Of a DNA stretch of 64,000 bases, positions 1-64,000 are shown piece by piece. Source of the stretch: Lytechinus pictus (lineage: Eukaryota); NCBI RefSeq assembly GCF_037042905.1, contig NC_087261.1, forward strand, positions 7,440,001 to 7,504,000, in the 5' to 3' direction. The notes under the pieces were generated by a model. It did not search any database, was not told where the DNA came from, and worked only from the letters and a program-made list of their open reading frames with translations. A program made the translations under genes and the position numbers. Every line of letters begins with the position of its first letter. The stretch's first letter is position 1.

Positions 1-2023
1 GTTTTGTTTTAATACTCCTTTTTTTTAGCATTGAAACATTTTTTCAATCCGTATTTATTATAATAAATGGAATCTTTGGATCATTTGATAAAACAGAGCG
101 TATTTACGGTCATTGCAAAAAAAAATTGTTACGTTTCATTATTATTTTGCCCCCAATTTTTTGTTGTTGCTGATATGCAATTCGAAATAAGCTTTGATCG
201 CACTTGGGCAGGTACGGTAGGTACGACTATCATGACTATATAGCATTACACAAAAACAGTATTTTAATAACATTTTTTATTTATTTGATTGCATTTAATT
301 ACATTTATCTTCCATATTAAGGGTACGGTAAAAATAAAATTTTACATACGTTGGATCATAATGTCAAAATCTATCCGAATTCAAGTTAAGAGAATGAAGT
401 ATAAAATGTAATTGCCTTGATAAGGGAAGAAGGAAGCCTTAACAATTACTGCTCTTTTTTTAGTTATAGATAATCGAAACCCTATCAATAAATGATTACT
501 ATTTGCATTACCACATTACCCAGATATTCCTAAGGCATATCAATTTATTTTATGGGAATAAGAGAAGTTGGTATAGCATAGTGGTATGATGTACCAACTT
601 GAGTTTTTCATTAATATGTATTCCATTTCTGTCACGTCTACCATGTCTGTTGGTATCGGTTTTGAAACCCTGCATAGAATATCAAGGGCATCTTGTTGTT
701 AATACTACGTTATCTGCCTTTTGATTATATTCTCGTTATTCTTCTTTTCAATAAGACACTGGTGATTGATTGTTGGTATTATTATTTCCTAAGTATGTCC
801 TTAATCTAATAACTATATATTTGTTGTAGTCAAAGATAATCAAGATAAATATGATTCATTAAATGTGTTCATGCTTCCTTATTATCGGTTGATCGATTTC
901 TGATAATCCCCCATTTATGCCATTTATCTCAATTATGGATGCCAAGATAAATATTTCACTTGAATTATTTTGATAGCCAATCCAACGAGATTGGTAATTA
1001 CGTTTGTTGTCTTCTATTTTGACAGTCCACATTGGACTAGTATGAAAACCAACTATGAAAACCATCTATTCCACCTAATGTGCATAAAGAGCGGAGACCG
1101 GTTTATATAGCGTCCCATCATACAAAGTTTTCGCAACCATGACGCGGAACACTCTCGGGATCGTAGAGAATGTATTGTCAAATGCCCTTCATGACATTAA
1201 AATGAAGTCTTTGCCGAGTATTGCTGAATCAAAGCAGTGTTTTTGTCCTGGACTCTGGACAAACGACACATTTGCAATGTTTCGTCTGCTCCGAAAAGCA
1301 GGACGAATCTGCAGTTCCGATTAAAAAAAAATCAGCAAAGACCTCCCGGCTGCTCGTTGTGATTTGAAGGGCATTTTTTGTATATGTTTTATAAATTTTG
1401 TTTAACCCTTCCACAGGGTTCCTTTATTGACAATACAAAAACACTTCTTCACAAAACATTTTTATTCATATACAAAACATTTAACGAAAGATGAGTTTAT
1501 ACAATACATCCATGAATCGTACATATTTATTTTAAAAAAAGTAGAAAAGTAGACTAAAAAACATTTGTGGAACTGATACCACCTTTTTTTCGAAATATTC
1601 ATGTCTTTAAGATTTGTTTTCCATATCATAATAATTGTTCATCACTATCAAGATCTTTTCAAAGGATGCTATTTGATTATTACATTTAGCAAATAAAATT
1701 TATTTTCTTACAACGAACAAAACACAATCTAAGGCATTATTATGGCCTCTAATTAAACCAAACAGTTTATTTTGATTTGTGAGTTTTATTTTATGTCTTA
1801 TAGAAATAAATCAACATAATTACATATTTACTAGATTGGAATGATTCAAAATAAGTATAAAATACACCCCCCACAAAAACACACACAAAAAAAAACTAAT
1901 AATGATAAGGGCCAAGCATATAAAATATTTTCATTTACTGGGTTATTGAGTTATTCGTGGGAAGCGAAGACTCCCTGTCCGTCGGTCAAGGAACGGACGG
2001 CCTTTGTCATGTTCAAGTTTAGA

Positions 2024-2103
2024 CCAATGAGCGCTCAATGGTTCTGCGCACGGATAAAACTTTGAAGTCATACACCCAAGGAGGGTTTTCCGCATCATAA
2101 ATA
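2024..2103 (+). promoter_or_regulatory. Candidate adhesion GPCR core promoter (CCAAT + TATA-like)
   Basis: CCAAT at 2024 and CATAAATA at 2096, in a locally GC-richer patch ~430 bp upstream of the signal-peptide ATG. Confidence 0.3.
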
Positions 2104-2526
2104 GCTGCAGAGCTGATAGCGGACAGACACAATCAAGGTCAGAACTCTGTTAGCAGTAATTCCTTTGGGATGTTTTGATGTATATTACATCGTCTACTGT
2201 CGCTTACGTTGGTATGACTTCAAACATTAAACATTCAAACATGTAAATATTCTTCTTGAAGTCAGCGGATAATACAGAGTACACTAAGAAACTACATTTT
2301 AAATGTCAACGTTGAGACTAGAAAGATTTTGCTTCACTGGTCCCTTCTTCATACAATTTGGATTTTATTTTGGAAGAGCAGACATTTAGTTGGAAAAACA
2401 TACAGACACACCACTTTAAATATTTTTTTGACCAAGGAGTAAGTAGTCAATATCTAAAAGGACTGATATCAAGATTCCATTTTCGATGTCGGAAGGTGCA
2501 TCGCTATGTAGGAGTGTAATTGCCTG

Positions 2527-2638
2527 ATGAAAATTATGGAACGCTTGACCCCACTTTCGTGTCTCTTGTTCGTCGCCCTGGTCGGAGGCTCGTTGACCAC
2601 GGATTGCTCGAGATCGCCAACGGAACAATGCTCACAAA
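2527..2638 (+). CDS. Adhesion GPCR exon 1 (signal peptide)
   Basis: MKIMERLTPLSCLLFVALVGGSLTTDCSRSPTEQCSQ has a hydrophobic h-region. Donor GTAAGC at 2639 is phase 1 and matches the WSC exon. Not in the ORF track. Confidence 0.75.
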
Positions 2639-5600
2639 GTAAGCAATCAAGTCATTGATAAAATAATAATCTTCCTAATTATTATTTTGTGTTAAGCATA
2701 TTTTCAGAGAATAAATTAAAGAATGTTTACCAAGAGGTGTGCCCGCCTCTTGATAGAGGAGAGATTGGGGTCGCAAGTCAAATTACTTTATAAACTTTAG
2801 ACCCTCTGCACTGGAGCCATTCGCGCGGCGATTGTGAGTGCATAGTACGGTTTGACCATAGTAGGCCCATACACTCAAACATTGTCAAATGTAAGCGAAT
2901 AGCTATATTGGTATTACTCTTTAAAAGGATTAGCCAAATAACGAAAGTATTGGGGAATTCGTTTTTCACTAACAAATTAAAGGTCAAAACTAACAAAAAA
3001 ATATGTTACCTCTATTATCTAATTTTTGGGTCTCATCAGATTGATCATTTTTACCAATAAGCGCATACGCCTAACATTATTTTGGTACCGCAAGATTCAA
3101 AGATGTATTGGTTGTCTGGGCAAGTCGCTTGTGAGAGATTTCCTCTGGAAATGAAAATTATAAACATCATGAATAATGACCAAGTTTGTGTATTTGTTTT
3201 AAGTTCTAATGTTTTACTATAGTGGTCACACAGAAAAATAAATATGTGACTGAAGTGTCAAGGGATATGATTAAAGACCTTTAGCCAATGAAAATAAAAA
3301 AATCGTTAAGTTGAAAAAGTATGGGCATGACTGATGGGCTTGCTGCGGAAAGACGCGTCCAGCCGGAACGAAAAACGGAAATACTTCAAAACCATAGGTC
3401 TTTTTTTTATAAACATATGTATAATTACTTGGTAAGAAAGGACATTAATGAAAATAACAACTTAATGGTAGGATTAGGAATCTGGTCCTTGTACTTAACT
3501 CCAGTCTATATAATAAACATATACAGTATTTTGCCTGTGTTTTATTTCATAGTGAATTGTAATATTCCAGCGTAACCACATATAAAACAAAAAGTAACTT
3601 AAACGCCTATTTTGGGACTCAAATATCATACATTAACCATTGTTTACGGACTATAGAGAATTTATTCTAACAATTCCCTCGATAAATCGAATATTTCTGC
3701 TGGCATTACCAAGAGAAGATTTGTAGCTGATGTGGTTTGGACACTAACTATTTCCTTTTTATTTTATGTCATGAAATATGAAATATATTGATCTTTTTAT
3801 AATTATAGATATGATGATAAACATGCTCTTGATTATACCTCAGTCACATTTGATCTACGGCGGCCGTACGGCGAGTCGAAAATGGCCGTTTTATTATTAT
3901 TTTTTTTATAATAGCTACATAATAGGTAGCTTGAATAAAAATTAATAAAACGGCTGTTTTCGACTCGCCGTACGGCCGCCGTAGTGCAAATGTGACTGAG
4001 GTATTAAGTTGAGTCGGAAGAAATTACAATAATGGTGATTATGGGCGATTCCATGCAAGAAAATTCAGCCATTTTCACAACATTTTTCAACCTGCTGTCC
4101 AAACGAACGAAGAATTTCAATTTGCTTTGTGGTAATATTAAAGTACTACTGGGTAGACATGCAAAAAACTGACAACCAACAAAAATATGTTGTCCATAGG
4201 TGAATTAGAGCTTAAAATGTTGCGTGTCGTACGGGATATTTCTGCGTCCCGTACGACACACAACATTTTCACCTATGATTTACCCATAATCAATTTGTTT
4301 GTGTTGGTTATTAGTTTTTCACATGACTACTCACTATAGCTTTATCATAGATAAAAAAAGAATATTTTATTGCTCAAGCATTCGGCTAGAAAACTAGAAA
4401 TTGTTGTCTAAATGTCTTGTACGACACGTATGGAATCGCCCTTTACGTTGGCCTGTAGTCTAACTAGACCATGCAGGGGTCGTGGAACGGTCATATATTT
4501 ACGTTTTTGTACAGAGATTTTGAAATAGGTGGGGGCGGGGCACCCCCGATTAAGATGCCCCTGGCATGGTCTAACTCGGTGCTAGAATAATGGGAAGCTA
4601 GCAAATAGAGTATTAAATAACAAAATTTGGGAATACGAAATTATCGGAAAGAACAAAGTAGGGGCATGATGAAAAATAATGTTTTGCCAAACTAATTAAG
4701 CACATTGCTAAATAACGTATCAAAATGAATAATTAGAAGAAAATGAATAAATTAAATTGTGCCTCGTAAAGTATATCTAATTACAATTGTTTGTATAGTC
4801 AGTGTTTGGCGTGTGTTTGGGGAGCTATATTTCTCCAATTGAAATTTCTCCGAAGGGCACAAAAATTCGGTTTGCATTTTTTGTTTCCAAATTCGTTTCC
4901 CCAATTTACTTTAATGATTAAGAACACTATTTCAGATATTATTCCAAGAAAGTTATGAATTTTAGGGACTTTTGGGTAAAAGTGCTCCATGAGGGTAATT
5001 ATGTGTCCAACCAACATTTGGCATTTCTTTGGGCATTTTTATTTATCCAGTGTGATGAAAATTTTGCCCATTCTAAAGTAATTGCTTCCTATATATGATT
5101 TAAACCTTACTAGACAATATGCTTGTCGCATTGGGTATAATATTGCCCTAAATTAGTTGGACACATTATCACCCTCATGGTGGAAAAATTTCACTAATTT
5201 TTACAGTGTATAAGTCGTAGATTCGATAAATCATGATTACACTACTGTTTGATTTTGCCAAAGCTCCTTCATTAATAAGTCTATATAAGCTCCCTGAAAT
5301 TTCCCGCGTACACGGAAATAGGGGGAAATAACAAAATTCGGGAAGAGTGCGAAATTCATATCGGAAAGAGTAAATGTAGGTGCATGATGAGAAATAATAA
5401 TTTGCCAAAATAAAGCATATTCCTAGTTAACGTATCAAATTGAGAAATTTAAAAAAATGAATAAATAACATTGTGCCTCGTCAGGTAATTTTTATCAAAT
5501 TTGTTTGTATAGTGTTTAAAGTGTGTTTGGGGAGCCATATTTCTCGAATTGATATTGCTCTGAAAAGTACGGAGTTTGCTTATAAGAAAAATCTGAAAAC

Positions 5601-8600
5601 TTTACATTCAGGTTCTATTGCATTTCATGAATATAATACTTTTGGGAAAAACATCATTATCATAATTTTGGTAATCGGTGCTAAAGTCTATAACATCTCT
5701 TGATCATAACAATTACTTCAATATTTTTTTTCATTCAACATCATTATCATAATGATGATCATGATGATAATCACGGGTTTGAGAAATAATGAGAAATGGC
5801 GTTAATGTATCTTTTTAAAATGCCTCTCGGAATCATTTTGTTACGATAATAAATGTTCATGTCGTTATGGTAATTGTAAATCAATTAGATCCTTAAAGAA
5901 CAATGAATCCTGATGAAAATTATCTTTCCAAAAAAACATATAATCATTTTTTACAAGGTAAATACGTTTTCTGTGTTATTTTCGGTGGGGGCTTCAGTAT
6001 TTCAGTGAAATGACACTACATTAAATAGATTATTCTCATTCTAAATGATTTTTTGCTTAGTTTTACAAAGTGCAAAGTGTTTTTTTTTTTGGTAACATTT
6101 TTGCTACATTAAACCGTTAAACATTTATAATACAAAGAGAAATTTACTTTGATATCAAATTAATATCATGGTTATTGCTCAAGTTTCGAGCATCACATTA
6201 CACGTTGTATTAATTGATGTCCTATTATACTTATTTTGATTCCCACGGTCATCAGATGCAATTATAAACTTTACCAAAACAACGCCTGCTTGTCTATACT
6301 TCCCAATATAACAACAGCACAGAGTGGGCGAAACACCTTATATTTATGACCCTAAATAAGGATGGTATAAACGATACAATTTTTAGATCAACAAAGTATA
6401 GGTGTATAATATTATTGTCCCTATTGCAATTACATCATCTTGAGAACGATATTAATTAAACATGTTAAAGCAACTTGGCAAATGTGTTTTCGAATTATGT
6501 TAAACACAATTTGCTGAACGGATTGTGTAATATAAAGTTTGCAGACTATTTTGTGCACGGCTCTTACTTTCTTGCTAATGTTGTAGGTTACGATACTTTT
6601 CTAAGACACAGACAGATGGTACACAGATGAAAAAGATAATATAGTTGAATTTCTATCCGAATTAACCTACCAATTTGAACAACTCAAGCAAAAACAAAGA
6701 ACCCAGTTTATTAACCTCGGGAGCGTTTCATTACTATTTTCATCCGACAAGTTGTCAGATATAACAACTTTCCTTGATTAGGATTGGCTGAGAAGCACTG
6801 TTACCATAGTAACTGTCGGATAAAGCAGTACGTGTCGAATAAAACGTCCGACAAGTCCTTTCATGAAACTCTCTGCAGGTTTATTTATTTAAAATGGAAT
6901 GTGTCGAATGAGAATGAAACCGCTATTGCAAGACTTATTCACAAATCTAGTCGATTCGGAAAATATTAGTTAAAGGACAAGTCCACCCCAACAAAAAGTT
7001 GATTTGAATAAAAAGAGAAAAATCCAACAAGCATAACACTGAAAATTTCATCAAAATCGGATGTAAAATAAGAAAGTTATGACATTTTAAAGTTTCGCTT
7101 AATTTCACAAAACAGTTATAAGCACATCCTGGCTGGTATGCAAATGAGGAGACTATGACGTCATCCACTCACTATTTCTTTTGTATTTTATTACATGAAA
7201 TATGAAATATTCTAATTTTCTCCTCATTGTCAAGTGATGCAACGATTAATTCCTCCCTGAACATGTGGAATTAGCATTGTTTAATACTATATGGTTCAGT
7301 CAAGTTGGTCCTTATTGTCACATCTATAAAAAAATTAATTATGTATAATTCAAACAATAAAAAACAAAAGAAATAGTGAGTGATGGACATCATGGACTGA
7401 CTCACCTAGTTGTGCATATCACTGTTTTGTGAAAAATAAGCGAAACTTTAAAATGTCATAACTTTCTTATTTTATATCCGATTTTGATGAAATTTTCAGC
7501 ACTATGCTAGTCTGATTTTTCTCTATTTATTCAAGTCAGCATTTTCCTGGGGTGGACTTGACCTTTAAGTACTCACAAAACAAACTACACTGTTATATGA
7601 AAATTTGACCCTGTCTTCATATATATTTTTTTTAATGGCAATCGACATGTGGGCCATGATTACTCCACCGATACTATGACTTAGTATAGTTATGTTGCCC
7701 ATTTTTACATTGATTAATTTATGTACATAATTCTATAAAGATCAACAGCAAAAATTGTACAAAAACAATCGAAAACAGTCGAATAAATCACAATAAGGTA
7801 GATAATATCCAGAAGGTATTCATTCAGCATCCCCGCTAATATTTCATCATGTTCATACTGATTATCGAACATATATGAACATGATAAATGCAAAATATAT
7901 ACGAACGCTGTAACTTGTTATGGGTTGCGTATTGCATGTGCTATTTCTGAAGTACCATTTAGGGACAAATCATGTTTTGACGGAGTTTCCTTAATGCGTG
8001 TAGCGAAAGGGTGATAAACGGTTAGAAAATAACTATCAAAATAATAAACACGTGACGTATAGGATGCAATCTGTGTTTTGGTTGGTTAATGACCTATATG
8101 TAGTTGGTGTTTTTTTAGTACAACAATCGTGTTCTCGTCGTCGTTACAAACGTTAGTTTGTAACGCGTTATACCAGAAATTACTTTGCAACAGGAATGTG
8201 TTGTATTCGCAATGCACATACGATATCTTTGGGTAGTTAATATTTTAATTGTCTAGACCTAGCAGAATAAACATAGGAAGATTCAGGGGGGCCGAGGGGC
8301 CCGCCCCCCCTCCTATTGGCGGAGCAAAAAAAGAAAAAAGGGGGAAAGAAAGAAAAAAAAAAGGAAAATGAAGGGAAAAGAGAGGAGAAAAAAAGAAGGG
8401 GAAACATAAAAGGAGGAAGGCAAGTGAATAAAATAAGATGAGGGGAAGACTTGAAAAATAATTTTTAAAATCTTTTATGCCACTGTACAGTATAAAAACT
8501 TCGCTCGCGCTTCGCGCTCGCATTGCCTTTGGGTGATTTATATATCTTGCTCAATATGGAGCTTAAATATCATATTTTTGTAGTCAATATAATAAACATA

Positions 8601-11600
8601 TTTCAGCTCGGATATTCGAACTTTCATTATTTTGCTTCATTTGCAGATTGATTTTTAAAAAGTGCTCTGTAAGAATTTATGTTTTATCTTTTGAATATCA
8701 ACATGTTATGCTCGCGCTGCGCGCTCGCAAAATTTGATTTGTCAGGTACCTATTATTTTCCTGTATTCCATAAAGCTTTCAAATATTCCTATTCAGGTCA
8801 AATTGTCAAAATGTAATAGCTAGCGCTGCGCGTTTGCATTTTGATTGGTGATTTGATATGTATATCTCAATATTAATTACCAAACTACTAAAGATCCCCA
8901 TTTCATGACAGTTCATCACAAATTTCGGCTCGCGATTTGCGCTCGCATTGATTGTTGAAAATATACTAACTCATGCATTTTATTTTATAATTAGGAAGAG
9001 AAATATGAAGATAGTCATCATCTTCATATGATGACATAATGTTCTTCGAATGTCCCTGTCCTATGTCAAAACTCAAAGTAATAATAATGAAACATATCAG
9101 ATCTTGCTTTTAACTTTGATTCATATCCACCTCATAATTTTCCTACAAGGTGCTTGGAATACAGAGCTTAAATTGACCCCTTTTTCAGATTGGAATATCA
9201 AATATTTTAAGCTCGAGCTTCGCGCTCGCTTTATTGATTTTCATGATGAAAAAAGGGTATTTAGAATGCCCAGATTCTAGGTCGAAATCTGAGATACGCA
9301 GCTTGTTCTCTATTTAAATCATTATGAACCTATATCCAGCATGTCCAGTTTCAGATCAGAATATCAAAAAATGTTCTGCTTTCCCTTTGCGCTCGCATTA
9401 TTAATGTAGGAAGATACCAAGTTATACCCAATTTTTTCATAATTTACAAAACATGAAGAGAGTGTCCCGTTTTTAGGTTTGAAATCTCTTTTTTTTTTCC
9501 GCTCGCGCTTCGCGCTCGCATCAATTGTTTGGTTATATATAATTATACCGTTCATGATTACAAAAAGTGCACAGAACGTTAATTTTTTAGGCCGGAACGT
9601 CAAAAAAAGTTTCAGCTTGCGCTTCGCGCTCGCATTTTTTAATCATTGAAATATCGTCTTAATGGCTAACTGCAAATCGTCCTTAACAGGTCCCTTTTCG
9701 ACAAGGCCAGAACGCATTATAAAAATTTCTGCTCGCACTTTACGCTCGCAGTAATTATCTAGTTACATACGCATCATCTTCAGGTTTACAAACATTGCCC
9801 AGAATGTTCAACTGAATTTTAGGACAAATTACATGAAATTTCAAAATTACTTAGCTCGCACTTCGCGCTCACACTATTTTAATAGGGCTTATGAAATTAT
9901 TACACATTTATGTTGCTATAAGAATGAAGCTAAGAAATTACTTTTAGGACACGGGCGTTTTGCACCCCCCCCCCAAAAAAAAAAGGGTGAAATATGATAT
10001 CATTTTCCAAATATTATGTTAAAATCTATCACGAACTTGGATTTTTGTAATAAAAATGTTAAACTTTTTGCTCGCTCACTCGTAACTTCTTATTAATTTT
10101 CGCGATACGCCATTTTGAGCCCCCTCAAAATGTTTGGCTCATTATGCCACTGGGACCATTGGCGGCGGAGCAGAGGATTATGTTTTGTGTTTGGGGAGAC
10201 GCAACAATAGGCGTCCCCCCCAAAACACAAAAGATAATCCTCTGCTCCGCCGCCAATGACTGGGACAACCCCTTCAAAGAAACGAAACAAAAATCAACTT
10301 TGAGCGGCCGATCGGGGAAAATGTGGGTGAAAAAAATCCCCCCCCCCCTATTGGCGGAGGCTGGATCCGCCACTGGAATAAATATCTAATATATGAAAAA
10401 AACTATACTTTTACACAATGTGTGAATGTTTTTGTACTCGGGTTTTTGTAGCAGCTAGGAATTATCATGGACCTTCTCGGGAAATAAGACCTTAAAAGCG
10501 ACTAGTTCTTGAGATTTTTGGTAGCGACCCGGCATACCCGGTGAGTTGGAAGGGGGGGGGGACAACCGTCTCTCATAATTTACAACATGTACAATTTCTG
10601 AGGGAACACCTTCCCTGACCCTACTCAAGGATGGCCATCAATGCCAGACATACTAAAAGACCATTCACATCGAATGAAATCTCTTAGATTTACCTCAGAT
10701 TTGGCCTTCATAGCCTTATCAGTATCTTTTTTTTTTGTTATCTCGGAGTGGTAGTGCCTATCTGAAAACCGTTTTCTCTCAGTTTGTATTGACCGCAATT
10801 CATATCTAGTAGAATAAAATAAAGGACTATACATGTAGGTATTAAGGTCTACAATCTAATTAATAACAGAAAGTTCCGTTTAAAAAAAGTGACACTGCTG
10901 AACAATGTTGAAAAGGGCACCTTTACCCTTCTACCCGGTACGATTTAATTGCAAATTATTACACATTTGTGTTGCTATAAAAATAAAGCTAAGAAATTAC
11001 TGTTAGGACACGGGCGTTTTGCCCCCCCCAAAAAAAAAAAAAAAAAAAAAAAAAACAGGGTGAAATATATTATAATTTTCCAAATATTATGTTAAAATCT
11101 ATCACGAACTTGGATTTTTGTAATGAAAATGTTAAATTTTTTGCTCGCTCACTCGTAACTTCTTATTAATTTTACGCAATACGCCATTTTGAGCCCCCTC
11201 AAAATTTTGGGCTCATTATGCCACTGGGACAACCCCTTCAAAGAAACGAAACAAATATTTTGAGCGGCCGATCGGGGAAAATATGGGTGAAAAAAAATTC
11301 GCCCCCCCCCCTCCTATTGGCGGAGGCTGGATCCGCCACTGGAATAAATATCTAATATATGAAAAAAACTATACGTTTACACAATGTGTGAATGTTTTTG
11401 TACTCGGGTTTTTGTAGCAGCTAGGAATTATCATGGACCTTCTCGGGAAATAAGACCTTAAAGCGACTAGTTCTTGAGATTTTTGGTAGCGACCTGGCAT
11501 ACCCGGTGAGTTGGAAGGGCGGGGGGACAACCGTCTCTCATAATTTACAACATGTACAATTTCTGAGGGAACACCTTCCCTGACCCTACTCAAGGATGGC

Positions 11601-14600
11601 CATCAATGCCAGACATACTAAAAGACCATTCACATCGAATGAAATCTCTTAGATTTACCTCAGATTTGGCCTTCATAGCCTTATCAGTATCTTTTTTTGT
11701 AATCTCGGAGTAGTAGTGCCTATCTGAAAACCGTTTTCTCCCAGTTTGTATTGACTGCAATTCATATCTAGCAGAATAAAATAAAGGACTATACATGTAG
11801 GTATTAAGGTCTACAATCTAATTAATAACAGAAAGTTCCGTTAAAAAAAAGTGACACTGCTGAACAATGTTGAAAAGGGCACCTTTACCCTTTTACCCGG
11901 TACGATTTGATTGCAAATTACTCTTCAATTACACTGAAACAATACAATAAATTCATTTTTTCTTCGAACGCAGTTTGTACTTTATTGTATTTTATTATTG
12001 CCATTTTCTTTAGATGCTGATCGATAATAGATTTTGTTTTGTGTTCGTATTCATTTATTGAAGCTTTATTTTCCGAGAAACAATTTCTTGTAACCCTTTG
12101 CTTTCCCATTACTACGATTATCTGATTTATTGTTTGAAAACAGATTTCACAACCATTGGATGTCGCCATAAAGATTGCTTTAACCCAGTCATCACCATAT
12201 CTCGACCCAACATGACCACCCCTCTCTGCGGGAACACATGCGCGAGTCGTGGTTTCTACTATTCCGGGCTCGTCAACGGGACCGAATGCTGGTGTGCCAA
12301 CTCCCCGCCTTGTCAAGAGGAGATGTACCGAATGGAAGATAACATTTGCGGTATGCCCTGTCCTGGAGATGTCAACGAATTCTGTGGAGGACAAAATGCT
12401 GTGCAGATTTACTCGCATCCAGGTAAACCAATGATTGCAATATCGAATGGGAACAAATCGAATTATTCAAATAAATAATTTGCGACAGTCGAATAATATG
12501 CTGTCGTGATCATGATAATGACAATAAAATAATATACCGCTCTTATATAGCGCTTATCAAGTGAGAGCTCATATTACCCCTCTCATATTGAATTATAGCA
12601 TGCCCGCATACAGTATAAGCACAACCACCACACGCTGGAAGTATCCCAGCCATGATCTGTCATAATTATGCTTCTTTAATCCAACGACATTGACGTTCGG
12701 GAAGCCATGTAACAACTGGGTAGAGAGTGGCCAGATTAGTGTAAATTGATGCCTTGTCGATAGAGCCTGGGTACCATATCGCGTGGATGGTTCATTCTGA
12801 AAGTGGATAAAAGTATGTTGGCGGGAAACTTAGCACCAAAGACAAGTTAAAAAACTTTATTATTGGTAAAGCATTTTTGAGGAGACCCTGTATCCCTTTC
12901 TTCTTGCACTAAATTTGATTTGAAATGTATTTTGAGTAAAATATATGTAAAAACATATAGTCAGATTTTTCGAGTATCTACAATGTATATCATATCCCAT
13001 CTCTTTTTCAAGATAGTTACGGTACTTATATTTGCTCGGTAAACATCACGAAAGGCATTTCCCCCAAAAAATCAAAGAGTGAGTTGCGAGGTATTTTTGA
13101 ACGACTTTATATAACGACGGTATGCGACTTTTGCTAGATCTACATGGTTCCATTTTGTGGTGACTTCTATACAGGTAAACACCCTGTGGTAGGGGATTGG
13201 TGGTTTGATGGCCCACGCACCATTACGGAGTGCGATGCAACCAATGTCCTCAACATCGAAGTAGCCATATCGGTCACCGGTCACACCCTACAAGGCAGTT
13301 GGCAGTTGGACACCTGGAGCACCAAAGACCCATATGCAGATAAACCTCGGAGATACAACGAGGCTGCCCTATCCCTTTCCTTGGAGAACGCCTCGACTGG
13401 CTCACCACCTAATACCATTCATAAGGAGATCAGTATGATCATGTGGGACACCAGCAGAGTACCGTCCTGCGCGGATCTCAGGTTCCTCTGCGTTTGGCTT
13501 CGTCGCATTGATTTATCCGTTGACGGTGTTGGCTTTCAGCGCTCATGTCATGAAATCATCTGTGAGAGTGAGTTCCTCCACAGACTGAGTAAATTGGCTT
13601 GTGTCCTCACATTGGGTTATCGCGTCGGCTCGGGCAATCGCGTATATGCGACCATTCCAGAAAAAGGGCCACCTAAATTCCCGAAACGTCGTGTCCACTT
13701 TACCCGACCATCCGATAATTTTGCGATAATTTTTCGCAAAACATCGGGTAAACTGGACCCGACCTTTCGGGAATCAAGGGTGCCGTTTTCTCGAATGGTC
13801 GTGTAATCTGGAACCAACCTTTCGGGTATTTAGGATCCCTTTTGTCGAATGGTCGGGTTACACGATTGCCCGACAAGAAACCGATTTGATTACACAATCC
13901 AATAACACTGACACTGGTTCAATGGCAATCAAAATTCAGTTTTAGCCGATTTCAAATAAGTCGTTAAATAATGAATTTTTAGGTCTATACGTACATGTTC
14001 CACGCATTGTTGTACATCTGGGCCCCGTCTTACAAAGAGTTACGATTGATCCGATCAATCGTAACTATGGACGGCCAGCAACGTCAACATCTATTTTACA
14101 TGTTTGTTCAAAATATTTTCTAGCTAGGATGTATATTCATGCATTCAGTTCACTGCGCTTCTCTTTGCATACAGAGGACATTCTGCAAGTTTGTAGTATG
14201 AACAAAATTATGACTCTGATGGATTTCCATAGAGTTACAACTGATCGGATCAATCGTAACTCTTTGTAAGACGAGGCCCTGTAACCACGTTCATATAATA
14301 CAAAAACATCTGCGTTTATCTAACACCAGCTCGGTTTATATACAGGAAAACACCAGAGAGGCGTCGAAATGTTACGAGTTTGGCTATGGCAGTGTTTGAG
14401 CTTTTACACCAGGGTCCCGTCTTACAAAGAATAACGATTGATCCGATGCAACTATGGAAATCCATCATTGTCATACATTTTTCTGCATGAAATGTGCACA
14501 ATGTACTCTGTGAACAAAAAAGAAGCACACTGAAATTTGAAGAAACGATTAATGTATGAAAATACGTCATTATCAAGAAAATATTTTGAAATAAACAGGC

Positions 14601-17503
14601 ATTTTAGATGTTGACATTGCTGGCTTTCAGTGGTTGTGGTTGATTGGATCAGTCGCAACTCTTTGTAAGACGGACCTCAGATGTGCGTATCAGTCAATGT
14701 GAATACACCAAAGATGTGTCATCAAACAACATCGATTTGACACATCAGTTCTACGGTGTACCGAGCTTGTTTTAGCGCCGGTAATAATTGCAGTGTACCA
14801 ACAAAGTTAATGAGTATTTATCATTTCAATTTCCCCACTGATTTGTTTATTTTTATTATGTTTAAGGTAACCCTCTTCGCTGGGTGAAGTGCTCGAACAA
14901 TCAATGTTCATGTGAAGATCGTATAGTGAACACATCAGCAAGTGATGAACGAAAACTTGATGTCATTGAAAAGGTACCCAAATGTGTGTGACTTGCTCGG
15001 GTTTTCTTTTTAATACAGTCAATCTAGCTGCTATTCAGCTAATTAGAATTAACGTGATTATGAAAGGTAAGATGATAGCTACGTGTAAACTTTACCATGG
15101 TTACACTGTCATCAAGTTTTCAGATAAAGGAATATTACTTTAAATCGTGACAGACAGTGGACTACCCCTATTTATGCCAAATATCCCTACTACAGTAAAT
15201 CCTACTTGGGCATAAAGCTGTTCTCTTCTTCCATAGGTGCCTTCACTTATTCATGTTATTGTTTGCTACCAAATTCATTGTACACCTCAAAGTACGATTG
15301 TCCTTAAGTTTGACCATGTTGACGGATTAATCTTTCTGAGTTTGCCATGTTTGAGAGTGAACAACGAATGTCCTGGAATTAATGTTTGACAAAACCTTAG
15401 ACTTTATCTAGAAGTCATTAATCCAGAGAGTGTTCGCACTATGCTTTTTAATTTCTTTAGATCAACGTCACAGGAATCACCGGTTCAAAATGCAGTAAGG
15501 TCTAACATTAATTGTCCCCGATATTTTAAGCATTATTGACTTATTCTTCATGCCTTCCCCAGTAAAAGGTCCAGTTTTAGCATGTTTAGTTGGATGATGT
15601 ATTGGTCCCACAACTGGCATAAACGATTCGTTTATTTGTGGTATATGCCATTATTGGACGTCCTTATATAATAGGTCAACATCACTGAGGAATCCGTGGG
15701 TGAAGTCCTGGACGTGGTCGGGTTGCTGTCCTTTGATGACTTCAACCCTGATGAGGTGATATCCACAGCCAACATCGTCCAAGCTGTCATTTCTTTGAAC
15801 TCCTCGGATACAGAGGTAAATACCTAAATGCGCAGAGACCTATCATTGTCAACTAAACAAGCTAAATTGATGTTCCTCATGATTGGATGACTATCAGAGC
15901 TCGTGAACATGATGATAATTGCATATCAAAGTTGTAGCTTACAAAACAAGAAATGTATTCAATTAGATGCAATAACCTTATGTATACATACTTACATCAC
16001 TATAAAACAGCGGATAAGACATTCGATAACTATTTCCAAGGTTTTCTTTTTTTATTTAGATAACAAATGACGTCATAAGCATCATCGACAACCTCATGAA
16101 CTCTGATCCTGAAGCACTCGCTGTGGCCCAGGGAAGGAACCAATCAAACAGTAGGATGATACAGGCTTTGGAACATCAGCTTCAGTTGGTTGACCTGACC
16201 AAGAACAATGGTTCTTTTACCTCCGTTCAACCAAATCTAGCCGTTCAAGTAAGGCGATTTCATGCTCAAAAGGCCTAAAGTCTACATGTCTAATCTATTG
16301 ACATAACCTTAACCCTCAAATATAATAATCATACTTTGCTATGTAACACTTACCGCTTACCAGATAGTCTCCAAGCGATTGACAGTGGTGTGTAACTTTG
16401 GCATTGTAAGAGGTGCAGCTATAAATTCATGTTGGGTGATATATAAGGTTGTCTCCTTCTGATAGCTTCAAATATTCATTTATTTATTTTGTTTTTTGTT
16501 TCTTTGCGTTTCTTTGTTTGTGTTTCGTCGCGTTTATGTGTTGTTCTTTGTTTTTTTTTCGGTGTGAGTTAATCAATACTAATTGTTTCATCGCGTGCGT
16601 TAAAACAAGATTTAAAATAATGTTTCAACAAGGGAACCTCGTTCCCTCAACTACAAGCATTCTGCTTTCCTCCAATGTTTTATGCATTTTATTCATATAA
16701 TATTAACGTATTCATTGAGAATACTTGTTAATTACATTTCGCAATCTACCATGTCATTGCAAATGCTTTCCAGTATGACCAAGGAGATAGTTGGAGGTGA
16801 TATCTCCTTGGTATGACATATCAAATTTTGTAACGTGACGGATTTGTGGCAATGAATCCTAAATGAAACGAATGAAATATCGATAGTTCATCAGGGAAAG
16901 CTTGGCAGTTAATCATTGTTGACTGACATTGATCTATATTGAGAGCACCAACACCATTGATGTACTTTATCGATATCACATTTCTTTTCTAGATTAAAAC
17001 ATAATAAAACACATTTAAGAGGGATATTGAGTAACCCATATACCGCCTTTTGAACATGATGAATATGTCCGTAATCTGATATTACTGAAAAATAAACCTG
17101 TATGCTTGTACAAGGTTCTCAATTAATCTAGAGGTTTGTCCAAGATGAACTTGATATACGTTTACATTATAACAAGTACTATGATATTCTTTATTGCGTT
17201 GTTTCTCTGGTTAGTATCATTTTATTTTCATAGCTTCAAATGGGGTCGGAGAAAGTGTTGAATTAATAGTATTGTTCATTAAAACTATGAAATAACAGAC
17301 TTCAAAGGAAATATGATATACTGTATATGACAAACAAACCAACATGATTAGATGAAAGTGTTATCCCCTTTTCTTGCTCCTTCCATGCAGTAAAGCCTGT
17401 TTGCAATAATAGCCTAATTATATTCTTCTTTTATATAGCGCTTAATAGGCCTTCATCGGAACGCCGTTCGTATAACAGTTATCATGGCATTATTATTATT
17501 ATT

Positions 17504-17534
<31 letters not shown>

Positions 17535-20500
17535 ATGGTGTGGTTGTTGTTGCTGTTATCATTACCCATCATTACATTCTGGCTTGTCCGCACAAATGCT
17601 TGCGCTTTCCCCAACAAGCGTTCCAAGACTTTGATTATTGCTAGGCATACGACCTGACTGCAAGGACTTCCACATCCTTCCAGGTACCCGTTTAATTCCT
17701 GGATGGAGAGTGGCAAAGTGTGCATTGACAACTTGCCAAATGGCACTTTGGCAAGTAGGCAATGTTCGCGGCTGCATTCGAACAGAAGACCTTATGATTA
17801 CAAGGCCGAGTGTGAGAATTGCTACGCCAGGACGCTTCCACAATGCCATTCAACGAAATTGATAAAATACATCACATACATGGGCCTGTCTGAGAACAAT
17901 TTCTGTAGGCCTGTCATCTGCAATGAGAATGCATAATATGACAAAAATCCGGGTCAACTTATGAGTAAAGGTGTGAAAATTGTTATTTTATGGTAAACGA
18001 AACATTGGACTGGTACATAATAGTTTAAGTAAAATACAATCATTTGGAGATTAGGTCTAAGAAAAAAAATCTTAGATGGTTGGAAATGGATGAACGACGG
18101 GAGCAATAAGTGTGTGTATATTAAAAAAAACAAGGTTATCAGTTCCATACTTATACACTGTTAATATAAACTAGGGTTACCATTTCTACATTTAACGAAA
18201 TCCAAATTAAAGTAAAAGTATATCAAAGCAATGCTGATTAGGGAACAAAGAGTGTTATTGTTATGCAAACAGATGAGAAGAGTCATGGAATTGGCAAACT
18301 AATCCAACATGTACAATATGTGGTTGTACAATATTATAAAACTACAAGCTGACTGCCATTCCATCGTTCACCGGACACCCCCAGCAATAGTCATTATGAA
18401 CATGATGAAAATGGTTATACAGATCCAATGCCATATTATTATTACAGAGCTGTTAACCTTGTCAACTATATCTAAAGATTATTTTATTTCAAAAAGCATT
18501 TCATGCATTGCACGTTTAACATGACAGTAGATACAAATATTTTGTTTGCTTTTTTGTTATTTTCCAGGGTTGTCACGCATTCAATCTTTGCTTTTGTGAC
18601 CACCCTTTCAGCCATCTTGTTTAGTGTGTAACAGAAAATACCACTCAAACTGTTCACTTAATATGTATGATACATTGGATGGTTCATACACAGAATCATT
18701 TGTTCATTATCTTGATGTCAAATTTCAAATATGTATTTTCTTGTCTATATATTTTTTTGTTTTTGCAAATGTTGCCAAATCCAATAAATGGAATGAAGTG
18801 AAATCATGGAAATGAAATATTTATGTCAACTTTACCGATGTCTCATCAAAATCGAATAAAAAACAAGACGTCTCTCTTGCGTATATAGCACCCGTAATTC
18901 TGTGATTAAGAAACTTGTTTTAATTTCGTATATACTTTTGTATTATTATAGAGCTCGCCATGAATATTATGCCTGTCCCGTTTGAGCAAATACTTGCAAG
19001 AATTGCTTGCTGAAAAAAGGAAGAAATAGCATATGGGGAGTGGCGATAGTGTTTTCCCGCTCCGACCAGAAGCGCGAAAAGCTTGTTTCATCAATTTGAA
19101 AGAAAAAAAAAAAATTTCACACTTTGCATAACCATTCTTTAAATGCATTTGCAAATGTACGGGAACAAAGAAGAAAATGTAATTTCATAAATTTCCCGCG
19201 CAAAGCGCGGTAGCAAAACTTTGTATACGAAGAGTATGAAATATGCAAATGCTTGTTTAGGTATGTATTCTTTTCATACAAAAAACTAAATAAGAGGGGA
19301 AACCATCAAGTTATATCCTTCTCCCCTTTCCTTTTTTCGTTTTGTCTTTTCTAATTTTCCCTCTTTTTTTTCTTTTTGGGGACTTGGGGGCACTTCCCGT
19401 CTGTCTACGCGCCTGTACTGATGATTACACAATATGTTTTTTAATGCATTTGCCCCTATAGATCGAAGCGACCACATCGGAACAGCTTAGAAAAGGCATC
19501 AAATTCATCTCACGAAAATCGACCGTTGATGACATACTAACCAACAACGATATCGGTCTCCGCTACCACGACGACTCAATTGACGTCACGGACATCAGGG
19601 CCTCGGCAAGCGTCACAGCGGAATTCGAAGACGATCTAGACAATGAGTCAGAGGATCCAGACTTCAGGGTCGCATTCGCTGTTGCCCGCGACCCATCGTT
19701 GTTTATTTCCGATGTCGATGAGCATGTAGTTGGGACGTATCGCAATCGAAATGGACGACGACGTCCCAACACGCCAGTGATCTTGGTGACCGTATACGGG
19801 CCAGGAAGAAAGAAGATAAAAACCGCGATTACCACAGTATTTCGTCCTATTGAGGTTAGTATAATACACTGCCAATTCAAACTAGATTAAGTCGAAGGGA
19901 GTTGGCACCATACGGTCAGTAAGATCGTTTTACCAGCACTATCGATATCTTGATATGATTTTACCCGACCTACTAGCAAAAAATAAATGAACTTAGATGA
20001 AAGAAGGACTCTTCGGGCAAGACATCAGAGCATTGAAAATTTGCCAGTGTTAATTGTGTTCTTTGCAGGAAACACTTCCTCTTTATATTTATATAATACG
20101 TACAGTAAATACATAAATTTTGTTTGGTTGAGTCATGCAACTCGGATTATTTCTTTTTCAATTGTTTGAATTCTCAAAAACATCATAATATTGTGAAAAA
20201 TAATTAGGCAAATGTCTGAATGCTGCATGGCTAGAGTTAACCTGTGAGTGGTCAACGGCGCCATTTGATGTCAGCGATCTTACCTGCTGCTGCCACCAAA
20301 CGACATAATTAGGGGCCAACTAACCTGCCTTCATGAATACACTCTTGAAACCATATTGAGGTCAGGCAATCTTTGTTTTAATTCTCACTTACCATTGCAA
20401 ATGATGTTTCATTATTACTGTAGAAAGGCAACAGCTCTGTGATCATCGACGATCCCGTCTGTGTCTTTTGGGATTATGAAGCCAGCAATGGTACCGGAGG

Positions 20501-23500
20501 CTGGTCTGGCTATGGCTGTTTCCTCCAGAACGACTCGGACACCGAGAACTTCACGGCGATTGTCTGCTCATGTAATCACACAACCAACTTTGCTGTTATC
20601 ATGGTAAATGTCCATCTTCGCATTTCACCATGGATGGATATGACTTCGTTACCTAACAACATGTCCAAGATACGAGGCTCCGCAGGCAATCAACATGACA
20701 TGCATGCTACGCTGATAAAGGCCATGATTCGGGTTTGAACCAGAAGCCACACCCAATTTTGCTTTTGCTATGTGTATTTCATTCATGTCTTGTTATATTA
20801 TCTTTTTGTTGTTATTATGTAAGCTCATTTTCATTTGTGTGTTATTTTTTAATATGAGTTGCCCATGGCCTTGCAGAAAAGCAGCTTCTAGTTGAAAGCA
20901 GGCTCTTAAACCATGATTCAATAAATAAAATACAAATACAAAAATGTGATATTTTTTCATTGTAAAAAATATCAGTAATAGAAATCCGTTTGTCCAGTGA
21001 TTTGTTTAGGGCTACATGATTTCAAATACATATCGATCGCGTTTCCCCCTTCTAATGATTATCATTATCAAAATATAATTTGTATGCATGAGATTTAAAT
21101 ATACTGTTCAAACATAATTAATTCTCATTAACATTTTTCTCATTCTCATGCTCTTAGAATTTTCACAGCCCTAACCCATCTGTCATCTTCCAAAAGACTT
21201 CGAAGTACTTGAGTTGCATCGGTTGTGGAGTATCTATTGGCAGTCTAATCATAACATTGGCGGTTTATGTACTTTCGCCGTAAGTATCAATCAATAATAG
21301 TTTATCGTGATTTATGTACTCCTTTAGGTGCAAGATTAGGCTATTCGCGTTACCGACTCTACTTGGAAGATATAAATATCATACTTCAATTACGATCAAT
21401 GGGTTTCGTTCCGCGATAATATGCACGTATTGAACCTCTGTTGGCTGCTATCTTGTTTACATTTGCTACAATCATGCCAGAGAAGTTCCCTGATCAGACC
21501 ATGAAACGGTCCATGATTTTCTGGTGGCATTGTAGGTGGAATGGGCTATGATTTGTGTGTTTACATTTAAGGTGAATAAAGCCTTGGTCACAAAATGTTG
21601 TGTTGAAAGGAAATAATAACTGAAACAGAATAACGAAAGTTTGAAGGAAATCGGACAAACAATAAGAAATTTATGGATGCTTTAATATTGAGATCCCTAC
21701 GACTATGTAATGTAGATTTCAAACTGGCAACTGGGTAAGAAAATTATAACAAGGGGCAGGGACGACTTTCCCATTGCCCATGTACTTATGCAGGGTTTTG
21801 GGTTTTTCTCCTAAGCACCGATTCCCCTGGGACGGAATGGAATTAGACTTAATGAAAATAGACCATGTGGTGAGTGGACAAGTTGGCAGTAGACGAATTG
21901 GCAATTTACCAAACCCACTTCACATCTTCTTATGCGCCGTAGAAACCCTCAGAAGATACACACACTCACAAAAATCACATCGTTTTTTTTTTACAATCGT
22001 TTATTTTCTCTCAAACACCAGAAAACTTCGTCAGAAGCAACCCAATCAGATCTTTATGAGCATATGTCTGTCTCTGCTCTTCCTCTACGTCACCTACATC
22101 ATGGTAGTCATACTCAACCAACAACGGCTCGTCGTTGTCGAATCCGAAGTCGACCTCGGCGATGAGAAGGATGTTGAGATATGGTGCTTTTGCCTCGCTG
22201 CCCTGATTCAGTACTTCACACTGACATCTCTTGTATGGATGGGCGTTGAAGGTGTTAACATGTACCAACTCTTTATAAAGGTCTTGAATGCAAGGATCCC
22301 AGGCTTTATGGCAAAGGCTTCTCTCGTTGCATGGGGTAATTATCGTTCTTCCATTTTATGTATGTGTTGACAAAAGCTATTACCTCTTTTCGGATAAATT
22401 GGGTGTCAGTTTTTTGCGTATCTTCAATTATACAATAATTTGTTAATTTTTAAAATAATTATTGCTGCAAACCAAGCTTGAATAATAGATCAGATATACA
22501 TTAAGGTCAATAGAATAGACGACGTTGGCCATCTTGGTGAATAGGTGAAGATCAATATTCACACCGTGTATTAATGATCAAAATCCTAGTACATCAGGGG
22601 AAGAAAAAAGTACCATATCAGTAAAATCAAGGACAATATTGATTATAATGCTAATTGTATGAAATAATGAGATAACTGATAATGATAATCAATAATAACA
22701 ATAATAATAATAGGCATTTATATAGCGCCATCTATCTAGAAATATTCTATTCCGAGGCGCGTTGTTATTATAATTATTACCCCGGCTTTAGCTCGAGCTA
22801 CCTCTCAGCGCTCATGCATTCAAGGAATAATGAAAATGATTGTAATGAAAGGGACGGACATTGGTATAAGCCCCCTTTCCACTTCTTCCATTATCCTTAT
22901 GCCGCGTTTGTATCCGGTTTTCTTTGCTTTTCACACCCACCTTCATTTTTGGGATACATCTATGATAATTCTAATAGAAAATATTTTCGACTTTTTTTAA
23001 TATCCAACAGGATTACCAGCCACTATCGTCGTTGTCACTGGGGGGATTGCTCGCAGGAATTACGTCGACCCAGATCTGTAAGTAAATATATGAGCTCTAC
23101 TCATTTTTGTCTCAATAATTCAATTAACGACTTTGGTGCTGTTGGCTTTTAGCACGGCAGTAGACATGGTAAAGGTACATGAAAGTGATGGTACTTATAA
23201 TAGCCATGAGAGATCCCAAAATCCGAAAGGCGAACGGGAAACTTCCTGTGATATCAAACATCAGCCCTGCGGATAAAAAGAGCAAAGAATGATGAATGAG
23301 TGGGCTTGCACATCGTCTGCGTTCGCGGAGCGGGAGTGGCCGCACCCTTTCGAGAAAACCGGGGGAGCTTTTCTCGAAAGGGTGGGTTTCGGTAACACTC
23401 ATGCTCGCCAGTATCGGCACGAGCGAGCAGTGGACAAAATCGTATGGATTCAAAATTGCACGATGAATGGATAAAACAAAATAAACAGATAATGGCGTCA

Positions 23501-26500
23501 TTGTAAAATGGGCTGAATGATCGATATCAAACAACCAATCAAGGATCTATCTTGGTGTCATATAATGCACCTAAAATACACAATGCTGTGCAAATTATGC
23601 ACGTGACTTATACATGCATTCACTGTTGGCTACATCCTTTATAAACCCGTCTTATAACATGGTTCTTTAATTTATATTTCCCTTATAACAGTTATGTAGG
23701 CCTATCGTATTAACAACTTGGCGTTGTTTTCGTCTCCATTGAAGACACTTTTACCCCTAAATAGCTTATAATTTCTTTCACATCGTATCAGAACTCCATC
23801 TGATTAATTATGACCAAATTCTGACAGTAATATAAATCCGTTCTCCTAAAACATACCAACGTCCCCGACGAAAGCATAGACTATGGCGAAGTAAGCCGTA
23901 TTTTGTCATTTTTTATTCAATATCTAGAATATCGACCTTTGAAACCAACAATGTAGATTAAAAAGTGCAGACATTGTTGATATACTCTTAAAGGAATATT
24001 CCGGGCTGATAATATTTATATCTAAATAAATAAAGTAAAATTTACAACGCTAAATGCTGAAAATTTTCATCAAAAATCGGAGAACCAATAAGGAGTTATT
24101 GAATTCTTAAATTCAGCAATATTTGATAAAAACAGTGAATATATGCATGTCGTCCTGAGTATCCATTAGATGGGCTGATGATGTCACGTCCCCACTTTCC
24201 TTTTTCGTATGTTATTACAAGAAATCAGTTTGGTTTAATTCTTTCACACATGTGTAAATGATGTGTCTCCATTATAATGAAATAAGTTGCAGCAATAAAT
24301 AACTAATGCCCTTAATCACTTGTCAACCCAATTGTTTTAATTCTTTGTATAATTTTTTTGAATAAACCTTATTTCATATAATGAAATACAAAAGAACAAG
24401 TGGAGATATGACATCATCAGACCACCTCGTAAATATTCATGAAGACATACCTAGAACTGTTTCACCGGAATAATGCAAAATTCAATAACTTTGTCATTTG
24501 TTATCCGATTTTGATTAAATTTTCAGCATTTTGCTCTGTGAATTTCACTCTATTTATTGAGATTAAAGTATTTTCAGCCTGGAGTATCCCTTTAAAGGAC
24601 AAGTCCACCCCAACAAAAAGTTGATTTGAATAAAAAGAGAAAAATCCAATAAGCATAACACTGAAAATTTTATCAAAATCGGATGCAAAATAAGAAAATT
24701 ATGACATTTTAAAGTTTCGCTTAATTTCACAAAACAGTTATTTGCACATCCTGGCTGGTATGCAAATGAGGAGACTATGACGTCATCCACTCACTATTTC
24801 TTTTGTATTTTATTATATGAAATATGAAATATTATTATATTCTCCTCATTGTCAAGTGATACAACAATTAATTCCTCTCTGAACATGTGGAATTAGCATT
24901 GTTTAATACTATATGGTTCAGTCAAGTTGGTCCTTATTGTCAAATCTGTAAAAAATAAAATATTGTATAATTCAAACAATAAAAAACAAAAGAAATAGTG
25001 AGTGATGGAAATCATCGAGTGACTCACCTAATTGTGCATTATCACATGTTTTGTGAAAAATAAGCGAAACTTTAAAATGTCATAACTTTCTTATTTTACA
25101 TCCGATTTTGATGAAATTTTCAGAACTATGCTAGTTTGAGTTTTCTCTATTTATTCAAGTCAGCATTTTCCTGGGGTGGACTTGACCTTTAAAATCAAAT
25201 TTGACATGGGTATCAATAAGCAAATTGATATTGGTGTTACCTGTGACTGGGCCGGAGAGAAAGTTTCCTATACCGGTAAAGAAATACGACAAAGCGACAA
25301 GTCCCGCAAAATGGTTCTCATCAACCATTTCAGCCAACATTGCGAAATATATTGCCGTAGCACCAAATAAGCCAAATCCTGCTAGAATTGAACAAAACAG
25401 CAAATTGATGAGCGAAGAATCAATGGTGTAGGCGAAGAGCGACAATGCCGACAGCATCGTCAGCGAAGCATAAACCGTGGGACTCCAGTGCGGTCGCCAC
25501 AGTATAAGGATCCCGGTGCCTATCCGACTTGCCAGTCCTCCAGCAGATGCTGCAACTGGAAGATACACGGCCTCGGATGCATGGATGCCTACAGAGATCG
25601 CGTAAGATACCATGAAGATTAGCCAACCGATAAAGGTTAAGTCCAGGAGAACTCGAGAAGGTAGGACAGTGAGGCTGAATGGCAGTTCTGCCTTTATGGA
25701 TTCGTACGATATGGTCTCGAGGAGAAATTCAAGAATACACTTCTTGAGTCTTTGGTAACGGCCTTCTGTCTCGCCTTTTGTCTCGATGTGTCTTTGATTT
25801 ACGTAACTGTCAATATCGCCACATTTAGTGCTCGACGCGTCGTTTGGCGAGTTCAGCAATACCAAGTGCTCTCCGTCATCATCTTCGATTGACGACGAAT
25901 CGTCCTCGGTCATCTCCTGACGAGCATGAGACCTGTTGATGTTTCGTAAACAAGTATTGCCAATCTCACCATTACTCGATTCACTCCCGTAAGACGTAGA
26001 TGGTTTGTTAATCGCAATGAAATGCAGAGTCTCAGATGTTGTAGAACGACTCACGCTTCTAATAGCAAATCGCAGATTTGAATGAGTATTGCCGGACTTG
26101 TATTTTGCCGTTGGTTCACCAAGGACACTTGAAGATGTAACGCGTGACTCCGGATGTTTCCATGAATCTCGGTCCATAATTCTCGAACATTCTGTAACTA
26201 CCTCTTTTCCTGCATTTCCTTGGGAGTTTGATAGTAGGGACGAGTCGGGGCACATTGAACCAGGTCTTGTCTTTTCTCTTTCTTGCAAGCTTCCCCTTCC
26301 CGACAGCTCTGCTGTTTTCGGTGGTCTCATTAGCATGGATAGTGGAACATTATTTAAACTGATAGCTCCCAGGCAAGATAAAGTTCCGTATAGTCCATAC
26401 GCAACGTAGAGTTCCATTGTCAAAAGGGGCAAAATCAGAGATCCTATTACAGACCCAGCGTACGTTACGGTATTCGCGAAACCAAAGGAGTTCTTGAAAT

Positions 26501-29500
26501 GCTGTTTCAAAATGATGACGATATAATCCGTTACTACAGAATAGCAACAACCTGAAAAAGGAAAAGGAAATGGAGCCATTAAACCCTTTTTGTTTATGTT
26601 GGTTGTTCACTTTATGTTAATAACATAAAAATATGGACCATTGCGAGCAAAGATCAATAACGGTTAGTTACTTTCAAATGCCATCAACCTACGGAACAAA
26701 ACAGAGTATACTCATTTACAAACTGTTACCCTTTAATAAATAAATAAATACATAAATAATTAAATGAATAAATCAAATAAATACATAAAAAAAGGAAGAG
26801 AGAGAAAAGAAAGAAAAGAATAAACGAAAAATTATTAAATCAAAACCAGGCATTAGCGATGTTGAGTTTCACCCACTTGTGAAAGTAACCAGAAATGTCG
26901 TGATTTGCGAGGGCATGCAACAGAATTGTATCAAAAGTTCATTGTAAAATATTTGGGATGGAATAACATTTGTCATAAAAGTCTTGCACATAAACTTTAA
27001 TTTTGATCTCAAAATTACCTTTGACCTTACCGTTAGACCTCCGACTGCACCATAACATGCAAGTCTCCTAAGTACAGCTACATCCCAGGTTTGGTTCAAA
27101 AGTGACTTACGGTTGCGGAGTTGTGTTTCATAAGAGATTATTGCATGTAAACTTTAACGTTGACCTCAAAATGGCCTTTGATCTTACCATGTAACCTCCG
27201 ACTGCAGCATGACATGCAGGTCCCCTAACTACATCTACCATCCAAGTTTGGTTGAAAAGTGACTTATGGTTGTGGAGTTATGTGTCATAAGAGAGTCTTG
27301 AACGTAAACGTTAACGTTGACCTGAAAATGACATTTGAACTTACAATGTGGCCTCCAACTGCAGCATTACATGTAGGTCCCCTAAGTACATCTACCCTCT
27401 AAGTTTGGTTGAAAAGTGACTAACGGTTGCATAGTTATGTGTCATAATGTTTGTGACGGACGGACGGACGACACTTTGATCCCTTAGTCTCGCCTTCACC
27501 TCTGGTGGGCGAGACATTAAAAACGAACGTGGTAAAAATAACAATAAATAATTGTTAAAATGATAACAAAATCGAGGAATGAAGACTTAAAACATAATGA
27601 TAATAATAACAATAATAAAAAAAGGAGCGTTGCCCACTACCACACTTCATTCCTCCCTGTACCGTCCTCTGTATCATATCATGTACAGTGGCGTAACTAC
27701 GGGGGGAACATGGGGGCACGTGCCCCCCCCCCCCCCCCATCGGCTGGCAAAATAAACGGGGAAAATGAGAAAAAGAGGGAGAAAGGAAGAGAAACCTAGT
27801 GGGAAAGAAGAAATTATTGTTCATTATAATTATAATTGTAATTATGTTATGTTATATTACATAAGAATTTTTTTTTCATAATTTTATGAAATATGATTTA
27901 CTCAGGGCCTATGTCTTCATTGTTGCTTGTGCTCGCATTGTCTGTTTAACGACATACATATTCCTGTTGTACTAAGACCTCCCGTTATATACACCAAATA
28001 TATTTTCTCGCACTTTTCGAGTTATAAGTTTCGAGTTTTAAGTAGTGACATACGCTTCTTTTTCATGACTACATAAAGTGATTGCCCCATTTTTAGGTCT
28101 TAATATAAAACATTTTCTGTCCGTGCTTACGTTCGCATGAGTGGATTGTGATATATGTCTGCTCTTCATGAATTCCTAAAACCAGTCCTTAAAATGCCCT
28201 TTTCTAATCTGAATATCAAAAATTTTCAGCTCACGCCTCGCGCTCGCATCATTTGGTTAGTGAAATACGTATGGTTTAAGTGAAATCTTACAAACAAGCC
28301 TTAGAATGCCCCTCTTCATGTCTGAATTTCCTAAATTTTCAGCTCGCACTTCGCGCTCGCAATATTTGATTAGTGAGATGCGTATTTTAATCATGATTAC
28401 AATGACTACAAGTGCTTCATGTGTTTAGATGTAATTCTAACAAAATCAGCATGCGCTTGGCACGAGTTCGCATTAGTTATGTATACTCTTAAAGGATTCC
28501 TAAAAATAGTCCTTAAAATGTCCCTATTTGGGGTCAATATATATAAAAATTTCGGCTCGCGCTTCGCACTCGCATTGTTTGTTTAGCGAGACAGTTACGT
28601 ATCATGATTAAAAAAATTTGCTTATAATGTCCCTTTTTAGGTCTAAATATCGACAATTTTCAGCTCTCGTTTCGCGCTCGCATTATTTGATCAGTGACAT
28701 ACATATCCGTTTAGTGGCACTGTCCTTAAAATATCTCTATTAGTTCAGTATACCTACTAAGTGACTCAAAATTTTTGCTGGTGCCCCCCCCCCCCAATGC
28801 CGTGACCCACGGTACACCACTAATCATGTATACTTTTAAAGTTTATTTCTGTAGGAAGACAAATAATGACCTATTTAAAAACAATTTTTTTTCAGTCACT
28901 TCATATCAAATTCAGCATATTTTCCTTTATTGTTCTTTCCTTATTTGTTTTTGTGTGGGGGTGGTACATTATCATATGATTGAAGTAAACAACATTACAA
29001 TCAGTGCAGCTTACCTGATATGAGCATGCATAGTCCCATGGTCCAAGCTGTTTTGGCAAATGCTGTAGCTACCAGAGCTAACCCGGACATGAAGCTACCA
29101 CAAACAGTTACCAACCTGCCATTCAGTCTATGGATGAGTAGGTTAGATAGCGGAGCTATTAAAGGGTATCATACCCAATTTAAAAAAAAATGATTTTAGA
29201 GGAAAAGGAAAATCAGACAAGTTCATAGGAGAAAACAATACCGGACAACCAATAAAAAGTTGTGAATTGTTAAAAGTTGTAAATATTGGTAATCACTATT
29301 ACCCAAAGGAGACTTCAAATTGGCCGCAGATGTGATGTCATAGTCATGATAGTGATGTAAGGCAAGGACTACTCTTCCTTGTACTCCTATACATACAATT
29401 GCTAAAATGTCATTTTTTCCCCAAAAGTTGTAATTCAAATTATATGTTTATTTGATGAGGACATAAAACAATATACTACCTGGGTTATATTTATATAATA

Positions 29501-32500
29501 TTGACTGGCCTTGAGGGGAACATCAATATATTGCCAGCAAAATAATCATATTGGCCCGAGTCTTTAGACGAGGGCAATATGGGTCTTTTAAGGGCATTAT
29601 GTTTGATGTTACCCGAAAGAAGAGCCAATGAATATTCTTTATTATCATTCAAATCAGATATCTAGAGCAAAAATCGTGATAATGGTGATATTTATTTTAA
29701 GAATAGAGTCCTATCGTGCCATGTTAATATCAGGGTCTAGGCTCTGCACTTTACCATTACGACGTAATTGTAAGCGCGCATAGAGACCGGGGAAAATACA
29801 AATAATATACCTATCCCTTCCGGGTATTAAAAAAAATGTAGGGCAATATGGTTTGTAAATGACCAGCTCAGATGTCTGATACTAGTGATAATTAGATATA
29901 CTGCCCCGCGGGAATGGGTACTTTGAAGAAAGCCTTAATCAAGTACTTTGCCTATCCATACATGGTATATTGTTTTATTGATATTTTCCACCATGTACAC
30001 ATGGAAGAACAAATACAGATTATTGATTTTAATATCCTAAATAAACCCTCTTTAATTCTGTGTCTGGACTATTTACGCGCAGATTATTAAAACATAACTT
30101 TGGCAGATTAGGCCTTGCTGTGTCGATTTAATAAAATATCAACAAAATCAATAGAAATTGCAGTTTTAGGAATTTTCATTTGTACATTTGAAGGAAAACT
30201 TATTATGTTTGCTTGGATTTACAGAATCACTCATATATAGCAGTATACGACAAATCTTAAATAGCCATCGCGGAAACTGTCGTTCCAAAATGAATGATGT
30301 CGCTTCCAACCATTAGCCAAGAATTCTCAGTACTTTTCAGGTACTTCTCATAGACAAGATAACATAGATGCACACTGTTTATTTTAACTACAGCTCATAA
30401 TGGTTATACCATCTCAAATATCACCATATTTTATTTATTTTATTAAAACCAACCTACCACTGAAATTGGCAAATGAGGACTTTTTTTAACAGAACTCACC
30501 CAAGAGATATAATACTGCGAGTTGTGATGTGATGATAAAGCCTATTGTTGCATGACTTGTCTTTAGTTGAACTGCAAGAAATGGTATGATGACGCCGTAC
30601 GATTTCAACAGCCCAATGAGGAAAAATCTCAAACTAGAACATGAAAATAGTACAACAAAGCGCCATGGTTCCAGCCTACTCCTGTTTAACTCGTTCCTAC
30701 AAAATCGTCGGGACATTTCTTCCAACCAAGTCGGTGCTCAACACGGTGAATAAAACTCTGTGTTCATTACTCCCTCTCATAAGGACGAATAACACCAATG
30801 CGTCGATTTAGAAGTACTGGTGCATAAGTGATGAGGGGTTGTTACAACCGATAATCCCGACCTTTCGTTGGAGAACGCGAACGCTTATTTACGACGGTAG
30901 TTGATTTTGGAAGAGACTTTTTTGGCCCGTCGTGATGGTCGTAAAACCCCGTCCTGCAATGCAAATTGTGTGACATGAGATTTTTTTTTCGTTTCGCATC
31001 TGCAACGGAAACATTCAATATGCGTTTCATGTGCAAAATTCTGGTTGCTACTATGGTAACATCGATATATCCGATTTAGGACGAGTTTCCAGAGCCACAT
31101 TTGGTTCCTCCCAGAGCTCGAGAGGCCGCCCGGGGGGCCACTTCCATTGACGAGTGGATACCAGCCGCGACCACGTGTAAAAGGGGACAGAGTGGGCAAG
31201 TACGTTACGTATAGGCCTACATGTATGTAACGTTATAAGGGTGTCAAAAGGATATATTTCCAATACTTGTAGGATTTCACAAGCCAAATACTTGTTAAGA
31301 GATGCATTTTCATAATCTGGAAAAGATTTGCTTCCCTTGTTTAGGGTGTTTTTCGAAACTCCATGGTCGTGCCTGGTATCCACTCATCAATGGAAGTGGT
31401 CACCCGGGAATTTGAATCTAATCCCCCATTTCTGGGGAAAGTAAAACATAATGCCCATTACATTGTGTGCTAGAGGCATATCGTTTGTGTAGGAGTAAGC
31501 AAAAGAAAAAAACCCACAAATTTGGCTTGTGTTCAGACGTTTAGCATGTTTAGGCCTATTGCCTATGCCGTAAACATATCAACGCATGCGAAATTGTTTC
31601 GGCTGGAGAGACGATCTGACCCATGGAATCAATTGCCAGTGATCCACCAATAATCCACATTAAATGCAATAACGATTCGATGGACTGTAATGATCTATAT
31701 CTAAGCCTTAATTCAGTAACTTTTTCCTCACTCAATATGTACTCGATTTGTTTGAAAAGCACTTTCTTATCCATGTCATAATCTATTGTAGGCCCTGCAT
31801 TTCGAATATCTCCAGCCAGCTGTCATAGTAGAGGCTCGTCGCCGGCTCAGGGGGCATATACGATGATGACCATCAGTCGTAATTTACATGCATGTATGGT
31901 GCGGGTGTCGCGGGAAAGAATTTTGCACACGAAAAGCAGATCTGTAGGGCCTGTAACCCCCTGTAACACAAAGCTTACCAATGATTGTAGAGCAGTTTTC
32001 TACGTTTGATTCTATTGACTTTTTTGTACAATTAATCTTAAAAATCAAGTGTATGATTAAGCGATAACCTTTGTGTTAGGGGACTCTAATATTACCGTCC
32101 GTGATGTTTGCGAAAGGTGGCTAATGTCGCACCAACGCATAATGTCGCAGATTGCGACATTAGCCACCTTTCGCAAACCTCACGGACGCTTATATTAGGG
32201 TCCCCTAACACAAAAGTTAACGCTTAATCATAATTAGGTGAACAAAATCTACACTATTGTGGTTTCAAGGCTAAAATAAAAAATCGGGACAAATAACAAG
32301 GATGGTCAGTTTTCTTTTTCTTCGTAAAAAGTCCAAAGCGACTTCTAAAATTGCGTAAAAATTACTGCTGTCTCCTAATCATGAAACCATAGGAGAGTCC
32401 TAAGCACTAAAATGACGTGTCTTGAAATACTTATCAATGAATTACGGAAATTTTAGGTGAAAGTGTACCTTATTTTTGAAAGTTTGTTTTTTGGATATTT

Positions 32501-35500
32501 ACTTATTTTTGCACCATCATCTAATTATGTCACTAACTCTTGTAAAACATATCTTTATGAGTCTTAAAAACAGAGACACCAAAATAGTGGTACTAGATGG
32601 GATATGAAGTATTATCATGTTTGTATCAATGGTGGCCAATTCGAATGGAATTTTTGGAGCGTTCTTCCATTTTTTGACAAAATAGACAACAGCGTATCCC
32701 AGTAGTTCGTCTTAACCTTTTTTTTTACCCTTGAAATCATGAGAAAGACACAAAAATGTCTCTAGGTAGATAGTATATGCACTTTGCAGCAAATTTTTTT
32801 AGAAATGGCAACTATTTCTTAAGCCATCATCATTTTTTTTTCAAAACTGCACTTCTGATAAACCTTGAAATTTGACCAACGTAATTTTTCCCTTTTTATT
32901 TTTTTCTCGGTAGACCTTAAAGTTATTAATAATAATATAATAATAATAATTTTATATACCACAAAATCGCAAAATTGCCTCTAAGCGGTTAAGAGAAAGG
33001 AAAATGAAGTATAAAGGAAATAGAAATAGAAATACTTTGCACAACAAAATGTATCAAAACTAATATTACAATTTACAACTTTCTCACCAGATCATGAATA
33101 AAGAAATACCATCAAATGGGCCAATAAACGTATGATATGATCAATTTAAGATCAACATATGATATGATCAATTTAAGATTATTATATGAATTTGGACCAT
33201 TTCAAAGTTACAACATCCATTATAGACGCCATTTTTGAAGGTCATCTTGGATTCTCTGACACACTCACTATCTTGTCCTGATTCATTATTTGCCTTGAAA
33301 GCTTTTTTGATGATTTTGATTTTGATGATTTATTTAATTTTTGGAGTTGATGGTATACAGCGACTGCCGTTTTGGACGCTATGTTGGATTCCCGGGTACC
33401 CTTGACGACCTTTTGTAGCTATAACCTGTCTCAATAGACTTTGTTTAATCCTAATTTCATGAAATAGACATCTATAACCTAAAAGTTATGACATTCCAAA
33501 AACTTAACCTCGGTTAAGATTTGATCTTGACTTCGCCGCGCCGCCATGGTCATCGCCGCCGTCGGAAAAGCGACGTCCATGTCTTTCTTCTGCTATGCAG
33601 GCGAGGAAAAAATGGCGGACACGTTAAAAATATCACAATGTGATTATGCCAGCATCGCCCCTAAATTATTAAACATTTGGCCATATCAATCAGCAGCTGT
33701 GAATCATGGCAGCCATCTTGGAATTAAAGATGGCTGACGAATTAATCGGACACATTATGTTTGCAACACTGGGTATCAAAAATAACGCATAGACCCAAAT
33801 TTCTGAAATATAATCACCCATAAAAATCGTTTAATATAGGAAACTGCATTAAAAATGCCGCCATTTTGTTTTTTGCCGATTTGAGTCAGAATCAAGTTTG
33901 ACAAACAGCATTTTGGATTCAGCACCCCTGAATTACCTTAAAACAATTGATAAATCAGCATTAACACAAAATGCCTAAAGCATTTTTTCTGAGCACATTT
34001 AAAAAAATCTGGACCTGACTATCCGGAAAAAAGGTGGTTTTGTTCCGTTTATTATTTTTTATTCGGTTTAACATAAGATATCTCGGTTGAACGGATCGAT
34101 ATTGTCAGGAATCTGGAATCATTGTAAGCTAAAGAAACATACTCTATGACGTCTGGAAAAATTGATGGAACGAAAAATGACGAGGGGGGAGGAGGGGGAG
34201 GAAGAGGTACACATAAAGTCTATATGACAATCACGTTTCATATTTTAAGCATGAATAAATTTGGTATACAGCGGTCTAGATACTTAATGTTGGTCTTATT
34301 TTAAAGCTTGAAGTGAGAACTATGAAAATCCAACTCTCTATAGAATTTGTTTCGATTAAGTAATTTTAATGACCGATAAATAATTTTAAAACCCTAAAAC
34401 TTTTCATTAAAAACACAAAAAAATTCGCATAGGAACAACTTATGACGTGATTTTTCGGCTAGATGGAGATGCATTATTATGACATATATGTCATTTGAAA
34501 GCTGAGTATAAGCTGCATTAGGGGTGATAGTAAAAGCTTAATTGTATGCATTTAGATTTGAGTCAATTTGCTCGATATAATGAATAAAACAAGGGTTATT
34601 AAAAAGGGGTGGTAGAAGCGGTACACATTGCATGCAACGGTATGGGATTGTTGTATTGCTAGTAATAAACATAAGAAACTTTGGCTTCCAAGGGGCTCTA
34701 CTTTTGATTTTGGTCTCATTTTACAGCTAAATATAACAGGTATAATAGTATACCTCTATACACAGCATACATTTATCAATTATAATTTATAAGAAATTCA
34801 AGGTAAAATCTATTTCCAAATGTTGGTTTTCGATATTTGAAATTAACATAAATTTGCATATGATAATTGCCTTGATCAAAATACTGAATCTCCTTAAGTC
34901 ATATATCATTATTTTGAAAGGGAATCTCATCAGCAGTACAAATCTGATAACTATTAAATGATGGGCAAAGATATAAAAAAAATGTGGATGTCTGAAATAA
35001 AGTATATTCGGGGTTCTGAAATTTGAACATTTTCATTCATAAAATGTGAGCAGACCACCCTACCTCCTTTTTAGTGCCATTCTTGAAATCCCCATGAGAT
35101 TTCCTTTCAGAAAAAAGTGTACTTTTGTATGGATAGGGTGAATGTATTCAAAGTTATGGACATTTTTATACCGATAGGTACGCTATCGTTAGATTTGGGC
35201 GACGTGACACGAGTCAAGACGTATGACCGTTATTAGAAATAACCGCAAAAGAATAACTAGTTGATATCAAATCCATTTCCACAATTGGCCAGCGTCCCTC
35301 AGAAAAACACGTGGGCGCCAAGCGATTTGTGGTAAACAAATTCATGAATAGAATAGACCATGAATAATAGTTCAATTGTAGTAATATCAATTTCATTCGT
35401 ACAAAAGTGCATTTTCCGCTATAATACTTGTTATAGGCTGGTTTTTAGAAATAGAGATTTTTTTTTTATTCAACATACTCTCAGTGTGGTTTGTATTCTA

Positions 35501-35713
35501 TCGTATTTTGAAATATGATCGAACTTGTCCTTTATTAATGAAAGGTGATATTAGACTAAAGTTGTAGATTCAAATTATGCAAACAAAAATTGATGAACCT
35601 ACAAACTTTTTTTGTAAATTCCTTATCTTTTAAAAGCCTTTATATCAGCTAGGAATCTATTCCAAGCCAAGAGATAGAGAAAAAAGCTCACCCAATATAT
35701 AATTTTTTTTCTA

Positions 35714-35744
<31 letters not shown>

Positions 35745-37698
35745 CTCCGGTGGCAGGGTGGGTTATCCCTTCTGCAATAATGATCTTTATTAAAGCATCA
35801 AAACATTCTTGGCAGCCAAAGACTGAATTACAAATGTTTGTACCAGGTATATCGATTGACATATACTTTTGACAGAATAGTATACCAGAAATGTATATAT
35901 ATATATACATATGATTGTGAAGATCAGGGACCTATACATTGCGAGGTGCTTGCTAGTACATATTTGAGAGGATGCTATATGTAGATACAGCGAGAATGAA
36001 GCAATGAGACGTAGCCGGGGTTCATATAAACTTGATGAATTGAACCCCGGCTACGTCTCATTGCTTTATTCTCGCTGTATCTATATATAGCATCCTCTCA
36101 AATATATATATATATATATATATAATGTAAGGGGGCTCTCAGCACAACGAGTAGTGCAGGTACTCATCATTTAGTGTAGATAAACTTGGAAGACATAAAT
36201 AACGACGAGTGAGACGTATCTCTCATGTTTCCTTTTTTATTGCAAGCTTTCGGCCATCATCGGCCTTCGACAGGCCTACAAAAAAGAAATCAGATGGGAC
36301 AAACATAGTATTTACATATATATAAATTAGGTATAATATTGCATGTGTTTATAGTACTACAGAATTACGCTTAGGGGTTTTACATATGTGGTTAGAATAT
36401 GATTAACATTTAAAATTATTTAGTTGAAGTTACCGTAATTTTATTGCTGAACTATCATCGACCTGAGATGGCGGTGTGTTGTCCGATGGGACGGTGACCA
36501 GAAGAATGGTCGTTTGGCGCCTGAGAGGGCGGTGTGTTATGGTCACAGAAATTACAATCGTGGATTACTGGGACTGAGAGTCCGATGGAACAATAGCCTG
36601 TATGGGGTCAGTTAAGTATGTAACATCATCGGAAGTAATAACGGAAAATCAATATAATAACTGGTAACGATGCCATTATTACGATCACCATCATTACAAC
36701 CATCATTAAGTATCATCGGAGTATAGACATTATATCATCATTATACTATATATATATATATATATATACACTGTTGGTCATAATGGTGGAATAATTATTT
36801 TTACCCCAGTTTAGGGAAGGATTTAAAAAAATTATTTATTTCTAATAGATCTAGATAATGGCATACATTCTCAGATTTTATTGAATATTGATTTGCGAGT
36901 GTTTCTTTTGCGTGACTGCTAAATCATATGTGTGCTACTATGCTAATCAGCTAGGGAACCTACGTCCTTAAATCATAATTGACAGTAATGAGGATTAATG
37001 CCTCACAAAAGGGCACTTATATAGCTAATCGACACGATTTTTATCCTGGGGCCTCACAGTAACGAGGCCATTACTTAGCCCCTGAATCATGACTGTACGC
37101 AGTGTTTGCTAGGGTACGCGGCCGCCCCCACAAATCCCCCAAAACGAAGAAAATGCAATAAATTGTCAAAAATTCATTGCAATTTCCCCCCGCCCCCAAC
37201 AGGAAAAATTTCTCTGTGTGGCCATGCCTTGAACCATAATGCATGGCCCTACAGAGGAATTTTTCCTGTTGGGGGCCGGGGGAAAATGCAATAAATTTTT
37301 GACAATTTATTGCATTTTCTTCGTTTTGGGGGATTTGTGGAAGGGGCCGCGTACCCTAGCAAACACTGCGTACAGTCATGATTCAGGGGCTAAGCAATGG
37401 CCTCGTTACTGTGAGGCCCCAGGATAAAAATCGTGTCGATCAGCTATATATCAGTGCCCTTTTGTGAGGCATTAATCCTCATTACTGTCAATCATGACTT
37501 AAGGACGTAGGTCCCTTAGCTGATTAGCATAGTAACACACATATGATGAAGCAGTCACGCAAAACAAATACTCGCAAATTAGTATTCAATAAAATCTGAG
37601 AATGTATGCCATTATCTAGATCTATTAGAAATAAATAATTTTTAAAAATCCTTCCCTAAACTGGGGTAAAAATAAATATTCCACCTTTATGACCAACA

Positions 37699-37775
<77 letters not shown>

Positions 37776-40700
37776 GCCTGGTAACAATGGTAGGCGTATA
37801 GCTTAAATCAAGGTTCCTCAGAGCTACCTGCCCTTAGAAAAATTGGTGATGCCGAAAAAATGTCTCTGCCGGGAATCGAACCCTGGCCCCCAGATTAGTG
37901 GTGAGGGTCGGGACCATGGTCAGGGGAGCAAGAGGACCAAAAATATTACGCCATTTCCTTTTTTATAATTTATACAAAATGGGTACCTTATATAAGCGCT
38001 ATAATGCCCTCCTTATACATGTGATAGTTTATATTTATGTCTTCCTCCTTTGCTTTGCTTTTCTTTTAATTTGCTATTTTTCATTATATTTATTTCACTT
38101 TTGTATTAGGAGTTACCATCACCTTTGTCACCTTCGAATACATGTACAAATTATGTTATGACAGAAATCAAATCTAATGATATACCGGGTCTCAGTCTGA
38201 AGAGTCTTGTAGCGCGCAAACACAGGAACAATATGAAACTTTAGATCATTCTATATCCTCAAGCTTGTCTTCAGTATATTTCTAGACTATAACATCGCAT
38301 TTAAACTAATAAGAAAATCACCATACCAGCAAAAAATTTCCAGGATGCTCTTGTTTCTACTTACGTACTCCTCTTCTGCTTTTTTGTGTTGTTGGGATAA
38401 AGAAATAAGTATCAAATCGGTTTATTGAACCCAGTTATAGACCTACATGAATGTTAAAACAAAATTAGTTGGGGACAGACTTCATAGATTTCGGAAATGT
38501 TCATTTAGCAATACCATTTTTTACGAGTCTGTCCAGCCTCGATAGAACAGTTTATTTTCGTTTTTGTTCTTAAAGTATGTAGCATTCCACCAGATTTCTT
38601 TATTGAAGACAAGAAACTATTTTATTTACACCATATTGTTATTGTTTTACAACAATTATTTATTGAAATCCCTGTATGAAACAGATGCCAATGCAATAAA
38701 ACTGATTATCGAATATACTGTCATAAATATATAGATTGAATAAACAAAAGTAATGCTATCATTTATTTTCAGTTTAAACTGATTTTCTCTAAGATTTATT
38801 TTCATCCATGTTATTCATTATTTTGCGTTTCTAACAGATTTCTATTCTGGGAAAAAATATGACATATCGATAACGTGGCTTTATATTTCTTCTTTTGCAT
38901 TTATCGCTCATAATACCCCACTTTTTTTTTCTTCAAGCCAGTTATTAAAAGTAACCGATTTATGTTATTCCTTATGTTTCCCCTGTGCATACTGATCTTG
39001 CTCTCAAAACATTTACTCATACTGGGCCTTCAATTCCTTTTTGGAACAATTTAGACAGCGATATAATTTAATCGCCTTCTTTGTATTCTTTTAAACGTAG
39101 ACTGAAAAAGTTGCTTTTACAACCGTATGCCTGTATGTAGTAATCACATTACTCGAGTGACTATCATGTAGACCACTATACTGTATTCATATTTCTTCAC
39201 TTTGATCTATCTTCATTGCGTTAGGAGTTTCTGATTATTATTTTTTCTGGGAACCTATGATTACGAGCTTTGTTTTTTAATAGGTTCTTCATATTTCACG
39301 TTATTCAATTCAATTCAAATAGTAGTGAATAGAAGTGAATGCAATCATTTTCATTATGTTCTTATTTGTTCAAGATGTATTTACTTTAATGGAATGTGAA
39401 ACAATAAAAATAAAAAAAATCAAATCATATACTTTGGTTGACACAGGAAGGCTTGAAGGTTACCCGACGTCCCAAATTCCAAGGGATGGTCCCGTATTTC
39501 ACCCATGTGTCTCGTGTCCCATACGACCCTGCTGGGGATGTCATTTTTCCCGCGTTTCTCGATTTTGAACACATTTATGCGAGAATTACCATGCATTACA
39601 TTTTATGCGTAATATACAATAAACCAAATTGATTCATGTTTATCTGAATCAATCATGCATTGTTTGCGAAATCTTCGTGAAACCTATTGAACATGTAGAG
39701 AAAAGGTTCGTTATCAGCTGTATGAACTCAAGATGAATTTGTGTATGTGTGTGAGGATTTGAGTGCGTGCGCCTATTATAGAAGACCTTTAACATTAGCC
39801 TTAAGTCCGTTAAGTAGTTCATAACTCATTCTATTATTTGGATCAGTGACGTAATAACCCAACCCGTTTTCGTAATATTACATGCGTATGTGGGAAAATA
39901 GCTAAAAATTCGCGAGAGAGCAAACAAATTTGCGTGCATTGACCATGTTGACCCAATGGGTGAAGTAGGGTTCGGTGTCTGTTTTAGATTCGTCTTTAAT
40001 CACAAGATTGTATTATATGATTTGATGTCATGTTCTATATTTTATTGGTTTTTCAGGTGCTTCCTTGCGAAGATGCCTAAGATTGGTGGTTTGCTATGTC
40101 CCATTGGTGTGATCATCGTAGCAAACATCGTCATCTTTACCATGGTTGTCATCAGACTCGGGCGAACCATACGGACAACATCACCCAAAAGGGAAAGTAT
40201 CATCATGCGTGTCAAAGAAGGTCGGCAACGATTGCAGAAAGCCATCTGTATTTTCCTTCTCCTAGGACTCACCTGGTCATCGGGGTATCTTCTCCTCATC
40301 GGCACCGACTTCAATCAGATCTTCCAGATCATCTTCATCGCCTTAAACTCCTTCCAGGGATTCTTTATCTTCGTCATCTATTGTCTTCGACAGCGCGTCG
40401 TACGGGCCGAGCTGAGCAGGATGTGTGGTTGTGGAGAATCCAAGAAACGACGAAGTATCTCGCTCTCCAGTGCCAGTCAACGGGAAGAGACGGTGAAGAC
40501 CCGTCATACTGAGATGCAGTCGACGACCGTCGGTCCATCCTATCAGGGCATCGAGCTCGAAATATCAGATGCTGAAGATGCTGTAAGTCAGCCGAATGGA
40601 GGAACCAGTAGGGAAGCAGGGGATTGTACAGAACTGGAGCCTGGTCGACCTGATAGGGAAAGGGGAACACGAAAGAGCTCTGCACATCCAGTCAGGCAAA

Positions 40701-40864
40701 GGAAAAGTTGGTTAAGCTATGCCGAGATACGACAGCATTTGGAGGTGGTGCTGTCCAGGCATGCCAGAGGGAGGAGAAGTCGCAAACGGAAAGAGGACCT
40801 TTCTTCAGAGTGTTGGGCTGCTGGTAAGCAGGACAAGAATATGTCTCTTGAGTCACGAGAGTAA
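2527..40864 (+). CDS. Adhesion GPCR (WSC + unnamed module + GAIN/GPS + 7TM), 12 coding exons, 1034 aa
   Basis: Exons: 2527-2638, 12144-12422, 13175-13567, 14867-14973, 15675-15815, 16060-16248, 19462-19854, 20424-20603, 21158-21279, 22022-22335, 23011-23077, 40057-40864. All introns are GT-AG with compatible phases (1,1,1,0,0,0,0,0,2,1,2). The total of 3105 nt is 1035 codons with no internal stop. Motifs: GPS CVFWD...W...GC...CSCNHTTNFAVIM and family-2 7TM motifs WMGVEG, LLGLTW, LNSFQGFFIF. Confidence 0.9.
3838..4001. mobile_element. Hairpin MITE with TA target-site duplication
   Basis: ~60-bp TIR CCTCAGTCACATTTG...CAAATGTGACTGAGG with TA on both flanks. Confidence 0.85.
4043..4441. mobile_element. 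Harbinger-like MITE
   Basis: TIR GGGCGATTCCAT...ATGGAATCGCCC and internal inverted symmetry; TSD imperfect. Confidence 0.65.
4660..5570. repeat. Diverged direct repeat pair (~4660-4860 and ~5380-5570)
   Basis: GCATGATGA..ATAAT..TTTGCCAAA...TTGTGCCTCGT...GTGTGTTTGGGGAGC.ATATTTCTC occurs twice. Confidence 0.65.
6716..6879. mobile_element. Harbinger-like MITE, same family as 59116-59273, opposite orientation
   Basis: GGGAGCGTTTCAT...ATGAAACTCTC termini; the interior is the reverse complement of 59116-59273. Confidence 0.75.
6974..7564. mobile_element. Kolobok-like MITE with TTAA TSD
   Basis: TTAA|AGGACAAGTCCACCCCA...TGGGGTGGACTTGACCT|TTAA with long imperfect TIRs; nearly identical to 24596-25188. 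Confidence 0.9.
8272..10375. mobile_element. ~2.1-kb hAT-like non-autonomous element with repeated CGCTTCGCGCTCGC motifs
   Basis: Termini CATAGGAAGATTCAGG...CTGGATCCGCCACTG, GAATAAA on both flanks, and many internal GCTCGCGCTTCGCGCTCGCA variants. Confidence 0.7.
9894..11920. repeat. Recent ~1-kb tandem duplication (9894-10952 / 10953-11914)
   Basis: Near-identical units, also visible as twin ORFs 10625-10834 and 11590-11796; AAATTA microhomology at the junctions. Confidence 0.93.
10157..10258. mobile_element. 102-bp hAT-like hairpin MITE with 8-bp TSD ACTGGGAC
   Basis: CATTGGCGGCGGAGCAGAGGATTAT...ATAATCCTCTGCTCCGCCGCCAATG; TSD at 10149-10156 and 10259-10266; empty site at 11223-11230. Confidence 0.93.
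12144..12422 (+). CDS. Adhesion GPCR exon 2, WSC carbohydrate-binding domain
   Basis: IGC...MTTPLCGNTCASRGFYYSGLVNGTECWC...CGMPCPGDVNEFCGGQNAVQIY fits the WSC cysteine pattern. CAG acceptor at 12141-12143, GTAAAC donor at 12423. Confidence 0.92.
13175..13567 (+). CDS. Adhesion GPCR exon 3, unnamed ~130-aa Cys-containing extracellular module
   Basis: Open frame inside ORF 13144-13806, with acceptor ...ttctatacAG and donor GTGAGT at 13568. Phase 1-1. Confidence 0.8.
13610..13905. mobile_element. GC-rich MITE-like insertion with short internal repeats
   Basis: Inverted subterminal TCGGGCAATCG / CGATTGCCCGA and repeated CGACCATTC / GAATGGTCG. It explains the spurious ORF extension after exon 3. 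Confidence 0.5.
14021..14278. mobile_element. Harbinger-like MITE with CTG TSD
   Basis: CTG|GGCCCCGTCTTACAAAGAGTTACGATTGATCCGATC...GATCGGATCAATCGTAACTCTTTGTAAGACGAGGCC|CTG. Confidence 0.9.
14413..14677. mobile_element. Harbinger-like MITE with CAG TSD, same family in opposite orientation
   Basis: CAG|GGTCCCGTCTTACAAAGA...TCTTTGTAAGACGGACCT|CAG. Confidence 0.85.
14867..14973 (+). CDS. Adhesion GPCR exon 4
   Basis: SNPLRWVKCSNNQCSCEDRIVNTSASDERKLDVIEK. T-rich acceptor, GT donor at 14974. Its phase 1-0 bridges the neighbouring exons. Confidence 0.75.
15675..15815 (+). CDS. Adhesion GPCR exon 5 (GAIN subdomain A helices)
   Basis: VNITEESVGEVLDVVGLLSFDDFNPDEVISTANIVQAVISLNSSDTE; AG acceptor, GTAAAT donor, 141 nt. 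Confidence 0.85.
16060..16248 (+). CDS. Adhesion GPCR exon 6 (GAIN)
   Basis: ITNDVISIIDNLMNSDPEALAVAQ...SRMIQALEHQL...FTSVQPNLAVQ; strong pyrimidine tract and GTAAGG donor. Confidence 0.88.
17410..17830 (-). mobile_element. Degenerate tRNA-derived SINE containing (TAT)n/(CAT)n microsatellite
   Basis: Reverse strand has GCCACTCTCCATCCAGGAATTAAACGGGTACCTG and a GCGCTATATAA tail, similar to the SINE at 49922-50220. Confidence 0.6.
19462..19854 (+). CDS. Adhesion GPCR exon 7 (GAIN subdomain B)
   Basis: IEATTSEQLRKGIKF...RVAFAVARDPSLF...PNTPVILVTV...TTVFRPIE; 393 nt, TAG acceptor, GTTAGT donor. Confidence 0.85.
20424..20603 (+). CDS. Adhesion GPCR exon 8 (GPS autoproteolysis motif)
   Basis: KGNSSVIIDDPVCVFWDYEASNGTGGWSGYGC...CSCNHT/TNFAVIM. 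Confidence 0.95.
21158..21279 (+). CDS. Adhesion GPCR exon 9 (TM1)
   Basis: NFHSPNPSVIFQKTSKYLSCIGCGVSIGSLIITLAVYVLS; GTAAGT donor. Confidence 0.9.
22022..22335 (+). CDS. Adhesion GPCR exon 10 (TM2, TM3, start of TM4)
   Basis: KLRQKQPNQIFMSICLSLLFLY...WCFCLAALIQYFTLTSLVWMGVEGVNMY...VAWG. Confidence 0.93.
22681..22830 (-). mobile_element. SINE 3' end with (TAT)n tail
   Basis: Reverse complement of 50080-50220 (GCTCGAGCTAAAGCCGGGGTAATAAT...GCGCTATATAAATGCC). Confidence 0.75.
23011..23077 (+). CDS. Adhesion GPCR exon 11 (TM4 and ECL2)
   Basis: GLPATIVVVTGGIARRNYVDPDL completes the WGLP motif. CAG acceptor, GTAAGT donor, phase 1-2. Confidence 0.9.
23124..23266 (-). CDS. SLC16-like exon 4 (TM12 and stop)
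   Basis: GLMFDITGSFPFAFRILGSLMAIISTITFMYLYHVYCRAKSQQHQSR*; acceptor ctttttatccgcAG. Confidence 0.88.
23124..30716 (-). CDS. SLC16/monocarboxylate-transporter-like MFS protein, 4 coding exons, 603 aa, nested in the adhesion GPCR intron
   Basis: Exons 30716-30500, 29155-29015, 26551-25241, 23266-23124; all GT-AG and phase 1; 1812 nt is 604 codons. About 12 hydrophobic segments with a long central loop. SLC16-like motifs: LLKSYGV, APLSNLLIHRLNGRLVTVCGS, HFKNSFGFANTVTYAGSVIG, LMRPP, GPVTGLMFDITGSFPFAF. Confidence 0.88.
23992..24591. mobile_element. Kolobok-like MITE (second family) with TTAA TSD
   Basis: TTAA|AGGAATATTCCGGGCTGA...TCAGCCTGGAGTATCCCT|TTAA; its right TTAA is shared with the next element. 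Confidence 0.85.
24596..25188. mobile_element. Kolobok-like MITE with TTAA TSD
   Basis: Near-identical to 6974-7564; TTAA at 24592-24595 and 25189-25192. Confidence 0.9.
25241..26551 (-). CDS. SLC16-like exon 3 (TM4-11 and long cytosolic loop)
   Basis: Core of ORF 25155-26579, trimmed to acceptor cctttttcAG and donor GTAACA. Confidence 0.9.
26842..27520 (-). mobile_element. HINE/DINE-1-like (Helentron-associated) element with ~157-bp internal tandem repeats
   Basis: Hairpin GTCTCGCC...GGCGAGAC, adjacent (GTCC)n microsatellite, subterminal IR GTTTCACCCAC, T-rich flanks; repeat units at 27038, 27195 and 27352. Confidence 0.8.
27686..28822. mobile_element. hAT-like non-autonomous element with perfect 8-bp TSD ATCATGTA
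   Basis: ATCATGTA|CAGTGGCGTAAC...GGTACACCACTA|ATCATGTA, with internal CGCTTCGCGCTCGC repeats. Confidence 0.88.
29015..29155 (-). CDS. SLC16-like exon 2 (TM3-4)
   Basis: APLSNLLIHRLNGRLVTVCGSFMSGLALVATAFAKTAWTMGLCMLISG; TAG acceptor, GTAAGC donor. Not in the ORF track. Confidence 0.88.
29163..29490. mobile_element. Kolobok-like element end abutting the SLC16 exon 2 acceptor
   Basis: TTAA|AGGGTATC start, followed by motifs resembling the other TTAA MITEs (AAAATCAGACAAG, CGGACAACCAATAAAAAGTT, GATGTGATGTCA); far end unclear. Confidence 0.5.
30500..30716 (-). CDS. SLC16-like exon 1 (TM1-2)
   Basis: MSRRFCRNELNRSRLEPWRFVVLFS...LLKSYGVIIPFL...LAVLYLL; GTGAGT donor. Confidence 0.85.
32051..32232. 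repeat. Inverted duplication (hairpin, ~80-bp arms)
   Basis: TGATTAAGCG.TAAC.TTTGTGTTAGGGGAC...GTTTGCGAAAGGTGGCTAATGTCGCA mirrored at ~32152-32232. Confidence 0.85.
33470..33612 (-). mobile_element. End fragment of a HINE-like element related to 44089-45061
   Basis: CGCCGCCGTCGGAAAAGCG...CTGCTATGCAGGCGAG is the reverse complement of the left end at 44091. Confidence 0.7.
35960..36105. repeat. Near-perfect hairpin (65-bp arms) in (TA)n context
   Basis: ATATTTGAGAGGATGCTATAT...GTAGCCGGGGTTCA, a 16-nt loop, then TGAACCCCGGCTAC...ATAGCATCCTCTCAAATAT. Confidence 0.88.
36769..37701. mobile_element. 933-bp foldback element with CACTG termini, inserted in (TA)n
   Basis: ~460-bp highly similar inverted arms CACTGTTGGTCATAA...TTATGACCAACAGTG with a 13-nt spacer at 37228-37240; (TA)n on both sides. 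Confidence 0.92.
37702..37771. repeat. (TA)n microsatellite
   Basis: Direct read. Confidence 0.97.
37772..37893 (-). mobile_element. 5'-truncated copy of the tRNA-containing repeat at 43041-43312
   Basis: The reverse complement matches 43201-43311 (GGGTTCGATTCCCGGCAGAGACATTTTTTCGGCATCACC...). Confidence 0.85.
38780..39425 (+). mobile_element. Degenerate LINE (CR1/L2-like) 3' end
   Basis: Remnant resembling FTxTGP..WNNL at ~39010, followed by a UTR-like segment ending AATAAAAATAAAAAAAAT. Confidence 0.4.
40057..40864 (+). CDS. Adhesion GPCR exon 12 (ECL2 Cys, TM5-7, C-tail)
   Basis: CFLAKMPKIGGLLCPIGVIIVANIVIF...LLGLTW...LNSFQGFFIFVIYCLRQ; acceptor tttttcAG, phase 2 matches exon 11. Confidence 0.93.
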
Positions 40865-41387
40865 ACATAATGATATATATATCGCTTTGAAATAACTCCA
40901 ATATCAGATATAATTTGTACTTGAAAATATGTGGTTAAGGAAATGTAAAAAAATGCAAGCATAATAATTTCCATCCATCAAGCCATATGGTAACGTGAGA
41001 GACAAGTTATTAAGTAATCATGGTAATAAAGGCGTGGATTACCATGATTACAGAGCAAGTCAAGCAACGGCCAAATGTTATTAAAATCAATCTGATTATG
41101 GGCAACGCAATTCAGGTTATATATTTTAGTAATAGAAAGAATATCTTTTTATAGATTCAAAGATATCAACAAAGACGGGTTGAAGAATTAATAATATCAT
41201 CTTGATTTTCGCCATCATTTTGCGTATTTTTTTATGGGAGCCAAATTTGATGAAAGGTATATAAAAATATGTATTTCATTAATGTTTGTATTTATTTTCA
41301 TTATGTTTATTGAACTTTGGCCATGAATAAGCTGTTTTTTATGATGAAATTTGTATCTCAACTGGGGGTGGGGGTGACCTCCATCTG

Positions 41388-41653
41388 CGGCCCGTCGTAT
41401 AAAGAGTTGCGATTGATCAAATCAATCGCAGCTACGGAAAGCCAGCAAAGTCAACATATAAAATACACGTTTTAAAAAAAATTATAGATATGAATGTATA
41501 TCCATAAGTTCATTGATTTCTCGACAATTTGGTGTGTTCTCCTTTGTATAAAAAGGACACTACAAATTTCCTGTATAAAAAATAAGACTCTGATGGATTT
41601 CCCTAGAGTTACGATTGATTGGATCAATCGTAACTCTTTGTAAGACGGGGTCC
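41388..41653. mobile_element. Harbinger-like MITE of the 14021-14278 family, probably in the adhesion GPCR 3'UTR
   Basis: GGCCCGTCGTATAAAGAGTTGCGATTGATC...GGATCAATCGTAACTCTTTGTAAGACGGGGTCC. Confidence 0.82.
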
Positions 41654-42965
41654 ATGTCTACTCTTCGTTATAAGGGGGGGGGGAGATGGAGCAGACTTCA
41701 CGTTTATTGGGATATACGATCAAAAACTATTTTATATGCATGCAAAGAAGCATAGCCATGTTAGCGGTCAAGTGATAAAATTTTATATTCAAGAGAAACC
41801 TGGCAATAATGAAATAACAGACGACAGGCATTGATAATCGGATTCGGATATTGTCCAAATAAAATGTAGCGATCGAGCCCTTGCAGTTTCTTATTATAAT
41901 GCGGTCATAACCCCAAAACTTTAATGTGGTCAAAAACATTTTATATTCATGACTTTACCTTTCTTATGTTCTTTTCGCTGAATTTAACCTGCTGCCACAA
42001 CTACCCCCTTATTAAATTTGCAATTTGGATCAAATGATCGATGTGTACTGAATTTATGCTTTTTATAAACAACGAGTTCGAGCATTTAGTGAGTCGAATT
42101 GGAATTGTACATGGACATTTGTTTTGGGTGGGCCGGAAATGACATTCACACACGCTGAAGATCTTGCATCACTTCTTAAAATGCAAAGGTATTGTAACAT
42201 ATACGGATTAAAATGCATTAAACTTGGAATTATATATGAAAAACCATTAGAAATATGTAATCATGTATGCATGAAACTGTTCATCATGTTCATAGCACTT
42301 ATTCAAGATTTTTATCGTATTACGATCGCAGACCGCTAATTAGATTACAAAGATGACTCCTTATTATATTATATCACAGTTGATGTAAATAATAAATGTT
42401 TAAATCATATATATTTTCTTTAATTACGTACTTATTGGCACTTGAGAGTACTAATCCCTTGATAGATAGTGGGTCCCTGATTGTTAATGTATAGGCCCTC
42501 GAATTACCTACTCCAAAACAATCCACCTAGTTGGCAGAAAAAAATTGATTATTGGAGCGCCTGAATATTGATTGAAAAGACTTATGGAAGAAATATCATG
42601 ATCTTAACAATAATATTGTCTATCGGTTCACATTAGCGACATTTTGCGCTTAACTATTTCGTATCACTGTTTTATCATGCAGTGTACAGTACTTTTCATG
42701 TAGTAGTATTTTTGTTAAGAATTACTCTTTGACTTTTATTCTGATTTTTTCTTTGGATTGATGATTGATGAGAGATTGAATGATAGTAATAATGAATTAT
42801 TATTGTACATAGATTTTTTATTTGTTTCTTCATTTTTTTTGTAATGTTAATGTTGAAATATATTGATTTAAGATCGGGAATCGAATTGTAAATAAAAAAG
42901 TAAAGGCTTATGGCCGAAGATTTGCATATCATTTTGTTCTACGGGATTTATTTATTGCATTGGGG

Positions 42966-42967
<2 letters not shown>

Positions 42968-43040
<73 letters not shown>
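42968..43040. repeat. (TA)n microsatellite
   Basis: Direct read. Confidence 0.97.
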
Positions 43041-43041
<1 letters not shown>

Positions 43042-43161
43042 GGCGGCTTGTCATTGTTCAAAACCCACCTACACCCGACAAAGGAAATTATAATTGGTAT
43101 GGTGTCGAAAATCTGTCTATCTGACGGTCAATCGGATCGGGGTCGCCTTAGCCACTAACCC

Positions 43162-43233
43162 GTCTCTGTGGTCTAGTGGTTAAGGCACCGGCGTTCAAAG
43201 CTGGGGCCCCGGGTTCGATTCCCGGCAGGGACA
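43162..43233 (+). tRNA. tRNA-like cloverleaf (tRNA-Glu-like body, anticodon TCA) inside a dispersed repeat; probably a pseudo-tRNA or SINE head
   Basis: Acceptor GTCTCTG/CAGGGAC, D stem GTCT/AGGC, anticodon stem CCGGC/GCTGG with loop GTTCAAA, 4-nt variable loop, T arm CCGGG-TTCGATT-CCCGG, discriminator A, then T6 at 43234-43239. A and B boxes are intact. Confidence 0.6.
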
Positions 43234-43399
43234 TTTTTTCGGCATCACCAATTTTTCCAAAAGGGCAGATAGCTCTGGGAAACCTTGATTTAAGCTACGC
43301 CTACCATTGTTCTCTTCATCCATTCCTTTTACAAAATATTTAAATAGATGAGTTGCCAAAGCTGTTGTACATATATGATTTCACACATATATATATATT

Positions 43400-43915
43400 G
43401 ATTTCGCTCCTTGCCAATTTTCTTTGCTTCTTTGGTTTCTGGTGTGTTGTTGTCATCTTTTCTTTCTAATGATCTTTCTCTCGCTCTCTCTCCCCCTCTT
43501 TTTCTCATTCGTTCTCTCTCCCTCTTTTTTCCCTCTTTCTCTTCCTTAGCTGGTATATTCTTACCCTTTCTTCTATTTTCTTTCTCCCACTCCGCCCCTA
43601 TATTTGTCTCTCTTTTCTTTTATTATTTTTGTTTTTCTATTTATATTTCTATTTCACCCCTTTTCTGTGTCTCCCATCTCTCTCTCTTCTATCTCTCTCC
43701 TTCTCTTCTCTATCTCCCTCTCCCCCCTCTCTATCTCTATTTTATCAATTTTCTGTTCATTCTACTCTCTGTTCCTCTTATGTTTGTTTTTTCCAAATGC
43801 TTCTCTTTCTCTCTTGTTTCTGCTTTCCCGTTTTTCTTTTTCTTTTCATTTCTTTCGTTTATTATCTGATCCCTTCTCCTTTATTTCCTCGCCTCCTTCC
43901 CTCCTCTCTGTCCTT
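43400..43915. repeat. CT-rich low-complexity polypyrimidine tract
   Basis: Direct read; it accounts for three spurious F/S/L-rich ORFs. Confidence 0.85.
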
Positions 43916-44088
43916 GTTACATAAGAGCGCCCCTCTGTCGGGTGCGCCTACATCAAGGGCGCTCCTTGAGAGAGTGCGCGCTTTACTGTTTTTGTTCATG
44001 ACGCATTTTCAAAGTTGATCTTAATCAATAAATCACTTGACAAGACCCTATGGGCGAAAATTCGTGAAATACTTTTCTTTACGGAGTT

Positions 44089-45061
44089 TTTGTCTCACCT
44101 GCATAGCAGAGTGAGACTATAGGCGCCGCTTTTCCGACGGCGGCGGCGACGGCGGCGGCGACGGCGGCGGCGGCGTCAACACCAAATCTTAACCTGAGGT
44201 TAAGTTTTTGAAATGACAGCATAACTTAGAAAGTATATGGACCTAGTTCATGAAACTTGGCCATAAGGTTAATCAAGTATTACTGAACATCCTGCCTGAG
44301 TTTCATGTCACATGACCAAGGTCAAAGGTCATTTAGGGTCAATGAACTTAGACCATGTTGGGGGAATCAACATCAAAATCTTAACCTAAGGTTAAGTTTT
44401 TGAAATGTCATCATAACTTAGAAAATATATGGACCTAGTTCATGAAACTTATACATAAGGTTAATCAAGTATCACTGAACATCCTGCATGAGTTTCACGT
44501 CACATGACCAAGGTCAAAGGTCATTTAGGGTCAATGAACTTTGGCCGAATTGGGGTATTTGTTGAATTACCATCATAACTTTGAAAGTTTATGGATCTGA
44601 TTCATGAAACTTGGACATAATAGTAATCAAGTATTACTGAACATCCTGTGCAAGTTTCAGGTCACATGATCAAGGTCAAAGGTCATTTAGGGTCAATGAA
44701 CTTTGGTCAAATTGGGGTATTTGTTGAATTACAGCCATAAATTTGAAAGTGTGTTGGTCTAGTTCATAAAACTTGGACATAATAGTAATCAAGTATCACT
44801 GAACATCCTGTGCGAGTTTCAGGTCACATGATCAAGGTCAAAGGTCATGTAAGGTCAAAGAACTTTGGCCACGTTGGGGGTATTTGTTGAATTGCCATCA
44901 TATCTCTATAAGTGTATTGGTCTAGTTCATAAAACGTGGAAATAAGAGTAACCAAGTATCACTGAACATCTTGTGCGAGTTATAGTAGTTTTCAAAATCA
45001 GCACTGCTGCTATATTGAATCGCGTGATGCAGGTGAGACGGCCAGAGGCATTCCACTTGTT
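44089..45061 (+). mobile_element. HINE/Tsp-like element with (GGC)n microsatellite and 162-192-bp internal tandem array
   Basis: Subterminal IR GTCTCACCTGC...GCAGGTGAGAC, 5' hairpin partner GTGAGAC, (GGC)n, AAGGTCAAAGGTCAT units at 44318, 44510, 44672 and 44834, T-rich flanks. Confidence 0.88.
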
Positions 45062-45072
45062 ATTTCTTTTTG

Positions 45073-45107
<35 letters not shown>

Positions 45108-46479
45108 TTTTTTTTTAGATCATGAGTATGGAGAGGGCCGTAGCAAGATCAATGCCAGTCTTCGTCAAGCTTTCGGGTACATGCATATTCTTGATCTCAA
45201 ATATAATTATGGAGACTCATATACCACGTACATATTGATCACACTTATATATAGATATATATATATATACGTGTATGTGGGTGTGTGTGTGTTTTTATAT
45301 ATATATATATATATTATAGAGAGAGAGAGAGAGGGGGGTGGAGAGAGGGGGATCGTCGAATAAATTACTTTGTATTAATAGGCCTAAAAGTGTTTAAAAA
45401 GTAAGTAGTGTTGAAACAATTTGGCAAATGTCACAAATGTCAATGTCTCTCATAATCCATACTGCACAGCGCCCCCTCCAAATTGAATTACTCTGGGTTT
45501 ATACGCCATTTATGTCATGTACGCTATATCTTCCTTTATGTTGCATGACGGGTAAAAATTTGATCTTCTTCAAATTGTAATCGTTGGTCCCTTCCATTCC
45601 TTGCAGAGTGATTAGTTTATAAATAATTGATAATTTTTATTTCAGTTATTTCTCATTGTGTAAATATAATTGAAAAGTCTTTAAAGCCATTGATTCAATT
45701 CATTTTAATCAGTTAATAAAAAAAGATTTGCGAAGCTTAATACCACAGATAAACCGACTACCTCCATGGTCATAACTCGATCAGTGAATGATAACATGTT
45801 ACGTAGTCGTACTGCAGACAACCTTTCACGATTAAGTTGCTCTTCCTCTCTGTTTTAGAACAATAAATGATATCACCCTAACACACCTGAAACCAAATAT
45901 CCTTTCCTTTTTAAAGACAGAGATTTTATATACTAGCTCAAATGGAAGATTCATCATTTATTCATTGCATCGTCGAAACTCCCAGTCCTCAATCGCTGTG
46001 CAAGACTTTGAAAAAAAAAAGAATAACTAATGATTTCCCAACGCAATTCAGCTAGTGGAATCGCCGCTAGTTAGATAGATGCCCTAATCCAGGTTTCTTT
46101 CGCTTTCCAGAAATATGGATTCAAACAAAATTACGAAAAAGGCAAGGGATCACTAAAATCGGTCAATCAATTCATTGCCGAAGGAATCAAATTCAAATTA
46201 TTGGGTTTCATGAAAGTATTTCCGTTTCAATATTGCTATCTGCTTTTTAAATGTTTTTTATGTTTTCGCTTCTCCCTTCTTCCTTTATAACATTTTTTTT
46301 CGAAATGCTTGCTCGAGTGTAATACCATACATAAATGTTCGTCAGGTTCGAAACCTATGACAAAATTGCTGTTTCGCTTCACCAATTTCCGACAAAGACC
46401 TCGCAGTTAGGAGACCGGCCCTGAACCATATGATGCAACCACTCTTTTTTTTAATCTCACAACAATACATATGAGATTA

Positions 46480-46745
46480 GAATAAATCAACCCTTTGCCT
46501 CCCGTGCTTTATCAATGTTTATAGAAATCCTGGCAGTGTAGCGGACATAACCATGATAACGGCAGTTCTTAAGTCATATGCCCGAAAATATCCTCAAGTG
46601 TAAACCAGGGCCCAACCAGGGTAGATGAGACTAGAATCAAAGAATATCAACAATGCATTATTTATGACGCCAGGAGATGAAAGCTAAAGTATAAATACAG
46701 CAAAAGAAAAGGACCTAAGAACCCAGGAAGAAGTGACAATTTCAT
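46480..46745 (-). mobile_element. LINE reverse transcriptase remnant
   Basis: The reverse strand reads FLGPFLLLYL, resembling the QGSxLGPLLFLxY RT motif; otherwise decayed. Confidence 0.4.
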
Positions 46746-47381
46746 GGTCACGGAGGATTATGGTTCGCATGGTAACGGTGCCTGACTACTGCGTCAGAAA
46801 CCAGATGACGATTTGAATATGCTTGTATTCAACTATATAGGAAAAAATGTATTGTGGTCTACCGTTGGGCAAAATCAGACTTTGAATTCAGATTCAATTC
46901 GCAGGTCTTCAAAAATTATTACTAGGTAACTTTGTCTCTACCGTTTTCATAATTTTGTCGCTCTTAAGACTCTTTCGAACTACAAAAAACCTCATCAGCG
47001 CCTGTGTCTATGCAAAATTGGCTATTACAGTTTTTTTATCTCAAAACTTTGAAATCACAATTTTTTTACATTAGTATGACTTTGAATTCGATTGAAATAC
47101 GAGAGCTTGTTTGGTATTTCGGTAACATACATGTAAACGTTTAGTCAACTTTTTTGTTGTTGCATTTTTTATTTGACCAGTAGTTATAGTCTTTCTTTCT
47201 GTTATGTGTTTATTGGTCTAGAGAGCGCCACTGTAATTAGGGGGGAAATGGAGAATAATTGACACATGCCAATATACCGATTCTCGCACGAAAAACACAA
47301 TTTACCTTACATACGCACATGCACCCTCCTTTACGGAAATGCTTATGTACACACGCCCTAACATATCCTCACACACCCTTA

Positions 47382-47796
47382 AGGCCACCGCACACCTTAC
47401 GACTGTTCGCGATCCGAATTTGGAACAATTCGCATATTGCTCATTTTCTGAAAACGTGAATGGAACATATCATTTTATTTGAGGTTAAAATTAATTGAAA
47501 GAATACTAATATAACCATTTTGAAAGATTTCAAGCCTTTATTTTGGAGTAAAGGCCAAATTAGTTTCAAATCGTAGCCAATCGTACGACTGCTATGACGT
47601 CATTACGACTAGATGTTAAATTTGCTTTTATTCTAAGAAGGATGATAACATAGTCACATATTTGAACATAGGTATTCGTACGATGATTTCGAACATTACA
47701 CAGTAAGATATTCCAAGTCTCAATATTAGGATCAAATTCTATTACGTTTTATTCCAAAATTGAGTCGCAGACCAATCGTAAGGTGTGCGGTCGCCT
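47382..47796. mobile_element. Harbinger-like MITE with TTA TSD
   Basis: TTA|AGGCCACCGCACACCTTACGA...TCGTAAGGTGTGCGGTCGCCT|TTA. Confidence 0.88.
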
Positions 47797-48708
47797 TTAC
47801 ACATTCGTGCGTCTAACCATGGAGCTAACACAGACTAGTAGCTCCATGGTATAACAAAAAAACAACAACAACAACAGGGTAATGGGTCTGCATCAATATG
47901 TCAGTTCGAATTTAATTCGAAATAATTCGAAAAGCTGTTTTTTTGTCATCCAAGGTTTATCAATATTATTGGGATTTCCTTTATTTTTGTTATTTTTGGT
48001 AAACCATATCGTCAAAGCTATACAAATACAAACATAGTCATCGACATCGGGAAACCACGTGATTAATACAATTTACAAGGCCAATTAAGGCATCTGACGT
48101 AAAGGTTTAAAGCCATTTCGATCTAAATCATACTTTTAGGTCAATTACCAATGGAAATAGATACCCATGGTAAACATGCCACTGTTTTATCAGTCTGTCA
48201 TGCACAAGTACTGCCATGGCCTAAATACAAATTGCTTTTTAATCCAAATCTGTCACCTAGATCCATTCATCTTATGAACGCCGATGCTGATGATCCCTTT
48301 TCAGCATACTGTATTGATTTTAAGACGAGATGTCATTAATCATTCTACTGACACCCACCTGGATGTCGCCTCCAGGCTACCAAGTTACGCACTTATAATT
48401 CGAACCGATAACCATTAATCTAGTTTAAGGGGAATTTGGCAGATCTGAAATTTCTGAAGTGACAGTTTTCAACGGGATGAGTTACAAATTTATGATTTAA
48501 ATCAGCACCTTCCGTCAGATTAGGGATGTCGTAAACTCACTTAATTTTGACCTGAAGCTAAATTTGAATCACTTAATTTCTATAGACCCATAGCGTTGTG
48601 CAAGGACCATTCACTGTTCTACTAGGTAATGATAACCCATTTAGTTTTGCCAGTTCATTCATTTTGCTCTATGATATTCAACAACCCAATTCAATATTTA
48701 CTATTTAA

Positions 48709-49292
48709 AGGTCCAGTCAACCCCAGAAAAATTTTGATATGAATAAATAAAGAAAAATAAAACTAGCACAACGCTGAAAATTTCATCAAAATCGGATGTA
48801 AAATAAAAAGATATGAATGATTTGCTTATTTTTCACACGCAACAGTGATATGCAAATGAGAGGATGATGTCCCTCACTCACTATTTCTTCCGTTTTTTAT
48901 CGATTGAATTATACAATATTTCATTTTGTAAAGACTTGAAAATAAGGACCAACTTGATTGAGCCATATACTGTATATAGTATCAAGCAATGCTGATTCCA
49001 CATGTTCAGGGGGAATTAATCGCTATTTCACTTGACAATGAGGAGAAAATTAGAATATTTCATATTTCATATAATAATATACAAAAGAAATAGTGAGTGG
49101 ATGACGTCATCAGTCTCCTCATTTGCATACCGACCAGGATGTGCATATAACTGTTTTGTAAAACTAAGCGAAACCTTAAAATGTCATAGCTTTCTTATTT
49201 AACGTCCGATTTTAGTGAACTTTTCAGCGTTTTCCTTGTTGATTTATTATCTTTTTATTCACAGAAACTTTTTGTTGGGGTGGACTTGTCCT
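48709..49292. mobile_element. Kolobok-like MITE, older inverted copy of the 6974 family
   Basis: TTAA|AGGTCCAGTCAACCCCAG...TTGGGGTGGACTTGTCCT|TTAA. Confidence 0.85.
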
Positions 49293-49921
49293 TTAAAAAT
49301 TAAGTATTGATGCATGCAAATGGATAAAAGAATAGATTCTGAGCAAAAAAAAACTAAAAACATTGGGCAGAATGTGACGCCCAATCTTCCGCCCCTCCAT
49401 TTTTTGTTTTATTTGTGTTATCAATGGGATATAAACTTATATTAAATTTAGCATGCACTGAGATCTTACCAAAAATCCCAAGTAACCTGGCGCCACATTC
49501 GTCAGTATAAATCCCTCAAAAAATGTTTACTCATACACTGGGAACTCCTAAGAATAGTAATTTCCTTAACACATTACAGCAAAATAATGACATATACGAT
49601 AGGAAAAGAAAAATCAGTAAAGGGTGAATTACTCAACACTCTTCTACATAAGGAACAAAGAGAATATTCACGTTTTCCTCATTAAATATTTATTAGATGC
49701 CCTTCTCTTTATTTACATGTAATGATATAAACACTATGTACCGTTTGTAAACATTTCAATTGCAATGGTGAAACTGAAGACAGTGTAAAAGAAAAGATTT
49801 CACCTTAAGCAAGTTGTAGCAACATTTGCGAGTGATTTTGTTAGGTCCCGTTAAATATCGTAGTTGGTCCTGGTTATTCTAATTGGATAAGCTCACAGTA
49901 AAGTTGTCGTAGGGGGTATAT

Positions 49922-50220
49922 GTAGGCGCGCAGTGGTCTAGTGGTTCTGGCTCTCACCTTTCAAACAGAGGGCCGTGTGTTCGAATCCTAGCCATGGTGT
50001 GTTTTCCTTCAGCAAGAAATGTATCCACAATGTGCTGCACTCGACCAGGTGAGGTGAATGGGTATCCGGCATGATTATTTCCTTGAATGCACTGACCGCC
50101 GGTGATGGTACATGTAGCTCGAGCTACCTCCATGCTCGAGCTAAAGCCGGGGTAATAATAGCAGCGCTTTGTATCATCAGGCAAAAAAACGCTTTATAAA
50201 TCCAGCTATTATTATTATTG
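49922..50220 (+). mobile_element. Full-length tRNA-derived SINE
   Basis: A box TGGTCTAGTGG, B box GTTCGAATCC, central GCAAGAAAT.TATCCACA.TGTGCTGCACTCGACCAGGTG...ATGGGTA domain, and a (TAT)n tail. Confidence 0.85.
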
Positions 50221-53200
50221 TATGGGTTCATCAGTCAACAGAAAATGTCCGTTGGATCGAATCCTCATATACCAATTTTCCTTCGGGCACGGCCATTTAT
50301 CCACATTGTACAAATAATAATTGCTTTCTGATTACTATTACGCAAGTTTATTTAAAAGGTTGAAATAGTTTTATTTGCATTTATTTTTAATTACATAAAG
50401 GAGCTTTCTCAATCGCCCTTGCGATCGTTTGCGATCATTTGGCAACAATATATGTTGCACACAATCGCAACGGTTGTAAGCAGTCGCACCACCAATTATT
50501 GTGAAAGGGGCTTGATATTCTCCTGGTTTTCGAAAGCGCGCCATGTTTCGGGAAGTTTTAAATTATGTGTTCTGGTATACGAATTAAGCAGTGTAGAGTT
50601 GGCCTGAACCGAAAGTGGGATAAACACTGGAGAAAATGTGGGATAAAATATCTGAACTTATTAGTCGCAGTATGTCGTGAAAGTCGCAAGTCTGTCCGTC
50701 TTTGTCGCGCGTATATAATCGCTACTTCATTAGACAGAATTACTCGTTGAGTAATGTTGCAAATTTTATCACACATATGCGAGAACAATGAAAGAACAAG
50801 TCGGCCGAGTTACTGTTCAGTCTGTTAAGGTTCTGTGAGGTTTACCTTGTCCATTTCTTATATTGGTCAATTTTATCTCTCTATCGTCATTATTACGAAT
50901 TCCGCGTTGTTTCCGAATAAGGTGGGGGGGGGGGGGTCACTCTTCCGTATCACCGAAAACTGGGAACTCTCCTTTTAAGCTAGGCTTACACCAAAACCGA
51001 AAGGGGCCAAAGGAGTTTAAAATGATTTTTGAAAACAGGTCGGGCATTTTGAATGATAACGGATATTATGAAAAGAGACCGCTCATTATTCTACACAAAT
51101 GAAACTTTCAATTGTTTACAAAGAATAAGTTGAAAAGTTTAACGTATTCACTGATGTATGAAATCATGTACAGTGTACGCCTTTTCAGCAGTTGTTAGCT
51201 AAGTCTAAAAGTCAAGTCAAAGTCTATGCTTCATCACTCACATGAGTCATTATTAATGGCTTTAAGATTACCGTGTTTCTGAGAATGGACTTTGAACATT
51301 TTTTGTTCAGGTGGAATTGTACACGAGCTGAAGATTCTCTGATAGCTTCATGTAAAAGTATCGTTCAGTGGTTTTCACGTTACTCAGGTCCTGATTGGAA
51401 ATATGTAGGTTGTTTTTAAGATTTGTGTTTGTTTGCAATTATACCGATAGTGCTAATATGCTCATAAATATTCAGGTTGTCTTCTTATACCACATTATTT
51501 GCAACAGTACTATTTCGGTCAGGTCATTGTGGGTCAAGGAACAGTCAACCCCCGCAATAATTTATTTATTCATTTATTTAGGTATAACCAACATTAAATA
51601 TCACGTCACGTGGCAGATGCCTGGTAAACGGTTGGGTCAGTCTTTTAATACATTTCTTAGCCGAATTTGTAACTTTATTTACTTATTTTCACATTGCTAG
51701 AATAAATGAATATGAGAAAAAATAAGTACAATTAACATTCGTACAATGATATCCTGACCAAAATAAAAACGTTAGCTTTCACTTCAGTCTACTGTAGAGA
51801 GAACCATTGATAGCTTATCATACCATCTCACTTGGTGTCAAACGCCCTCACCCATCGATGTCAAATTGCTTGAATCAAGTCGGAAGTCCGGCCTGGTCCG
51901 GTCTCGATTAAGTGTCTTTTTAAATAAAAAAATAGTTTTACATATATAAAGCAATGAAAATGTTATCAAAGTATCAAGTCGATATGGGTCAATGTCGCGT
52001 CCAGGAGTCTGTCATAAAATAAGTGAGTCGGTAAAAAAAGGTCGGGATAACCCTTAAAATAGAAAGTTTGAAAGTAGATCGTATTACAAAAATATTCTTC
52101 ATCAACGAAAAATATTAATTCACAGGGTAAAAATTGACATTACAGGCCTACTTATTTCATGCAGTTCACATAGAATAAAGCTTTATAGACATAACTAAAA
52201 TACGCCACATACACATAGTTCTATCAATTGCAAGTTCCAATGTCATGTATGGATAGTCTACGTCGAGGTAAATGGTCTTTGAATGCAGTCGTCCACGCTC
52301 CTGTTAAGATAGTTAAATCTACATATTAAACATTGCATGTTCCAGGTTATCATGAAAGCAGTTCGTGATCAGCAGCGTTTAATAGTACAATGAACATGTA
52401 CAAGTATTTTTATATACTTCTGATAATATTGGCAACTTATGTAAAATGCATTTTCCCTTTTAAACGCGTTAACATTATTCCCAATATGCTCATCGTGCTA
52501 CAGAGCAGTGGTGAGATATTTCAATATCCATGGGTTCATCTAGTCATCTTTAAACATCTATTATTGAAATACGCCAAAGCACAATGGAATGGAATAAATT
52601 GAATAAATTAAAAAGATTGATATTGCATAGATTTGTCAAAATATAATTGGAAAGATGTCAGTATTTTCAAAGTCATGTAACTCGCCAATTACCGAGAAAA
52701 AATATAGGTTTTATAATTTCCTTTTATCGTGTTTGAGAATTCGTGAATTGTATCCTTACCGCTATTTCGTCAACTAATTGATAGGTTACTTGGAATTGTT
52801 GGAGTTTACTGATTGAAATACCTCATGATGATACGCATACAAGCTAGTCTGCAGGCACAGACCCTGATTGGAACTATGATCAACAAGTGTGCCTCCACGC
52901 AAAGACTAGCACAGGCATGAGTAGGCTGCACATTCAGACCCTTAACTCGAGCGAAGGGTTTGCCCAGCAGACTACATACAAGCATGGTGATATCATTATG
53001 GAAGGACAATGTTATTGATAGTAGTCATGTAAAATCAGACGACTGTAGAAATGCCACAGTCACATCAACGATACCAACTCCGGACCGATCAAAGCTATTA
53101 CGTCATTTGTCAATTATGTCAAATAGCAAACCATCGGTCGGTTTGGCGTTAATGTAGTTGTTATGATTGTAGCATCAGTAGAACAACGCATTTAAAATTG

Positions 53201-54829
53201 CATTTCACATTTTCACCCCGGTCATCGAATCTTTGCATGCCCGCATACATTGTATACACTTTATTCGCTCCCTAGGGAGCATTCCATTGAGAGTTTTCAA
53301 ATTTAATTACAAGGCATACTACTGTGTCTACTTGCCTCCCCAAGCCAACAATACGTAGCTCAAAGTGATTTTTTTATGTTTTTATTGGGCCTGAAAATGA
53401 CATCCTATATAAGCTCTACAATATATATAACTTGATAATTAAAAATCCTCAAAGTACTTCATTGAATGAAGAATAAATTAAGTGAGAGTTTCAAGGAATG
53501 AAGGAGAAACCAATGTTTGAAGTCCGGGGTTCAATAAAGCATGATATGTGCACACCGTGAGCAATATCGATGAAACTTCCTTCCAAACAGTTTGCAAAAC
53601 ATGGTGTCATAAAAACTCTGGTATCTTGCCTTTTATCTTATTTCAACTTCAAGTTTTTACAGTGTAGAGAAATACTACTCTTGCATATAAGGTAATTTTT
53701 GAATTTTCAATTTTTTGCCATTTACAGAGAACCTACCCTGACGACGTGTTGTTGGATTTGGTGTAATAATACATTGGTGGAGAGTGGCAAGCCTTGGTTT
53801 AACGCCTTGCCGAAGGATGCTCACGCGACCCTCTGATTGCAATGCGAGACTCGGAACCGCTAAATCACCTATTCCATTTCCATGTATAAATTCATCTTCG
53901 AAACTGTAATGTTATACAAAATTAAGTCTATGTCAAAGAAGCTTTCAGAAATGTCTCTCAAACCATCTTCTCTACAGTAAAATTGGAGATCAAACGTTTA
54001 AGTGTGTCAAGTCTGTTCATTAGTAGGTACCAAAAGTTATCCGATTACGCCCGGCAATCTCCCAACCGTATGACATGTAAAATTTCTAAACGTTTTATCA
54101 TCAGGGTTATTTTATACATTAAAGCATGACCTAAGACGATTGGAATATTATACACATATTTCGTTCCTGCCTGACTTTGAACCACTTTTGATTAGAATAG
54201 AATCATACATTGGAAATCCAAATTTTCCCACACACTGTTTGTGTTCTGTAGATATTTTTTAGGCATACAGTAATCCCTTTATATTTTGCACCTCACTTTA
54301 CGTCACCTAAAAGTCATGTGTGTATTTCAAACCCTGTCATATTTCTTTAACAAATATTGAAGTAATTATCTTTTTTCGTCCGTCTTAGTGTCTTAGGAAG
54401 ACATACACATCGTGTTACAAGGCTCTATATGCCTCGTGTCAGATCAACTGAACTTTCAACCTCCAAATGTGTACAAAATATATATTTAAAGAAATAATAT
54501 TCACCATTTATCAAGGCAATTTAGAAACAACTCTAAATTAATCAATTATATCATAACACAGTTCATGAATAAGTAGCAAGCGCTCGTTGGCTGGAAGGCC
54601 AAGTTTGGCTCACTGTTTTTATACATCCATTTTCTTTATTATGCCTTGTGCGATTTACATCGTTAGTCTAAGATCTAAAGCAGTTAAATGCTTTGTTTTT
54701 AAAAAATGGTACCGGTTCAGTAGAATCACCCCCAAAAAGCTTAGATCCTTCCTTTTCACTAGGCATGCGGTGGAATGTTCACTGTAGGACATTCGCTTGA
54801 CATCGTCCAAATTAATGTTATTTAATTAA

Positions 54830-56761
54830 TTAAGCGACCCAGTCATTGTCCGTTCCTTCGGAGGTCAATGATCGCAACCTCGTTTGCGTGCGCATCCAGC
54901 GCGCACGTCTCGATGAGCCACGAAAGTCCAATGTTTCTCGCATGCGCATGCGAAAGTTGTCGGATAAAAGCGCGTATAGGAATGGGTTCAACGCACTATT
55001 GAAGAAGTAGGCGAGGTAGGTGAACGGCACGAAGAGGATCCCGAATTTTGAGAAGTACGGGAAAGTCCCTACAACAGTCCACAGTGAAAGAAGTTCCATT
55101 GGGAAGAGGCAGACACCAAAGGCCACTACCAGCACCACCAACATCCGGATGACTTTCTTACGCGTAGCGATCGTTGATTTGGAAATCTTTTTAGGTCGAT
55201 TAGGTGTCCTTGAGTTCGTGCTGTGATTATCCGCTGGAACCATTTCTACTAAGACCGTAGGTCGCCTGGTAAATTCAGACAGCCTCGTATGGGCTTTCTT
55301 TGCGCATCGCTTTAGAGCGTTAGGAAAAGATTTTGGCCGTTGAGGAGATTCAGAAGTATTTGGCTGCTCGGTGGGGTCTGTGTTTGTGGTTGCAGCTGGT
55401 GTTTCAGTCAGAAGTTCATCATCTTCAATTGTCGAAAGGAACTCGTATCCATTTTTAACGGGTATTTTCCCGGAGCTTCTTTGTCTGATGGGTCGAGGTT
55501 TGGAATAAATATGTTTATTTTCTTTCAATGAATGTTCCTCAACGGGCTTATTAACATCTTTTACAGGGACGGCGTTACCGTTTTTCATTACTTCATTGAT
55601 AAATGTCGCATGAACAGAAACATCAAGCTCAATTTCTTCTTCCTGGTCCTCCGAATTCAGGGCTTTGCAAAACTGCTGATGATAATGATCAATTGCTCCC
55701 GTTGATTGAGACTTAGTACGTGCAAGTTCGGCATGGGGTCCACGAGCCTTTTCACCTCCACCAAGTAGGAACATGTTCTCGCAAGACTTTGAACCCTTGA
55801 ACGCATCGGGGTTACGACGAGGGGACGATGGAGGGTAGTCGACAAAGAAAGGTCCGATCTTTAGCGAACCTGCATCTTCCGCTTGTTCGGTGTGGTCTTG
55901 GACTGCTTTGACCTCGTTTTTTCCATTACACTGTTCATTCGCAATCTTCTTGCTTTCACTGGAATGAGCGTGGGAATGGTGATGATGGTGATGCCGATGT
56001 GGATGTGTTTTGATACTCCCGCCAGTATGCATGCGTACCTCCATCTCCACCGCAGCCGAAGGAGTCGATGTCTTCTCACCGTGCCTCGAGGTCCGGTAGT
56101 AAACCGCTCGTCCACGTAACCATAAACTGACGATGATCCTCGCATAGAAAAACATCATCACAAACAGAGGCAACAAGTAGCAAAAATTAAAGTTAAATAT
56201 GTTGTGGACGCGGACTTGGTAGCTGGATATGTTGAGACTCACCCCACATTGCTTGGTTCCATTGGAATCGGTTGATTCATCGAAGAACTGGAACGAGGGA
56301 ATGCTTAATAGAAAACTAAGAAGCCAGAGAAAGCAAAGGATACAGGACAGTCTTCCTATTGTCAGAACCCGACGGATCCTCAAAGGGTAAATAATGGCAA
56401 CAAAACGTTCCCCCGATATCGCCATCATGATGAAGATAGATGCATTGGTCGTCACACCTAACATGTATTTATGCAGCTTACACATCACTGCGCCCAGAGA
56501 CCACGTCGGCGACACAAACCACATCATCTGAGGGATGATGCAGAATATGGCTACCATCAGGTCAGCAACGGCCAGATTCGCCAGGAAGAAGTTCGTGACG
56601 GTTCGCATGCTTCGATTGCGGACTATGACGCAAATGACGAGACAGTTGCCGCATATTGTCAGAGGGAAGAGGGGAATGAACGTTCCAAGAATAATTTTCC
56701 GAATCGGACCAGACACATAAGGGTCTTCGTAAGGCTCGGTGTGGTTGTCAAATTCATCCAT
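54830..56761 (-). CDS. Rhodopsin-family neuropeptide GPCR, trissin receptor-like, 643 aa
   Basis: Motifs GN, TNFFLANLAVAD, ERF, CLFP and NPFLY. The segments ASIFIMMAISGERFVAIIYP...VLTIGRL and NPFLYALLSDNFR, and the very long ICL3, resemble insect trissin receptors as I recall them. An acceptor ttttcctacAG at 56779-56780 precedes ATG 56761, so the ORF-track start at 56830 is intronic. Confidence 0.88.
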   Translation of the reverse strand: MDEFDNHTEPYEDPYVSGPIRKIILGTFIPLFPLTICGNCLVICVIVRNRSMRTVTNFFLANLAVADLMVAIFCIIPQMMWFVSPTWSLGAVMCKLHKYMLGVTTNASIFIMMAISGERFVAIIYPLRIRRVLTIGRLSCILCFLWLLSFLLSIPSFQFFDESTDSNGTKQCGVSLNISSYQVRVHNIFNFNFCYLLPLFVMMFFYARIIVSLWLRGRAVYYRTSRHGEKTSTPSAAVEMEVRMHTGGSIKTHPHRHHHHHHSHAHSSESKKIANEQCNGKNEVKAVQDHTEQAEDAGSLKIGPFFVDYPPSSPRRNPDAFKGSKSCENMFLLGGGEKARGPHAELARTKSQSTGAIDHYHQQFCKALNSEDQEEEIELDVSVHATFINEVMKNGNAVPVKDVNKPVEEHSLKENKHIYSKPRPIRQRSSGKIPVKNGYEFLSTIEDDELLTETPAATTNTDPTEQPNTSESPQRPKSFPNALKRCAKKAHTRLSEFTRRPTVLVEMVPADNHSTNSRTPNRPKKISKSTIATRKKVIRMLVVLVVAFGVCLFPMELLSLWTVVGTFPYFSKFGILFVPFTYLAYFFNSALNPFLYALLSDNFRMRMRETLDFRGSSRRARWMRTQTRLRSLTSEGTDNDWVA

Positions 56762-58931
56762 CTTGTTTACAGCGGAACCTGTAGGAAAAAGGAAAAATCG
56801 GTAAATGTATTTTTCTATCTTCATTAGCAAAGATCCTGAGTAATATTATGACAACTGTCTCTACTTTCCTCTCTGTTGACTATACACTGCAAAAACTGTT
56901 TGTTAATCTAACACCATCCCTGAGCACATCTATACATGATCTCAACAGAAAAGTGTCGAAACAACGGCATTTTGGATCTAAGTTAGTACCAAATAGGTGT
57001 TTAAAAAGCATCGACCATGTTGGTATTAAAACACACCAACGGTTTTAATTCTAACCTTTTGTTGTTCCAATTATTACCTGGAATTAACTAGCATTGTCTG
57101 GGCGTGGTAGTGTATTCTTGAAGGAGCTCTGAATGAACTCAAATACTTTGCTTAATAAAATCAATGATAGTTTTGTAGTCAATCCAGGCTTAATCTTATC
57201 GTTTTATCCAACAAAATATCGATAAGTATCCAATTGAGCTAAAGAGATATTATTGCTGTGAATTGCCCCAGAGTTTTCATGATTTTACCGAACTTGATGG
57301 ATATTCTACAATTACTTCTATTCATTAGGGCATCGTCATAATCGTTGTAAATAGATGAATTGTTCATCCCATATTTTACTGTGCTCCGGGGAGGAGGTAT
57401 TAGTGTACGCAAGAGTGTGATCAATCGGCAATTTAGATGCTATTGAATTAAAGTGATAACTATATTTGCAATTAAAACAGATTCGATTTAAACTAAAGAC
57501 AAAAGAAGTTGTTTTGTTCGAGGAACGGGGATTGAGATACGGGGGACATGTGTGCATGCCCCTCCCCCCCCCCCCCCCCCATTCCCACACAAAAATGGGA
57601 TAAAAACGATAAAATGTACATTTTTTAAGAAGAAAGTGAAGAAAGCTATTAAAAATTAATTTTTTTAATACCTCTACCATTCACTTCGGAATAAATGACG
57701 TCACCATTAGGTCGACTTGCCTCCTCTCTATCAAAATAGTCTGGCGCCACCATAGTCTATCAGTATTCCCTTTAAAGCAACAGTGCAAAAACCATCAAAT
57801 TGTCCCTTTCACTCAGTTGGAGCAATGAAATTCAAATTAAACGCGATCCGTCGATAATAATATCAAAAATCCACCGGGTAAGTGTGGAGGAGTGAACTTT
57901 TCAATTGAATGTATTAAATATTAATTGAAATGGAGATCTGTTTTAGCGATAAATGATTTATTTGAAAAAGAAATGTGAGCTCTCGTCAAGTGGGAATGAA
58001 ACAAAATATCACTACCCTAAAGATATTTGTGTTTTTTAACCAGCTCCGTTTTATCAGTATAAAAAAAACCTTCTATCTTTATTTTTGGGTGATTGTTTCG
58101 CTTAATACTAAATTTCAAATTAATATCCCTTTAGTCAAAAAAAAAAGTTCAATATGATTTTTCGTAGAAAATGAATTATCACAATACTTTGGACAATACA
58201 AAAATGCAAAGTAGCACAAACAGCAAAGTGAATAACAACAAACGTATACTCTTCGCAAACGTCATCCATTCCTCTTTCTTTTGTTAATTTTCTCCCTTTC
58301 TCCTCTTATATCCCTCTGAATCCGTGCTTCTCGCTTTTCTATCTCATCTCTCTTTCTCCCCCTCTCTGTTTCCATACCCCTCTCTAATCCATCCCCTCTC
58401 GCTCTCTCCCTCTCTCTCTCTCGAAATTATATATTTCTTTCAGTCTGCCTGTTTCTGTCCCTTTGTCGTTTTTTTTATATAATGTCCTTATCGGTTATTT
58501 AAAGATATGAATTCCAATGCAGCTGTGAGAAGGAAATCGTTATAGCCTTATTAAGGTCGTTTAGCTAAAGGTATTTTATCTAACCGATGTGAATACTAAG
58601 GCTGTTACCGTCAGGTAACACTGACATGATTTTCAGAGAGCAACTGTACACAAAGATTGTATTTTTAAGGTTGGAAGATTAAGCGCCTTCTACGTTTCTT
58701 TTGGACACATGCCTGCAGATAGAGGAGCTTAACAACACGTATTATATCGAGTGGGCAGACTCAATAAAAGAGGAAAATATGAAGATGCATAGCTCATATT
58801 AAGGCAATAGAACTTAACATGTTCTGAGTGGTCATACTTAATAATTTACCAATATAAAAAATGGCTTACATTGAACAGGTCAAAATATATTGCCCAAGTC
58901 GGTGGTGAGTTGCTGATGAAAAGTGCTTTAA

Positions 58932-59457
58932 TAGAGTACTGAAGTGATGACGTCATATGATACCATATTTCGGTAGAGCATGATGAAAAACCCCTACTAC
59001 CAAAATTTGGTGGGAATCGGTCCATGGGGGCCTTAGATATGACCCCATAAATACATAATTAGCCCCATTGAATTCAGTGTCTTATTGCCCTGGTTCTATA
59101 TTATATTAGGAACCGGGGGAGCGTTTCATGAAAGGACTTGTCAGACATTTTATCCGACAAGTCCCATTTTATCCGACAGTTACCATAGTAACAGTGCTTC
59201 TCAGCCAATCAAAATCCAGAAAAGTTGTCAGATCTGACAACTTGTCGGACAAAAATGTTGATGAAACGCCCCCCAGGCCAACATTGACTTCAATGGGGCT
59301 AATTATGTATTCATGAGGTCATATATTGGGGTCCCATGGACCGATTCCCACCGAATTTGGGTTGTGGGGGGTTTTCATCGTGCTCTACCAAAATACGGAA
59401 TAAAAAACACTGAAATGCAAAGAATGAAAATTGATGACGTCACACTTTGGTACTCTA
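58932..59457. mobile_element. Academ-like MITE (TAG..CTA termini, TAA TSD) with long TIRs
   Basis: TAA|TAGAGTAC...GTACTCTA|TAA; arms mirrored over ~140 bp. Confidence 0.75.
59116..59273. mobile_element. Harbinger-like MITE nested in the 58932-59457 element
   Basis: CCG|GGGGAGCGTTTCAT...ATGAAACGCCCCC|CAG. Confidence 0.82.
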
Positions 59458-61089
59458 TAAAACCAATAATCAAAAAAAGCTAGTCTGAATAAACATCTGA
59501 GCATGCGCAGATGAAAGGTCATTTAAATCAAAAGCTAAACCCACTCGAATTAAACTCGTAGATGATTGCCTAACATAGAAAAACCAATATGGGACAAATT
59601 GGTATGCTAAAAGTGCGTGCGTAAATGGAACTAAAAACTATTCATAAGATACCTTTTTTACGTACGTAATTGTGTGGATACGAGAGGTCATTTGGAACTT
59701 GGCTACTGCAAACTTAACATAATTCCTTGTGTGCGTGTGTGTTTGTGGATACATGGATGTTTTTCAACTTCCATTATGAAATAAACACACGGCCATACAA
59801 AATGTGTGTGTGTGTGTGCTCTTGTCAAAATGTCCCCTTTCACAGAATAACTAATCAAAACTGACAGAGTCCCCGCAGAGCAACACATCACGTATACGTT
59901 TATTTGTTCCATAACGGATATCTTACCTCCAAATTAAGAGACAAATCCCAGAGGAGAAAATCATCATCTCAATTACTTACATTTCAATAATCCAATTGTT
60001 CAAGTAGGAAGTGGAATCAATACAACTGCCCGAGGAATTATGGGTAATACATTTACAGCAGTTGTGGCAATGACTTCCCCTTCCAGGAAAATATGGTGTA
60101 GAAAATGCAATTACTTACTACTCAGAATTGAAGACGGCACAAAGGTGACATGTCCAACAAGTATCCCGTCAAATATTCAACGCTTTTTTTAAATGAATAA
60201 TACAACTAATCATAATTTGAGTCGCCTTCAAGAACAAACTCGAAACAGAGTCTTCGTCAGTGCTGGAAATTCATCAGTGTTGAATATTGTAATAAGATCA
60301 CTTTGAATAAATAAGAACGAAACAGTTTTTCAAAGTTGAAGGAGAGGGTTGTCAAATATATTTGCAATTATTTTGTGTGTCTTCCGTAAACTTTGATCAC
60401 CCGTTGACGATTTTATAGTTTACGATGTCCCTTTGGACTCATTTAGACCGATTTGGCAGAGTGAAAAAAATATTTTGTTTTCTCCCATGTAACTTCGTAA
60501 CCTCTATTTGGAAATTCTGATATCAATGCCTACACCTGTACCGATGACGTACAGATGAGGGGGAGGGGGCTTGGCCAAAAGAGTTTCATGACCAAGTAAA
60601 CAAAAGGAGAAAAGAAAAGAAAAGGAGGGGAAAGATTGAAATGTTATATTATTTTTTTATATGTATATTAGGTCAAAAACACAACCAAAAATTAGATTTA
60701 TCTAATCAAGAATGGCAAGAAATGTTCTCGCTCGCTTCGCTTTTCTCGCATCTTTTAAAAATTGCTACATCCGCAATATCTGGCCCCTTCATGTTTGTTG
60801 CTTATTACGCCACTGCCCTGCATGTAATGCACTTTGTAATTCTAACACCTAAAATGAAAATGAAATGTTGTGATAATTGATTTAATTTCATTTACCTGTA
60901 AATGATTTTCATACAACGTAATTGGATACAATATGGCGATATGCATTAGTCTGTAAGACCAATAAAAGTTTTGCCCATACAACATGGCCCAATTAATGAG
61001 CATTTTATTCTTTTAATATCATAGTGATATGATATTTCAAAACTCAAATTCAATTCCCTCATTTATTCATGTTTTATGTGATAGGTGTG

Positions 61090-61285
61090 AACAATTTTTT
61101 TTGAACAAGTTCACACCTAGTTACCAATAATGCATATAGCATTTCCATTTATTTGAAAGCAGGATAAAAGAGCATTGTAGATTAAAAAGCCTTGCTCACG
61201 GGCATAGCTGCCGCGGCCGGGGATCGAACCCTGGACTATTTCATGAATAGCCAGGCGCCTTAGACCACTCTGCCACGGCACCTCA
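61090..61285 (-). mobile_element. tRNA-derived SINE 5' half
   Basis: Reverse strand GGTGCCGTGGCAGAGTGGTCTAAGGCGCC...GGGTTCGATCCCCGGCC (A and B boxes), followed by GAGCAAGGCTTTTTAATCTACAATGCTC. Confidence 0.75.
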
Positions 61286-61837
61286 TGCACATTGCAATCG
61301 ATACATATATGACTACTTCAAGGCATGTTATTTTACAGGATTTTTTGTGGCAGATTCTAAAAAATATTTATATTTTAAAGCATGTATTGTTGTTTCAGTA
61401 GACCTTTATGCATGTATATCTCGTTATTTGGTTGTCTTTTTGCGGGTTCAGTTTTGACCTTCCCAGTTTTTTAAGCTTCGTAGCACATTATTTGTGCGTG
61501 CCTTTTAGCACTTTGACGTCATTGTATGAGATTTGCATAAGATTGCCCTGGGGCAAACTCTCACCCATAAATTGCATATACATCCATTCCACACGGCTAG
61601 GGGGATAATAACGCAGATCTCTTCATCTTCCAATACTGGAACTCAGTGTTTGATGGTCAGCTTTCCTCGCAGCTTCCGTGGCTTTGGCCCATCGCAAGCT
61701 CATCGTTACTCTTGATTTGTCAATGCACTCAAACTTGATAATTCCTGCATATGTGTGGTTTGGTCGTCATCGGTCGCGTGGCCAAGTTTACTAGACCCTT
61801 TTATACTCTTTCGATAGATGAGTTTAAAAGGCTTTAG

Positions 61838-62508
61838 TAGTGGGTTTTCGCCCAGCGTCGTACGACGCTATCTACGACGTAGAACGATCTCTTTGTTCGT
61901 GCGTCCGTCGCGCTCAACTCTCGCTTGTAAGCAGTTTCGCAAATCGCTGAACGCGGCCGGATCGACCGGCTGGCATGGTTGGCATGTAATGTTGACACGC
62001 CAACATGTGCATTGTATATGTTCCTACTATGTGCACACAACTGGCAGTGCCATGTGTCTTGCAGTCGCGTCGTCGACCGAGCCATGCAACGGCTTTTCAA
62101 TCATATTTCAATAATCATACTCGTTTAAACTTCTACTGTAACATTTTGAAATTATACTTAGCTTGATTTTAGTATAATTGAAATGGTACTCACCGAAAAA
62201 CTCGCATTCGAGTCCATGTTTTGAAGCTTTCAGCTATCAGTGTAGTCAGAGTAGAGTACAACATGTGCATGCACGCGATGGGCGAATGTGTTTACATCGA
62301 TCGGCTCAGCTTGCTCGCTCTACAAGCGATCTGATTGGCTGTTGACGGCTGTTGACAAATCCTACGTTCTAATGCGGACGCCCGCTAATTTGCGGAAGAA
62401 CCGTCCGTGATTTGAGCTCAAGAACGCTCGGGCCTCTGTTTCCATGAAAGTTGGCGATTTTTGCACACGTACGTTCTACGTCGTACGACGCTGGGCGAAA
62501 ACCCACTA
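61838..62508. mobile_element. CpG-rich non-autonomous DNA transposon with perfect 30-bp TIR
   Basis: TAGTGGGTTTTCGCCCAGCGTCGTACGACG...CGTCGTACGACGCTGGGCGAAAACCCACTA; TAGTA is directly repeated at 61835-61839 and 62507-62511. Confidence 0.85.
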
Positions 62509-62851
62509 GTAATGAAGACCGACAGTCTCAGGAATATGCAAACAACAAGTTGATTTATCAGGTGTTGCATTGTGAGTGACTTTTGGATCCAATGGAAATG
62601 CAATTTTGGTTTTATAAAAGCTATTGGCACATTCTCCTTCATTTGACATGTCTGAAAAGAATTCCTGGTGCACCACGCTTTCTGATGTTGCCAGGTCACA
62701 CACTTTTGAAATACGCATGAATGCTTTGATTATTGTTCACATCTTTCGGACTTCCAGCTATTAAAGAGTATGCCTAAATCAATGGCTATTTATCATCTTC
62801 TTCATCACCAACATCACTATCATCATCATCATCGACAACATCATCATTATT

Positions 62852-63103
62852 NNNNNNNNNNNNNNNNNNNNNNNNNNNNNNNNNNNNNNNNNNNNNNNNN
62901 NNNNNNNNNNNNNNNNNNNNNNNNNNNNNNNNNNNNNNNNNNNNNNNNNNNNNNNNNNNNNNNNNNNNNNNNNNNNNNNNNNNNNNNNNNNNNNNNNNNN
63001 NNNNNNNNNNNNNNNNNNNNNNNNNNNNNNNNNNNNNNNNNNNNNNNNNNNNNNNNNNNNNNNNNNNNNNNNNNNNNNNNNNNNNNNNNNNNNNNNNNNN
63101 NNN
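62852..63103. other. Assembly gap within a (CAT)n-rich tract
   Basis: Run of N flanked by CAT repeats. Confidence 0.99.
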
Positions 63104-64000
63104 CGTACTATTTTCATTATTCTTAGTTTCTGAGTTTCATCATCATCACCATTAACTATGTTTCAACTAATAGTATAAATCGCTTTGTTATTATATTCAA
63201 AGAATGTTTCTTATCTATGACCCACCCCCCCCCCCCTCGCCTTCTCTCAATATAACCCGGGCTAGTCCGATTACTCATCAATTCATTGGATTCCGAATCC
63301 GAGGATATTAGCTGTCAGGATCTGGGCGTTGGATATTTGTATTCATTATGAAATGACCAGATATTTGCCTAGAGTACTATCGAATCTTATCAATCAAGCT
63401 ACCAATAATATAAGCAGACTATATTATTGAATAGCAGGGGCACAGAGAGAAATGTGAAATAAGGCATTAGGGGGGGGGGGGCAGTCATCATGTCATATAT
63501 GCTAGTGTATAACAGACTTGGTGATGTTATTATCAGTATAATCTACAATGACTCTCTAAATCTATTTTTCCTTTTAATCAGATGCTGTGCTAGTTTTGTC
63601 CTAATCTCCGTAGTGTTGAATTGTCCATGTGAAATCTATTTTCATAAAGATGGTAGAATTTAGAGTTTAAATTGATCAGAAAATCGATCATCTCTGGGAA
63701 TCAGCAATCTCTGACTCTATACAAGCATGCCTACTTTCGATTTTGCACACTCCGATCGTGCTTATACTCTATTTTGTAAAGAGGAAACGTTTGTTAACCG
63801 TGTAAAAAAAAAGCATTAAATACCCAAAATCCCTGCATGTGTTAAAAATAAAATTATGAATTAAGGCAATCATTATATCATATCAAGAGTGTTCCTGTAT
63901 CCATGTTTATAGTACTAGGATTAGACCATATGGGATGAAAATATGTTGTGGACCATGTGAGAATTTAGCATTAAGAGGCTCATCGTGGGTACAGGCATGC

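Follow-up and report, generated by a model that had tools for sequence, protein, structure and literature searches.

Receptor and transporter genes on opposite strands

The window (the whole 64,000-nucleotide stretch of DNA that was analysed) carries on its plus strand a WSC-GAIN-GPS-7TM adhesion GPCR and, inside one intron of this host gene, a transporter gene on the minus strand. The features of the two genes are as follows.

12144..12440 (approximate bounds), plus strand: host WSC-domain exon (Pfam WSC, E=1.3e-12 at 12062-12475)
20439..20600, plus strand: host GPS exon (Pfam GPS, E=2e-15)
22022..22335, plus strand: host TM1-3 exon (7tm_2 profile 21-126; splice sites identical in L. variegatus)
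23011..23077, plus strand: host exon of 67 nt covering TM4 and the beginning of ECL2 (acag before it, gtaagt after it)
23078..40056, plus strand: host ECL2 intron of 16,979 bp, phase 2, holding the transporter coding exons
40057..40864, plus strand: host last exon with the ECL2 Cys, TM5-7, a 140-aa tail and the stop (7tm_2 profile 160-250)
30500..30716, minus strand: transporter coding exon 1, TM1-2 (ATG at 30716, donor GT)
29015..29155, minus strand: transporter coding exon 2, TM3-4 (AG/GT; 141 nt in both species)
25241..26551, minus strand: transporter coding exon 3, TM5-6, a ~180-aa cytoplasmic loop and TM7-11 (Pfam MFS_1)
23124..23266, minus strand: transporter coding exon 4, TM12 (stop TAA at 23126-23124)
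22918..23123, minus strand: transporter 3'UTR (from spliced RNA contigs), overlapping host exon 23011-23077 in antisense, splice sites included

The WSC domain is an extracellular adhesion-type domain of the host, with putative glycan binding. The host GPS reads CSCNHT/TNFAVIM, a tethered-agonist-like sequence, and the GAIN/GPS region stands directly before a secretin-type 7TM, the arrangement that defines an adhesion GPCR (class B2). Separate plus-strand exons encode the GPS and the N-terminal and C-terminal halves of 7tm_2; the TM1-3 exon ends at 22335 and not, as the earlier note had it, at 22338. The ECL2 intron is positioned just before the conserved ECL2 cysteine, and its acceptor (ttttcag before 40057) leads into a last exon with 93% amino acid identity to L. 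variegatus. Joining 23077 to 40057 is predicted to give ...AWGLPATIVVVTGGIARRNYVDPDL/CFLAKMPK..., in frame up to the stop at 40864. This predicted join is supported by conserved splice sites, by strong purifying selection in each half of the 7TM and by the occurrence of the exon pair in relatives, and the 67-nt TM4 exon is also present in L. variegatus and in L005, a more distant echinoid. The proposed splitting of the 7TM in ECL2 by a 17-kb intron was borne out, with the TM4 and TM5-7 exons lying 16,979 bp apart.

All four transporter coding exons (30716-30500, 29155-29015, 26551-25241 and 23266-23124; 23124-30716 overall) fall inside the host intron and are bounded by AG acceptors and GT donors. 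Their uninterrupted CDS of 1812 nt encodes a 603-aa SLC16-like MFS protein, in agreement with the length, four coding exons and opposite strand claimed before. Exon lengths are 217/141/1311/143 nt compared to 217/141/1260/143 nt in the NCBI L. variegatus model; exon 1, whose ATG position is common to both species, has 90% amino acid identity, and exon 3 is 83% identical to the L. variegatus MCT7-like protein. Confinement to the intron holds for these coding exons but not for the mRNA, whose 3'UTR crosses host exon 23011-23077; ATTAAA at 23001-22996, past that exon, was the earliest poly(A) signal in a scan. With this amendment, the structural reading of an SLC16-type gene antisense within the ECL2 intron of an adhesion GPCR, transcribed head-on to its host, was right.

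By sequence the transporter is SLC16-type, while transport of monocarboxylates or related substrates is a prediction. Pfam MFS_1 matches the L. variegatus orthologue at E=1e-20, NCBI names that orthologue "monocarboxylate transporter 7-like", and the PDB matches to the transporter at E<1e-3 are all MCT1, 2, 8 or 10 (SLC16). Proton-coupled MCT1-4 have characteristic charged residues, known from MCT1, namely TM1 Lys38 and a TM8 Asp/Arg pair. In the alignment the transporter appears to keep the equivalents of Lys38 and the TM8 Arg, whereas the TM8 Asp aligns to Gly, unlike in MCT1-4, in a C-terminal alignment of low confidence (E=0.011). Like the SLC16 structures (MCT1/2/8/10, e.g. 7y1q, 7bp3), it has 12 TM segments and a long TM6-7 loop, although its similarity to them is only about 25-30%.

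Public gene models and RNA from the locus

The gene pair is already visible in the public annotation of L. variegatus (GCA_018143015.1, CM031031.1), where a 586-aa "MCT7-like" MFS_1 gene lies within a 1039-aa WSC/GAIN/GPS/7tm_2 gene on the opposite strand. We compared the 1039-aa receptor by length, Pfam content and gene range; its product contains GAIN_ADGRA3 (weak), GPS and 7tm_2, and its CDS ends at the orthologous last exon, with splice sites identical to those of the window. The two loci share an orthologous pair, exon structure, splice sites, orientation, transporter splice and UTR overlap, and differ in that the L. variegatus intron is 11.6 kb rather than 17 kb and its transporter loop is 17 aa shorter. 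About half of the ECL2 intron of the window aligns collinearly to the 11.6-kb intron. Whereas the L. variegatus models span full genes, both genes appear as fragments in the public annotation of L. pictus and of the genome of the window: the receptor models P0004 (263 aa, genome of the window) and P0154 (279 aa, L. pictus) cover the last exon only, with the ATG of P0154 lying within the intron, and the L. pictus transporter model is a fragment of 359 aa. A search of public collections for spliced receptor products of 150-470 aa found nothing new.

To ask what is transcribed, RNA contigs and reads were aligned to 21700-27699, a region with two host exons (TM1-3 and TM4), the UTR overlap and the splice between transporter exons 3 and 4. 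The RNA came from two Lytechinus species, X20 being from the species of the window; the X6 contig and the X21 and X22 reads carry L. variegatus alleles at 17/17 positions. An X20 contig of 1970 nt matches 23050-23265 and then 25240-26555, spliced as predicted for the transporter, and the other 432 nt are consistent with exons 2 and 1 together with some 74 nt of 5'UTR. The same 23265/25240 join was found in the X6 contig and in raw reads of X21 and X22. Expression of the transporter exons, on which the earlier note had staked its reading, is thus documented by spliced contigs and reads. The antisense 3'UTR extends at least to 23050 in X20 and to the equivalent of window position 22918 in L. variegatus (X6). 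RNA strand was taken from GT/AG orientation only, as Logan contigs carry no strand; over the transporter exons, first mates were mostly plus in X21 (10-13 vs 0-1) and reversed in X22 (0 vs 2-4), so these libraries look unstranded or fragment-poor.

On the host side, a 2526-nt X20 contig crosses into the TM1-3 exon precisely at position 22022 and stops at 22336, and a separate X20 contig of depth 18.5 is restricted to about 23010-23077. The stop at the end of the TM1-3 exon, together with public models P0004 and P0154 that cover the last exon only and could reflect an independent promoter, would fit a receptor split into two units, the WSC-to-TM4 exons and the TM5-7/tail exon, with the transporter between genes rather than nested; moreover, the 23077/40057 join is predicted from sequence and not from reads. 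We nevertheless consider such a split highly improbable. A 3-TM fragment is no functional GPCR, yet TM5-7 evolves under an omega close to that of TM1-4 (0.15 and 0.11, respectively). The donor at 23078 and the acceptor at 40056 are conserved in L. variegatus and annotated there as part of one product, and in L005 and three paralogues the same two exons are neighbours, separated by 0.3-1.8 kb with no change of phase. The depth-18.5 contig also covers the TM4 exon, and the transporter contig breaks 28 nt inside that exon at 23050, which would be the k-1 overlap expected, from the way assembly graphs behave, if other RNAs branch at 23077. Finally, the partial L. pictus transporter model indicates that annotation of the locus is generally fragmentary.

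Transporter and host RNAs were both found in the same bulk samples (X20), indicating that both genes are transcribed. The convergent overlap of the two units is real and spans about 7.9 kb (22918-30790), and the transporter mRNA is complementary to the 67-nt host exon over its full length, including the splice sites at its two ends. These features could suit a functional coupling in cis, in which head-on transcription and the overlap of 3'UTR and TM4 exon act as a switch, either gene blocking or truncating the mRNA of the other; were this true, glycan sensing would be linked to metabolite transport. One X20 contig (22307-22676) does continue beyond the host donor at 22335 into intronic sequence, at depth 4.2 vs 10.6 for the exon; the receptor encoded by such a transcript would stop 12 aa past TM3. 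A nested gene can also lead its host to retain introns and to polyadenylate at cryptic sites (PMC3192792). However, this strandless contig may derive from pre-mRNA or from transporter read-through, and the two RNAs occur together, albeit in bulk samples, which cannot resolve single cells. We regard coupling of this kind as very unlikely. A narrower version, in which the antisense transporter, newly acquired in Lytechinus, acts as a cis-regulator, seems very unlikely too. Convergent transcription and pairing of the transporter 3'UTR to the TM4 exon and the splice sites there would shift the host to intron-retaining or prematurely ended transcripts for a truncated WSC-GAIN-TM1-3 receptor; under this version, the signalling competence of the receptor would be set by the expression state of the transporter.

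Selection on the two genes and the intron in relatives

Between the window and L. variegatus, omega for the host is 0.11 over TM1-4, 0.15 over TM5-7 and 0.33 over the tail, so that strong purifying selection acts on the receptor 7TM to either side of the intron. The transporter is intact, spliced, expressed and evolving faster than the receptor, with an omega of 0.51 overall, 0.41 and 0.30 for its TM halves and 1.0 for the loop. That the arrangement, including the UTR overlap, is common to two Lytechinus species could be taken as a sign of coupling. Yet the two species are close (dS about 0.12), with introns that still align at 80-90%, so retention of the nesting in both says little on selection.

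More distant comparisons were informative. L005 (SRR28370583; dS about 0.8) has 73% amino acid identity over the host last exon, compared to only 48% for the nearest paralogue in the genome of the window, which identifies it as a receptor orthologue. Its TM4 exon likewise measures 67 nt and the junction reads DPNL/CFL; its ECL2 intron is 662 bp, and no MFS sequence was found within it. Candidate receptor orthologues in S. purpuratus, namely the EGF-type P0176 at 40% identity and P0155 at 42%, were rejected as paralogues. Between the same exon pair, introns at this position measure 341 bp in P0155, 442 bp in P0176 and 1.8 kb in Diadema P0006, and in all three the transporter is absent and the intron empty. 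The absence of nesting in relatives, which the earlier note had named as a result that would make the arrangement a lineage-specific accident, was therefore what we observed, in the L005 orthologue and in the S. purpuratus and Diadema paralogues alike. It also argues against cis-coupling, given that the receptor works without the transporter in these genes. Loss of the transporter from the intron in the L005 lineage, instead of a gain in Lytechinus, is the less parsimonious account.

The closest Diadema transporter, P0003, shares the 4-exon structure; it lies alone on another contig, not nested. An insensitive word-indexed search recovered proteins of L. variegatus and L. pictus plus a single Diadema protein with 36% identity, and no transporter orthologue outside Lytechinus; the nearest transporter paralogue in the genome of the window is only 34% identical.

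Origin of the nesting and its likely consequences

The locus is very probably an ordinary pair of host and nested gene that arose in the lineage leading to Lytechinus. Ancestrally, the receptor family would have had an old phase-2 intron before the ECL2 cysteine, normally short (0.3-1.8 kb). An intron-containing gene of the SLC16 family probably entered this intron in opposite orientation in the Lytechinus lineage, by DNA-level relocation or insertion and not by retroposition, and repeat insertions may then have enlarged the intron, which now measures 11.6 kb in L. variegatus and 17 kb in the window. Each gene has retained its own function.

Such arrangements are common. About 10% of Drosophila genes are nested, 71% of them on opposite strands and typically in long introns (PMC5174743, Assis 2016); in humans, 17% of genes contain a nested one, with a preference for the largest intron, and about 20% of nested genes span intron and exon, with an opposite-strand bias (PMC11694760, Montibus et al. 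2024). The present pair resembles these animal pairs: the host is long and multi-exon, its largest intron holds an opposite-strand gene of few introns, the transcript of that gene runs over the intron and one host exon, both genes are expressed and the internal gene evolves faster. Unlike the internal genes typical of recent nestings, the transporter is not recognisable as a young duplicate, and it keeps three introns. Reverse-orientation genes in introns of unrelated hosts are also known from Synapsin/TIMP (PMC2825198) and LRRTM/alpha-catenin (PMC3933685), in sea urchin too, but those nestings are conserved across phyla, whereas the transporter nesting was seen only in Lytechinus. The suggestion that receptor and transporter form an undescribed system is thus not upheld, since opposite-strand nesting is frequent and the pair is annotated in L. 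variegatus.

A literature search directed at WSC-type adhesion GPCRs alone found no paper on them. No functional link between these receptors and SLC16 transporters is known, which further speaks against coupling. Because the units converge, a receptor polymerase would have to cross the roughly 8-kb transporter unit, and the transporter mRNA would end only past its antisense crossing of the 67-nt TM4 exon. Transcriptional interference or sense-antisense pairing would therefore be physically possible, and any interference most likely represents a by-product that is tolerated, not a coupling by design of a glycan-sensing receptor and a metabolite transporter. The mutual exclusion or coupling that had been proposed is not supported, given the lack of nesting in relatives and the presence of both RNAs in the same bulk samples.

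Although the locus reveals no new kind of system, it has value chiefly for annotation, as the evidence supports one full-length WSC adhesion GPCR with a 603-aa transporter inside its intron. It also represents a datable nesting gained within echinoids, the intron being empty at 662 bp in L005 and gene-bearing at 11.6-17 kb in Lytechinus. With a host coding exon overlapped over its whole length by an antisense 3'UTR, the locus could provide, in a laboratory sea urchin, a natural system for testing transcriptional interference.

Gene models of the receptor and the transporter

The window is animal DNA of low GC content, assigned by protein matches to a Lytechinus sea urchin. The encoded proteins share 97-100% identity with L. 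pictus models and about 85-93% with L. variegatus. The earlier note had placed an intact SLC16-type transporter gene on the minus strand within the intron that splits an adhesion GPCR in ECL2. The gene models confirm this observation, with only the end of the TM1-3 exon having been wrong; it lies at 22335.

Exons of the host receptor and the transporter
near 12144-12440, plus strand, host WSC exon (Pfam WSC)
20439-20600, plus strand, host GPS exon (Pfam GPS), carrying ...CSCNHT/TNFAVIM
22022-22335, plus strand, host TM1-3 exon (7tm_2 profile 21-126)
23011-23077, plus strand, host TM4 exon, 67 nt, placed by splice sites
40057-40864, plus strand, host last exon (7tm_2 profile 160-250, then a 140-aa tail)
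30716-30500, minus strand, exon 1 of the four-exon transporter CDS model
29155-29015, minus strand, exon 2 of that model
26551-25241, minus strand, exon 3 of that model (Pfam MFS_1 match)
23266-23124, minus strand, exon 4 of that model

When joined, the host exons read in frame through ...VAWGLPATIVVVTGGIARRNYVDPDL and CFLAKMPKIGG... as far as the stop, and the intron between these two segments (23078-40056; 16,979 bp, phase 2) lies directly 5' of the conserved ECL2 cysteine. A further ectodomain exon between WSC and GAIN (13138-13560) has no Pfam match. All transporter introns have a GT donor and an AG acceptor, and the 1812-nt CDS over four exons encodes a 603-aa protein, exactly the length first proposed. 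An out-of-frame upstream ORF of 27 codons (30697-30780, minus strand) overlaps the transporter start codon; its ATG at 30780 falls inside the ~74-nt 5'UTR implied by the length of a contig from the public RNA run X20.

Splicing and transcription across the nested gene

The host exons ending at 23077 and beginning at 40057 are predicted to be joined across the transporter, with support that is indirect but strong. In L. variegatus (GCA_018143015.1), a single annotated 1039-aa WSC/GAIN/GPS/7tm_2 product has the orthologous last exon as its CDS end, and a 586-aa MFS_1 gene lies inside it on the opposite strand. All five splice sites around the TM1-3, TM4 and last exons are identical between the window and L. 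variegatus, and a short TM4 exon followed by a phase-2 intron is common to L005, a contig with the receptor orthologue of a more distant echinoid, and three paralogues. Public models would fit a split gene whose last exon is separate from the upstream exons, in that both P0004 (263 aa, from the annotation of the window's genome) and P0154 (L. pictus XP_054772557.1, 279 aa, with its start ATG within the intron) contain the receptor last exon only. However, the L. pictus transporter model P0002 is also truncated (359 aa, beginning mid-exon). Moreover, host omega between the window and L. variegatus is 0.11 for TM1-4 and 0.15 for TM5-7, and the latter value would not be expected for a stranded 3-TM fragment. 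We consider a split gene highly improbable and read the public models at this locus (39956-40864; 25241-26551) as annotation fragments of the joined receptor and of the transporter.

RNA reads and contigs were placed on window positions 21700-27699. X20 is probably from the window's species, since only about 1.4% of the letters in its transporter contig differ from the window (22 of about 1530); exons are covered in this run, clean stretches of intron are not. In its 1970-nt contig, 23050-23265 is joined directly to 25240-26555, and the other 432 nt can be accounted for by transporter exons 2 and 1, which make up 358 nt, and a 5'UTR of about 74 nt; thus, the transporter mRNA is spliced as modelled. 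A 2526-nt contig from the same run passes into the host TM1-3 exon precisely at 22022 and stops at 22336, and its entry at 22022 indicates that the host is transcribed, with splicing upstream of this exon. Another contig, with a depth of 18.5, is restricted to about 23010-23077. At 23050, 28 nt inside the host TM4 exon, the transporter contig breaks, which would fit the k-1 overlap predicted for a branching of other RNAs exactly at 23077, although this is a reading of assembly-graph behaviour rather than a result.

At 17 of 17 diagnostic positions, three other runs (X6, X21 and X22) have the allele of L. variegatus. They splice the transporter in the same way as X20, with a 3'UTR that extends to the equivalent of window 22918. 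Between the transporter stop and 22700, the sole canonical-type poly(A) signal is ATTAAA at 23001-22996, within the pyrimidine tract of the host TM4 acceptor. Since this signal lies beyond the TM4 exon, every transporter mRNA must carry the reverse complement of that whole exon. The proposed nesting therefore holds for the transporter coding exons, which lie inside the intron, but not for the transcription unit, which crosses a host coding exon. Because read-pair orientation is contradictory between X21 and X22, the strand of the transporter RNA is assigned from splice-site orientation only. Read and contig depths are very high at 21700-21900, 22700-22900, 24100-25300 and 27100-27500, from hundreds up to hundreds of thousands, and internal joints are numerous there; these stretches mark high-copy repeats in the introns of both genes, to which much of the difference in size from L. 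variegatus is due.

Head-on transcription had been suggested to make receptor and transporter mutually exclusive or coupled. This mechanism is possible in principle but unsupported: host and transporter RNAs are both present in the same bulk samples, which argues against gross mutual exclusion, the single-cell level being beyond bulk data. The sole, weak hint of interference is an X20 contig (22307-22676) that crosses the host donor at 22335 into a 675-bp intron at a depth of 4.2 vs 10.6 in the exon (about 40%). This contig could be pre-mRNA, a retained-intron isoform or antisense transporter read-through; if translated, it would end the receptor 12 codons after TM3.

Transporter family and constraint

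The L. variegatus transporter orthologue, P0001, matches Pfam MFS_1 (E=1e-20), and every solved structure that it matches significantly belongs to SLC16 (MCT1, MCT2, MCT8, MCT10). In HMMER alignments, the equivalent of MCT1 Lys38 (TM1) and the TM8 Arg are conserved, while the Asp of the MCT1-4 TM8 Asp/Arg pair aligns to Gly (around residues 405-415 of P0001, in window exon 3) in a C-terminal region where the alignment is weak. The label "SLC16-type" is therefore justified, whereas "proton-coupled monocarboxylate transporter" is not established. The Gly, with the Arg and the Lys retained, would suggest non-canonical coupling or substrate.

Between the window and L. variegatus, transporter omega is 0.51 overall (0.41 in TM1-6, 1.0 in the loop and 0.30 in TM7-12), which means an intact frame under moderate constraint that evolves faster than the host, in agreement with the rapid evolution reported for nested genes (PMC5174743). 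The closest transporter outside the genus, Diadema P0003 (36-38% identity), has the same four-coding-exon structure and lies by itself within 23.5 kb; the Diadema receptors are on other contigs. Insensitive searches found no transporter orthologue outside Lytechinus; at least 40 SLC16-like loci are present in the window's genome, the nearest only 34% identical.

Conservation of the nesting

Within Lytechinus the nesting is conserved and the whole locus is collinear between the window and L. variegatus, but this says little about selection because the two species are close (dS about 0.12). The L. variegatus ECL2 intron is 11.6 kb long; it can be aligned at 80-90% to about half of the window intron, the remainder of which consists of indels and repeats. 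A stretch of about 3.3 kb (30840-34160), beginning about 125 bp 5' of the transporter start codon, has no counterpart in that intron, and the transporter upstream region therefore differs between the two species.

L005 (a 2.7-kb Logan contig from SRR28370583) contains the receptor last exon including the tail at 73% amino acid identity. The window's genome has no paralogue closer than 48%, and that one lacks the tail; L005 is therefore the receptor orthologue (dS about 0.8 from the window receptor). In L005, a 662-bp intron bounded by gtaagt...tcttag separates the 67-nt TM4 exon (...VDPNL) from the last exon (CFLAKMPK...), and nothing MFS-like was found in it. The same exon pair flanks an empty ECL2 intron in the paralogues P0155 (341 bp) and P0176 (442 bp) of S. 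purpuratus and P0006 (1.8 kb) of Diadema antillarum. With the nesting absent from L005 and these paralogues, the parsimonious reading is that an ancient short intron came to hold the transporter gene in the Lytechinus lineage; in the terms of the earlier note itself, this is "a lineage-specific accident".

Conserved nesting is known from synapsin/TIMP, which is found in sea urchin too (PMC2825198). A literature search for WSC-type adhesion GPCRs yielded no publication about them. In Drosophila, about 10% of genes are nested, 71% of those on the opposite strand and typically in long introns (PMC5174743); in human, 17% of genes host a nested gene, with the largest intron preferred, and about 20% of nested genes span intron and exon, the bias towards opposite strands being stronger among these (PMC11694760). 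Nested protein-coding genes are thus common, and the arrangement described here is an ordinary nested pair restricted to the genus, which can already be seen in the annotation of L. variegatus.

Follow-up and report, generated by a model that had tools for sequence, protein, structure and literature searches.

Antisense overlaps between protein-coding genes are common, and to our knowledge few of them have a proven effect on splicing. The closest described system is the Rev-erbα (NR1D1)/TRα2 (THRA) pair of eutherian mammals, for which the overlap has been proposed to regulate a splicing choice (PMC4569393). Nested genes and cis-antisense overlaps on opposite strands are described as common, mostly lineage-specific, and capable of transcriptional interference (PMC2151771, PMC2330155, PMC3192792). 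Here, we describe an overlap between the mRNA of a nested transporter gene and a coding exon of its host, an adhesion GPCR gene, in Lytechinus pictus. The analysed stretch comprises 64,000 nucleotides (assembly GCF_037042905.1, contig NC_087261.1, positions 7,440,001 to 7,504,000 of the forward strand) and is called the window below; all positions refer to it unless they are given for the L. variegatus locus (L001).

The host gene shows the domain order of an adhesion GPCR, in which a GPS/GAIN region is followed by a secretin-type 7TM region. A Pfam profile search places a GPS motif upstream in the gene, at 20439-20600 (E=2e-15), and the 7tm_2 profile matches exons 10 and 12 (Table 1). Exons 10, 11, and 12 join into a single open 7TM frame of a secretin/adhesion-type receptor, where the gap between profile positions 113 and 163 is filled by the 67-nt exon 11 together with the ends of the neighbouring exons. 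Exon 11 is flanked by an acceptor AG at 23009-23010 and a donor GTAAGT starting at 23078. The preliminary description had claimed that skipping this exon would frameshift the receptor. Our computation bears this out, as omission of the 67 nt shifts the frame and brings a stop 20 codons into exon 12. Since exon 12 is the last coding exon, such skipping would probably lead to a truncated protein rather than to classic nonsense-mediated decay of the mRNA.

The transporter gene lies on the minus strand and is nested in the 17-kb host intron that follows the TM4 exon. The L. variegatus protein P0001 maps by tblastn to four minus-strand exons, with residues 533-586 aligning to the last of them, and the MFS_1 profile matches the transporter with an E-value of 9.9e-10, which passes the curated cut-off. 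The transporter exon shows 97% identity to an L. pictus protein in nr named "monocarboxylate transporter 7-like" and 83% identity to P0001. The MFS domain and the orthologs, which NCBI names "monocarboxylate transporter 7-like", point to an SLC16/monocarboxylate-transporter-like MFS protein ("MCT7-like"). The stop codon at 23124-23126 is separated from the end of exon 11 (23077) by 46 nt, and on re-reading the sequence the coordinates given earlier for both proved exact.

Table 1. Positions of the host receptor exons, the nested transporter gene, and the candidate poly(A) signals in the window.
Feature	Position	Strand	Evidence or remark
Host exon 10 (TM2-TM3)	22022..22335	+	7tm_2 profile positions 34-113; X24 record 16 aligns to 22022-22336 exactly
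Host exon 11, 67 nt, coding TM4 (G)LPATIVVVTGGIARRNYVDPDL	23011..23077	+	Joined-frame translation
Host exon 12 (TM5-TM7 and C-tail), last coding exon	40057..40864	+	7tm_2 profile positions 163-250
Transporter coding exon	30716-30498	-	MFS_1 profile/tblastn of P0001
Transporter coding exon	29162-29013	-	MFS_1 profile/tblastn of P0001
Large transporter coding exon (loop, TM7-TM10), donor GT at 25240-25239	about 26551-25241	-	Profile match, contigs
Last transporter coding exon (46 codons and a split codon), TAA at 23126-23124, acceptor AG at 23268-23267	23124..23266	-	tblastn, contigs
Transporter 3'UTR, minimum extent in contigs	22886..23123	-	Spans the 46-nt spacer, exon 11 in full with its two splice sites, and a further 93-125 nt in host intron 10
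ATTAAA within the T-run of the exon 11 acceptor tract, the canonical poly(A) signal closest to the stop in L. pictus	22996..23001	-	TATAAA in L. variegatus
AATGAA in L. pictus, AATAAA in L. variegatus (L001 15118-15123, 176 nt past the stop)	22942..22947	-	Likely L. variegatus signal
AATAAA, next canonical hexamer, just beyond exon 10	22000..22005	-	Without contig support for use

Both Lytechinus species share the nesting, which public annotation already records: P0001 of the L. variegatus assembly lies inside an opposite-strand gene of 1039 residues with WSC, GAIN, GPS, and 7tm_2 domains. Compared with the window, the L. variegatus genome keeps the stop, a spacer of 46-47 nt, exon 11, and the acceptor at about 90-93% identity, with exon 11 differing at 3 of its 67 nt. 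In this two-genome alignment, the overlap region is conserved no better than its flanks. L. pictus and L. variegatus are close relatives, so that conservation between them says little about selection. An exhaustive protein search gave no further close relatives of the transporter; the hits that follow have 37% identity or less. Two of these hits were checked. Both come from other genomes, where no host GPCR encloses them, and one belongs to a tandem MFS array. The nesting may be young, which is a weak indication since orthologs more than 50% identical would be hidden in the same cluster of the protein search.

For evidence at the RNA level, Logan contigs of four runs were aligned over a region of ~6 kb (21800-27500). 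The run label "RNA?" is a guess; the presence of spliced contigs indicates that the runs hold RNA. Logan contigs are unstranded and do not have true ends, and the strand of a contig was assigned from its splice junction. Contig depths are not local measures, and their ratios were not taken as expression levels.

Contigs of three runs (X1, X6, and X24) carry the junction 25240/23265, which corresponds to the transporter's own minus-strand GT-AG intron. As this is the last intron of the transporter, the contigs are transporter mRNA. Record 1 of X1 (1060 nt) covers 25930-25240 and continues directly with 23265-22886, and record 24 of X6 covers 23265-22918, extends 29 letters over the same junction, and has 8 letters at its far end that do not align. 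Record 18 of X24 (1970 nt) covers upstream exons and 26555-25240, followed by 23265-23050. The X1 and X6 contigs are unbroken through the stop, the spacer, exon 11, and both splice sites into intron 10, and in X24 the collinear path is shown only to 23050. X1 and X6 belong to different studies and carry L. variegatus-like alleles, their differences from the window matching the L. variegatus genome at the compared sites 22949, 22961, 22999, 23023, 23024, and 23048. With a difference of ~1% to the window, X24 represents the window's own species (L. pictus-like).

The collinear signal is not general host pre-mRNA, since repeat-free parts of host intron 11 (bins 23710-23900 and 26575-26765) have little or no coverage in these runs. 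A paralog as the source of the contigs is ruled out by the 380-nt overlap stretch being single-copy in the genome. The complementarity of the transporter mRNA to the TM4 exon in full and to its two splice sites, which had been proposed from the sequence alone, is thus found in spliced contigs that reach 22918 in X6 and 22886 in X1. The locus holds transcription units on opposite strands (GPS/7tm_2 on the plus strand and MFS_1 on the minus strand), which share complementary exonic sequence over 23011-23077, with the strand given by the splice junction, and which are both expressed in X24 at the sample level. The cis-natural antisense overlap with exonic complementarity is real and present in the RNA of two Lytechinus species.

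The search for canonical poly(A) hexamers on the minus strand between the transporter stop and 21700 yields only ATTAAA at 23001-22996 and AATAAA at 22005-22000. This agrees with the preliminary description, which had reported no AATAAA or ATTAAA between the stop and exon 11, a first candidate in the acceptor tract, and the next one near 22000. The 46-nt spacer contains none of the 15 poly(A) hexamer variants scanned. Canonical hexamers occur on this strand about once per 365 nt, with a median gap of 213 nt, and both a hexamer 123 nt past the stop and the lack of one in a 46-nt gap are expected by chance. As the hexamer spacing alone is within chance, the reality of the overlap rests on the RNA contigs.

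The candidate signals differ between the species. The ATTAAA named earlier as the nearest signal holds this position in L. pictus, but L. variegatus reads TATAAA at the same place, and the contigs run 80-110 nt past it. The X1 and X6 contigs carry the difference 22999 A>T within this site, and it was rejected as a conserved used signal for L. variegatus. The X6 contig ends 24 nt past the L. variegatus AATAAA and the X1 contig 56 nt past it; this hexamer, at the equivalent of 22947-22942 and 55 nt downstream of the TATAAA, is likely the signal used in L. variegatus. For L. pictus, the candidates are ATTAAA and AATGAA, either of which would put the 3' end beyond exon 11. The AATAAA at 22005-22000 is probably not a used signal: X24 shows no sign of collinear RNA beyond the exon 10 acceptor, and the depth of its bin 21991-22181 (8.89) is that of exon 10 alone, both observations being subject to assembly tip-clipping, which could mask such RNA.

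The comparison of 22942-23001 with L001 15065-15123 also shows hexamer turnover, with ATTAAA followed by AATGAA in L. pictus and TATAAA followed by AATAAA in L. variegatus. Further along host intron 10, a ~265-nt AT-rich repeat is located at 22560-22825, possibly also within the L. pictus transporter 3'UTR. The repeat is absent from the L. variegatus ortholog, reaches contig depths of ~10^5 in RNA-type runs, and is a place where contigs break, which indicates a very high-copy, transcribed element. Record 17 of X24 (22307-22676) is a collinear contig that crosses the exon 10 donor into intron 10, with a depth of 4.2, equal to that of the transporter contig. It may represent the short intron 10 retained in the host mRNA or a long L. 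pictus transporter 3'UTR that is also antisense to exon 10.

The contigs could alternatively be assembly chimeras, where a non-canonical signal ends the transporter mRNA within the 46-nt spacer and the unstranded assembly joins it to reads from host pre-mRNA or intron-retained host RNA. The lack of strand information in the contigs and the collinear sequence over host intron 10 in record 17 of X24 would fit this explanation. However, the X1 and X6 contigs show no branch over the spacer, and these runs have little or no coverage of host exon 10 and intron 10; the spacer is free of all scanned hexamer variants, and the positions where the contigs end agree with the AATAAA of L. variegatus. We therefore consider chimeras very unlikely.

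High-copy sequence is also found in the transporter's last intron, which is mostly filled by a repeat at 24092-25237, with contig depths of up to ~4x10^5; all four runs show numerous rearranged joints inside it as well as opposite-strand joints. The same intron contains a near-perfect inverted repeat at 23300-23420 (…ccctttcgagaaaa… / …ttttctcgaaaggg…) with a MITE-like look, adjoining a repeat with a depth in the thousands (bin 23328-23518).

Run X24 contains a spliced host contig of 2526 nt and the spliced transporter contig of 1970 nt in the same sample. The last 315 letters of the host contig are exactly exon 10 (22022-22336), and the contig ends at the exon 10 donor. The transporter contig starts at 23050, 30 letters before 23080, which is the first base where intron 11 (GTA...) and exon 12 (GTG...) differ. 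A single contig with a depth of 18.5 lies inside exon 11, with its aligned end at 23010. Such a pattern would result from a fork in a k=31 graph if exon 11 were shared by a collinear RNA and an RNA in which it is spliced to exon 12. We infer that the transporter contig stops at 23050 at an assembly fork and not at an RNA end. Judging from the contig break-points, exon 11 is apparently included in the host mRNA in X24, a sample that also expresses the transporter.

These break-points bear on the possibility that the overlap acts as a splice-masking switch, where base-pairing between the transporter 3'UTR and host pre-mRNA at exon 11 and its splice sites would lead to skipping, a frame shift, and loss of the receptor. 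Both splice sites, the T-run, and probably the branch region fall within the complementarity, the acceptor tract of exon 11 is interrupted by purines and therefore probably weak, and skipping of the 67-nt exon would reach a stop 20 codons later. The Rev-erbα/TRα2 pair provides a precedent (PMC4569393). However, both RNAs are present in X24 with break-points that fit exon 11 inclusion, the location of the stop in the last coding exon would probably leave a truncated protein instead of a clean off switch, and the overlap shows no conservation beyond that of its flanks. A switch of this kind is therefore unlikely. More doubtful, ranking between this switch and the assembly chimeras, is a specific version in which the 3'UTR would be a nuclear splice-blocking antisense RNA against the TM4 exon, and cells with the transporter switched on would make a truncated, non-signalling adhesion GPCR. 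If true, a protein-coding mRNA would double as a built-in exon-skipping agent.

The overlap could also act through double-stranded RNA, with sense/antisense pairing over exon 11 feeding A-to-I editing or endogenous small RNAs and lowering one or both mRNAs. The two mature RNAs are perfectly complementary over 67 nt and occur together in X24, and T>C is the commonest class of change in all four runs. The L. variegatus genome, however, has the same bases at the T>C sites 22949, 22961, and 23024. These are thus genomic differences, and the T>C excess in and near exon 11 is not due to RNA editing. Among the explanations considered, we regard this one as the least probable.

Over 21800-27500, T>C on the plus strand is ~1.5 to 2.4 times as frequent as A>G in each of the four runs. 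Elsewhere than near exon 11, the T>C differences are mostly located in repeats, and there they may reflect editing of minus-strand RNA.

The locus is probably best explained as a genuine cis-natural antisense overlap that stems from the nested four-exon transporter gene and is mainly a tolerated by-product of gene packing. With the stop only 46 nt from exon 11 and no usable poly(A) signal in the spacer, transporter transcripts would run through exon 11 and its acceptor. Cleavage is accordingly expected further on, and it would take place in host intron 10, ~200 nt or more past the stop. If the overlap has an effect, the likeliest would be transcriptional interference, with convergent polymerases meeting on the same allele, as described for nested genes (PMC3192792). 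Hiding of the splice sites by base-pairing would rank as less likely than interference.

The overlap is real but ordinary, being an annotation-level fact and not a new mechanism. Its interest lies in an internal, frame-critical coding exon that is fully covered, together with both its splice sites, by the 3'UTR of a nested coding gene. The locus could serve as a convenient natural test for effects on splicing, interference, or dsRNA, as the Lytechinus embryo is experimentally tractable.

The arrangement is similar to the Rev-erbα/TRα2 pair in that a protein-coding mRNA is complementary, at its 3' end, to an exon and a splice site of another protein-coding gene that is read from the opposite strand. 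The mammalian genes are convergent neighbours, and their overlap involves an alternative terminal exon whose regulation is documented. In Lytechinus, by contrast, the antisense gene sits inside an intron, and its transcript covers an internal 7TM exon, apparently a constitutive one, along with both splice sites. The locus likewise resembles other nested gene pairs of metazoans in having a complete opposite-strand gene inside a host intron. Most nested genes stay in their intron, whereas the transcript of the Lytechinus transporter extends beyond it, through a host coding exon, as far as the next intron.
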